Assembly: GCF_000018105.1 (NCBI RefSeq)
Contig: NC_009925.1
Coordinates: 3,780,001-3,812,000 of the forward strand
Direction: 5' to 3'
DNA: 32,000 bases
DNA from: Acaryochloris marina MBIC11017
GTDB taxonomy: Bacteria; Cyanobacteriota; Cyanobacteriia; Thermosynechococcales; Thermosynechococcaceae
Both the position numbers and the translations under genes were made by a program. Shown piece by piece: positions 1 through 32,000 of the stretch. Under the pieces are notes generated by a model. It saw nothing but the letters and a program-made list of their open reading frames with translations, did not search any database and was not told the origin of the DNA. Positions within the stretch are counted from its first letter, which is position 1; the number at the start of each line of letters is the position of its first letter.

Positions 1-932
1 GGCGTAATCACTCCCCGGTCAAAGGGCTGACCGTTGACCCCAATTCCATTAATCACGAGCTGATGATCATAGACCGCAATCGCGGCAAACCCGAGCGTTG
101 AACTGGCAAAAGCGGTCCATTCTGAAGAGCCTGTGGGCCGCAGTCGGGCTCCCACCCCGCAGGTCAGATAGGTGGTGCCGGCAATGGGCTGGGTTCGCTC
201 ATAATGGTGCTCATGGCCATTGATATAGAGCTGAACCTGGTATTTCGCAAACAGGGGCGTTAACTGCTCTCCTAGACCTGGATGCAGTTTGGGGGTGCCT
301 AGCAATGGCCCTAAGCGCGAAGCTAGCTCCCATTTAATACTGTGTAAGCCCGACGCATAAATCGGATGATGTCCTAGAACAATCTTCCATTGAGCCTGAG
401 ATTGGGCTAGCTCAGCTTCCAGCCATCGTAATTGAGCCGGCCAGTGCCCTCCTGGATTCGTATCTAGGGCAAAAAACTGAACCAAGTCTCGGGTAAAGGT
501 ATAGTAGCGGCCTGCCATATTAAAACCGGGGTAACGAATCTGCCCCTCACCTCGTTGAGACATGACATCGTGATTGCCCAAGACGGCATGGAACGTAATG
601 CCTTGTTGTAGCAAAGGCCCATAGGGTTGCTCGAAAACCTCGCCAATACGCTCCATTTCTCCCCCGTCGTAAATGTTGTCTCCAGCTAGGAGCGCTAACG
701 AGCACGGGTTGTGCTGATGGAATTGGGCCATCGCCTGGGCGACATCATACTGAGCTTGGTCTCCGGTCCCGACATCCCCCACGGCGATAAATTGCCACTG
801 AGGCGTTGGGGTAAGTGAAGCAATGGGGGGCTGAGCCTGTAAAGATTGGGCCAGTATTCGGTGGTGGTTTAAGCCCACACCGACCGTAGACAAACTGGCT
901 AATGTGAGGAATTTTCGACGGTTTAAGGGCAT
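1..932 (-). CDS. Metallophosphoesterase (purple-acid-phosphatase-like) with a twin-arginine signal peptide; the C-terminal end runs off the window
   Basis: Absent from the supplied ORF track because it is edge-truncated. Hand translation of the minus strand from the ATG at 932-930 stays open to position 1 (MPLNRRKFLTLASLSTVGVG...). I checked 1-362 triplet by triplet for stops, and conserved motifs cover the rest. It carries the five calcineurin-like/PAP blocks: GDVGTGD, GDNIY, GNHD, GHHP, GHEHHYE. RRKFL is a Tat motif. Confidence 0.8.
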   Translation of the reverse strand, partial: MPLNRRKFLTLASLSTVGVGLNHHRILAQSLQAQPPIASLTPTPQWQFIAVGDVGTGDQAQYDVAQAMAQFHQHNPCSLALLAGDNIYDGGEMERIGEVFEQPYGPLLQQGITFHAVLGNHDVMSQRGEGQIRYPGFNMAGRYYTFTRDLVQFFALDTNPGGHWPAQLRWLEAELAQSQAQWKIVLGHHPIYASGLHSIKWELASRLGPLLGTPKLHPGLGEQLTPLFAKYQVQLYINGHEHHYERTQPIAGTTYLTCGVGARLRPTGSSEWTAFASSTLGFAAIAVYDHQLVINGIGVNGQPFDRGVIT

Positions 933-1117
933 TTCGGCTGGCGATGCAAATGTGTTAATTCGTATAAGAGGTGTAACAACCACCATTAAGAATAGTAACT
1001 AAACCTGGGGCATTATCAATGTGGTTCAAGATACTGAGCCTGGATTAAAATACGTGGGCGTCATGTCTTGGGGAGCATTGCCCGTCAAAATGGAGAGACT
1101 AGATTTGCGAGACAGGC

Positions 1118-1879
1118 ATGCTTGAGTCGGCGGGTGAAGTCCCATCTAAACCTGGACGGTCTCAACTCCAGCTGCAGCAAGTGGATGTTGTGACGGAGTT
1201 AGGTAATCAATACCTACTCCAAAATGTTTCAGTGGACATTTTTACTGGTGAACGCATTGGCATTATTGGTGCATCTGGCTCAGGTAAAACGACCCTGTTG
1301 CGGCTGCTGAATCGCTTGAGTAGCCCAACGTCGGGGGAGATCCGGTTTGAACAAAAATTATTACCCGATTGGCCAGTTTTGTCTTTGCGGCAGCAACTGA
1401 TGTTGGTTCCTCAAGAGCCTAAGCTGCTGGGCATGACGGTCCAAGATGCCCTCACCTATCCCTTGCGCTTGCAAGACCTGCCAGAATCAGAAATCGCAAG
1501 TCGCGTGCAAACTTGGCGGCAGCGGCTCGGTATTCCCGATGACTGGTTAAACTCTACTGAATTGCAACTCTCGGTGGGACAGCGACAGCTGGTCAGCCTA
1601 GCGCGTGCTTGTGGAACAGCGCCCAAACTTTGTCTGTTGGATGAACCCACATCAGCGCTGGATCCAGGTACCATCGATCGCGTCATTAAAGCTTTAAAGG
1701 CTAGTGGGATGACGCTAGTGATTGCTAGCCATCAATTTGAGTTTTTGAATCAGATCTGCGATCGCATCCTCTGGCTCAGCCAAGGCAAACTGATCCTCGA
1801 TGCTCCTATCCGTGAAATTAACTGGGCAGAAATCAAATCCGAATTGACCGCTCAAGCTGAACAGGATGATTGGGACTAG
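1118..1879 (+). CDS. ABC transporter ATP-binding protein (no permease gene adjacent)
   Basis: Walker A GASGSGKTT, Q-loop VPQEP, ABC signature LSVGQRQ, Walker B LCLLDEPTSALD, H-loop IASHQ. Confidence 0.9.
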   Translation: MLESAGEVPSKPGRSQLQLQQVDVVTELGNQYLLQNVSVDIFTGERIGIIGASGSGKTTLLRLLNRLSSPTSGEIRFEQKLLPDWPVLSLRQQLMLVPQEPKLLGMTVQDALTYPLRLQDLPESEIASRVQTWRQRLGIPDDWLNSTELQLSVGQRQLVSLARACGTAPKLCLLDEPTSALDPGTIDRVIKALKASGMTLVIASHQFEFLNQICDRILWLSQGKLILDAPIREINWAEIKSELTAQAEQDDWD

Positions 1880-1997
1880 TGCAGCATCAAGCTAAAAGAT
1901 TAGGGTGGACGATCTTCAGGATGCTTTCTTCATAAGGCTTACCAGAGGTGCTTACCCTAAAATTAAGTCTTGACGATGCACTAGGAGGCGATCACAA

Positions 1998-2798
1998 TTA
2001 TCCCGATTGGGCTCGGGACATGGGCATTTGGCTGGTAGTCGTCCCATCTGCCAAAAAACGATTGGATGGGGGTGAGGTCTGCGACGAATCAGACCTGTAG
2101 GATGGATTGGCATCCATTAAATATCCAAGATTGAGGCGATAGCCCACGTTCCGGACTGTTTGAATCAGTTGAGGCTGTTGGGGATCTTGTTCGATCTTTT
2201 TGCGGAGGGACAAGATATGAGTATCCACCGTTCGGGGATTATCAATACTTTCGGGCCAGGCTCGTTGCAAGAGTTCAACCCGGCTGAGGGCTAGGCCTTC
2301 TGCTTGAACTAAGACATACAGCAGGCTAAATTCCTGGGGAGTGAGATCAACTAGCTCGTTATGGTAGTGAACGCGCCGCTGGATCAAATCAATTCGCAAG
2401 GCACCAAATGAAACCTGCGTCGGCAGGCTGAGGCGGCTGCGTCGGCTCAAAGCCGCAATCCGAGCCAAAAACTCTTGCATCCCAAAAGGCTTACCCACAT
2501 AATCATCTGCACCGGCTTTGAGGCCAGATACGACATCTGCTTCAGTTGTTTGGGCCGACAACATCAAAATCAGGGGATGCTTTTGGCGCTGTAACCATCG
2601 ACAAAGCTCCTGACCCAGGCCATCGGGTAATTCAGAATCAACGATAACCAGATCCGGTTGATGTTGTTGATAGGCAGCCTGAGCTTGCTTGATACTAGCG
2701 CTGAGATGAATAAAATAGCCTACTTGTTGTAGATGCCAACCCAGAAGAGATCGCAAGTGAGGATTAGCCTCAACGATTAGGATGTGGAGTGAGTCCAC
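1998..2798 (-). CDS. OmpR/PhoB-family response regulator with an atypical receiver acidic pocket and a Ser/Pro-rich C-terminal tail
   Basis: The receiver has phospho-acceptor context LVIVDSELPD, LMLSAQ and YVGKPF. The winged-helix output has LTPQEFSLLYVL...RTVDTHILSLRKKI...TVRNVGYRL. The N-terminal acidic pair reads E-A-N (ILIVEANPHL) rather than D-D. Confidence 0.9.
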   Translation of the reverse strand: MDSLHILIVEANPHLRSLLGWHLQQVGYFIHLSASIKQAQAAYQQHQPDLVIVDSELPDGLGQELCRWLQRQKHPLILMLSAQTTEADVVSGLKAGADDYVGKPFGMQEFLARIAALSRRSRLSLPTQVSFGALRIDLIQRRVHYHNELVDLTPQEFSLLYVLVQAEGLALSRVELLQRAWPESIDNPRTVDTHILSLRKKIEQDPQQPQLIQTVRNVGYRLNLGYLMDANPSYRSDSSQTSPPSNRFLADGTTTSQMPMSRAQSG

Positions 2799-2902
2799 GG
2801 AATTTAGGGTCCTGCATTCTGCTACCCCAACGTTAGCAGATAAATTTTCAGGTTTTGGTAACTGTGGTTACGAACAGGCCCAGTAATGAGATTTTGGACT
2901 AT

Positions 2903-2936
2903 AAAAAAGCAGGCCTACCATAGGTTTGACCTGCTT
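2903..2936 (-). terminator. Rho-independent terminator downstream of the 2970-3449 gene
   Basis: On the minus strand, AAGCAGG (2913-2907) pairs with CCTGCTT (2936-2930). The run that follows reads TTTTTT. Confidence 0.55.
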
Positions 2937-2969
2937 GAATGCTTGAATCGATTAAAGGTAAGAGAGGGG

Positions 2970-3449
2970 CTAGGGCTGGTCCTTGGTGGGTTTAATCCAC
3001 ACTAGGTTGCGTTTGTTCTTACGAATAAGATGGCCCTGTTCTTCTGACATGCGTCGGGAGACTTCTGGCACCATGCTCTGTTCGTGGGAGTGCTTGAGGG
3101 CTTCAATATGGGCGGAGGTTCGACTCACTTCCCCTTTGATTTCCTGTAATTTCGCCTCTTGGGTGAGCTGATGAGGCAGCATGTTTCCTAGGGTATAGAG
3201 ACAGCTGCCAATCAAAAGAACGTTGATCCCCAAGACGGTTGCAGTTTCAGTGGTCCGAGCCACAAATTTAGGACGTCTCCGAGGATGGCGTTTTCTCGCA
3301 GACCTCTGCTTCATTTTGCGGGTGGGGCTAGATTTTGGCTGGGATAAAGCACTCATATTTTGTTGGCCTATATAGGCAGCATGATGAATCGGGCTACACC
3401 AATGCCAATCAATTAGCGGCGTTTTTAAAACAGCAAAGACAGAGAACAC
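2970..3449 (-). CDS. Small bitopic membrane protein with a coiled-coil ectodomain; possibly an FtsB/DivIC-like septum-formation-initiator family member (tentative)
   Basis: Basic Arg/Lys-rich N-terminal tail, one TM helix (ATVLGINVLLIGSCLYTLG), then a heptad-like segment (QEAKLQEIKGEVSRTSAHIEALK). The more likely start is the internal Met at 3356 (MSALSQPKSS...). The function call rests on architecture only. Confidence 0.55.
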   Translation of the reverse strand: MFSVFAVLKTPLIDWHWCSPIHHAAYIGQQNMSALSQPKSSPTRKMKQRSARKRHPRRRPKFVARTTETATVLGINVLLIGSCLYTLGNMLPHQLTQEAKLQEIKGEVSRTSAHIEALKHSHEQSMVPEVSRRMSEEQGHLIRKNKRNLVWIKPTKDQP

Positions 3450-3765
3450 AACCTAGAGCGGTCGTTGGGTTAACGTCTGTCTTCTAAAACAGGGAACACC
3501 AAAATCAGAAACCATCTGTTCCCTGGGTAGGGACACATTGGTTTTGCCAGCTCCAAAAATAACGTGATGCACGCAAAATTGGCTCAGTGTGTGGCTAGTG
3601 TAGCGAATAAAACGAAAAAATGTAAATCAATTTGATAGAAATCTTTAGTATTTGTGGATTTTTGTGGCCGCAGAATATTTTCCCTTCTGGCAAATTATTG
3701 AAATCGATGGCTAGAGATACTAGAACTCTCTAGTAGGATGCCATTCTCGTCTTTAAGCTGCAGCC

Positions 3766-3799
3766 AAAAAAAATAGTGCTTTACCTTAGGTAAAGCACT
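3766..3799 (-). terminator. Rho-independent terminator, probably for psaM
   Basis: Minus strand: 11-bp perfect stem AGTGCTTTACC/GGTAAAGCACT with a 3-nt loop, followed by A then an 8-T run. It lies about 95 nt downstream of the psaM stop. Confidence 0.6.
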
Positions 3800-3893
3800 T
3801 GAATTCGTATATTGATTTTGATGACACTGGATCCTTGATTGGAACAGCGGCTAAGGCCACCTGCTAAGGATGCCAGCAATGTGGTCCTAATGC

Positions 3894-3989
3894 TTACTTG
3901 GAGAGGGCACTACCAAGATTAAGTGCCAGCAATGCAGGTAGCAATGCCACAACAAGGGCGATCACAATTTGTAGATCTGATAGTTCCAT
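3894..3989 (-). CDS. psaM: Photosystem I reaction centre subunit XII (PsaM), 31 aa
   Basis: Too short for the ORF track. Hand translation gives MELSDLQIVIALVVALLPALLALNLGSALSK. From memory, this matches the length and pattern of cyanobacterial PsaM (M-x-L-[ST]-D-x-Q-[IV]...ALV[VI]ALLPA.LA..L...L.K). GGAG lies about 10 nt upstream of the ATG, and a terminator lies downstream. Confidence 0.8.
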   Translation of the reverse strand: MELSDLQIVIALVVALLPALLALNLGSALSK

Positions 3990-4252
3990 GAATATCAAAC
4001 TCCATTATTCCCATTCTTATTAGTTTACAATGTCGGCTACTTCGGGCATCAGGAAAATAGATTGTTACATCACTCAACATTGATCATGGGTTTCCATGGT
4101 GAAGGAAGACTCATCTACCGGGGTTTGAACCCCCATAAAGGTCGAATTCAATATCGGCGAAAAACGGGCTTAGGTCTGGATCGCAATGCTTAATATAGTG
4201 TGCAGAAAGGTACACTTTAGCGTTACGTTGAATACCATGGAGACTGTGTGAT

Positions 4253-5113
4253 TTGCTACTGAATTCCACACTCCAAACCCAATCCCTCATTGATTGCCAG
4301 ATGCTAGACCCGTTGTTTGAACTCTCTCCCCAGGTCGGTCTCGACACCGCACTCATTATTTTTATTTTGATTGCTTTAGAGGCTGTACTGTCTGCTGATA
4401 ATGCGATCGCATTAGCGGCATTGGTCAAAGGACTGGAGGATGAAGAGCTTCAGAGTCGTGCCTTAAATATTGGCTTGTTGGCCGCTTTCGCTATGCGGAT
4501 GCTGCTAATTTTTACCGCAACCTGGGTGATTCGATTCTGGCAGTTTGAGCTGTTAGGGGCTTGCTACTTACTATGGCTCGCCTTTCAGTATTTCTTCAAA
4601 GAAGATGATGAACACCATCATCATGGCCCTAAGTTTGCCTCGCTCTGGCAAGCCATTCCAGTGATTGCCGTGACGGATTTGGCGTTTTCATTAGATAGCG
4701 TGACCACTGCCATTGCCCTATCGGATGAGCGTTGGCTCGTTATTACCGGCGGCATTTTTGGGATTATCACGCTTCGATTTATGGCCGGGCTATTTATCAA
4801 GTGGCTAGAAGAGTATATCCATCTGCAGGATGCAGGCTATTTGACGGTAGTGTTGGTGGGATTCCGGCTCCTGCTCAAGGTCATCAATGATGATTTTGTG
4901 CCGCCTCAATGGTCAATGATTTTGGCGATTGCCCTGATCTTTGCCTGGGGATTTTCCAAAAAACGCAATCCCGACGATCCAGAACCTCAAAACCTTGTAG
5001 AGCATGATTCTGAGCGACCTGAATTAGCCAACGAAGTGAGTGACTTTATTCAGGAAGTTCGAGATCTATCCCAACCTGATCCGAAGCCTCAAGCTGTGAA
5101 TGAGCAGATTTAG
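4253..5113 (+). CDS. TerC-family integral membrane protein
   Basis: Multiple TM helices. The TerC signature ALEAVLSADNAIALAALV is present, with a second half-repeat VTDLAFSLDSVTTAIAL. The track start at 4253 is TTG; ATG at 4301 (MLDPLFEL) is an alternative. Confidence 0.85.
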   Translation: MLLNSTLQTQSLIDCQMLDPLFELSPQVGLDTALIIFILIALEAVLSADNAIALAALVKGLEDEELQSRALNIGLLAAFAMRMLLIFTATWVIRFWQFELLGACYLLWLAFQYFFKEDDEHHHHGPKFASLWQAIPVIAVTDLAFSLDSVTTAIALSDERWLVITGGIFGIITLRFMAGLFIKWLEEYIHLQDAGYLTVVLVGFRLLLKVINDDFVPPQWSMILAIALIFAWGFSKKRNPDDPEPQNLVEHDSERPELANEVSDFIQEVRDLSQPDPKPQAVNEQI

Positions 5114-5172
5114 CTCGATGGCCGGTTGAATTCAAACGATTACAGTTATTGGGCTTTGATGGTCAATCAGCG

Positions 5173-5823
5173 CTACCCTTGCTGGTGGCGATAATTGACG
5201 AGCAGATATCCCAGAATTTGGAGGCCGCCTCCCACTAGACCAACTCCCAGAATAAGGGGCAATGAGCTGGAGAGGGTCAGCCACCAACCATCCGAAATTA
5301 AGATATCTTCCTGGCGTTGGCCACTGGGACGATAGGTGATACGCCTCGGCCACTCCTTCAGCCTGTAGCGATATGGGCCGACAGCAGTCGTTTGCGGTCT
5401 AGAGGTCTGGCAAAAACCTGGGAGTGGTTGATCGTCAACCCAGACAAATTTCCCTTGCTGTAGTTTGTAGAACGGTTTTTTGGAATAGGGGGTGACTAAA
5501 AGTATTGGATGCTCTCCCCCACCACAAAGTGTCAGCTCTCCCTTAATGGAAGGAGTGGCAATGCTGGTTTGAAAGGTGCCGTTGGTATCGAAGATTTGGA
5601 TACGCCCTAATACCTGAGAGAACACATATAGGTGCTTTGGGTGGTTGGTATTGGGGAGTGCGATCGCAGATGCCCCCACCAACGGAGCAGGTTGAGTGAG
5701 TGGTGTTCGCTGAATTAGAATCCCTTGGGCGATACAGAAAGCCATCAGGCCAATCAACCCCCAGCTACACACCCACATCACCCTTAAAAGCTGGTTTTTC
5801 GGTATCCGCTTTGGAATTCTCAT
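5173..5823 (-). CDS. Hypothetical membrane protein (N-terminal TM, beta-rich middle domain, C-terminal TM segment)
   Basis: 216-aa ORF. Its ATG overlaps the upstream sirtuin stop codon as ATGA (5823-5820). Hydrophobic segments: VMWVCSWGLIGLMAFCIAQGILI and WWLTLSSSLPLILGVGLVGGGLQILGYLLV. I recognise no family. Confidence 0.7.
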   Translation of the reverse strand: MRIPKRIPKNQLLRVMWVCSWGLIGLMAFCIAQGILIQRTPLTQPAPLVGASAIALPNTNHPKHLYVFSQVLGRIQIFDTNGTFQTSIATPSIKGELTLCGGGEHPILLVTPYSKKPFYKLQQGKFVWVDDQPLPGFCQTSRPQTTAVGPYRYRLKEWPRRITYRPSGQRQEDILISDGWWLTLSSSLPLILGVGLVGGGLQILGYLLVNYRHQQG

Positions 5824-6548
5824 TTGAGTAGTGTGGGGAGGATCTCTTCTGCTGCCCCTACAATGACCTCGTGAAAATAAGGATTGGGCTCAGAGGGGGC
5901 TTCCAGATTAATCAGGATCGTGTGGGCTCCAACATAATCGGCTGAGCGAACAAAACTAGCGGCAGGCTGCACCGTGCCAGAGGTGCCAATCGCTAGAAAT
6001 AAATCACAATCTCGAAGGGCCTTTTTGCTTTGCCAGGATGCATCTAGGGGAATGGGTTCCTCGAATAAGACAACATTGGGTAACTGATGGGCATGGCAGA
6101 CGGAGCATTGAGGCATCTGATCGGCATGGGTGGCTTGATCTGCAAAGACAGGGGCATCGCAGGCAGAATTTGAACAGCGGGTCTCTAGGAGCGATCCATG
6201 CAGTTCCACAACGTTTTGGCTGCCTGCCCGTTGGTGTAGTCCATCAATATTTTGCGTGATCAGGGTGAATTGTTGAGATGGGGTCAAATTTTGTTCGAGA
6301 TCCGCCAGGGCTTGGTGAGCCGCATTGGGAGCCGCTGACGCCACAACTTTACGCATAGCCCCCAAAGTTTGCCAAATAAAACCAGGATTATTTTGCCCAG
6401 CCTCGGCATTGAGCTGATCAGCCGAAATTTCGTTCCAGACCCCGTTTGGTCCCCGAAAAGGACGAATCCCTGAGGCAACAGAAATCCCGGCACCAGTCAG
6501 AATAACAATGCGTGAGTAGGCCGCTAAATTTAGTTCCGTCAAGGGCAT
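5820..6548 (-). CDS. cobB: NAD-dependent protein deacylase, Sir2/CobB family
   Basis: GAGISVASGIRPFRG, TQNIDGLH, catalytic His in ELHGSL, and a Zn-ribbon built from the cysteines in RCSNSAC and CSVCH. Confidence 0.9.
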   Translation of the reverse strand: MPLTELNLAAYSRIVILTGAGISVASGIRPFRGPNGVWNEISADQLNAEAGQNNPGFIWQTLGAMRKVVASAAPNAAHQALADLEQNLTPSQQFTLITQNIDGLHQRAGSQNVVELHGSLLETRCSNSACDAPVFADQATHADQMPQCSVCHAHQLPNVVLFEEPIPLDASWQSKKALRDCDLFLAIGTSGTVQPAASFVRSADYVGAHTILINLEAPSEPNPYFHEVIVGAAEEILPTLLK

Positions 6549-6609
6549 CCTCTTGCTTTATCTCTAGGATGCCCAGCAGCATAAAACCCAGTTATCGCGA
6601 GGATAACGA

Positions 6610-7263
6610 TTAGCTTGCAGTATTGGAAACCTCTTTTTTCAGGATTAGAAAATTTCTCACACTATAGTAGCCATCGCATTTTTCCCAGGGGATGTCCTTT
6701 AGAGCCGCTTCACCCTGGGGCCAGGGCTGGTTATCCATTAAGGCCTCGAAGACTTGCTGAGCACTAATATGACAATAAAAAGTCCGAAACCAATGTACGT
6801 CTGCAGACAGAGGAGACTGCTCAATGGCAGATTCGATGGCGGTAAACGCTGACTTGGGGACGGGCATATCAATGCCTTGGGAGGCCCGTCGCGAAAAGTT
6901 GCCGATATAGACAGTCCAGGTGCTACCCGCTAGGGACCAGCGCTTCGTCGTCACTTGCTCTGGATCGTTTTTGCCATAAAAACTCGCTAATAGTACGGGA
7001 AAAGAACCCAGCAAAAAATTTTGTACGCCATCCATGATGGCGTTGTTACCGTCCCCTAGGCCAGCACAGCGATCAATTAGTAAGCGGCCATCAGGCAATA
7101 AAACTTCGATATCTAGGCACCCTGCTCCTCCTTTCTTCGGGGGATGCCAAATACCGCGAATGCCTGGGGCTTGACCATAGGGCAACACCCAACCCTCGAC
7201 TACGGCACAGGGAATATTGTGGGCTTTAAAGAGGCGAATTAAAACATCTGCAAGGGTTGCCAT
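6610..7263 (-). CDS. Hypothetical cytoplasmic protein, family not recognised
   Basis: 217-aa ORF in the same orientation as its neighbours, with no TM segment and no motif I can name. Confidence 0.65.
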   Translation of the reverse strand: MATLADVLIRLFKAHNIPCAVVEGWVLPYGQAPGIRGIWHPPKKGGAGCLDIEVLLPDGRLLIDRCAGLGDGNNAIMDGVQNFLLGSFPVLLASFYGKNDPEQVTTKRWSLAGSTWTVYIGNFSRRASQGIDMPVPKSAFTAIESAIEQSPLSADVHWFRTFYCHISAQQVFEALMDNQPWPQGEAALKDIPWEKCDGYYSVRNFLILKKEVSNTAS

Positions 7264-7331
7264 GCAAATACCATAAGTTTTGAGCTAGACCGAACACTCA
7301 CCTCTAGACCAGAGATGAGTGCAAGGCGGAG

Positions 7332-7781
7332 TTATTCGTAGATCCAGGAGGTTAAAGTGGGAGACCAATCGGCTAGTTCTTCTGACTTAAACCACAGGCT
7401 AATTTCGCGCTGGGCTGTTTCGACGGCGTCCGATCCATGAATGATATTGCGGCCAATATCGATACCAAAATCGCCGCGAATGGTTCCTGGCTCAGAGCCA
7501 AGGGGATTGGTGGCACCAATGATTTTCCGAGCTGCAGCTACAACGCCTTTGCCTTCCCAAACCATGGCTACTACGGGACCAGAGGTGATGAAATCTACCA
7601 GGCCACTAAAGAAAGGCTTTTCTTTATGCTCGCCGTAATGTTGTTCTGCTAGCTCGCGGCTGACCACCATCAGCTTCAGACCCACCAACGTAAACCCTTT
7701 GGCTTCGTAACGGCTGATAATTTCCCCCACCAGACCTCGCTGGACGCCGTCTGGTTTTACGGCCAAAAATGTTCGTTCCAC
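7332..7781 (-). CDS. ndk: Nucleoside diphosphate kinase
   Basis: [22 protein letters not shown]..., active-site NIIHGSD, and the typical 149-aa length. Confidence 0.97.
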
Positions 7782-7896
7782 AGAATTAATACTCCCTTCA
7801 GGGTTTACATCCTTATCTATGCTCAGAAAAGATGTGGCATTTGTAAAGGTAGGGAAACCCTCATCAGGGGATATCGCCTAGGGCATCAAAGGAAGG

Positions 7897-8568
7897 TTAA
7901 TCGGATGCCGTCTCCCTTGGTCGAGCCAACAGCAGGGACTGGAAGATCAGGCAGACGGCTAACCAAACCAAGCCTGCTGCATAGCCAGCCACCACGTCAG
8001 TGGGCCAATGAACGCCAATATAGAGGCGACTAAATCCAATGGTGGCAATCAGACTCGTGCCCACGGCCACCATCAACAACCGGAAGGAGCGAAACTGGCG
8101 AATTAAACCGTAGACCAGAACGGCATAGAAAACTAGAGAGACCATGGCATGGCCGCTGGGGAAACTATAGAAGGGCACCTGCAAAATTTGGTCCCAGAGG
8201 GCGGGGCGATGACGGGCAAATAGCTCTTTGAGCCAGATATTGAGTCCCAAGGAGCCCCCAATCGCGATCACAAAACCTAGGGCTTCTTGGCGTCGTTTTT
8301 GCCACAACAAGATCCCTCCCATCGCCAAGGTGAAGGGGAACAGAATCAGGGGTTCACCAAGATAGGTCACTAGCACCATCAGCCGATCTAAGGTCGGCGT
8401 GTGGAAATGGTGAATGGCCAGCAAAATCTGGGTGTCTAGGGTTTCAATTTGGGGAAGAAGAGTTGCGATCGCAACAAACAGACCGAAAGCTAATCCCGTT
8501 ACCACCATTCCCCAGCGCTGCCAGGGCGAACGGACCGATTGGCTTTGCTGAATCAGCCATTTCAACAT
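7897..8568 (-). CDS. PAP2-family (phosphatidic acid / undecaprenyl-PP type) membrane phosphatase
   Basis: The three PAP2 motifs are present: KELFARHRP, PSGH and SRLYIGVHWPTD. There are multiple TM helices. Confidence 0.85.
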   Translation of the reverse strand: MLKWLIQQSQSVRSPWQRWGMVVTGLAFGLFVAIATLLPQIETLDTQILLAIHHFHTPTLDRLMVLVTYLGEPLILFPFTLAMGGILLWQKRRQEALGFVIAIGGSLGLNIWLKELFARHRPALWDQILQVPFYSFPSGHAMVSLVFYAVLVYGLIRQFRSFRLLMVAVGTSLIATIGFSRLYIGVHWPTDVVAGYAAGLVWLAVCLIFQSLLLARPRETASD

Positions 8569-8673
8569 AGAGAGATTAAAGCAACGTCAAAGGAGCAGGC
8601 AGACGGCCTACAAACTTAACTGTACGTTATATACCTTAACGTCGGTTTAATGGCTGCTTATGAACGGGTTGTC

Positions 8674-9102
8674 TTAGTCAGCTTTAGCATCGACCGCATA
8701 TTGTTTGAGATCCTCAAGGGAGACATGCTCCAGGGCCATGGCATGGGTGGCGGCTAACTTCACGGGGGGCGCGACACCTGCTTCTAAAGCTTGTTGCCAG
8801 CGAGAGGCACATAAACACCAGCAGTCACCGGGCTTCAGACCAGGGAACCCATAAATGGGAGCTGGACTACTTAAATCATTGCCTTGAGCTTGGGTATAGG
8901 CCAAAAACTCAGCGGTAACTTGGGCGCAGACAATATGAGCCCCCATATCTCCGGCGCCAGTATTACACTTTCCATCCCGATAAAATCCCGTCATGGGCGA
9001 AGTGCAGCAAATCTGTAAGGGGCCTCCCAGTACATTGGTGGCTTCTGTCTTCATGGCTTTTGTCATTCCCTTTGCTCCAACAGCCTGGCTTAGACAAACC
9101 AT
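8674..9102 (-). CDS. DUF2237-family protein
   Basis: NVLGGPLQICCTSPMTGFYRDGKCNTG...HIVCAQVTAEFL...PGLKPGDCWCLCASRW matches my recollection of the DUF2237 Cys-rich pattern. The true start may be an internal Met at 9066 or 9054. Confidence 0.75.
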   Translation of the reverse strand: MVCLSQAVGAKGMTKAMKTEATNVLGGPLQICCTSPMTGFYRDGKCNTGAGDMGAHIVCAQVTAEFLAYTQAQGNDLSSPAPIYGFPGLKPGDCWCLCASRWQQALEAGVAPPVKLAATHAMALEHVSLEDLKQYAVDAKAD

Positions 9103-9613
9103 AGCAGGTCCTCTCTTCTCAGGTAAAAAAGTTCAGGGCCGAGACCTCAAGAAAGAGTGTGGAGATCGTGAATGCATAAAAATCGTAAAATTAGTAGATA
9201 AGTTAGTAACGATTTTAGGAAAAAATGAGTTATATACTCTCTTCTATCTTGTGCTTATATGAGGTCTGCAATTAATAGCTTAAAATCGCTATAGTTAAAT
9301 ATCTATATTAGTTCTAGCTTTTTGTCTGTAAATCATGATTTTATTAAAAATTTCTATGAGTTAGTAGAAGAAGGTCGAAATATTCTCTTTATAAAAATAT
9401 TTATTGTGTTGGATTTTTGGCATATAAGGAATCGATTTGGGCTGGGCTAAAGAATGAATAACTCAGTCTTTGCAGTAGCCGTTAAATATCTGCAGAATGA
9501 GTCAAGAAAGACAACGGCAGCGTCAGGGCTCACCCTTGTGAGTTGATCAAGCAAACCGTTTAGGGTACTTGCCCTGAGAGAAGTGATGGAGAAACAGGCA
9601 TTTGGCAATCGGT

Positions 9614-11227
9614 ATGGGAATGCAGCGCAGACAGTTTTTACGCTTTGGGGGCACAGTCTTGCTGACCCTCGTGGCTTCTCCCAGGTCCTTCGCGAAATCC
9701 GTTGATGACATTCGCAAAATCGCCCGACAGATCACCGTCAAAATCCTGACTCAAGGGCCGTCTGGGTCGGGGATCTTGATTCAGAAAAAGGGGCCTATCT
9801 ATACGGTGCTGACAGCCGCCCATGTGATCAAAAATTCAAATCGTGGGGAAGAAGCCTATGCCATGACGAGTGATGGTGAGAATCACTTGCTGGATACCCA
9901 AGCCATGAAGACTGGCTCTAACTTAGATCTTGCGATCGCAACCTTCTACAGCAATAAAACCTATGGCGTGACTGATGTCGGTCAATTTAAAGCCCTCGAT
10001 ATTTTGGATGAAATCTATGTGGGAGGGTATCCCTTAGCGGATCAAGGTATATCCGTCTCGACGATCACGCTGACTCGGGGAGAGGTCGCTTCGATTGGCC
10101 CCTTTGAGGATGGCTATGGGTTTTCCTATACTGCGGTAACCAAAGCGGGGATGAGTGGTGGTCCCATCCTCAATCAGGCGGGCCAGCTTATCGGCGTTCA
10201 TGGTCGAGCAGCAGGACAGCGATTGAAACAGTTTCGGCTCAAGGACGGCCTGAATTTGGGGATTCCCATCGACACCGCCATCGAGGTATTTGGGTTGAAG
10301 ACCCTCGCCCCAACGGTGGCGCAACCTGACGAACCGGAGCCTCAATCGGCTGAGACGGATCCGCCAGAGGAAGAGCCTTCCAGTCCTTCACCAGATTCCC
10401 CTTTGGTGAGCTTCACCTTTGAAGTGCTGGGGGTCAATGACAAAGGCCAGGTGCGTAAACGGATGCAACAGTCGGCCCAATCTTATCGCCAACCCCTGGT
10501 GGGTGGAGTGGCCTTGGAGATGGTGGCTATTCCCGGGGGACAGTTCACGATGGGCTCGCCAGTAACCGAAACCCATCGTGAGAAAAACGAAGATCCGAAA
10601 CATGTTGTGGATGTCCCGGCGTTTTTGATGGGGAAGTATCCCATTACCCAAGCCCAGTGGCAGGCCATTATGGGGGACAATCCCTCTAAGTTTCAGGGGG
10701 CCAATCATCCCGTCGATCAAGTTAGCTGGTTTTTAGCGGAAGAGTTTTGCCAGAAACTGTCTTTGGCGACGGGGCAAGACTATCGGCTGCCCAGTGAAGC
10801 CGAATGGGAATATGCCGCCCGAGCGGGTACCGATACCCCGTTTCACTTCGGTCAGACCATCACCACCGATCTGGCCAATTATGATGGCAATTACGCCTAT
10901 GACAAAGGCCCCAAGGGCACCTTCAGAAAAAAGACGGTTCCGGTGGACCAGTTGGCCGGGAATGCCTTTGGGTTGTTCAATATGCATGGTCAGGTTTGGG
11001 AATGGTGTCTAGACCATTGGCATGACACCTATGACGGTGCGCCTAGGGATGGTACGGCCTGGGTTGAGCAGGGTGACCCAAAAATGCGCCGAGTGCGGCG
11101 AGGCGGATCCTGGTATGACAGTCCCCATGCCTGCCGATCTGCATTTCGCTACCGATCCTATCCCTATGCCTATACGGGGTCTTTTGGTTTGCGCGTGGTT
11201 CTGCCTGCCCTAAATCAAACGGTGTAG
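9614..11227 (+). CDS. Tat-signal trypsin-like serine protease fused to a C-terminal FGE-like (SUMF1/EgtB/PvdO-fold) domain, paralog 1
   Basis: Signal peptide MGMQRRQFLRFGGTVLLTLVASPRSFA. Chymotrypsin-fold triad: TAAHV (His codon 9821-9823), DLAIA (Asp 9926-9928), GMSGGP (Ser 10154-10156). A Pro/Glu-rich linker follows. The FGE-like domain has LEMVAIPGGQFTMGS, RLPSEAEWEYAARAG and RRGGSW. The track start at 9602 is TTG; I chose ATG 9614 by homology to paralog 2. Confidence 0.9.
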   Translation: MGMQRRQFLRFGGTVLLTLVASPRSFAKSVDDIRKIARQITVKILTQGPSGSGILIQKKGPIYTVLTAAHVIKNSNRGEEAYAMTSDGENHLLDTQAMKTGSNLDLAIATFYSNKTYGVTDVGQFKALDILDEIYVGGYPLADQGISVSTITLTRGEVASIGPFEDGYGFSYTAVTKAGMSGGPILNQAGQLIGVHGRAAGQRLKQFRLKDGLNLGIPIDTAIEVFGLKTLAPTVAQPDEPEPQSAETDPPEEEPSSPSPDSPLVSFTFEVLGVNDKGQVRKRMQQSAQSYRQPLVGGVALEMVAIPGGQFTMGSPVTETHREKNEDPKHVVDVPAFLMGKYPITQAQWQAIMGDNPSKFQGANHPVDQVSWFLAEEFCQKLSLATGQDYRLPSEAEWEYAARAGTDTPFHFGQTITTDLANYDGNYAYDKGPKGTFRKKTVPVDQLAGNAFGLFNMHGQVWEWCLDHWHDTYDGAPRDGTAWVEQGDPKMRRVRRGGSWYDSPHACRSAFRYRSYPYAYTGSFGLRVVLPALNQTV

Positions 11228-11347
11228 AGGACTGGCTTTGGGGAGAGAATGCGCTAATATCCGTATCACCCTTCTAATCCGAGACATTCCCAAATAGAGC
11301 GGATACAGTAGGAATAAGGGTTTTGCAGCGTATTGATATAGGTTGGA

Positions 11348-12967
11348 ATGGGCATCAAGCGTCGACAGTTTTTGTGGTTCGGGGGGACTGCTGTAATCAG
11401 CTTGGCCTCGTCCCAATGGTCTTTCGCCAAATCAGTTCGGGATATTCGCCAAATTGCCCGTCACATTACCGTTCGCATTATGACCCAAGGCCCTTCTGGC
11501 TCCGGGGTGTTAATCAAGCGAAATGACAATATCTACACCGTACTGACGGCGGCCCATGTGATCAAAAACTCCAACCGGGGTGAGGAAGCCTATGTGGAAA
11601 CCTATGACGGTGAAACCCATCTCCTCAATACCCAAATGATGCAGGTGGATGTCAAAGCGGATATTGCGATCGCAACCTTCACTTCCAGCAACAACTATCG
11701 CACCACCAACATTGGCAAGTTTAAAGACCTGGGCATTTTGGATGACATTTATGTCGGTGGTTATCCCCTAGCCGATCAGGCCATTTCCGTCTCCACCATG
11801 ACCCTAACTCGGGGCGAAGTGGCCTCCATTGGTGAATTTGAGGATGGCTATGGGTTTTCCTACACGGCCGTCACCAAGGCAGGCATGAGCGGTGGCCCAG
11901 TGTTAGATCGCGAAGGTCGCCTAATTGGGATTCATGGTCGGGCGGCGGGACAGCGCTTACAAGACGTGCGGATTAAAGATGGTTTGAATTTAGGGATTCC
12001 GATCTCAACTGCGATCGCAACCTTTGGTCTCGACAATCAGTACCGGCCCCTGACCGCTGAGCAACCGGATACATCTGAACCCCAGACCTCTGAACCCTCT
12101 GAACCGGAGTCCACCCAAGCGCCACCGGAGGAGACTCTGCCCGGCCTCTCTCGGTTTGCCTTTGAAGTGGTGGCAGTGAATGCCCAAGGTCAAATCCAAA
12201 CCCGCAGCCGTCAGTCTGCCCAATATTATCGCCAGCAGCTAAAACAAGATCAGACCCTGGATATGGTCTATATCCCTGGGGGAAAATTTAGTATGGGCTC
12301 TCCGGCAACGGAAGCCAATCGTCAAGGCAGTGAAGGTCCCCAACACCTGGTCACAGTTCCCACCTTTTTTATTGGCAAATATCCGATTACCCAAGCCCAA
12401 TGGCAGGCCGTGATGGGGGAGAATCCGGCCAAGTTTCAGGGGGCAGATCGTCCCGTCGAGCAAGTGAGCTGGCAGGCCGCGACGGAGTTTTGCCAAAAAC
12501 TATCGGAACTCACGGGCCAGGACTATCGTTTACCCAGCGAAGCAGAATGGGAATATGCTGCTCGTGCCGGGACTAGCGCACCCTTCTGTGTGGGGGCTAC
12601 CCTGACCACGGACTTAGCCAACTACGACGGCAACTATACCTATGGTCGCGGTCCGCGGGGCACCTTTCGCAAGGCCACAACTCCCGTTGGTCAATTTTCA
12701 CCCAACCCCTTTGGTCTTTATGACATGCATGGCCAGGTCTGGGAATGGTGTCAAGATCATTGGCATGACACCTACAAAGGGGCACCTGCGGATGGATCGG
12801 CCTGGGTGAAGGATACGGATGTGCGATCGCACCGAGTCAGACGAGGAGGATCTTGGTACGACGGTCCCCATGCCTGCCGGTCCGCCTTTCGCTATCGGTC
12901 ATTACCGAGTAACTATCAAAACTCCTATGGCCTGAGAGTGGTCTGCCAAGAGTTTAAGGATATTTAG
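11348..12967 (+). CDS. Tat-signal trypsin-like serine protease fused to a C-terminal FGE-like domain, paralog 2
   Basis: Signal peptide MGIKRRQFLWFGGTAVISLASSQWSFA. The protein is collinear with paralog 1 over its full length, sharing TAAHV, DIAIA, GMSGGP, a Pro/Glu linker, LDMVYIPGGKFSMGS, RLPSEAEWEYAARAG and RRGGSW. Confidence 0.9.
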   Translation: MGIKRRQFLWFGGTAVISLASSQWSFAKSVRDIRQIARHITVRIMTQGPSGSGVLIKRNDNIYTVLTAAHVIKNSNRGEEAYVETYDGETHLLNTQMMQVDVKADIAIATFTSSNNYRTTNIGKFKDLGILDDIYVGGYPLADQAISVSTMTLTRGEVASIGEFEDGYGFSYTAVTKAGMSGGPVLDREGRLIGIHGRAAGQRLQDVRIKDGLNLGIPISTAIATFGLDNQYRPLTAEQPDTSEPQTSEPSEPESTQAPPEETLPGLSRFAFEVVAVNAQGQIQTRSRQSAQYYRQQLKQDQTLDMVYIPGGKFSMGSPATEANRQGSEGPQHLVTVPTFFIGKYPITQAQWQAVMGENPAKFQGADRPVEQVSWQAATEFCQKLSELTGQDYRLPSEAEWEYAARAGTSAPFCVGATLTTDLANYDGNYTYGRGPRGTFRKATTPVGQFSPNPFGLYDMHGQVWEWCQDHWHDTYKGAPADGSAWVKDTDVRSHRVRRGGSWYDGPHACRSAFRYRSLPSNYQNSYGLRVVCQEFKDI

Positions 12968-12989
12968 CAGCCCAGATGGCCCCAAAGAA

Positions 12990-15900
12990 CTAACCCACTA
13001 ACTCCGGGGTCTTCTGGTCAATCAATCCTGCTAGGGTATCGAGTAACTCCTGCTCGTTAAAGGGCTTGGAGAAATAAGCCGACGCACCCAAATTCATGGC
13101 CACCTTGCGGTGTTTTTCGTGACTGCGAGAGGTCAGCATCACAATCGGCAAGTCTTCAAACTGAAGTTGGCCTTTGACTTCTTCCAGTACGCCATAGCCA
13201 TCCAAGCGAGGCATTTCAATATCACAAACCACTGCCTGTACAGCTAAGCCGCTTTCCAGTTTGTCCACGGCTTCTTGGCCATCCTTGGCCTGTTCAACCT
13301 GATAGCCCGCTTTTTCTAGGGTCAGGGCTAAGAAACGACGGACATTAACAGAGTCATCCACCACCAGGATGGTATTGTCTGAGCTGACGGAGGGCAGAGA
13401 TTCGATGGGAGGCGTGATGTCGGTTTGTTGTCGTTCCAGGGACCATTTGAGAATGGACAAGGGGTCGAGGATGGGGACCACGCGACCGTCCCCTAAGACA
13501 GTAGAACTTACAAATCCGGGGGGCATGGGTAAGGGGCTGGCGATGTCGCGAATGGTTACTTCCTGTTCACCCCAGAACCGTTCAATTTCTAGGCCACCGA
13601 TCTGGTCATCCTCCCCAACTACGAGAATAGTGGGTTTGTTAATAACCGGAGTCCCGGACATTTCGGAGAATCGGCGGGTTTGATTAAAGGCCCAATGCTG
13701 AGCCAAGTTGATGATGGGAATGGAGCGATCTTGCCAGGTCAACGTGTGAGACGCTTCGATCCTTTGAATTTGGTCTGATTGCAATTGCAAAAGTTCGCAA
13801 ATGCTTTCACTCGGCACCGCAAAGATGAATCCTGAATGCTCGAGCAGCATGACGCGCAAAATTGAGAGGGTATAGGGAACTGAAATGGTGAAGGTGGTGC
13901 CTACACTCTGTTCAGTATGGACCTGAATTTCACCTCGGATGTCGCGAAGATTGTTGCGCACAACATCCATGCCGACGCCGCGTCCAGAGATTTCAGTCAC
14001 TTGGTCCGCTGTACTAAAGCCCGGTTCAAAAATACAGTCTAATAAATCGGCTTCAGAGAGTTGAGAGACTTCCCACTCCGGAATGCCCATGGCCTGCAAA
14101 CGATCACGGACCTTATCAAGGCGAATCCCTGCACCATCATCGCTCAGGGTAATGACTGTTTGTGCCCCTCGATTACGGGCTTGAATCGTAATCGTGCCTT
14201 TTGGCGCTTTGCCAATGGAAGTCCGGCGTTCCTGGCTGCCAATCCCATGATCAAAGGCATTACGAAGTAGATGATTAAGGGCATCTCCTAGGGGGTCCAG
14301 TACTGCTCGGTCAATCAGGGTGGCGTCCCCTTCCATCAACAGGTTGACCGGCTTATTAAACTGAACGCTCAAGTCTCGAATCATCCGGGGAAACCGTTTG
14401 ACGATTTCTCGGAAAGGCACCATCTGGGTGCGGGTGACATTCGTCTGCAATGAGCGGGTGGTTTGGTTAATATCGCGGACCGCCTGACCCATATCCTGTA
14501 GGGTCAGTTCAATATCGGAACCCACCTCTTGTAACTGAACAATCGTTTCGATTTGGTCTTGGGCAATCAGGTGCAAGTCCGTATACTGGTCCATTTCTAG
14601 GGCATCAAATTGCCCGGATCTGGGCTCAGCCAGTTGTTCGGGTTGAGCGGGAGCGGCTTCTTCGGCAGGGACGATGCCTTCCATAGAGGCGCGGTCGTAC
14701 CATTGCTGAAGTTGTGTATTGGAGGCTTCTAACTGACGAATCCGCTGTCGAATCAGTTGGGTGTAGGCTTGCAACTGCTCAAAACGCAAATTGACCGTAT
14801 TCCGATCTAGAATCAACTTCCCAAACAGGGTATTAAATTGCTCCAGTTGTTCCACGGGAACCCGCACCGTTTTACCGCTGAGGGGCTTCACGGGAGCAGC
14901 AGAAGGCTGGGCTGCCGTGGTTTGTTCCAAAATTTGAGCCGCACTCTCCAGGGTTAAGGGGAGATCAGCAACTTCTTCTTTGATTGTTGAGTCTGCCGTA
15001 GATTCAACCAGATCGGAAGTCACTTCAAAGGCCTGCTGTAGATCCGCTAGCTCCACCGAATCCTGCAGATTGGCGAGGGCATCTGCGTTTAACAAGTCTT
15101 CTGGCGCAAAGTCATCAGTAGCGATTTCGGCAGGAAATTCCAGCGCTGGCTCGGGCAACTCGACTGATAAGGCATCGGCTAAGTTGGCGATTGCTGGATC
15201 ATCTAGAGCAATGTTCTCGAAATTGACCGCTTCTGGTGCTTCAGGACCAGGTAGATTCATGGCTAAATCATCCGCTAGATCAGCGACAGCCGAATCCTCA
15301 AGGGCCACATTCTCCAGATTGACCGCTTCTGGTGCTTCAGGACTAGGCAGATCCGTGGCTAAAGCATCCGCTAGATCAGCGACAGCCGGATCATCAAGGG
15401 TAATCTCTTCTAGCGCTTCGGCGTTAGGCAGATCGGTGGCTAGGGCATCTGCTAAGTGGGCAACAGCCGGATCATTAAAATCAAGGTCTTCTATGGGGTC
15501 CGCTTCTATCGATTCAGGATTAGGTAGATCCGTTCCTAAAGCACCTGCGAGATCGGCGACAGGGGCATCCTCTAGGTTAATCTCTCCTGGCAACTCAATG
15601 GTACCAAAGTCAGCTTGCAGAGCTGATAGGTCGACGGAGCCAAGGGCAGTTTCAAAGTCGGCTTCGGGGCTGGAGGCCATCGTTGGCGTAAAGTCCAGCA
15701 GTTCATGGGGGAGCTTCTCGAAACTGCGGCGCAGGACCAGCGCATGGGACCGTCGCCAGGTTTTGAGGGCGGCCATTGAGAGTTCAGGAATCTGCTCCGG
15801 CACGACCTGGGTCGCCAGTTCCTGGATTGATTGGCAGAGCTGAATAAAAGAGTCTAAATTGGCCATATGGCCGAAGGCCACCAATTCTTCGGCGGTCATC

Positions 15901-16457
15901 GCGAGTTCAGCCGCTAGTTGAGGGGCTGGCAAGGTGCCAAAATAGCCTTCAATGCGATCGAGAACAGCTTCCACCCCATCCTCAAACATAAGTAACGCTG
16001 GATCGATTTCCTCTTCGCCACCACTGAGAAGTGCATTTTCGTCTGCATCTGTTACCTCGCCCAAATGGGTCTGCAGTTGGTCGAAGACGGGGGTGATATG
16101 GGCAGCCATCCAGTCAGCATCAATGTCAGCCCCTTGCTGATAGCGATCGCCTACTTGTCGTAAGCAGTCTAAGCCCTGCAACAGGAGGGTTTCTACCTCT
16201 GTTGCGATGATTTTGGAGGCATGGTGTACCCGCAGAATCTTGAAAAAATCTTCCAGACGGTGGGCCACTTTACTCAGATCCATCAGCCCCATCATCGCCG
16301 CCCCCCCTTTGACAGAGTGGGAGGCTCTGAGCGCTTCATCGAGTTGTTCGGGGTCTGCTGCGTTGGTGGCTAGACCCAGCAAAACGCGTTCAATCTTTTC
16401 GTAGCAGTCTTCCGCTTCTTCGAGAAATTTGAACTGGACTTGTTGTTCTTTATCCAT
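12990..16457 (-). CDS. Hybrid CheA-like histidine kinase with a C-terminal receiver (PilL/HmpE/PixL-type)
   Basis: N-terminal Hpt domain (SHSVKGGAAMMG, His47), an acidic repeat linker, and HATPase boxes (NHLLRNAFDHGI, DDGAGI, GRGVGMDVV). A CheW-like P5 domain follows, then the receiver (ILVVDDSVNVRR...VVCDIEMPRLDG...YFSKPF). Confidence 0.93.
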   Translation of the reverse strand: MDKEQQVQFKFLEEAEDCYEKIERVLLGLATNAADPEQLDEALRASHSVKGGAAMMGLMDLSKVAHRLEDFFKILRVHHASKIIATEVETLLLQGLDCLRQVGDRYQQGADIDADWMAAHITPVFDQLQTHLGEVTDADENALLSGGEEEIDPALLMFEDGVEAVLDRIEGYFGTLPAPQLAAELAMTAEELVAFGHMANLDSFIQLCQSIQELATQVVPEQIPELSMAALKTWRRSHALVLRRSFEKLPHELLDFTPTMASSPEADFETALGSVDLSALQADFGTIELPGEINLEDAPVADLAGALGTDLPNPESIEADPIEDLDFNDPAVAHLADALATDLPNAEALEEITLDDPAVADLADALATDLPSPEAPEAVNLENVALEDSAVADLADDLAMNLPGPEAPEAVNFENIALDDPAIANLADALSVELPEPALEFPAEIATDDFAPEDLLNADALANLQDSVELADLQQAFEVTSDLVESTADSTIKEEVADLPLTLESAAQILEQTTAAQPSAAPVKPLSGKTVRVPVEQLEQFNTLFGKLILDRNTVNLRFEQLQAYTQLIRQRIRQLEASNTQLQQWYDRASMEGIVPAEEAAPAQPEQLAEPRSGQFDALEMDQYTDLHLIAQDQIETIVQLQEVGSDIELTLQDMGQAVRDINQTTRSLQTNVTRTQMVPFREIVKRFPRMIRDLSVQFNKPVNLLMEGDATLIDRAVLDPLGDALNHLLRNAFDHGIGSQERRTSIGKAPKGTITIQARNRGAQTVITLSDDGAGIRLDKVRDRLQAMGIPEWEVSQLSEADLLDCIFEPGFSTADQVTEISGRGVGMDVVRNNLRDIRGEIQVHTEQSVGTTFTISVPYTLSILRVMLLEHSGFIFAVPSESICELLQLQSDQIQRIEASHTLTWQDRSIPIINLAQHWAFNQTRRFSEMSGTPVINKPTILVVGEDDQIGGLEIERFWGEQEVTIRDIASPLPMPPGFVSSTVLGDGRVVPILDPLSILKWSLERQQTDITPPIESLPSVSSDNTILVVDDSVNVRRFLALTLEKAGYQVEQAKDGQEAVDKLESGLAVQAVVCDIEMPRLDGYGVLEEVKGQLQFEDLPIVMLTSRSHEKHRKVAMNLGASAYFSKPFNEQELLDTLAGLIDQKTPELVG
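15123..15581 (-). repeat. In-frame tandem repeats (period about 96 bp, 27-32 aa) inside the CheA linker
   Basis: There are five copies of the core D-[PS]-A-[VI]-A-x-L-A-x-x-L-x-x-x-L-P. The 24-mer TTGACCGCTTCTGGTGCTTCAGGA occurs at both 15223-15246 and 15319-15342, exactly 96 bp apart. Confidence 0.85.
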
Positions 16458-16546
16458 AGTGCTGAGGCGATGATAGGTCGCTAATGTCGATGAGGGGCAT
16501 CCTGTATCTCAATCCAGAGGGCTCGAAAGGCAAGCGCTCGAAGGTT

Positions 16547-18955
16547 TTAGCTTGCTTCTTCGACCTTAAACTGGGCCACGGCTGCTTCCATCTGCTCGGC
16601 CACGGCTGCTGTTTCCTGCATGGATTCGGCCACCTGGGTGGAGGATTCCGCTCGTTGTTCAGATTGGGCTGCCATTTGCTGCATAAGGGTCGTCACCACT
16701 TTGGAGGTTTCGGTTTGGGATACGGTGGCGTCAGAAATCGAACGCATCAGGTCGTTAATTTCTTGCGAACGGTTGAGAACAACCGCCAGCTTGTCTTTGG
16801 TCGTTTCCACTAGGCGGGTACTATCGACCACCTGGTTGGTGCCGATTTCCATGGCTTCGGTTACTTCTTTGGTCTCGGCTTGAATACCAGCCACAATTTG
16901 GGCAATTTCCTTGGTCGCAGCAGCGGACTGTTCCGCCAGAGCACCCACCTGTTCCGCAACCACGGTGAAACCTTGCCCCTGCTCACCGGCCCGGCTGGCC
17001 TCTACACTGGCGTTAATGGCTAGGAGATTCGTTTTCAGCGCGATTTCTTCAATCAAAGACACCACCTGGGAAATCTTTTGGGAGGATTCACCCAAACGCT
17101 TAATTTTCTTAGCCGTTTCACCCACCGTATTTCGCAGACTGAGAATACTATCCACCGTTTGATCCATGGCATCACTTCCTTCTTGAACCGTGGTGTAGGC
17201 TTGGTCAGAAATCAGCGCGGCTTTACCAGCGTTGCTGGCTACATCCTCAATGGAGGTGGACATTTGCTCAATGGAGTCCAGCGTGGAACGGGTTTGCTCG
17301 GTTTCTTGGATAGCTTGTTCAGCAAGGGTCTGCATTTCCCCTTTGCTCTCGTTCAGAGACGAACTCACCTTGACCGAAGAGTCTTTTACTTGGGCCGCAA
17401 TCTCATTGAGGTTATCGATAATGGCGTTGAACAAGTCCGCAACGGTACTCATTTCCATCGAGTTTAAGCTGGCGCGGACGGTTAAGTCGCCATCCACCGC
17501 TTCTCCCACTTCATCGAGGAGCTGGTAAATTTCCATTTCCAGTTTGTCGCGGGATTCTCTTTGCTCTTCGGCGGTTTGTTCCGTTTTGTCGAGTAGAGTT
17601 TTCACCTCAGACACCATGGTGTTAAAGGTGCGAGCTAGGGCTCGGGTTTCGCGGGTGCCGTCCACTTCCGCTTCGACATCCAAGTTACCGCTAGCGGCTT
17701 CGTCAGCAGTATCCGTCAGTTTGGCGAGGGGATTGGAAACGGTCCCGGCTAGCCAGTAAATCACGGCGGTAATAAAACCTGCCAGTAATAGACCCATACC
17801 CCCGAACAGAATCAACTGCTGTTGCGCCAAAGCGGCTTCTTCTGCCGTTTCCACGGAGGCAATCGCCACCAGTTTTGTCCCTGGAATAATGGACACGTTA
17901 AAGAATCGATCCTTGTAGGTAAAGGAGGCAATCACTAACTTGAATTCTCCTGCTACCTGTTCTTTGGTCTTCAGGTCAGTAATGCCGGGAATATTTCGAA
18001 TCTGAGCCTTTGTGGCATTCAAATCACCTGCTTCTGCTTCCAGATAATCTTCGATGAGTTTGGCAGCTGCTACCACATCTGCCCCACCTGTCACCTCTTG
18101 ATTTTGGAGATCACTTCCTTTAGCCGTAATGGTATCTACTACTGCGTTGGTCTCTAGTTTGGGATTCACAATTTGGACAATTTCTGACTCGGTTAGGTTG
18201 GGAGACACCAGGGTACTGATGGCTTCGTCTAACGCTTTCGTTGGTATTGCAACTTTCGTCACCCCAATGAAATTACCCGCATCATCTTTAACTTGTTTGG
18301 AAAGGGCAATGATGTTTTGATTGGCTGATTCATCGAACTCCGGTTCTTCGATAAATTGCCCTTTCTCTTTGGCCATTTGCCACCAGCGTTCATCATTCTG
18401 GACAAAGTCGGAGGTGGGATTGCTATAGCCCACGTTAAATCCATATTTGTCCGTGACGAACACCTCAGCCAACTGACCATTTTTGACGACGCGTTGTAGG
18501 TACTCATTCAATTTAGCGTTGGGTTTTAGCAGTTTGGTACTCGCAAACTGCTGTTCCACTACTTCAATAGGCTTCTGGGGCAAGCCTTGGGCCTCAGCTT
18601 GTTGGGCGCCAGCTTGGACCGCTTCTAGTAATAATGGGTCACTATCAATAATGTCTGGAAATTTCAGGGCGTCTTTTAAGAAAATGGCGCTGGCTTCACT
18701 AGACAGCAAGCTCACCTCTTCCAACTGCAACAGGGCTTTTTCCTTGAGCTGGGCTTCTGTTTGCACGTAACCGATCACACTGGCAATGGCCACCGGGGCC
18801 AAGGCTACGGGCAAAACGGTGGTTAATAGTTTTTGGCGCAGGGTGGCAGCCGGTTTGGTGTAGGGGGTGGCTGGGTCAACGTTGAGATCTTGGGCCGCCA
18901 TGTTGCCGTTGCTGGCCGTGGCGTCTGCTAGGGTCATGTCCTGTTGGGTCGTCAT
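16547..18955 (-). CDS. Methyl-accepting chemotaxis protein with a large extracytoplasmic domain and no GAF/phytochrome domain (PilJ/HmpD-like)
   Basis: TM1 is LLTTVLPVALAPVAIASVIGYV. A roughly 315-aa ectodomain follows, then TM2 (LILFGGMGLLLAGFITAVIYWLAG), a HAMP domain, and an MCP signalling domain (ALKTNLLAINASVEASRAGEQGQGFTVVAEQV). Confidence 0.95.
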   Translation of the reverse strand: MTTQQDMTLADATASNGNMAAQDLNVDPATPYTKPAATLRQKLLTTVLPVALAPVAIASVIGYVQTEAQLKEKALLQLEEVSLLSSEASAIFLKDALKFPDIIDSDPLLLEAVQAGAQQAEAQGLPQKPIEVVEQQFASTKLLKPNAKLNEYLQRVVKNGQLAEVFVTDKYGFNVGYSNPTSDFVQNDERWWQMAKEKGQFIEEPEFDESANQNIIALSKQVKDDAGNFIGVTKVAIPTKALDEAISTLVSPNLTESEIVQIVNPKLETNAVVDTITAKGSDLQNQEVTGGADVVAAAKLIEDYLEAEAGDLNATKAQIRNIPGITDLKTKEQVAGEFKLVIASFTYKDRFFNVSIIPGTKLVAIASVETAEEAALAQQQLILFGGMGLLLAGFITAVIYWLAGTVSNPLAKLTDTADEAASGNLDVEAEVDGTRETRALARTFNTMVSEVKTLLDKTEQTAEEQRESRDKLEMEIYQLLDEVGEAVDGDLTVRASLNSMEMSTVADLFNAIIDNLNEIAAQVKDSSVKVSSSLNESKGEMQTLAEQAIQETEQTRSTLDSIEQMSTSIEDVASNAGKAALISDQAYTTVQEGSDAMDQTVDSILSLRNTVGETAKKIKRLGESSQKISQVVSLIEEIALKTNLLAINASVEASRAGEQGQGFTVVAEQVGALAEQSAAATKEIAQIVAGIQAETKEVTEAMEIGTNQVVDSTRLVETTKDKLAVVLNRSQEINDLMRSISDATVSQTETSKVVTTLMQQMAAQSEQRAESSTQVAESMQETAAVAEQMEAAVAQFKVEEAS

Positions 18956-19027
18956 GGTCTTGTGGTGAAAGTAACTAAGGAGTAAAGAAAGCTGCCAACT
19001 GGACGTTGACGGGTATGCTGTTGCAGG

Positions 19028-19591
19028 TTAGGTCGGATATAAAGCCGGTGCTTTGGCCAGGAATGGCGGATAGAAAAGATACAGGGTTTGCTCGTCCTGT
19101 TGGCAAGTGGCTGTAACGTAGGGACTTAGGTTTGCCGGACAGGCAGCAATTTCGGTTTGCAGTTGCTCTTCTTGTAAGCGGGTGACCCCTTGAATTTGGG
19201 GAACGGCCAGCCCCAAAAGCGCCTCTCCATTTCCCGAGCGTTGATAGTCAGAAGGAGGTACCCGGACAACAATCACGCGGTATCGGCGCTGGCTACCGAT
19301 GATATCGGGGTATCCCAACAACTGGGGCAGATTGACCACACAGAAGACCTGATCTCGGGAATTCATTAACCCCAGCACCGATCGGGCCATATTAGGGATG
19401 AGGGTAATCTGCTCAGCCTCTACAATTAAGGACTCTTGGACATGCTCCATTGAGAGCAAAGCACCGATACCCTCTGCCACCATAAACCGCAGATAGGGTT
19501 GTCCGGTGAGCTGGGTGGACTGAAATAACTGGGGTAGCAGCTCTTGCAGTCGTGATAGTGAAGTTGTAGAGGCAGTCGGTTGTTGGGTCAT
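19028..19591 (-). CDS. CheW-like coupling protein
   Basis: Single CheW domain (YLRFMVAEGIGALLSMEHVQESL...VLGLMNSRDQVFCVVNLPQLLG). Its start directly abuts the stop of the CheY-like gene. Confidence 0.9.
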   Translation of the reverse strand: MTQQPTASTTSLSRLQELLPQLFQSTQLTGQPYLRFMVAEGIGALLSMEHVQESLIVEAEQITLIPNMARSVLGLMNSRDQVFCVVNLPQLLGYPDIIGSQRRYRVIVVRVPPSDYQRSGNGEALLGLAVPQIQGVTRLQEEQLQTEIAACPANLSPYVTATCQQDEQTLYLFYPPFLAKAPALYPT

Positions 19592-19957
19592 TTATTTCAT
19601 TGCCGCTCTCAGGGCACTCACGAGTTCTTGCTTGGTGCAGGGTTTTGTGACATAGGCTTCTACCCCTTGCTTGGCAGCCCACATGCGATCGACATCTCGA
19701 TTCTTAGCGGTACAGGCCACCACGGGAATATCGGCGGTGTCGGGGTTCTTGCGTAGCTTCCGGGCTAGGTCTAACCCGCCCATTTCCGGCATCATCCAAT
19801 CGGTGACAATGGCGTCGGGCTTGTTCTGACTAACTTTTTCTAGTGCCTCTGTGCCATTGGTGGCCGTGACGATGGTGTAGCCTTCTTCGGTCAGGTATTG
19901 ACAGAGTAAGTCCAGTTCGGATTGGAGGTCATCGACGACTAAGATTTTGCTGCTCAT
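19592..19957 (-). CDS. Single-domain CheY-like response regulator
   Basis: MSSKILVVDDLQSELD...AIVTDWMMPEMGG...VVACTAK...YVTKPC. I use ATG 19957, which has AAGGA upstream. The track ORF extends to a GTG at 20065 and adds an implausible His/Ser-rich 36 aa. Confidence 0.9.
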   Translation of the reverse strand: MSSKILVVDDLQSELDLLCQYLTEEGYTIVTATNGTEALEKVSQNKPDAIVTDWMMPEMGGLDLARKLRKNPDTADIPVVACTAKNRDVDRMWAAKQGVEAYVTKPCTKQELVSALRAAMK

Positions 19958-20073
19958 GGTGTGTCCTTGGGTGGCTAAGTTATGAAACGTAAGTAGAGTT
20001 GAGGAACTGGAATGAGAGTGGTGTGGGGTAGACGGGCTACCCAATGTGAGTCTATTGGAACTCACCTATACTC

Positions 20074-21300
20074 CTAAGCTGGATTGAGTTGAGTCAGGTA
20101 TTTCTCCACCACATCTGTGAGACCTTGTTGGGTAAAGGGTTTGGTGAAGTAATCGGTGGCACCGGCCAATTTGGCACGGGCTTTATCAATCAGCCCCGTA
20201 TTTCCCGTCACCATGATGATCGGGGTTTCGTCAAAGACGGCACTACTTCTGAGCAGACTGCACAAACGGTAACCGTTTATTTTGGGCATTGTGATATCGA
20301 GCAAAATCAGATCGGGCTTGATCCGAAAGATGACTGAAGAGGCTTGAATCGGGTCATCGACCGTTGTAACTTCATATCGAGTATTCCCTAAAAACCGCTC
20401 AATCTCACTCAAAATCGTTGGACTATCGTCAATGCAGACAATCTTAAAGACGCGATTAGCGGCCTGGGCTGTCTGAGCAGCTTGGGTTACGGTTGGCGTG
20501 TTAGGAACACCTGGAACCCGAGGTAGTTGGTCAAAAGGCGGCTGTGGATTGCGTAAAAAAATGACCTGCTGTTCTACATAGGGACCAAAGAGCTGAGCAA
20601 TATGCAGCTCGTCTTGTTTGAGCAGGACTGACAGCTGGCGAATACTGAATCCTCGACTCATCAACTGGGCGAGTTTCGTCAGTGCTTCTGGGGATAGTTT
20701 GCCCCCCTGAACGGGTTTGCTGATATGGCGAAAATCTAATAGGTAAGGACGCTGATAAGGTGACCAAATTTCTTTGCTACAACTTTGCCAACCCTTCATG
20801 CGTTGCTTGAGGAAGCGGACCGTATCGACTACGTCCACTAAAGGCGTTTGCCCCAATACCGTCGTCACCCATTCCGGCGAAGGCGTACCATTTTCCCAAA
20901 CTGCTCTGGCTTGACGCAGCCATAAAAAGGTTTCTAATGCATCTTGAGTAATATCTTCAATCAGCTGTCTGGATTGGATCTCATCTAGCATATGGCGTTC
21001 CTGCAGCCAGAGCATTGATCGCTGAATGAGTCCTTGGGCCTTGGTGACGGTTGTGACCCCAGCCTCCGTTGCGGGTGGCATTTCTTTAAGGACGTTATAT
21101 GCCTGGTCTAACCCTTGTCGGCATAGGAAATAGCTGAGTTGGGCCAGGGTTTGAATGGAGCAGTCTACATACTGTAGGTCTCCCTCATTTAAATAGATGT
21201 GCCAAACGGCTTTACCATTGCTCGCTTTGAGTACGCCTGTCGCACTAGAGCTTGATAACTCAGTTAACAGCTGATACGGATCAAACTTAGAGGGTTCCAT
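20074..21300 (-). CDS. PatA-subfamily response regulator (N-terminal PATAN domain plus C-terminal receiver)
   Basis: A non-receiver N-terminal domain of about 280 aa is followed by the receiver: KIVCIDDSPTIL...LILLDITMPKINGY...IIMVTGN...YFTKPF. It occupies the first position of a PatA-CheY-CheW-MCP-CheA operon, as in cyanobacterial Tax/Pil/Hmp loci. Confidence 0.9.
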   Translation of the reverse strand: MEPSKFDPYQLLTELSSSSATGVLKASNGKAVWHIYLNEGDLQYVDCSIQTLAQLSYFLCRQGLDQAYNVLKEMPPATEAGVTTVTKAQGLIQRSMLWLQERHMLDEIQSRQLIEDITQDALETFLWLRQARAVWENGTPSPEWVTTVLGQTPLVDVVDTVRFLKQRMKGWQSCSKEIWSPYQRPYLLDFRHISKPVQGGKLSPEALTKLAQLMSRGFSIRQLSVLLKQDELHIAQLFGPYVEQQVIFLRNPQPPFDQLPRVPGVPNTPTVTQAAQTAQAANRVFKIVCIDDSPTILSEIERFLGNTRYEVTTVDDPIQASSVIFRIKPDLILLDITMPKINGYRLCSLLRSSAVFDETPIIMVTGNTGLIDKARAKLAGATDYFTKPFTQQGLTDVVEKYLTQLNPA

Positions 21301-21634
21301 AGGCGTTGGTGCAATGAAGGGAAAAAAGCTGTTATGGCGTTAAGTTGTGCAGAAAATATTGAAGGTATTTTAATTCAATATTCTACAGTGAATCTTTAGA
21401 TTCTTGTTACAAAAAGAAATACTTTTCAACAAAAAACAATTTATATCTAGTTTACCCGCCTACTTTTGCTACTCAGATCAGTAATTTCCCGGATGTTTCT
21501 GATTCTTAAAGCCCTAATTTTGTAGTTTTTTAAGATTTAGGACTAACTCAGAGTTGTGGGGTCAGGGAGTGTCGTGTTCCGTTAAACTCACACCATAAAG
21601 TCGTAATAGAGTGAGTACTCTGCCCTAACCTTTT

Positions 21635-22720
21635 GTGTTTCCTTCTGAATATTGGCAAGGACGCGATCGCTTCCGTCATGCGGCCCAATCTCTGAATTGT
21701 GTTCTTGAAACGTATCCAATCCAAGCTCTCGGTCCTCAAGACCGAGCCTTGAGTATTGATGTGGCTCGATATGGGTCTAAATCGCCCCACACTACTCTGC
21801 TCGTCTCCAGTGGCTTACATGGAGTTGAAGGTTATTGCGGATCAGCCATCCAGTGGGCACTGTTGACCGATGTGCTGCCTCAGCTCACCTTGCCAAAAGG
21901 GGTGGCGGTGCTCTTGATTCATGCTCTCAATCCCTATGGCTTTGCCTGGAATCGTCGCTGCAATGAAGACAATATCGACCTCAACCGGAATTTTTTACTG
22001 CCGGAACAATCGTTTACAGGCAGTCCAGAGGCGTATACTCAACTGGATGCTTTTCTGAATCCTCGCCAACCGCCGACCCCACAAGAGCTTTATACTCTCA
22101 AGCTGCTGGGGTACGCCCTTCGATATGGCGTATCGTCCCTCAAGCAAGCGCTGCCCGTTGGCCAGTATGAGTTTCCCCAGGGCCTCTTTTTTGGGGGGCA
22201 AGCCCCTGCCCAGACCCAGCAGATTTTGGCGTCGCAACTCCCTACCTGGTTGGGGCCAACCCAGCGTATTGTTCATCTGGACTTACATACAGGGCTAGGA
22301 CGATGGACCGCGCCTACGTTCTTAGTGAAGCCTCAAGTCCACCAGACCGATCTGCCCTGGTTTCAACAAACCTTTACGGCAGAAGGTCTGCAAATCTTGG
22401 GACAACAAGGTGCGACCTATATTTGCCAGGGAGATATCGGTCCTTGGTGCCAAGCTTTGATGCAGGATTGTGACTATCGATTTGCCACGGTGGAATTTGG
22501 CACCTATCCGCTATTGCCGGTCCTCAAAGCGATGCGAGCAGAGAATCAGGCCCATTGGTGGGATGAGCCAGGGTCGTCTACCTATGCCTGGGCCAAATCG
22601 TTACTGCTGGAAGCTAATGCACCTACAAGTGATGAATGGCGTCAAGCCGTTGTTGCTAAAGGAATTGACTTAATTCATCAAGCGTTTGCAGGATTGAATG
22701 AGTTATGTCCTACCTATTAA
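21635..22720 (+). CDS. DUF2817-like protein, M14 carboxypeptidase / succinylglutamate-desuccinylase superfamily
   Basis: Zn-ligand-like motifs LHGVEGYCGS and DLHTGLG, plus DLNRNF. The family name is from memory. The start is GTG. Confidence 0.7.
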   Translation: MFPSEYWQGRDRFRHAAQSLNCVLETYPIQALGPQDRALSIDVARYGSKSPHTTLLVSSGLHGVEGYCGSAIQWALLTDVLPQLTLPKGVAVLLIHALNPYGFAWNRRCNEDNIDLNRNFLLPEQSFTGSPEAYTQLDAFLNPRQPPTPQELYTLKLLGYALRYGVSSLKQALPVGQYEFPQGLFFGGQAPAQTQQILASQLPTWLGPTQRIVHLDLHTGLGRWTAPTFLVKPQVHQTDLPWFQQTFTAEGLQILGQQGATYICQGDIGPWCQALMQDCDYRFATVEFGTYPLLPVLKAMRAENQAHWWDEPGSSTYAWAKSLLLEANAPTSDEWRQAVVAKGIDLIHQAFAGLNELCPTY

Positions 22721-23016
22721 TTCCAGATTTTTTAGGTGTGGAGTATTGAAATGGAGGCCATTGTCGTCAGGGATGCTTTGGAAAGGGGATGCAGTTCACT
22801 TTCTGCAAGTCGCGATTCAGTCCTTGATCATTGGGGGTGATAAGAGCGTTTTGCCTGCCAGAATCCAGATATTTTCTCTGGGTTTGTTGCCTCTGTTTAC
22901 ACCAGACTTGGGTCTTTTGTAGCGAATGTCCTAGCATTTCTCAGCGGAGAACGTCAGGATAAAGAGAAGGAACTGGTTTCCTGATTGTCATCATCCCCAA
23001 AGTCGTCGTTACATCC

Positions 23017-26000
23017 ATGCCTGAATTGTCTAGTATTCTTGATCTTCGTTTGGTTCTAGAAAGCGTTGGTGCGCTCCTATTGGGGACAGCTACCGTCGAT
23101 ACCCTGCGTCAACGGCAGTGGCAGCAGCAACTCACATCTGCCTCTGAAGAGCAACAACGGTTGCTAACGGCGGATCAAGCTCGTCTGCAGACCGAGCAAC
23201 AAACCCTTCAAACCGATAACGAGACGTTAACCGCGGCCCTTGCCAAGGCTAAACAGGTGGTGGAGGCTCAAGAACAGAGCGTTGAAGAGTTAAAGCAGCA
23301 GGTCAGCCAGCTACAACAGCAGCAACGGGCTTGGGCAGACGAGAAACAAGCCCAAGATCAGCAGCAGAAGACCTTAGAAACTGAACTAGATACTCAAAAA
23401 GCGCAATGCCAACAGCTCCAGGCTGAATTGGATGAGCGGGCTGCTACGACTACGGAGTTAGACAATCTGGCTGCTGCGAAAACGCAAGCGGAAGTGGATC
23501 TGCGCCAGGCTCAATCCAAAATGCGGGGTTTGCAACTCCAAGTGGATACCCTAACCCAAGCACAACAGCCATTGCAGGCCAAGGTAACGGCAGCAGAGCA
23601 GACAGCCGCTGTTGCTACCCAAGCTAAGACCCAACTGGAACAGCAGCTTGCCCAGTTGACTCAGACGCAACAGCAAGACCAATCCCAGGTGACGCAAGCC
23701 CAGGCAACGATTCAAAGTCTTGAACAACAAGTGGCCAGCCTGACCGCGACACAAAAAACTTTAGAAAATCAGCTGCAACAGCAGTCTCAACGGGATCGTC
23801 AGCGTCAGAACTTAGCGACGGAAGTGGCTATACTCCAAGATCAAATTGCGACCCTCACGACCCAAAACCAGAGCCTAGAGGATGATCGAGTCGCTGTTCA
23901 GCAAGAGAAAGATAGTCTAACCCAGCGATTAGAGACCTTAACGGCCACCCATGACCAGCTAGCCACCACCCAGGCTGAAACGGTTCAGCAGCTGGCTGCT
24001 ACGACTCAAACTCATCTGCAGTTGGAGCAAGCCCATGCTCAGCTAACAGCAGAGTTAGAAGGGCTCCATCATGCGCAGACGGATCTCTCTACCCTTCGCC
24101 AAGAAAAACAAACCCTGGAGTCTCTGGTTACTGAGCAAAAACAGGAAATTGACGATTTAACGGGACGACTGGCCACGGCCAAAGATCTGCAACGGCAGTT
24201 GGCAGAGGACTATGAAACAGCTCAGACCTCCTTGTCTGCTTTAGAGACCCAAGACACAGACTTCAACACAGAGCTGGCGGCGGATCTCCAAGATGCCCAT
24301 GCTCAAATCAAGACCCTTCAGCAAAATCTGGAGACCCTGACCCAACAAAATCAAGATCTGCGTAACCAGATCGCTGCTGCTCCACCTGAGCAGTCCCAAG
24401 CCTTACAGGAACTCGAACAAGCCCTGCAAGCTGCCCAATCCAGAAATCAACAGCAACAACAACAGCTGCAGGACCTAGCCCAAGAGAAAGAGTCCCTTGC
24501 TACTTCCCTGCAAACCGCTCAATCCAACTCCACTGAGCTACAGCAGCAGATTGCATCCTTGACTCAGCAACACCAGGAATTAGAGACCAGTTTGGAGCAA
24601 ACCCAAACGGCAGATTCCAGTCTGATTACGGAACTCACGACTAATCAGCAGCAGCTCACCACTGAACTAACTGACGCTCAAGAACTGATTACCAACCTGC
24701 GCCAGCAAATCTCAGATTTGGAAACCGCTCAAGAGGCTCAACCCACAAGCACAGATATTGAGGCCCTGACTCAAACCAATCAAACCCTATCGGCAGAGCT
24801 GTCAGACTCACAAACCGCCTTGGCGACCCTGCGTCAGCAACTTCAGACTCTGGAGCAGCAACAGCAACGCTTAGAGACGGAGCAAGGTGCAGTCGCCAAC
24901 GACCAGTCCAAAACCATTGCTGCTTTGGAAGCCCAACTGCAAACCCTGCAACAAGAACGGGAGACTCTCAATCAGCAGGTGGCGGAATATCAAGGCCATC
25001 TTCCATCTTTGCAAGAGCAGATTACGGATTTAGAACAACAGCGACAAACTCTGGAGTCCTCATTACAAGGTGCTGAAGCGCAAGCGCAGGACCTGGAACA
25101 GCAGCTCAATACCCTGAATCAAGGGCAAACCCAAACTCAGCAAGATTTACAGGCTCAGCAGCAACAGGTCATTACCCTAGAACAACAGGTACAGGCCCTG
25201 GAAGCGGAGAAGACTCAATTAGCATCTGCTCTCAAAGTCGCTGAAGAAGCCCCTATCCCTTTGCAAGAAGCCTTACAGTCCGCTCAAACGGAACAGACCC
25301 AGTTGGAGCAACGGCTGACAGCACTCACCCAGCAGAATCAGGACTTACAAACTGCGATCAATCAAGCCTCGGATACTTCTGCGTTGGAGACAGAGCTGGC
25401 GGCAGTGAAGGCGGAGAAGCAGCAATTAACTGTAACCTTACAAGCTGCTGAAGCCGCCTCGTTGCCTTTGCAAACAACCTTGCAAACTGCACAAGCTGAA
25501 CAGGTTCGTTTAGAGCAACAGCTCGCCGCACTAACAGAGCAGAATCAGAGCTTGCAAGTTTCTCTAGAACAGGCCTCTGATACCTCAGCTTTGGAGGCAG
25601 AGTTGGCGGCAGCGAAGGCAGAATGCGATCGCATCACCCAATCCCAACAGACAGCAGAAACCACCATCCAAACCCTGACCGCCCAACTGCAAGAGCTAGA
25701 GTCCCTACCTGAGCAGCTCCAATCCCTGACCCAAGCGAAAGCTCAGCTCGAAGCCGATCTCCAGCAGGCCACCACCATAACGGCAGAAGTGGACCAGTTA
25801 ACGCAGGCTCAGCAAGATTTACAGGCGGCGCTATCGCAGGCTGAGGAAGAGAAACTAGGGTTGCGATCACAACTCCAAACCTTAGAACAGCAGGTCGTGG
25901 ATCTGCAATCGGCGACGTCATCTGTGGAACTAGAACAGCAGCTTCAAGATCTGACGGCAGATCGCGATCAGCTGCAGCACAACTACGACACTGCGACGGC

Positions 26001-26580
26001 TAAAATCACGACCCTACAACAGCAACTCCACACCTTAGAACAGCAGGCTGCTGAGCTGCCTGACTTAGAGGATGCCTTACCTGAACAGATGATGGCAGCA
26101 ATGAAAGAGGCCGACCAACAGATCACGACCCTAGAAACCCAAGTCAAAGCCATGAAAAAAGACAAGGCAGAGTTGGAAAAAGCGATGAAAATGGCCAGGG
26201 ACGTCGTCTCGCATTTTGAGCAACAGGTTGAAAACCTCACCCAAGAAAAGCAACAGCTTGAACAACAATTCCAGATGTCTACCTCAGATGATCCTTTGGC
26301 CACGGTCCCAGCAGTTGTCCCTGAATCGCAACCTGGTCTCCCCCTCTCGGGACAAAGTTTTGTTATCACTGGCAAACTGGCTCAGCTCAGTTATGAACAA
26401 GTGAAAACAATCATTCAGGAAGCAGGTGGTACCATCAATACCCATCCCAGTTCTAAAACCAGCTATGTTGTCGTCGGGAAAGATCCAGGCAACAAGCTGA
26501 AAAAGGCTGAGAAATATAGTATCCCGCAATTATCAGAGCAGCAGTTAATGGAGCTATTGGGGTTAGATCTCTCTGCTTGA
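23017..26580 (+). CDS. Giant Gln-rich coiled-coil protein with a C-terminal LigA-type BRCT domain
   Basis: About 1080 aa are heptad-like and rich in Q, L, E, A and T. The last roughly 80 aa (GQSFVITGKLAQLSYEQVKTIIQEAGGTINTHPSSKTSYVVVGKDPGNKLKKAEKYSIPQLSEQQLMELLG) align position by position with the E. coli LigA BRCT as I recall it (GKTVVLTGSL...GAKV.[22 protein letters not shown].ELGI...E.E.L.LLG). Confidence 0.9.
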   Translation: MPELSSILDLRLVLESVGALLLGTATVDTLRQRQWQQQLTSASEEQQRLLTADQARLQTEQQTLQTDNETLTAALAKAKQVVEAQEQSVEELKQQVSQLQQQQRAWADEKQAQDQQQKTLETELDTQKAQCQQLQAELDERAATTTELDNLAAAKTQAEVDLRQAQSKMRGLQLQVDTLTQAQQPLQAKVTAAEQTAAVATQAKTQLEQQLAQLTQTQQQDQSQVTQAQATIQSLEQQVASLTATQKTLENQLQQQSQRDRQRQNLATEVAILQDQIATLTTQNQSLEDDRVAVQQEKDSLTQRLETLTATHDQLATTQAETVQQLAATTQTHLQLEQAHAQLTAELEGLHHAQTDLSTLRQEKQTLESLVTEQKQEIDDLTGRLATAKDLQRQLAEDYETAQTSLSALETQDTDFNTELAADLQDAHAQIKTLQQNLETLTQQNQDLRNQIAAAPPEQSQALQELEQALQAAQSRNQQQQQQLQDLAQEKESLATSLQTAQSNSTELQQQIASLTQQHQELETSLEQTQTADSSLITELTTNQQQLTTELTDAQELITNLRQQISDLETAQEAQPTSTDIEALTQTNQTLSAELSDSQTALATLRQQLQTLEQQQQRLETEQGAVANDQSKTIAALEAQLQTLQQERETLNQQVAEYQGHLPSLQEQITDLEQQRQTLESSLQGAEAQAQDLEQQLNTLNQGQTQTQQDLQAQQQQVITLEQQVQALEAEKTQLASALKVAEEAPIPLQEALQSAQTEQTQLEQRLTALTQQNQDLQTAINQASDTSALETELAAVKAEKQQLTVTLQAAEAASLPLQTTLQTAQAEQVRLEQQLAALTEQNQSLQVSLEQASDTSALEAELAAAKAECDRITQSQQTAETTIQTLTAQLQELESLPEQLQSLTQAKAQLEADLQQATTITAEVDQLTQAQQDLQAALSQAEEEKLGLRSQLQTLEQQVVDLQSATSSVELEQQLQDLTADRDQLQHNYDTATAKITTLQQQLHTLEQQAAELPDLEDALPEQMMAAMKEADQQITTLETQVKAMKKDKAELEKAMKMARDVVSHFEQQVENLTQEKQQLEQQFQMSTSDDPLATVPAVVPESQPGLPLSGQSFVITGKLAQLSYEQVKTIIQEAGGTINTHPSSKTSYVVVGKDPGNKLKKAEKYSIPQLSEQQLMELLGLDLSA
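25200..25630 (+). repeat. Two tandem repeat units of about 68 aa (204 bp) inside the coiled-coil gene
   Basis: AEEAPIPLQEALQSAQTEQTQLEQRLTALTQQNQDLQTAINQASDTSALETELAAVKAEK is followed by AEAASLPLQTTLQTAQAEQVRLEQQLAALTEQNQSLQVSLEQASDTSALEAELAAAKAE. Confidence 0.75.
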
Positions 26581-26608
26581 GGAATCTACTGGCTTTCGAG
26601 GGCTTTGT

Positions 26609-26622
26609 TGCAAAATTTTGCA
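26609..26622. promoter_or_regulatory. Perfect 14-bp palindrome TGCAAAATTTTGCA, a candidate operator
   Basis: Read directly from the sequence. It lies about 118 nt upstream of the 44-aa ORF. It overlaps a TTGCAG -35-like hexamer, with TAGAAT at 26638-26643, although that spacing is short. Confidence 0.3.
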
Positions 26623-26739
26623 GTCTTCAAAGAAATATAGAATTCCATGTCTCCAGCCTTAGTAAACCCGCTGAAACCTAGATAGGCATGGGAAAATCGT
26701 GTTCGGATTTTTTGGCCTACACCTTTAGGAGTTATTTTC

Positions 26740-26874
26740 ATGACAGTGCGAACCATCACAGATCAACAAACGACGATTCGCTTTTCTGGCTACAAGCTGG
26801 ATGATGCCGATGCTTGGCTCGAAACATTAAAGGAAAATGGACGCCCTGTTCATGGAGAGTTGGCCAAAAGCTAA
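26740..26874 (+). CDS. Small hypothetical protein, 44 aa
   Basis: Below the ORF-track cutoff. AGGAG lies 8 nt upstream of the ATG. Translation: MTVRTITDQQTTIRFSGYKLDDADAWLETLKENGRPVHGELAKS. A strong terminator sits 70 nt downstream. I recognise no family. Confidence 0.5.
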   Translation: MTVRTITDQQTTIRFSGYKLDDADAWLETLKENGRPVHGELAKS

Positions 26875-26943
26875 GCTTTTTCTCAACTCTAGTTCTGCCC
26901 AACGGATTTTCCATCGTTAGGTTAGAGTTCCTCTTCTGATGCA

Positions 26944-26975
26944 ATACCCTCGACAAGATGCGAGGGTATTTTTTA
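26944..26975 (+). terminator. Rho-independent terminator
   Basis: 9-bp perfect stem ATACCCTCG/CGAGGGTAT with an 8-nt loop, followed by TTTTTT. Confidence 0.7.
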
Positions 26976-27559
26976 TGGCGTTACGTTTTTAGAATAAGTG
27001 TACATTGCCCTAAAAGTGATTCAGGCAGTGGGATTGCCAATGATCACTATCACTCTAGATCTCTGCTCAGGATCACCTGCTAAGACCGCTGATGAGGGTA
27101 GGATTGTGCAAACATTCAAAATGGTGCCAATGAAGATTTGACATTACCCAGTAGATTAATCAGAAAAAATCGCTAGTTTTAATGAAGACGAAGATGAAGC
27201 ACATTGTGAGAGTCTCAATGGGTGCATGAAGAGATAATCTCAACCGTCTTGAACCTAGGGAATTTGTGGCCATTTTTTCTGATAAGTGCTAGTTGTGGCC
27301 CAATTCAGGGAATATTAGATGCGAACTTGGTTTCAGTGAATCAGCTAGCGCTTTAAGCGCTGGTATAGAAACCTCTTCAGGAATTTAGTGAATCAGTGCC
27401 AACCTTGGTATTCATTGACTAAACAACCCATGATGCGCTTACAATTGAGCTTTTCAACCATCATCAAAAGGTTCGATTCAAATCTTTTTTTGGCTTCAGA
27501 TAATCGGTTTTTTCTGTTTCACCCACGCGATCTAATTTTCTTTTTTGAGGAGATATTTA

Positions 27560-29200
27560 ATGGCAACCAAATGGAAACTGATTGTTCCTGGAATTATCGC
27601 GGGTGCAGTCGCGATCGGGGGAATTGCTGCATATTTTTACCTAAAGGTTATTCCTGCCCGTGAAGGAACCAGTCCAGTCGCCAGTGCAAAAATTGTGCCC
27701 GATGAAGCCTGGATGGCAGGCTACGTTGATATTACGTCGGATTCTTGGGAAAAACTGAAAGATTTTGGTACTCCCGAAGCTCAAGATCTGGTGTTTGGTG
27801 GTTTCGATGAGATGACTGCTGACATCAAAAAAGAGTTAGCAGAAGATAAGCTGGATTACGATAAAGACATCAAGCCTTGGTTGGGCAGTGTGATGTTTGC
27901 GGCGGTTCCTGCCAGCGAGGACAAACCCGCCCCCAGTATGTTGATGGTCATTGGCATTAAAGACAAAGTAGAAGTCTTAAACTTTGCCAATAAGATGAAA
28001 GACAAGGAAGATTTAGAGGTCAAAGAGACTGACCATAAAGGCGTCAAGATTTTAGAAATAGATGCTTCGGGTTCTCCAAGCTATGTGGCGATTCTCGAGA
28101 ATCACCTGGCTATGTCTGACAATCAAGATGTGGTCAAAAAAGCTATTGATTCATCGAAGGGTGATCCGTCCTTAGCCTCCGATGGTGAGACTCGGAAGAT
28201 CCTGGAAGAAAGCCTGAAGATGGATAACCCCGTCGCTCAAATCTTCATCCCCAATTATGGGAAATTGATTACACAGGCGGCAGCGTTTAATCCCAGTAAT
28301 CCACTTCCTCCTCAGCTGAAAGATCAACTGGATCAAATTAAATCGGTGTCAGTTGGCATGGGCATTGATAATGAAGGCGTTCGGTTCCGAGCGGTAACCA
28401 AGGTCAATCCCGATTCCTTTAAGTGGGAATTCAAGCCAGTTCCAGGCAAAATTATTTCCCAATTCCCGGCCAATACCCTGTTATCGGCCAATGCTGGTAA
28501 CCTGAGCAGTCAGTGGAATTACGCCCTCCAACAGCTAGACAGCGTGCCTGAATTTAAAGAAGGCTTAGATGAAGTCCGACAGCAGATTCGTCAAACCACC
28601 CAGCTGGATTTAGATAAAGACATTATTGGCTGGATGGATAAAGAAGTGGGATTAGCTCTTATTCCAGGCAATCAAGGCGTCTTGCAATCTGTGGGCTTTG
28701 GCGGAACCTTAGTGTTCAAGACGAGCGATCGTGCTAAAGCTGAAGCAACCTTTGCCAAACTGGATGACCTAGTCAAACAAAGCAATGTCCCAGTTAACAA
28801 GAGCAAAATTGGCAATGTTGATGTGACCCAATGGCAGTTTCCACCCACCAAAGAAACCCTAGCCGGTCATGGTTGGATTGATAATGAAACCGTGTTCTTC
28901 GCTATTGGTGACCCCATCATCAAGGTCATGGCTAAACCGGATAAAACGTTGGATCAAAGCGAGACCTTTAAGTCTGTCACGCGAACCTTACCCCAGTCTA
29001 ATTCCGGGTACTTCTTCGTCAATATGGATGAAGCCAACAAAGTCATTTTGAGTAATCCGGCCATTACTAGCCAAGGCCTGATTACACCTGAAGTTGAAGC
29101 GGTTCTCAAGTCCATTCGGGGCATTGGTATTGCCAGTACGCAAATGGATAAGACTACCTATACTGGCGATGTACTCTTGGCACTAAAGCCCAAATCATAA
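27560..29200 (+). CDS. N-terminally anchored protein, DUF3352-like (family name from memory)
   Basis: ATG 27560 is preceded by GAGGAG; the track start at 27545 is TTG. An N-terminal TM helix (LIVPGIIAGAVAIGGIAAYFYL) is followed by a soluble region of about 520 aa. Confidence 0.75.
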   Translation: MATKWKLIVPGIIAGAVAIGGIAAYFYLKVIPAREGTSPVASAKIVPDEAWMAGYVDITSDSWEKLKDFGTPEAQDLVFGGFDEMTADIKKELAEDKLDYDKDIKPWLGSVMFAAVPASEDKPAPSMLMVIGIKDKVEVLNFANKMKDKEDLEVKETDHKGVKILEIDASGSPSYVAILENHLAMSDNQDVVKKAIDSSKGDPSLASDGETRKILEESLKMDNPVAQIFIPNYGKLITQAAAFNPSNPLPPQLKDQLDQIKSVSVGMGIDNEGVRFRAVTKVNPDSFKWEFKPVPGKIISQFPANTLLSANAGNLSSQWNYALQQLDSVPEFKEGLDEVRQQIRQTTQLDLDKDIIGWMDKEVGLALIPGNQGVLQSVGFGGTLVFKTSDRAKAEATFAKLDDLVKQSNVPVNKSKIGNVDVTQWQFPPTKETLAGHGWIDNETVFFAIGDPIIKVMAKPDKTLDQSETFKSVTRTLPQSNSGYFFVNMDEANKVILSNPAITSQGLITPEVEAVLKSIRGIGIASTQMDKTTYTGDVLLALKPKS

Positions 29201-29224
29201 CAAGCCAATTCTGATTGCGATAAG

Positions 29225-29256
29225 AGCTAGTCGGGGCATTCTCGGCTAGCTTTTTC
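29225..29256 (+). terminator. Rho-independent terminator after the DUF3352-like gene
   Basis: Stem AGCTAGTCG/CGGCTAGCT (9 bp with one G-U pair) followed by TTTTT at 29251-29255. Confidence 0.65.
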
Positions 29257-29643
29257 AGTTTTGAAAGATGCACAGTAAAGGATTGAGCACCCAATCGATC
29301 TAGGTCAAGGTTGATGAAGCTGCAAATATCCAAGTGTCGATTAGGGAAAGATGAGAACTGGTGATTGATGAGGAGAGAGTCGCAATTCTCAACGGACCTG
29401 GTCAAAGAGTTACGTGAGTCTCTGAAATGCTTGAGCAGCCAAAGCAGCAAACAGTGAACTAACCACTGTTCCACTGCGTCTAATGGAGGTTTTTCACTCT
29501 CTCTCATCTTAAGCTTTGTTGATGTAGGATCAACCCTCAGGGATGAAGAGACATCAGGGCTATTGGAAAGATGATGACTCACTACTCCTGACAGTTTTAA
29601 GATTCTGTCGGCAGCTCTCTTGGCCATCTGCCAAAAGCAATAG

Positions 29644-30456
29644 TTAGAGATTACGTGCGCTAGCAAACTGTACTGCTGCCCGAGAAGTGCCGATATATCG
29701 CCAATGCCAAGGCTCGAAGTTAACCCCCTGGGCGTTATTCCGGGGAAATGAGAGTTCAAATCCATAGTTCTTGGCATTGTTGGTTAACCAACGATAGGCA
29801 GTTGTGTCTTCAAAAGCCACCTTGAGATCTTTGTCCGGCTGGTTGCGATCGCCAATATCGATCGCATATCCAGTGTGATGCTCACTAAACCCAGGCGGGG
29901 CACTAAGTTTGGCGGCTGCTTCTACACTCCCTAGTTTTTGTACCTGTTTATCAAACAGTTCTTTTTGGTCATTGACTGAGCGAAACCCAGAGATAGGCTG
30001 AAGCGTGAGATTGGCATCAGCAGCGGCATTAACCAACTTGGTAAAGGCTGCCGCTGCTTCTTGATCCAAATACTCAGACCGACGATACGTCCCTCGCACA
30101 AACTCTCCAACGTTTACCAGTCGGTTATCTTCGTTTTCTGCATAGGCAAGGTGGCCATAGTAATTCTTAGGTGTAGCAGTAACAGGTGCCGCTGGAGCGT
30201 TAGCTGGAGAGGGAGTATTCGAGATGGAGGGCAAGCTCTCATACAGGGGAGATGGGGGACGGTTTGTCGCAGGGGGCAATGGTTGGGATGTTTCGACCGG
30301 GGATTGAGCGGGTTGTTGGGGTGACTGCTCTTGCGAGACGGGTGGATCCGCGGGGACCAGTTGAAGGCTAGCCGCCAGCCAGACAATCACCGCTGTGGTC
30401 AAAAGGCTAATCACCACAAACTGGAACTGGCCGAAAATTTTTTGGAACCCTTTCAT
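29644..30456 (-). CDS. D-alanyl-D-alanine carboxypeptidase, VanY / peptidase M15B family, with an N-terminal membrane anchor
   Basis: SGFRSVNDQKELF, SEHHTGYAIDI and FEPWHWRY (Zn ligands H, D, H). N-terminal TM helix FVVISLLTTAVIVWLAA, followed by a Pro-rich spacer. Confidence 0.88.
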   Translation of the reverse strand: MKGFQKIFGQFQFVVISLLTTAVIVWLAASLQLVPADPPVSQEQSPQQPAQSPVETSQPLPPATNRPPSPLYESLPSISNTPSPANAPAAPVTATPKNYYGHLAYAENEDNRLVNVGEFVRGTYRRSEYLDQEAAAAFTKLVNAAADANLTLQPISGFRSVNDQKELFDKQVQKLGSVEAAAKLSAPPGFSEHHTGYAIDIGDRNQPDKDLKVAFEDTTAYRWLTNNAKNYGFELSFPRNNAQGVNFEPWHWRYIGTSRAAVQFASARNL

Positions 30457-30520
30457 AAGTCTATTTGCTGCCCCATTGATAGACAGTAATCACAATAATC
30501 GAGAGCAGAAACTTTAGCGT

Positions 30521-32000
30521 CTAATCTCGTTGAATGAGTTGAGCGGCAATCCAGCCCCGAACCCCTGACTGAGGGAACAAGACCTCATACCAGAGGTAAC
30601 CCCCAACATCTTTACGTTGGCCGACAATTCGGACGCGATCACCAGGGTAAGCCATATGTTTAGTCGGGAATTTGGTTCCTGGCCCCGTTCGAATATTTTT
30701 ACTTTCTGGACTACCGACAAGGGTTGCGTTGGTGTTTGCAGGTGTTGGTTTGGGGGTGGGCGTTGGGTCCGGAGCGGGTTTTGCGGCTTGATCCGCTTTG
30801 ACTAACTGTGCTGCAATCCATCCCTGGGCCTGGGATTTAGGGAAATAAACGTTATGCCAAAGGAAGCCACCTTGATCGTGATCGCTCGTAATAATCGTGA
30901 TCCGATCGCCTGGGTAAGCAATATGGGTTTGAGCATAGTTTGTCCCTGGGCCAGACCGGATATTTTTAGAACCAGGGTCCCCCGCAATGCGGGCATTAGT
31001 TTGATCGGCATTGGGCGGTAATGCAATCTCAACTGGAGGGGGTGGAGCGGGACGAGTCACCTGGCTCGTGCTGTCATTAGTGGGCGTGGAAGGTTCGGGA
31101 GAAGCACTTACTGCTTTATCAGAGGTGGAACGCTCTGTTCCCACAGCGGGTGTAGGCGAATTACGAGAGAGTAGATCTGAAACCTGCCCTCGTAAAAGCA
31201 CCGCACTCACCAATACAAATATGCCAATGACTCCACCTGTGAGGATGGCTTTTTGCCATTCTGGAAACCGGGCTTGATTGACGGTGGGTGGTACGGATGG
31301 ATGTTGAGGAATAACGGCTTGGGTCGGTTCAGATACAGCCGGTTCAGGAGGCACTGAAACCGATGCTTCGGTGATGGAAATCGAGGGCTGCTGGAGGGTA
31401 TGAGCAACGATATCTGTGGCTTCCACACCCACTGGAGTGGTGTCTTGATTGGCCAGAATCTCTGGAGCCTGAGCATTTGTAGCATCTTGGGCAACATCCA
31501 CAACATGGGTTGCTGGCAGCACCAAATGATTCATCATGGCTACCGCACTGAGGAACCGTTCATTGGGCTGAGGATGAATGGCCTGACTGAGGGTAGCAGC
31601 AAACTCTGAGCTGAGATTAGGCACTAAATGCTGCCATAGCAGAACGCCTGTTTGCGGATCGGTTTCGAGTTCTTGAGGGATTTTAAGGGTGAGGAGATAG
31701 ATAGCCGTGAGCCCCAAGCTATATAGATCGCTGCTGTAAACAGGACGTCCTGCTAGTTGTTCCATGGGCATATATCCGGGGGTGCCTACCACAATGGAGC
31801 GATTCGTTTGCCCTTGGGAATTCACCACGGTACTCATGGTTTCTTTAACGGCTCCAAAATCAATGAGGCTGGGTATGCCGTCTTTTTGGCGCAAGATAAT
31901 GTTATCGGGCTTAATATCTCGATGAACAATCCGCTGTTGGTGAATATAGTCGATAGCTGGCAAGAGCTTGATCAAAATGTCTCGCACTTCCGTCTCACTG
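30521..32000 (-). CDS. Hanks-type Ser/Thr protein kinase with a TM helix and two extracytoplasmic SH3b domains; the N-terminus runs off the window
   Basis: HRDIKPDNIIL, DFGAVK and GTPGYMPMEQ. TM helix ILTGGVIGIFVLVSAVLL. Pro-rich linkers separate two repeats, NIR[ST]GPGT...AYPGDR[IV]...GG[FY]LW..V.FP.S...GWIAAQL. The frame stays open through 32000 (...SETEVRDILIK). Confidence 0.92.
   Translation of the reverse strand, partial: SETEVRDILIKLLPAIDYIHQQRIVHRDIKPDNIILRQKDGIPSLIDFGAVKETMSTVVNSQGQTNRSIVVGTPGYMPMEQLAGRPVYSSDLYSLGLTAIYLLTLKIPQELETDPQTGVLLWQHLVPNLSSEFAATLSQAIHPQPNERFLSAVAMMNHLVLPATHVVDVAQDATNAQAPEILANQDTTPVGVEATDIVAHTLQQPSISITEASVSVPPEPAVSEPTQAVIPQHPSVPPTVNQARFPEWQKAILTGGVIGIFVLVSAVLLRGQVSDLLSRNSPTPAVGTERSTSDKAVSASPEPSTPTNDSTSQVTRPAPPPPVEIALPPNADQTNARIAGDPGSKNIRSGPGTNYAQTHIAYPGDRITIITSDHDQGGFLWHNVYFPKSQAQGWIAAQLVKADQAAKPAPDPTPTPKPTPANTNATLVGSPESKNIRTGPGTKFPTKHMAYPGDRVRIVGQRKDVGGYLWYEVLFPQSGVRGWIAAQLIQRD

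Follow-up and report, generated by a model that had tools for sequence, protein, structure and literature searches.

A tandem gene pair of Acaryochloris marina encodes trypsin-like proteases with a C-terminal FGE-like domain and a putative export signal

Introduction

Proteases of the HtrA/Deg type (S1C; DegP, DegQ, DegS and HTRA1 as well as the cyanobacterial HhoA, HhoB and HtrA) are extracytoplasmic serine proteases of the chymotrypsin fold with a GxSGG motif and a substrate- or ligand-binding domain at the C-terminus. DegS is activated by peptide binding to its PDZ domain. The formylglycine-generating enzymes (FGE) possess two catalytic Cu(I)-binding cysteines in a C-terminal loop, Cys336/Cys341 in the human and Cys269/Cys274 in the T. 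curvata enzyme. The related FGS/CLec domains occur in DGR variable proteins, and cyanobacterial fusions with kinases, orthocaspases and vWA proteins have been described (Kaur et al. 2020, Vallota-Eastman et al. 2020, Dore et al. 2024). In the DGR of A. marina MBIC11017, VR and TR are intact and an insertion element disrupts the RT (PMC3521204).

Here we describe two adjacent genes of this strain, AM1_3737 and AM1_3738, located on a stretch of 32,000 nucleotides (the window). With moderate confidence, and judging from sequence, we read their products as paralogous extracytoplasmic serine endopeptidases in which a non-catalytic FGE-like binding module would steer a tethered protease.

Results

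Gene pair and genomic context

The two genes are collinear open reading frames on the plus strand (Table 1), and the four-part protein that had been predicted is encoded by both: a signal motif (RRQFL...SFA|K), a protease, a linker rich in Pro and Glu, and an FGE-like domain. Profile searches place the two domains within one polypeptide in either case, Trypsin_2 (Pfam) at aa 51-195 in both proteins (E-values of 5e-20 and 8e-23) and FGE-sulfatase (Pfam PF03781) at aa 302-529 of AM1_3737 and 305-532 of AM1_3738 (1e-51 and 4e-56), the latter as a match to the full-length profile. AM1_3737 is 100% identical to ABW28727.1/WP_041659917.1; an alternative TTG start at 9602 extends the reading frame to 541 aa. 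Annotation is generic, with the NCBI family name 'SUMF1/EgtB/PvdO family nonheme iron enzyme', and neither gene is named in any paper found by our literature search, in which apparent matches were spurious. The genes are therefore uncharacterised.

Table 1. Features of the gene pair and its flanks (nucleotide positions within the window).
Feature	Positions	Strand	Remarks
Upstream spacer	9103..9613	+	between divergent DUF2237 gene and AM1_3737
AM1_3737 (gene 1)	9614..11227	+	537 aa from ATG 9614
AM1_3737, domain layout			Tat-like signal aa 1-27; protease aa ~29-232; linker aa ~230-266
AM1_3737, C-terminus			beta extension and FGE-like C-type-lectin-fold domain, aa ~266-530
AM1_3737, signal region	9623..9694	+	Q-R-R-Q-F-L-R, h-region FGGTVLLTLVASP, c-region R-S-F-A then K
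AM1_3737, VR/FGE active-site-loop equivalent	11099..11203	+	aa 496-530 RGGSWYDSPHACRSAFRYRSYPYAYTGSFGLRVV; Asp502 at first Cu-binding Cys; Cys507 invariant
Intergenic spacer	11228..11347	+	120 bp between copies; GC 0.45
AM1_3738 (gene 2)	11348..12967	+	539 aa; ABW28728.1
AM1_3738, VR-equivalent stretch	12842..12946	+	counterpart of 11099-11203
Hybrid CheA (Hpt-HATPase-CheW-REC)	12990..16457	-	convergent neighbour, outside the feature

As originally noted, the pair stands behind an AT-rich spacer, and the stop codon of AM1_3738 lies exactly 22 bp from that of CheA. The spacer presumably holds the promoter; its GC content is 36% overall and 28% in the core (9150-9450), that of the genes 54%. It contains a GGAGA motif at about 9588-9592 and a single weak sigma-70-like match (9280-9309) that does not exceed the shuffled expectation; no Rfam families were found in it. 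Since no terminator-like site was found on the plus strand between the two copies, co-transcription is possible. A PatA-like/CheY/CheW/MCP/CheA cluster begins with this CheA gene. Ten related loci (L081 to L090, L083 and L086 being duplicates of neighbouring entries) were examined: the synteny with CheA is kept in L081, L089 and L090 and is absent in L082/L083 and L088. The adjacency is convergent and reflects inherited synteny that was lost in some lineages, and it provides no functional link.

Duplication history

The two proteins are identical at 67% of positions (359/533), within the two thirds to three quarters that had been estimated by eye. The many synonymous differences reported for the DNA are likewise found: in the block TAAHVIKNSNRGEEAY, 8 of 48 nucleotides differ, all of them synonymous, and overall values are pS = 0.74 (saturated), dN = 0.26 and dN/dS ~0.07. 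These values show an old duplication, with purifying selection acting on each of the genes. Identical residues share the same codon in only 45% of cases and no stretch of identical nucleotides is longer than 26 nt, which speaks against recent gene conversion. The copies fall into separate ortholog clades in the tree (support 95-100%; 100% for the AM1_3738 clade). L081 and L090 keep the tandem pair; L089 has one copy at the corresponding place. By tree and synteny, the gene that related lineages have in single copy is the positional ortholog of AM1_3737, and AM1_3738 is the derived tandem copy; the duplication took place in situ and anciently in the A. marina lineage. That selection has retained both copies would imply non-redundant specificities or a hetero-oligomer.

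Export signal

Both N-termini have the form M-G-x-x-R-R-Q-F-L...S-F-A-K, and an RRxFL-type motif at residue 5, followed by S-F/L-A|K, is found in all 20 of the 20 core family members. The h-region is weakly hydrophobic (19-residue Kyte-Doolittle maximum <1.6, no segment of transmembrane grade) and the cleavage site is A-x-A-like, as in Tat substrates, where both follow a motif of the S/T-R-R-x-F-L-K type. Curated profiles do not recognise the signal: Pfam TAT_signal (PF10518) assigns 14 bits to AM1_3737 (E = 0.049, gathering score 22.7) and has no match in AM1_3738, and TIGR01409 matches neither protein, both models being short and weak. The original prediction of Tat export is hence backed by the conserved motif but not by these profiles. 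The stand-alone protease relatives inspected have a Sec signal and a homologous mature N-terminus (7/7), and distant protease/FGE-like fusions carry lipoprotein signals (lipoboxes) or a Sec signal. Taken together, the motif of the core members and the Sec and lipoprotein signals of the relatives make an extracytoplasmic location well supported; the compartment would be the periplasm or the thylakoid lumen. Export is probably by Tat, so that the FGE-like domain could fold before transport, and the Sec route, or an N-terminus kept as an anchor, may apply instead.

Protease domain and its relatives

The catalytic triad is intact, as claimed before: His70, Asp105 and Ser181 (AM1_3737 numbering) are invariant in an alignment of 30 homologs. 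The protease fold matches DegQ, DegP, DegS-deltaPDZ and HTRA1 with a TM-score on target of up to 0.78 (Foldseek). The HhoA/HtrA/DegP models, however, reach 27-38 bits against cut-offs of 416-470, and a Pfam search found no PDZ domain in either protein. HMMs of defence-associated proteases (LmuA-type and RT-Protease) score the domain at 45-50 bits, above the HtrA models, and 'HtrA-like' is therefore a description of the fold, not of membership.

An exhaustive search with the protease domain yielded 211 cluster representatives at E <= 1e-30. Among the best 150 of these, one has an FGE-like domain and four have a twin-arginine type signal. Sampled relatives carry TPR, WD40, FG-GAP, GUN4, COP23 or FKBP_C as C-terminal modules, and the relative P0218 has the same MGIKRRQ.LLF signal. 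AM1_3737 and AM1_3738 have the features of the modular secreted cyanobacterial Trypsin_2 peptidases, namely a signal, the homologous protease with its mature N-terminus, and a variable module. The protease/FGE-like fusion is a rare offshoot of this large modular family and no new kind of system. The earlier statement that the combination is not a characterised system thus holds for the genes, but the architecture is one variant of a large S1 family.

FGE-like domain

The closest solved relatives of the C-terminal domain are PvdO (5HHA, E = 8e-38; 33% identity in the Foldseek alignment, TM-score on target 0.71) and TvpA (2Y3C, 5e-23), with true FGEs behind (1e-17; Foldseek TM-score on target ~0.6). 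The segment GGSWYDGPHAC of AM1_3738 aligns to GGSFLCHESYC of the T. curvata FGE (6s07), hence the first Cu-binding cysteine is replaced by Asp and the second is kept. Within the family the first position varies (Asp/Glu, Ser, Ala, Asn, Gly) and the second (Cys507 in AM1_3737) is invariant. The PF03781 fold is therefore present without the paired Cu(I)-binding cysteines of a true FGE/SUMF1, an assignment that we reject, there being also no sulfatase partner nearby. EgtB/OvoA is rejected since the N-terminal DinB-like domain with the iron-binding His triad of these enzymes is missing and TIGR03440 gives 67-69 bits against 360, with only the FGE-like part aligned. The PvdO equivalog (NF051459) reaches 143-163 bits against 500, and the window contains no siderophore cluster. 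Sequence matches and literature agree with the earlier remark that cyanobacteria have such domains in fusions with kinases and caspases. Given the loss of the first cysteine and the proximity to PvdO and TvpA, the domain is most likely a binding module and not an FGE.

The segment equivalent to the VR and to the FGE active-site loop was placed by an alignment of AM1_3738 to 6s07, transferred to AM1_3737, and by the family alignment. Orthologs reach their highest conservation in this segment (0.86-1.00 identity), and its divergence between the paralogs is not elevated (77% identity). Neither RT nor template repeat (TR) was found in the window. We reject a DGR target, a reading that the original prediction does not raise, on these grounds: the hypervariable VR that marks DGR variable proteins is missing, as are a cognate TR and RT within the window. 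The vWA-MoxR/STAND ternary conflict system (Kaur et al. 2020) is rejected as well, as no MoxR, vWA, VMAP/iSTAND or EAD genes were found in the window or at loci L081 to L090.

Linker and predicted structure

The Pro/Glu-rich linker is confirmed in both proteins, with 75-81% P/E/S/T/Q/D over a length of ~35-40 aa. Its identity between the copies is only 39%, and it is disordered in the AF2 model (pLDDT ~30). This model is of moderate quality (mean pLDDT 67; residues 406-445 and 499-510 of the FGE-like domain <50) and predicts no inter-domain interface. With its length, poor conservation and disorder, the linker suits a targeting module on a tether no less than it would an allosteric gate. In some distant fusions a hydrophobic segment lies between the domains (clear in P0074, marginal in P0098 and P0111). 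The FGE-like domain of these proteins would be cytoplasmic, and one ligand tied to a specific location does not easily account for this.

Discussion

Possible mode of action

The build that we favour consists of an export signal, an S1/HtrA-fold protease, a flexible linker and a variable C-terminal interaction module, here a non-catalytic FGE-like domain of C-type-lectin fold and PvdO/TvpA type. This domain would most likely bind a protein, peptide or glycan ligand, and in doing so would bring the attached protease to certain substrates or cell-envelope sites, or orient it towards them, analogous to the role of the PDZ domain in HtrA/Deg proteases.

The original prediction went further and proposed a ligand-gated sensor-protease: a ligand bound to the FGE-like domain would activate the protease allosterically, and the paralogs would work as paired sensors or form a hetero-oligomer. 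We consider this unlikely. The HtrA/DegS fold, with the FGE-like domain sitting where PDZ would, and the purifying selection on both copies are consistent with it, and FGS/CLec domains have been proposed in the literature as sensors in cyanobacterial conflict systems. The nature of the linker and the lack of a predicted interface nevertheless speak against gating, as does the joining of the same protease to TPR, WD40, FKBP, GUN4 and COP23 in relatives: partners that are interchangeable in this way point to a generic tethered-module design rather than a co-evolved allosteric pair.

Less probable than gating is a C-terminal domain that is a real enzyme, either a PvdO/EgtB-like oxidoreductase or an FGE-like, peptide-modifying oxidase, so that proteolytic processing would be coupled to an oxidative change in a peptide or metabolite that is exported. 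Cofactor-bearing proteins are common among Tat substrates, and the cofactor need of such an enzyme would explain Tat export. PvdO is the best match in structure and sequence, the NCBI name leaves room for an enzymatic role, and Cys507, the counterpart of one FGE cysteine, is invariant; the position of the other, however, holds an Asp and varies across the family. The equivalog scores for PvdO and EgtB are far under their cut-offs, the DinB iron-binding domain of EgtB/OvoA is missing, and biosynthetic genes are found nearby at none of the loci examined. A further point against catalysis is the invariant GGSW...C(R/P)xAxR motif, which TvpA, a DGR variable protein, shares in its CLec domain.

More speculative again is an extracytoplasmic pattern-sensing protease pair, in which the two diverged FGE-like domains would each detect a different ligand, from the envelope or foreign, and so license their proteases, possibly as a hetero-oligomer, and in which cytoplasmic folding might be a rule for the whole family. 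Under such a rule, the FGE-like domain would be carried across the membrane by Tat, as in Acaryochloris, or be held inside by a stop-transfer helix, as in P0074, P0098 and P0111. Such a pair would represent a novel type of cell-envelope protease, dependent on Tat and gated by a lectin.

A conflict or immunity component or relic, with a trypsin-like effector and an FGS 'antigen sensor' that the DGR of A. marina may target remotely, is very improbable: the protease scores against the LmuA-type and RT-Protease models, the TvpA-like domain, whose extension at the N-terminus is all-beta, as is typical of FGS domains linked to DGRs, and the intact VR/TR of the strain (PMC3521204) would suit it, but the window holds no RT, TR, MoxR, vWA, STAND or EAD, nor does the vicinity of any homolog examined, the VR-equivalent is conserved, the genes reside in stable housekeeping synteny, and they have export signals, unlike most described systems.

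Comparison with known systems

A non-catalytic module that steers a tethered protease, our preferred reading, shares features with several described systems. With the FGEs (SUMF1; T. curvata, S. coelicolor) the C-terminal domain has the PF03781 family and overall fold in common. PvdO, the periplasmic protein of pyoverdine maturation in Pseudomonas, is the closest solved structure and also has no FGE cysteine pair; unlike the proteins described here, it is a single-domain protein of a siderophore cluster and lacks an equivalent of Cys507. TvpA-type FGS/CLec domains are likewise always C-terminal to their partner and share the GGSW...CRSAxR...GFRV motif, and those fused to kinases or caspases in cyanobacteria are 50-60% identical to the domain of AM1_3737/AM1_3738. 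They are, however, mostly cytosolic, whereas the domain considered here would be exported with a secreted S1 protease as partner, is not hypervariable and has no DGR, MoxR, vWA or STAND context.

The HtrA/Deg proteases offer the best structural match to residues ~30-230 and resemble the pair in the protease, its motif and the C-terminal position of the binding domain. They differ by their PDZ domain, by a Sec-type instead of a Tat-type signal, and by weak sequence similarity; AM1_3737 and AM1_3738 are HtrA-like in design and not members of HtrA/Deg. The nearest relatives are the cyanobacterial secreted S1 (Trypsin_2) proteases, a family that is itself unnamed and uncharacterised. Its members (such as P0148 from Nostoc muscorum, P0151 from Planktothrix, P0212, P0218 and P0251) belong to the same clade with 33-51% identity and have the same order of signal, protease, linker and interaction module, with a homologous mature N-terminus directly after the signal. 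What sets the Acaryochloris pair apart from them is the FGE-like partner and the twin-arginine signal, both rare among the best 150 representatives.

Architecture of the two genes

The products of gene 1 (AM1_3737) and gene 2 (AM1_3738) are 100% identical to ABW28727.1/WP_041659917.1 and ABW28728.1, respectively. As the original prediction proposed, the genes are adjacent and collinear, and Pfam detects a protease and an FGE-like domain in each single polypeptide, as matches to Trypsin_2 (aa 51-195) and FGE-sulfatase (aa ~302-532) that clear the gathering scores by a wide margin. The triad, which had been read as intact, consists of His70, Asp105 and Ser181, invariant in an alignment of 30 sequences. 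The linkers are indeed Pro/Glu-rich (P, E, S, T, Q and D make up 75-81% of residues). The paralogs, described as highly similar, are 67% identical; in the TAAHVIKNSNRGEEAY block, the example given for synonymous divergence, 8 of 48 nt differ, all 8 synonymously. The spacer upstream is AT-rich as stated (GC 36% versus 54% in the genes), and exactly 22 bp separate the stop codon of gene 2 from that of the convergent hybrid CheA gene. An Rfam scan of the window found no family, and promoter and terminator scans gave no excess over shuffled expectation.

The repeats within the hybrid CheA gene are 69-76% identical to the reference copy; their translation gives acidic units of the DPAVADLADALATDLP type, located between the Hpt domain and the kinase domain. 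Elsewhere in the window, a predicted coiled-coil protein (GAS, CENP-F and crescentin-like matches) is encoded by a gene with internal repeats, in a region of strongly positive AT skew (~0.3).

Location of the features discussed, in the window or in homologous loci
Feature	Sequence	Position	Strand	Description
ORF and SIR2-family gene	window	5173-6548	-	216-aa ORF without Pfam match, 4 bp overlap with 242-aa SIR2-family gene
Gene 1, AM1_3737	window	9614..11227	+	537 aa; 541 aa from upstream TTG at 9602
Gene 2, AM1_3738	window	11348..12967	+	539 aa
Hybrid CheA gene	window	12990-16457	-	convergent to gene 2
Repeats in hybrid CheA gene	window	15168-15536	-	three diverged 96-nt repeats, starts 15168, 15264, 15441
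Coiled-coil protein gene	window	23017-26580	+	1187 aa, C-terminal BRCT
Internal repeats of coiled-coil protein gene	window	25165-26059		
P0098, distant fusion	L085	8001-9758		
Inserted genes	L081	2196-4720		PAF-acetylhydrolase-like and Transposase_mut, between PAP2 and first trypsin-FGE gene

The protease belongs to a modular family

An exhaustive phmmer search with the protease domain alone against 1.84 billion cluster representatives returned 4870 matches at E <= 1e-3 and 211 at E <= 1e-30. Only one of the 150 best matches carries an FGE-like domain (P0044, representing the Trypsin-FGE family). The others among these 150 contain one to three protease copies, and the N-termini inspected resemble Sec signals. 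C-terminal partners, sampled by Pfam in ten of the 150, are TPR (P0213, P0233, P0352), WD40 (P0345), FG-GAP (P0283), GUN4 (P0251), COP23 (P0212) and FKBP_C (P0218), with none detected in P0224 and P0293. P0218 (367 aa) has a protease domain 45% identical to the one considered here and the same kind of twin-arginine-like signal (MGIKRRQVLLF), with an FKBP-type peptidyl-prolyl isomerase replacing the FGE-like domain, a combination that may point to quality control of extracytoplasmic proteins.

A word-index search added seven shorter relatives, six stand-alone proteins of ~270-320 aa and the TPR-bearing P0145, all seven with Sec-type signals. The sequences at the mature N-terminus, A|K-T/S-A-K-E-V-A-K-I-A..TV.I in these relatives and A|K-S-V-R-D-I-R-x-I-A..TV.I in the Acaryochloris proteins, are homologous. 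The frequency of one in 150, the varied partners and the shared mature N-terminus thus place the Trypsin-FGE proteins as one rare variant within a large and so far unstudied cyanobacterial family, that of secreted S1 proteases whose C-terminal modules can be swapped, the FKBP fusion included. The Trypsin-FGE architecture is genuine, uncommon and of narrow phylogenetic range: it is found chiefly in Acaryochloris, in a few filamentous cyanobacteria (such as Oscillatoria princeps and Okeania) and in some metagenome sequences. Among the stand-alone secreted relatives, P0142, P0148 and P0157 end in ...C-x-G-R-R-C, and P0151, P0162 and P0181 in ...LPFGF, ...RRILPF and ...GLFGF; these short conserved motifs look like sorting or anchoring signals.

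The reading we favour, with middling confidence, is that of exported S1 endopeptidases targeted by a tethered, non-catalytic FGE-like lectin-fold domain. This domain would bind a protein or glycan ligand and so direct the protease to its substrates; the two paralogs may have been retained for separate specificities or as a hetero-oligomer. The original prediction had instead supposed that ligand binding gates proteolysis. We regard this as unlikely, and prefer a tethered targeting module over a tight allosteric gate, because the linker is long, disordered and fast-evolving and because the C-terminal modules of related proteases are interchangeable.

An FGE-like C-terminal domain

Among proteins of solved structure, PvdO (5HHA, E 8e-38) is the most similar in sequence, followed by TvpA (2Y3C, 5e-23), a DGR variable protein from Treponema, and by true FGEs at ~1e-17; Foldseek with the AF2 model repeated this ranking. 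The AF2 model, built on the 30-sequence alignment, is moderate (pLDDT 67) and serves fold assignment, but is too poor for a binding site or domain interface. GGSWYDGPHAC aligns with GGSFLCHESYC of the T. curvata FGE, so that the first copper-binding Cys is replaced by Asp; the second copper-site Cys is present and invariant across the family. These comparisons class the domain as FGE-like and not as a true FGE. An enzymatic role of the PvdO-like domain is improbable, given the substituted Cys, scores far below the cut-offs of the PvdO, EgtB, SenA, OvoA and GldK equivalog models, and the absence of a DinB domain from both proteins. The name 'SUMF1/EgtB/PvdO family nonheme iron enzyme' is probably misleading here, a modest but real consequence for annotation.

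A beta-structured extension of about 35 residues (FxFEVxxVNxxGQ...) lies N-terminal to the domain. In a published analysis of FGS domains the syntax is strict, the FGS position being always C-terminal of the partner. The back-translated LPSEAEWE pattern is common to all FGE domains; the matches listed are the FGE-only loci L001-L080, with no Acaryochloris locus among them.

Diversity-generating retroelements and conflict systems

FGS/CLec domains are classic targets of diversity-generating retroelements (DGRs). A. marina MBIC11017 is reported to have a DGR whose reverse transcriptase (RT) is interrupted by an insertion element and whose VR/TR pair is intact (PMC3521204, Fig. 4B); its target protein could be another FGE-like paralog. 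Neither an RT nor a TR-like third copy was found in the window. No part of the protein is more conserved among orthologs than the 35 residues equivalent to the variable region (gene 1 aa 496-530; identity 0.86-1.00, against 0.79-0.96 in the domain cores and 0.22-0.88 in the linker), and between the paralogs the divergence of this stretch is not elevated (77% identical). On these grounds, with the search for a TR covering the window, we rejected both proteins as present-day DGR targets. Conflict-system context was likewise rejected, as MoxR, vWA, STAND and EAD are absent from all loci examined. PADLOC LmuA-type and RT-Protease models score 45-50 bits for the protease, somewhat above HtrA models, which we read as generic Trypsin_2 similarity because a defence context is absent. 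A conflict-system or DGR role thus appears very remote.

Export

The N-termini of both proteins show the RRQFL...SFA motif followed by Lys from which Tat export had been predicted, and RRxFL occurs at residue 5 in all 20 core family members. The h-region is rich in Gly, Ser and Thr and stays below 1.6 in a 19-residue Kyte-Doolittle window, which detects no hydrophobic segment beyond it; the c-region of gene 1 contains Arg. Judged from sequence, these are Tat-like features. Profile HMMs, however, stay below threshold or find no match: with Pfam TAT_signal, gene 1 scores 14 bits and gene 2 is not matched, and TIGR01409 matches neither. An extracytoplasmic location is well supported by the family comparison; in view of the profile results we grade Tat as the specific route lower, as probable.

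Distant fusions differ. P0094 has a lipobox without an internal hydrophobic segment, and in P0088 the interdomain segment is below threshold. P0074 combines a Sec signal with a clear transmembrane helix (Kyte-Doolittle 2.34) that separates the two domains and has KANKKR after it, and P0098 and P0111 have lipoboxes and a marginal hydrophobic segment in this place (1.69-1.76). For the transmembrane-containing fusions, the interdomain segment and the Sec or lipoprotein signals predict an outside protease and a cytoplasmic FGE-like domain, an arrangement opposite to that of the Tat-type proteins in Acaryochloris. One reading is that FGE-like domains may have to fold in the cytoplasm; they would then either cross the membrane already folded, through Tat, or stay inside.

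Duplication and synteny

The duplication had been called old, and the data agree. Synonymous sites are saturated (Nei-Gojobori counting: pS = 0.74, dN = 0.26, dN/dS ~0.07). Identical residues share a codon in only 45% of cases and no identical run exceeds 26 nt, so that recent gene conversion has not taken place. A bootstrapped neighbour-joining tree resolves three clades: gene-2 orthologs (100%), gene-1 orthologs (95%), and a clade including the single-copy P0007 and P0010 and A. thomasi P0011 (90%), which groups with gene 1 at 72% support. The tandem pair is kept, flanked by DUF2237/PAP2/NDK and the CheA cluster, in Acaryochloris sp. 'Moss Beach' (L081) and IP29b_bin.148 (L090), and both paralogs lie on the same contigs in CCMEE 5410 and three Logan assemblies. 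Locus L089 has one copy (P0007) in the identical slot, with TerC, DUF6348, NDK, PAP2 and DUF2237 upstream and convergent CheA/MCP/CheW downstream; L082/L083 has one copy with DUF2237/PAP2 kept upstream and rpsU and ilvC downstream. The slot shared by pair and single copy, the tree and the saturated pS together indicate that the duplication occurred in situ and long ago. For the single-copy lineages, either it predates their split and copy 2 was later lost, or copy 2 evolved faster. A second, remoter Acaryochloris paralog clade (~50% identity; P0026, P0035-P0040, P0044) comprises solitary genes in unrelated neighbourhoods.

The comparison of loci marks the CheA adjacency as inherited synteny between convergent genes and not as an operon. 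A functional tie to the chemotaxis-like cluster was rejected on this orientation and because the adjacency, kept in L081, L089 and L090, is missing in L082/L083 and L088. In L088 the contig begins at this gene, so that the differing context refers to the downstream side only. The insertions at L081, where no DUF2237 was called, mark the upstream spacer as a rearrangement site. The ORF/SIR2-family pair lies between TerC and DUF6348, a position empty in the syntenic L089, and is thus inserted in comparison with that lineage; it matches no PADLOC model.

Significance and relation to known systems

Few unexplained modules are as abundant in cyanobacterial genomes as FGE-like (PF03781) domains, and we know of no non-enzymatic FGE-like domain whose ligand is known. 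The Acaryochloris proteins offer a simple study case, being two-domain, soluble, probably exported and outside DGR/NTPase systems. With the protease as a built-in read-out, they are sound, well-delimited candidates for identifying such a ligand; its identification could shed light on the FGS 'sensors' linked to kinases, caspases and STAND proteins, a far larger group.

The literature searched does not mention AM1_3737 or AM1_3738, text matches being string collisions with PFAM13737/pfam13738. In a survey of cyanobacterial DGRs, CLec partners include kinase and orthocaspase, and no trypsin fusion (PMC7517822). FGS domains as C-terminal modules and modular secreted proteases are both established patterns, and the combination is no surprising new system. 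One comparison is with HtrA/Deg proteases. The fold of the protease domain matches DegQ, DegP, DegS-deltaPDZ and HTRA1 (Foldseek on the AF2 model), but HtrA models score only 27-38 bits and the PDZ domain of those proteases is absent here. On the targeting reading, the FGE-like domain would play the part that the PDZ domain has in HtrA, and the modular secreted S1 proteases may correspond, in the envelope or lumen, to the quality-control proteases of the Deg/HtrA group.

Follow-up and report, generated by a model that had tools for sequence, protein, structure and literature searches.

The window analyzed here is a stretch of 32,000 nucleotides from the genome of Acaryochloris marina MBIC11017. 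It contains two co-directional paralogous genes, P0001 and P0002, whose C-terminal halves resemble formylglycine-generating enzyme (FGE). Their features, in window coordinates, are as follows.

9602..11227, + strand: gene of paralog 1 (P0001), 541 aa counted from the TTG at 9602
9614..9694, + strand: putative twin-arginine-type signal peptide of paralog 1, with RR-x-F-L, a hydrophobic stretch, and S-F-A ahead of the predicted cleavage site
9737..10297, + strand: trypsin-fold serine protease domain of paralog 1 (Pfam Trypsin_2), assigned from the Pfam match and the triad
9821-9823, 9926-9928 and 10154-10156, + strand: triad of paralog 1, His74, Asp109 and Ser185
10301..10405, + strand: Pro/Glu/Ser-rich linker of paralog 1, predicted to be disordered, with pLDDT <50 at residues 234-263
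10406..10495, + strand: beta extension of paralog 1, predicted strands 269-278 and 284-298, ahead of the core
10508..11203, + strand: FGE-subclass C-type-lectin-fold domain of paralog 1, assigned from the Pfam match and a model with pLDDT 95.3
11096..11203, + strand: segment of paralog 1 homologous to a DGR variable region (residues 499-534), holding Asp506 (11117-11119) and Cys511 (11132-11134)
11348..12967, + strand: gene of paralog 2 (P0002), 539 aa
11555-11557, 11660-11662 and 11888-11890, + strand: triad of paralog 2, His70, Asp105 and Ser181
12839..12946, + strand: variable-region-homologous segment of paralog 2, holding Asp505 (12860-12862) and Cys510 (12875-12877)

The true start of paralog 1 is probably the ATG at 9614, which pairs with the start of paralog 2 in the alignment. 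The two proteins share 67% identity from end to end and have a four-part architecture in common. The 19-residue stretches near each C-terminus, from which the initial annotation argued, are exact translations of 11099-11155 and 12842-12898. An operon tie to the chemotaxis-like cluster was considered and dropped, as that cluster lies on the opposite strand and is convergent. Membership in a defence system was likewise rejected, the PADLOC matches being generic protease-domain matches only.

The protease domains match Trypsin_2 with E 5e-20 and 8e-23 for the two paralogs, and the triad is intact in both. All of 37 same-architecture proteins have Asp109 and Ser185, and at least 90% of them have His74. 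A search of the N-terminal 49 residues with NCBIfam HMMs for a Tat signal gave nothing relevant; the twin-arginine-type signal is suggested by its motif and by the conservation of the RR pair in orthologues. Same-architecture proteins of other cyanobacteria have Sec-type or lipoprotein-type signals, and export therefore appears to be general for the combination of protease and FGE-fold domain. Column entropy is highest in the linker region. The full-length AF2 model (pTM 0.57), with its disordered linker, gives no confident orientation of the protease relative to the FGE-fold domain, and a coupling of the two is for this reason inferred.

Both C-terminal halves match the FGE-sulfatase family PF03781 (E 1e-51 and 4e-56). 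Residues 290-541 of paralog 1 (252 residues) were modelled by AF2 with a mean pLDDT of 95.3 and pTM 0.93, and the predicted fold was compared by VIA-align and Foldseek, which agree. VIA-align gave Z 34.0 and rmsd 1.8 A over 234 residues for PvdO of Pseudomonas aeruginosa (PDB 5hha), Z 32.8 and rmsd 1.8 A over 226 residues for TvpA (Treponema denticola variable protein 1, PDB 2y3c), Z 27.4 for PorK, and Z 26-28 with rmsd 2.4-2.8 A for the FGEs of human, T. curvata and S. coelicolor. The window domains thus have the FGE-subclass C-type-lectin fold of the aerobic FGEs, and the closest folds to the model are those of PvdO and TvpA, which are non-FGE members without the Cys pair.

HMMER was used to align the domain pairwise with T. 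curvata FGE (6s07, 5nxl) and with human FGE (2aft, which carries C336S). Asp506 pairs with the first catalytic Cys (C336 in human FGE, C269 in that of T. curvata), and Cys511 pairs with the second (human C341). The register is the same in a profile of 60 homologues, and the equivalents in paralog 2 are Asp505 and Cys510. The pairwise and profile alignments therefore agree with the initial annotation, which had the first Cys replaced by Asp in both copies and the second alone kept. Sequence and profile alignment to FGEs and PvdO placed no Cys pair in the domain, and the Cu(I)-binding pair is lost from both domains by sequence alignment. Cys511 itself is kept in at least 90% of relatives. The pairwise and profile alignments further show that a tripeptide insertion found directly after the second Cys in FGEs is missing from the window domains, and in the profile a longer FGE insertion, of about 50 residues and nearer the N-terminus of the domain, is missing both here and in TvpA.

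The remaining FGE residues were placed by sequence alignment, using an offset of 85, derived in this analysis, to convert the 2aft chain index to human numbering. Ser333 is retained (Ser503), whereas His337 is replaced by Ser507 and Tyr340 by Ala510; Arg343 falls in the 3-residue insertion that the window domains lack. Compared with the aerobic FGEs (SUMF1, T. curvata, S. coelicolor), the window domains thus share the fold, the Ser333 equivalent and the second Cys, but have Asp at the first Cys, Ser for His337 and Ala for Tyr340. Ser333, His337, Tyr340 and both cysteines affect FGE activity, with a significant effect on mutation of either Cys (Holder et al. 2015, PMC4505483), and Arg343 is strictly conserved according to an MSD patient study (PMC4375846). 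The calcium ligands, whose conservation the initial annotation had proposed to check, are retained only in part by sequence alignment. The positions of Glu130 and Asp273, presumably ligands of FGE calcium site 1, are Pro347 and Lys in the window domain. Asn259, a residue of the same site (PMC4375846), aligns with the invariant Asn426, and calcium site 2 (the Asn293/Glu300 region), at which the Ala298 carbonyl is a ligand (PMC4375846), is seemingly kept as Asn461 and Glu467.

One further PF03781 match in the genome is an Asn-codon-rich frame of 88 codons adjoining a reverse transcriptase. The DGR template at this locus and its cognate target are the following.

G000:C1:317886-318006: DGR template repeat (TR)
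C1:315194-315314: cognate variable region (VR), inside an orthocaspase-FGE gene

TR and VR differ at 17 of 121 bases, and all 17 differences are at template adenines, which is the DGR signature. The orthocaspase-FGE gene (G000:C1:314.6-315.3 kb, locus L010) has the same C-terminal domain as the window genes and, like them, a protease-type N-terminal domain. It differs from them in being a real DGR recipient by virtue of these adenine-only differences, in having a caspase-fold instead of a trypsin-fold peptidase, and in that its printed N-terminus lacks a signal peptide.

Codon by codon, the TR lines up with the motif of the window genes. The position of Asp506 is an AAC codon in the template and that of Cys511 a TGC scaffold codon. 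The wider family comprises 178,091 representative clusters at E up to 0.001; the best 150 matches of this representative-library search, mostly multi-domain repeat proteins, were used for motif statistics only. In a set of 750 related domains from 264 proteins, the 16 template-adenine positions have a column entropy of 3.81 bits, compared with 1.47 bits for the remaining 20 (Mann-Whitney p = 2e-7, which is only indicative as the domains are not independent). Of the 750 domains, 148 have Asp at position 506, 124 have Ser and 83 have Asn. Cys stands at position 511 in 424 of them, and at both positions in only three. Because the template carries AAC there, the first-Cys position reads as a hypervariable ligand-contact position of this DGR-target subfamily, with the retained Cys as part of the scaffold. 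With the scaffold conserved, the template-adenine columns variable and the Cys pair this rare, the former copper-ligand position would now be a freely variable ligand contact. The homology of the stretch to a DGR variable region, together with the hypervariability of the first-Cys position, favors the binding or divergent role that the initial annotation had suggested for the domain.

Among the closest known systems is TvpA, which shares the compact FGE-subclass C-type-lectin fold without the long insertion and, as in the window domains, has the second Cys but lacks the first. The predicted strands at 269-298 match the N-terminal all-beta extension of TvpA-type domains. The 'FGS' DGR targets of TvpA type have the same C-terminal scaffold, collinear with the DGR template of this genome. 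The window genes differ from these targets in lacking a template repeat, the post-stop recipient element and hypervariability, and from TvpA in being fused to a trypsin-fold protease that is probably exported. According to Wu et al. 2018 (PMC5758913), TvpA lacks formylglycine-generating activity in spite of its FGE fold and probably binds ligands. The cyanobacterial 'FGS' domains are always C-terminal, are related to TvpA by the all-beta extension, are often DGR-diversified, and have been read as binders without enzymatic targeting (Kaur et al. 2020, PMC7159879).

Binding is not the only function that can be proposed for such a domain. It might be another kind of enzyme of the FGE superfamily, a PvdO-like oxidoreductase or a metal-dependent enzyme acting on a small molecule or peptide in the periplasm. 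PvdO is the best match by sequence (E 1e-31) as well as by structure; NCBIfam names it dihydropyoverdine dehydrogenase, and NCBI calls the homologues 'SUMF1/EgtB/PvdO family nonheme iron enzyme'. The high conservation of Cys511 and the seemingly retained Asn/Glu pair of calcium site 2 also fit an enzyme. However, the NCBIfam equivalog for PvdO has a cut-off of 500 bits, and the window proteins score 142.6 and 163.1. PvdO likewise lacks the FGE Cys pair, but it has neither Cys, so that the one conserved in the window domains is missing from it, and it stands alone, with no fused protease. Catalysis by PvdO was without in vitro demonstration as of 2021 (bioRxiv 10.1101/2021.05.21.445229). EgtB, OvoA and SenA require a DinB domain, of which Pfam finds none in the window proteins, and their equivalogs give 35-69 bits against cut-offs of 360-420. 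The residues around the former active site, hypervariable across the subfamily, are also ill-suited to a conserved catalytic site. Cys511, an orthogroup-specific acidic residue and a His may nevertheless leave room for a residual metal site, but taken together a site of this kind or some other enzymatic role of the domain is unlikely.

A slightly less probable proposal is that the domain, like PorK/GldK, is a hub for docking or oligomerisation and brings the protease into a complex. Among NCBIfam matches GldK comes second, and PorK aligns with the model at Z 27.4; the FGE fold of PorK, which lacks the catalytic cysteines, is a docking hub and has been judged non-enzymatic for that lack (PMC12421860), as has that of Tsi3 (bioRxiv 10.1101/2021.05.21.445229). 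PorK/GldK (T9SS) and Tsi3 (T6SS immunity) thus resemble the window domains in having an FGE-like fold without catalytic cysteines, there serving protein-protein contacts. They act with other partners and in other contexts, however, and are not fused to a protease. The GldK scores are 95-105 bits against a cut-off of 350, the large insertion domains of PorK are missing (the model has 252 residues, PorK about 445), and the window encodes no T9SS-like partners. The variable-region-like surface moreover differs among orthogroups, which is expected of a specificity surface and not of a structural contact.

The two window genes could in principle be DGR targets under current diversification, with the flagged stretch as an active variable region. 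This is suggested by the collinearity with a DGR template of the same genome and by the occurrence of protease-FGE architectures among DGR targets (Wu et al. 2018, PMC5758913), but it is largely refuted and very improbable. A BLASTN search of the genome with the two variable-region-like segments found no template-like DNA match, and a second one, with the genome's template repeat against everything, gave no template for the window genes. Residues 496-519 are nearly invariant among orthologues of 65-91% overall identity, and within the motif region the orthogroups differ only at residues 520-528. The genuine DGR target has a CCCTTT-periodic element behind its stop codon, which is missing after both window genes. 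Only 5-6 of the 10 template-AAC positions have C as third base, an indecisive figure beside a background of 27-32%. The RT frame at the template locus has only 295 aa, and the reverse transcriptase of the A. marina MBIC11017 DGR is reported to be disrupted by an insertion element (Schillinger et al. 2012, PMC3521204). By these comparisons the two window genes are fixed and without DGR diversification. As the surface is fixed, each domain is expected to recognise a constant ligand. A third paralog lies at C1:5.54 Mb, and since the three copies are unlike at the variable-region-like positions, the tandem copies and this paralog probably differ in target.

The distribution of sulfatases and of FGE-fold domains bears on the catalytic reading. 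As the initial annotation had remarked, no sulfatase gene is encoded in the window. In the whole genome, which comprises 10 replicons, PF00884 (sulfatase) gives one marginal partial match of 26.4 bits, and the printed ORF sequence of that match contains no C/S-x-P-x-R motif. PF03781 matches at 22 places; the Cys pair is present in none of them, a single Cys in the same scaffold is present in 19, and one is an EgtB-like gene. Eight genomes of the genus have 3-22 FGE-fold matches each compared with 0-1 marginal sulfatase matches, so that by profile matches a credible sulfatase substrate is missing from this genome and from the eight genomes of the genus. A true FGE with an Asp/Cys or single-Cys active site is accordingly the most improbable of the alternatives: the fold, Ser503 and the second Cys are kept, but both cysteines are required for holding Cu(I) in FGE (bioRxiv 10.1101/2021.05.21.445229), mutation of either one significantly affects activity (PMC4505483), the equivalents of His337, Tyr340 and Arg343 are lost, and neither genome nor genus offers a sulfatase to act on. 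The view that the FGE-like domains are probably not FGEs, put forward in the initial annotation, is supported by the missing Cys pair, the other lost residues and the lack of a credible sulfatase. Throughout this genome the domain occupies the C-terminus, after Trypsin_2 (3 genes), protein kinases (4), an orthocaspase and VMAP-C, and such placement after kinases, orthocaspase, VMAP-C and proteases looks like the behaviour of a modular sensor.

The two window genes thus likely encode exported proteases with a non-catalytic FGE-fold binding domain of fixed specificity that targets or regulates the fused protease. Each product would be exported by its twin-arginine-type signal as a trypsin-fold serine protease, with the binding module tethered to the active protease by the flexible linker. 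The domain may recruit the substrate, or it may sense a ligand that gates the protease, by tethering or by allostery. PDZ domains direct or gate HtrA proteases, and the FGE-fold domain would have a parallel role. Like HtrA/DegP, the window proteins have a Trypsin_2 domain with the His/Asp/Ser triad and are probably exported, but the C-terminal slot of the PDZ domain in HtrA/DegP is filled by the FGE-fold domain. Models and structures of HhoA/HtrA/DegP match the window proteins weakly, all HtrA-type equivalogs score far below their cut-offs, and Pfam finds no PDZ family match in them.

Non-catalytic binding domains of FGE fold are already well documented (TvpA, PorK, Tsi3, cyanobacterial 'FGS'), and the non-FGE reading is correct but restates the accepted view for this subfamily. 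As the general principle has been published, the gain lies in annotation and hypothesis rather than in concept. Specific to this locus are a conserved tandem pair of fusions to a trypsin-fold protease with a Tat-type export signal, and the correspondence of the lost Cys to a position that is variable in DGR targets. The database names 'formylglycine-generating enzyme required for sulfatase activity', 'nonheme iron enzyme' and 'Ser/Thr kinase pkn1' are misleading for these proteins, in an organism without a sulfatase to mature. With the tail taken as a lectin-fold binder of fixed specificity, the genes are reread as exported proteases with a recognition module, and this reading is a testable handle on the targets that the proteases cleave.

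A more speculative extension, which we regard as doubtful, is that the surfaces are frozen products of ancestral DGR mutagenesis; in a weaker variant, the orthogroup-specific acidic residue (506), the His (509) and the Cys (511) form a residual metal site. If the former were true, an antibody-like specificity domain selected by a retroelement would have been captured, exported and fixed. The result would be a periplasmic or extracellular protease pair with two tailor-made specificities, the tandem frozen variants differing mainly at residues 520-528. A residual metal site, if present, would explain the export by Tat.

The set of putatively exported proteins with the FGE fold in A. marina MBIC11017 exceeds the pair in the window, because two further Tat-signal proteins are encoded elsewhere in the genome. 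These and the other features discussed here are listed below (C1, C3 and C4 are replicons of the host genome).

C1:5536589-5537266 (locus L002), third Tat-signal trypsin-FGE paralog
C1:1176055-1176651 (locus L020), short Tat-signal protein with the FGE-fold domain only, lacking the conserved Cys (Cys511/Cys510 of the window pair)
C1:314596-318006 (loci L010 and L022), diversity-generating retroelement (DGR) with an orthocaspase-FGE gene as target
L010:2226-2260, CCCTTT-periodic element immediately 3' of the stop codon of this genuine DGR target
C1:715-813 (minus strand), template-like copy of the FGE-fold C-terminus, rich in Asn codons
C3:188182-188297 (minus strand), second such copy, also rich in Asn codons
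L023:664-1842 (on C4), only 'sulfatase' match of the whole genome, a 392-aa protein
Window 12990-21300 (minus strand), PatA-CheY-CheW-MCP-CheA cluster, including a hybrid CheA gene

The orthologue of Acaryochloris thomasi (P0011) is named 'Serine/threonine-protein kinase pkn1' in the database and consists of the protease and FGE-fold domains only; the kinase name was apparently passed on via the FGE-fold domain, which is common to kinase fusions. Some giant proteins of the representative library (P0123-P0130), the longest with 4448 aa, contain 6-11 FGE-fold domains of this type in tandem.

In the DGR, 17 differences separate the variable region from the template repeat, and the template has an adenine at every one of these sites. 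The reverse-transcriptase frame spans only 295 aa, and an IS-disrupted reverse transcriptase was reported for a DGR of this strain (Schillinger 2012, PMC3521204). The template-like copy on C1 adjoins a reverse-transcriptase fragment with an in-frame TGA; that on C3 is plasmid-borne, with several short FGE-fold genes around it. Judged from translated tails, several plasmid FGE-fold genes also have the CCCTTT-periodic element 3' of the stop codon. Both window genes lack it 3' of the stop codon (11228-11260 and 12968-12989 compared).

The sulfatase match has an N-terminus of the twin-arginine type, and no C/S-x-P-x-R motif was found in the protein, which is probably an alkaline-phosphatase-superfamily member of another sort and not a formylglycine-dependent sulfatase.

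The ORF of paralog 1 starts with TTG at 9602 (window 9602-9616), and the exact alignment partner of the paralog 2 ATG start is the ATG at 9614. The start of the deposited 541-aa protein is probably placed four codons too far upstream. Only 22 bases separate the stop codon of paralog 2 from that of the convergent hybrid CheA gene (window 12967-12990).

Follow-up and report, generated by a model that had tools for sequence, protein, structure and literature searches.

A cyanobacterial coiled-coil protein with a LigA/RFC1-type BRCT domain and its possible role as a membrane-anchored tether

The gene described here raises a simple question: what might a cyanobacterium do with a very long coiled-coil rod that carries a single BRCT domain at its tip? 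It lies within a 32,000-nucleotide stretch of the Acaryochloris marina MBIC11017 genome (hereafter the window), and its 1187-residue product is listed only as a 'hypothetical protein', WP_012164115.1, an accession that we assign from the numbering of its neighbours (WP_012164112/113) and from coiled-coil coordinates that end at residue 1091. The features on which the following arguments draw are these:

23017..26580, + strand: complete gene, with an ATG start and 1187 codons plus stop, from the ORF list
23044..23097, + strand: probable membrane anchor, residues 10-27 (LRLVLESVGALLLGTATV), from hydrophobicity and alignment to relatives
23137..26274, + strand: coiled-coil rod, residues 41-1086, acidic (pI 4.2) and Q/L/A/T/E-rich, from heptad periodicity
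25201..25614, + strand: two tandem copies of a ~69-aa unit within the rod, residues 729-866
26152..26274, + strand: K-richer terminal coiled-coil segment, residues 1046-1086, conserved (AMKMAxDVVxxLQxQVxxLTQEKQQLE)
26275..26334, + strand: flexible linker, residues 1087-1106, of Pro, Ser, Thr and acidic residues
26335..26577, + strand: single C-terminal BRCT domain of the LigA/RFC1 type, residues 1107-1187, from Pfam PF00533, PDB matches and an AF2 model
26943..26970, + strand: candidate intrinsic terminator, a 10-bp stem followed by a T-run, from a pattern scan and as a consensus match only

The gene and its cyanobacterial family

With a composition of 21% Q, 14% L, 12% A, 11.5% T and 9.7% E, it seems appropriate to question whether this ORF is merely a low-complexity artefact or a decaying gene. 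A homology search with the full-length protein gave zero matches, and disrupted copies exist: the gene is split by frameshifts in the v3 assembly of strain CCMEE 5410, and the one homolog on a metagenome contig (L004) is also broken by frameshifts. However, a search with the C-terminal part of the protein as query does recover homologs, and the empty full-length search is probably an effect of composition filtering. The v3 assembly fragments the adjoining genes as well, whereas an earlier CCMEE 5410 assembly carries an intact ortholog whose coiled-coil map matches that of the A. marina protein. Furthermore, five other cyanobacterial genomes carry intact orthologs, and comparison with the ortholog from another Acaryochloris genome (L006) yields a whole-protein dN/dS of 0.076, with synonymous sites saturated, and indels that are all in frame. 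These findings run counter to an artefact or a decaying gene, which we consider barely credible, and on comparative grounds the ORF is a genuine, conserved gene under purifying selection. The identical 1187-aa protein also occurs on 13 contigs of a public assembly collection, and the three places shown for these contigs represent three different sequencing runs. Downstream, the candidate terminator, located in 374 nt that share 80% identity with L006, may end the transcription unit of the gene, although the total number of terminator-pattern matches across the region is not above that in shuffled sequence.

In addition to the five intact genomic orthologs and the frameshifted metagenome homolog, the relatives comprise 19 full-length and 25 fragmentary cluster representatives; the family alignment and the residue counts given below use 25 members. 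These proteins have a common layout: a brief acidic N-terminal stretch leads into a membrane helix, which basic residues follow; next come the coiled coil and a rapidly evolving linker, and a BRCT domain always forms the C-terminus. The BRCT domain bears a family-specific signature, PGxKLKKAxKxxxPQLSE (also written PGxKL[KQ][KR]AxK...PQLSE), which is present in the A. marina protein. Whole-protein length ranges from 254 to about 1400 aa and is set by the coiled coil, such that rod length differs about ten-fold from genus to genus. All named sources of family members so far are cyanobacteria, and our literature search found no publication that characterises the combination of anchor, coiled coil and BRCT domain. 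The coiled-coil and BRCT architecture noted in the initial annotation is real, and sequence comparison places the protein in an uncharacterised cyanobacterial family. Relatives have been named 'chromosome segregation ATPase' by automatic pipelines.

A segmented rod with a probable membrane anchor

The initial annotation of the ORF as a Q-rich coiled-coil protein is well borne out by its hydrophobic periodicity. Residues 41-1085 repeat at 3.5-residue intervals (z = 27.3 against shuffles), and 62% of 28-residue windows in the rod have hydrophobic residues at 75% or more of their a/d positions, versus 12% in shuffles. A published COILS-type survey of cyanobacterial coiled-coil-rich proteins assigns to WP_012164115.1 a total of 11 such segments, spread over residues 142-1091. 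Nevertheless, the rod is not 'uninterrupted' as had been stated, because eleven prolines divide it into segments of 64-270 aa. If fully extended, it would reach up to about 155 nm. The dN/dS of the rod against L006 is the same as that of the whole protein. Its two tandem copies share 70.7% identity across 208 nt, and residues 798-866 are exactly the stretch missing from the L006 ortholog. The terminal segment (residues 1046-1086) is conserved in the clade of Acaryochloris, Thermosynechococcus and Leptolyngbya-type members, is 83% identical to L006, and is modelled as a single helix (pLDDT 91-97). By comparison, the linker that follows is predicted with a pLDDT of about 55 and without secondary structure, retains only 18% identity to L006 with a dN/dS of 0.69, and differs in both sequence and length among family members.

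A coiled coil of such length is shared with SMC/Rad50/MukB-type ATPases, including JetC and LmuB, but a Walker A motif and head and hinge domains are all absent from it, in agreement with the earlier statement that an ATPase head is lacking, and we therefore reject this identity. NCBIfam scores for SMC/Rad50/MukB-type profiles are 18-118 bits against cut-offs of 300-1087. More generally, the rod matches in Pfam, NCBIfam and PADLOC (GAS, CENP-F, SMC, Rad50, JetC and LmuB) involve coiled-coil arms only, and wherever a curated cut-off exists the score is far below it, except for Pfam GAS and CENP-F_leu_zip, which are both coiled-coil families.

The initial annotation also recorded no obvious transmembrane helix, and it is this claim that fails when the family is considered. 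No stretch of the protein is more hydrophobic than residues 10-27 (Kyte-Doolittle 1.62), which have an acidic 9-residue tail before them and R31/R33 after them and align with N-terminal hydrophobic, transmembrane-like helices in 24/24 full-length relatives. In nearly all of these relatives, the charge is zero or negative upstream of the helix and positive downstream. From this arrangement of acidic residues before the helix and basic residues after it, the N-terminus is expected to cross the membrane, with the rod and BRCT domain in the cytoplasm. Residues 1-40 evolve with a dN/dS of 0.095 against L006. Within the family, A. marina has the weakest anchor, since this stretch includes R11 and E15; the anchor's 17-residue Hessa sum is +4.9 kcal/mol, versus -1.7 to +2.3 kcal/mol in most members. 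The A. marina protein may therefore be only peripherally membrane-associated.

If the rod is anchored, one could imagine an intermediate-filament-like, membrane-associated scaffold for cell shape, division or thylakoid spacing, to which the BRCT domain would be an accessory. [quoted passage not shown] However, Syc2039 is reported from Synechococcus only, is about 280 aa long, and is set apart by its description, which lists SMC, MukB and CALCOCO1 domains and no BRCT. The score of the A. marina protein against the Crescentin rod profile PF19220 is 32.6 bits where the cut-off is 100, and the length spread of the family would be unexpected in a fixed-geometry lattice. Moreover, the BRCT domain has a dN/dS of 0.02 against L006 and is the best conserved part of the protein, which, together with its constant position, argues that it is not an accessory. 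We consider such a scaffold unlikely, and the reading of the rod as a free cytoskeletal filament is itself weakened by the anchor.

The BRCT tip and its possible partners

The C-terminal BRCT domain is supported by a Pfam PF00533 match to residues 1107-1180 (E 5e-11, 43 bits against a cut-off of 21.3). It had been described as matching LigA nearly residue for residue, but this is an overstatement: identity to LigA BRCT domains averages 42-45% with a maximum of 49%, and identity to the human RFC1 BRCT domain is 35%. The best PDB sequence matches are the Thermus thermophilus LigA BRCT 1l7b (E 3e-14) and RFC1 2k6g. The AF2 model has a BRCT alpha/beta fold with pLDDT 87-97, and its top Foldseek match is the human RFC1 BRCT 2ebu (rmsd 1.3 A over 75 columns), with further top matches to 9a6z_B (LigA), 1l7b, and 7u1a and 7u19, which are yeast Rfc1 on gapped and nicked DNA. 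As in LigA and RFC1, the domain is single rather than tandem. It nevertheless differs in its setting, because the LigA and RFC1 domains sit on an enzyme rather than on a membrane-anchored coiled coil. Specifically, Pfam and NCBIfam profiles detect no adenylation, OB, zinc-finger or HhH domain and no AAA+ module in the protein. LigA profiles align to it through their C-terminal ends only (positions 539-664 of 664, 63.5 bits against a cut-off of 369), and it is therefore not a LigA.

Kobayashi et al. (2006 and 2010) are said to have found that T415, G416, K458 and R423 are the DNA-binding residues of RFC1. The first three align with T1118, G1119 and K1160 of the A. marina protein, so the pocket Thr-Gly and Lys are kept; the Gly and Lys are invariant (25/25 family members), and the Thr occurs in 13/25. 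At the position of R423, where LigA has the Arg of its 'SR' motif in helix 1, A. marina has Y1126 and an Arg is found in 11/25 members. None of the 25 aligned members has both the Thr and the Arg, and thus the full tetrad is never kept. The A. marina domain is mildly basic (pI 8.2), and in a few members it is acidic (pI 5.1-5.9). On these alignments and the model, the domain falls within the RFC1/LigA subclass, whose documented members bind DNA directly. The isolated RFC1 BRCT domain binds dsDNA tightly (Kd about 10 nM) and irrespective of its sequence, preferring 5'-phosphate ends (PMC9293009), and LigA without its BRCT domain shows reduced nick-joining (PMC10386641).

Most BRCT domains, however, make protein-protein or phosphopeptide contacts through a Thr/Ser-Gly...Lys pocket (PMC10386641, PMC9293009). 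One must therefore ask whether the domain is instead a protein-docking module, with the anchored rod recruiting or sequestering a partner at the membrane and perhaps competing with LigA. The partner could be a phosphorylated protein or a contact of the LigA BRCT domain (RNA polymerase or a repair nuclease, for example). Consistent with this possibility are the Tyr that replaces an Arg of the RFC1 DNA-binding set, a complex that Mycobacterium tuberculosis LigA forms, perhaps through its BRCT domain, with the nuclease XthA (PMC7530888), and the deposited integrative model 9a6z, which pairs LigA with RNA polymerase beta. On the other hand, direct DNA binding is documented for both of the BRCT types that are nearest in sequence and structure, and no conserved kinase, phosphatase or candidate partner gene was found next to the family genes, where indeed no neighbour is conserved across loci. 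We consider docking of this kind less likely than not, yet a serious competitor to DNA binding.

The initial annotation had proposed that the tip docks onto a phospho-protein, such as a response regulator or a Ser/Thr-kinase substrate. Docking onto a phospho-protein may occur, because the Thr-Gly...Lys pocket binds phosphopeptides in other BRCT domains, but these particular partners are not supported. On the opposite strand, 1.7 kb upstream, is an operon encoding a PatA-type response regulator, CheY, CheW, an MCP and a hybrid CheA, an arrangement that resembles the divergent hmpF-hmpA genes of Nostoc punctiforme. This could suggest that the protein is an HmpF-like accessory of the adjacent chemotaxis-like, type IV pilus motility system that reads phosphorylation of the PatA-type regulator. 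HmpF (Npun_R5959 / Slr1301) is also a cyanobacterial coiled-coil-rich protein and functions in motility, but our sources mention no membrane anchor or BRCT domain for it. Moreover, the HmpF ortholog of A. marina is another protein, WP_049783840.1, which clusters with Npun_R5959, is not encoded in the window and has no BLAST match to the protein or the window; we therefore reject an identity with HmpF. In L006, the chemotaxis-like operon is gone save for a 36-aa regulator remnant, yet the coiled-coil gene is retained along with a DUF2817 gene, and no chemotaxis-type genes were found at the other family loci. These comparative data already largely refute a role as a motility accessory, which we judge to be very improbable.

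A possible tether between DNA and a membrane

The most plausible role for the protein is to link a membrane to DNA or to a DNA-repair partner. As a specific version of this idea, we tentatively favour, at somewhat less than even confidence, a cytoplasmic tether that is anchored in the thylakoid or plasma membrane and whose tip binds DNA via its RFC1/LigA-type phosphate pocket. The rod, presumably a parallel dimer or trimer, would keep the BRCT domains as far as about 150 nm from the membrane, and its negative charge would keep the rod itself away from DNA. The mildly basic tip would then bind the DNA backbone or phosphorylated ends, nicks and gaps, as the isolated RFC1 domain does. If the tip does bind DNA, chromosome copies, or replicating or repaired DNA, would therefore be tied to the membrane system. 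The nucleoid tether suggested in the initial annotation has gained from the analysis, in that the conserved anchor-like helix supplies the 'other structure' to which the nucleoid would be linked and the BRCT domain belongs to a dsDNA-binding subclass. The roughly ten-fold spread in rod length is also easier to reconcile with a flexible tether or spacer than with a precise machine.

By analogy, the protein would be a cyanobacterial counterpart of the plant thylakoid nucleoid anchor MFP1. [quoted passage not shown] This likeness is architectural only. MFP1 has no BRCT domain and is a nuclear-encoded angiosperm protein that carries transit and Tat signals, and recent work assigns it a role in starch granule initiation instead of DNA anchoring (PMC10801857); positioning of this initiation is its best-supported current role. 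The tether reading is weakened by the purely architectural nature of this analogy, by a neighbourhood that offers no functional hint, by an A. marina anchor that is the weakest of its family and by a DNA-binding tetrad that is incomplete in every member. It is weakened further by the merely mild basicity of the BRCT domain and by the binding of phosphopeptides in the same type of pocket elsewhere.

With more reserve still, we propose that the family might represent a previously undescribed prokaryotic membrane-to-DNA tether, in which cyanobacteria would have recruited a LigA/RFC1-type BRCT domain, which would read nicks, gaps and 5'-phosphate ends, and placed it on an anchored rod of tunable length (about 15-185 nm). 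If true, the rod would couple chromosome copies or replication/repair intermediates to the thylakoid or plasma membrane, and the family would be, by analogy, a bacterial forerunner of plastid nucleoid anchors. Such a tether could help explain how genomes are positioned relative to photosynthetic membranes in polyploid cyanobacteria.

The gene and its coiled-coil rod

The protein of interest consists, in order, of an N-terminal anchor-like segment, a very long coiled-coil rod, a short linker and a single C-terminal BRCT domain. Its gene appears in the ORF list of the window with an ATG start.

23017-26580, forward strand: BRCT gene, ORF of 1187 aa

The products of two neighbouring genes are identical to ABW28733 and ABW28734 (AM1_3744) of A. 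marina MBIC11017. From the accession numbers of these neighbours, together with a published coiled-coil map extending to residue 1091, we infer that the protein is WP_012164115.1, annotated as 'hypothetical protein'. The exact product occurs on 13 contigs of the public assembly collection, where the three places listed represent three separate sequencing runs. Rfam and tRNA scans of the whole window gave no matches, and a promoter scan found no promoter-like site upstream of the gene, with a match count no higher than in shuffled sequences.

The ortholog in a congeneric metagenome-assembled genome (L006) is 1129 aa long and 73% identical in pairwise alignment, with none of the seven alignment blocks out of frame. 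Synonymous sites are saturated (pS about 0.7). The whole gene and the rod each have a dN/dS of 0.076; the value is 0.095 for residues 1-40, 0.02 for the BRCT domain and as high as 0.69 for the 20-residue linker. The protein could be imagined to have a purely cytoskeletal role, but this is less likely because constraint is strongest in the BRCT domain.

Broken copies of the gene are found in two other sequences. In the newest (v3, GCA_000238775.3) assembly of Acaryochloris sp. CCMEE 5410 the ortholog is split into many short ORFs, as are the neighbouring DUF3352 and VanY genes; in an earlier assembly of the same strain it is intact (WP_010475778.1), with the same coiled-coil map as the A. marina protein. 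A homolog of about 1400 aa on an ENA metagenome contig (L004, 2909-7098) lies in three overlapping frames, which we take to reflect sequencing error. Both sets of breaks are probably indel errors of long-read assembly that yield misleading annotations. One 96-aa piece of the CCMEE 5410 v3 ortholog is annotated as 'SNF7 family protein'.

The protein is rich in Q (21%), L (14%), A (12%), T (11.5%) and E (9.7%). Across residues 41-1085, core hydrophobic residues recur with a 3.5-residue periodicity that lies 27 standard deviations above shuffled sequence, and hydrophobic residues fill at least 75% of the a/d positions in 62% of 28-residue windows, versus 12% in shuffles. Independently, Springstein et al. 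(2020), surveying coiled-coil-rich proteins, map 11 coiled-coil segments to the region from residue 142 to residue 1091 and place the protein in a cluster of just two Acaryochloris sequences (PMC7002697 supplement). Eleven prolines split the rod into segments of 64-270 aa, and its 1046 residues would, by calculation, reach ~155 nm if fully extended.

No Walker A motif was found in the protein. Matches to SMC, Rad50, JetC, LmuB, GAS and CENP-F profiles are confined to its coiled-coil regions: in NCBIfam the models of SMC and Rad50 type score far under their curated cut-offs, PADLOC sets no cut-offs, and the two Pfam families that exceed theirs (GAS and CENP-F_leu_zip) are coiled-coil families themselves. 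A defence-system reading was rejected, given that the PADLOC matches to JetC and LmuB cover only the coiled-coil arms and that the BRCT match is weak. The isolated BRCT domain matches positions 330-406 of the 411 in PADLOC PDLC05027 (PDC-S48) at E 4e-6, so at least one candidate defence protein family likewise appears to end in a LigA-type BRCT domain.

The rod also carries an internal duplication.

25201-25614, forward strand: tandem duplication of a ~69-aa unit (residues 729-797 and 798-866; 70.7% DNA identity)

Tandem Repeats Finder reported no repeat in the gene, and the duplication was revealed by ortholog alignment with direct DNA comparison. The largest indel relative to L006 is exactly one copy of this unit, missing in the congeneric ortholog. 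Rod length therefore changes by in-frame duplication or deletion of whole units.

The family and its probable N-terminal anchor

As a query, the full-length protein returned no homologs, probably because of composition filtering, and searches then used its C-terminal 168 aa and later family profiles. A profile of the C-terminal region was run against 1.84 billion cluster representatives, and a genome scan covered one genome per prokaryotic species. The best 80 of the 461 confirmed loci in that scan, mostly LigA, include at least six family loci; the divergent Synechocystis-type clade was not recovered among these 80. Word-indexed searches contributed only slightly to the phyletic picture, nearly all their matches being short fragments and LigA pieces.

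Family members begin with 2-19 residues, usually acidic, followed by a hydrophobic helix of ~17-20 residues and an Arg/Lys cluster. The remainder comprises a Q/E-rich coiled coil, a linker rich in Pro, Glu, Ala and Ser, and a single C-terminal BRCT domain with the signature PGxKL[KQ][KR]AxK...PQLSE. Full-length representatives (n=19) range from 254 to 1230 aa, with a median of about 475, and are accompanied by 25 C-terminal fragments; the five intact genomic ORFs encode 1129, 852, 854, 651 and 537 aa. Among the matches listed, all organism-named sources are cyanobacterial: Acaryochloris, Acaryochloridaceae, Thermosynechococcus, Leptolyngbyaceae, Leptolyngbya, Synechocystis sp. LKSZ1 (WP_353673153.1), a Synechocystis MAG and marine 'Cyanobacteria bacterium' MAGs. 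The database labels that they carry are either generic or mistaken ('BRCT domain-containing protein', 'NAD-dependent DNA ligase', 'chromosome segregation ATPase', 'SNF7 family protein').

A separate group of non-LigA proteins (P0064, P0068, P0072, P0074, P0076, P0083, P0097, P0099 and others) is picked up by the BRCT profile as well. These proteins carry a BRCT domain at their very start (e.g. MDVSGKKIVLTGTF...), are Lys/Ala-rich and Gln-poor, and have 3-4 separate profile-matching stretches each, which may be several BRCT copies. They appear to form another uncharacterised bacterial BRCT family.

The initial annotation had seen no obvious transmembrane helix in the protein, overlooking the N-terminal anchor-like helix found across full-length relatives. 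No other part of any full-length member is as hydrophobic as this segment. On the Hessa scale, 17-residue sums run from -1.7 to +2.3 kcal/mol in most members; the weakest anchors are those of A. marina (+4.9) and its congener (+4.2), because R11 and E15 fall within the segment. The helix would insert into a membrane. Its acidic N-terminal and basic C-terminal flanks point, by the positive-inside rule, to an N-out, C-in topology, and the rod and BRCT domain are predicted to be cytoplasmic, the same compartment as is expected for BRCT domains. The rods would oligomerise in parallel. A Sec signal peptide was rejected for this segment because a basic n-region is absent.

The BRCT domain and its possible partners

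The Pfam BRCT model covers residues 1107-1180 with 43 bits against a cut-off of 21.3. A PDB sequence search with the domain ranks the BRCT of T. thermophilus LigA first (1l7b, E 3e-14), followed by other LigA entries and the human RFC1 BRCT (2k6g/2ebu, E 5e-8). An AlphaFold2 model of residues 1045-1187, built from a 47-sequence alignment, has a mean pLDDT of 88; in it a single long helix (model residues 2-42) leads through a disordered stretch (43-68, pLDDT about 55) into the BRCT part, which folds as a compact alpha/beta domain (pLDDT 87-97). Foldseek against the PDB places human RFC1 BRCT at the top (2ebu, rmsd 1.3 A over 75 columns, 35% identity), then LigA and yeast Rfc1 in nicked- and gapped-DNA complexes; phosphopeptide-binding and PARP BRCTs rank lower, with E-values weaker by 1-2 orders of magnitude. 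Because the sequence and Foldseek rankings both place LigA and RFC1 nearest, we assign the modelled domain to the LigA/RFC1 subclass.

On average only 42-45% of positions are identical to LigA BRCTs, and an earlier description of the match as 'nearly residue for residue' was overstated. By mean identity across the family, cyanobacterial LigA is slightly closer (0.455) than other LigA (0.414), a weak hint that the domain descended from a cyanobacterial ligase.

Residues T415, G416, R423 and K458 of human RFC1 are functionally important, as Kobayashi et al. reportedly found in 2006 and 2010. A human RFC1 sequence, which matched 2ebu and 2k6g at 100% identity, was used for residue mapping, and in the alignment these positions correspond to T1118, G1119, Y1126 and K1160. 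The Gly and Lys pocket positions are invariant in 25/25 family members. Thr is present in 13/25 and Arg in 11/25, never in the same members: Thr occurs in the Acaryochloris/Leptolyngbya-type clade and Arg in the Synechocystis-type clade.

The isolated RFC1 BRCT binds dsDNA with a Kd of about 10 nM, independently of sequence through backbone contacts, and favours 5'-phosphate ends, which sit in a deep groove (Gaubitz et al., PMC9293009). The most economical model, which we favour tentatively, is that the protein is a membrane-anchored tether for DNA. Carried by the acidic rod (pI 4.2) and a flexible linker, the mildly basic BRCT domain (pI 8.2) would reach towards the nucleoid, where the tip would bind the DNA backbone or phosphorylated ends, nicks or gaps. 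DNA so bound would thereby be coupled to the thylakoid or plasma membrane.

The main rival, that the BRCT domain docks a protein rather than DNA, seems to us somewhat less likely. In its favour, other BRCTs use the Thr-Gly...Lys pocket to read phosphoserine, the A. marina protein lacks the Arg found in the RFC1 DNA-binding set, and LigA, taken as a whole protein, is reported to form complexes with XthA and RNA polymerase beta. As for the DNA tether, the ten-fold variation in rod length favours a tether or spacer over a fixed machine.

Genomic surroundings and architectural precedents

Several features lie around the BRCT gene.

12990-21300, reverse strand: chemotaxis-like operon of five genes (Pfam), upstream
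22698-22922, forward strand: 74-aa ORF from the public-assembly gene finder, overlapping the end of the DUF2817 gene
26740-26874, forward strand: 44-aa ORF MTVRTITDQQTTIRFSGYKLDDADAWLETLKENGRPVHGELAKS, 160 nt downstream of the BRCT gene, no Pfam match
26943-26970, forward strand: terminator-like hairpin downstream of the 44-aa ORF

The five products of the operon are a PatA-type response regulator, CheY, CheW, an MCP (Cache and HAMP domains) and a hybrid CheA. Next comes a forward-strand DUF2817 gene, and DUF3352 lies downstream of the BRCT gene. In L006 the DUF2817 and coiled-coil genes are kept and the operon is missing, save for a 36-aa regulator remnant (3178-3285, 58% identity) between an FGE-sulfatase gene and DUF2817. 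By this comparison the operon has undergone whole-operon gain or loss between Acaryochloris congeners. A motility reading based on HmpF was rejected, the operon being missing in L006 and A. marina's own, separate HmpF ortholog showing no similarity to the BRCT protein. Other family loci have unrelated housekeeping neighbours (among them MurJ, ExoD, Ppx/GppA and Dxr; succinate dehydrogenase and RsfS; and genes for a penicillin-binding protein, for a LuxR-type regulator and for an acyl-CoA synthetase), with no conserved gene neighbourhood across the family loci compared. Because of the operon's absence from L006 and these unrelated neighbours, we read the gene as standing alone, in a neighbourhood that offers no functional clue.

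The 44-aa ORF is preceded by a Shine-Dalgarno-like AGGAG (26729-26733) and is 91% identical to its L006 counterpart, with 17 synonymous versus 4 non-synonymous codon differences; given this identity and synonymous excess it is probably a genuine small protein gene. This ORF and the coiled-coil gene may share a transcript, and it was not found beside other family members. The 74-aa ORF has no L006 counterpart and is probably spurious.

Farther upstream lie two further groups of genes.

5173-5823, reverse strand: 216-aa protein, no Pfam match
5820-6548, reverse strand: SIR2-family protein
6610-7263, reverse strand: DUF6348 protein
9602-11227 and 11348-12967, forward strand: tandem paralogs, fusions of a trypsin-like peptidase and an FGE-sulfatase (formylglycine-generating-enzyme-like) domain

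The first three adjoin in one stretch (5173-7263), and a SIR2 gene next to genes of unknown function can be the sign of a defence island. L006 has a single peptidase/FGE-sulfatase copy, 82% identical to the second gene of the pair and 66% to the first.

In the literature searched we found no description of a cyanobacterial or other bacterial protein that joins a membrane anchor, a coiled coil and a BRCT domain; the sole trace there of the A. marina protein is one supplementary-table row among coiled-coil-rich proteins (PMC7002697). In architecture its nearest precedent is MFP1 of plants, a protein anchored in the thylakoid membrane that extends a long coiled coil into the stroma and has been proposed to anchor nucleoids (PMC4154389, PMC10801857). 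Unlike the protein studied here, MFP1 is without a BRCT domain, and its best-supported current role is in positioning starch granule initiation (PMC10801857). The characterised cyanobacterial protein Syc2039 has a membrane domain and a coiled coil as the family does; compared by description only, it was rejected as a short family member, with no BRCT among its listed domains. The parts and the tether concept were already known. Their combination, with a LigA/RFC1-type BRCT as the tip, is new. The analysis shows which parts the protein has, how they are ordered and conserved, and to which subclass its BRCT belongs; its function is the part that we infer.

In most bacteria DNA ligase and a subunit of DNA polymerase III are the only proteins with BRCT domains (review, PMC10386641), and a BRCT tip on a membrane-anchored rod would therefore be an unusual way to redeploy a domain that reads DNA ends or nicks. 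The isolated domain is small, confidently modelled and biochemically tractable. How the multi-copy chromosomes of cyanobacteria are arranged relative to the thylakoids is poorly understood, and we know of no dedicated membrane-DNA tether described in these organisms. The BRCT family provides a concrete, deletable candidate for such a tether, and its natural length range, from 254 to about 1400 aa, could act as a built-in spacer-length experiment.
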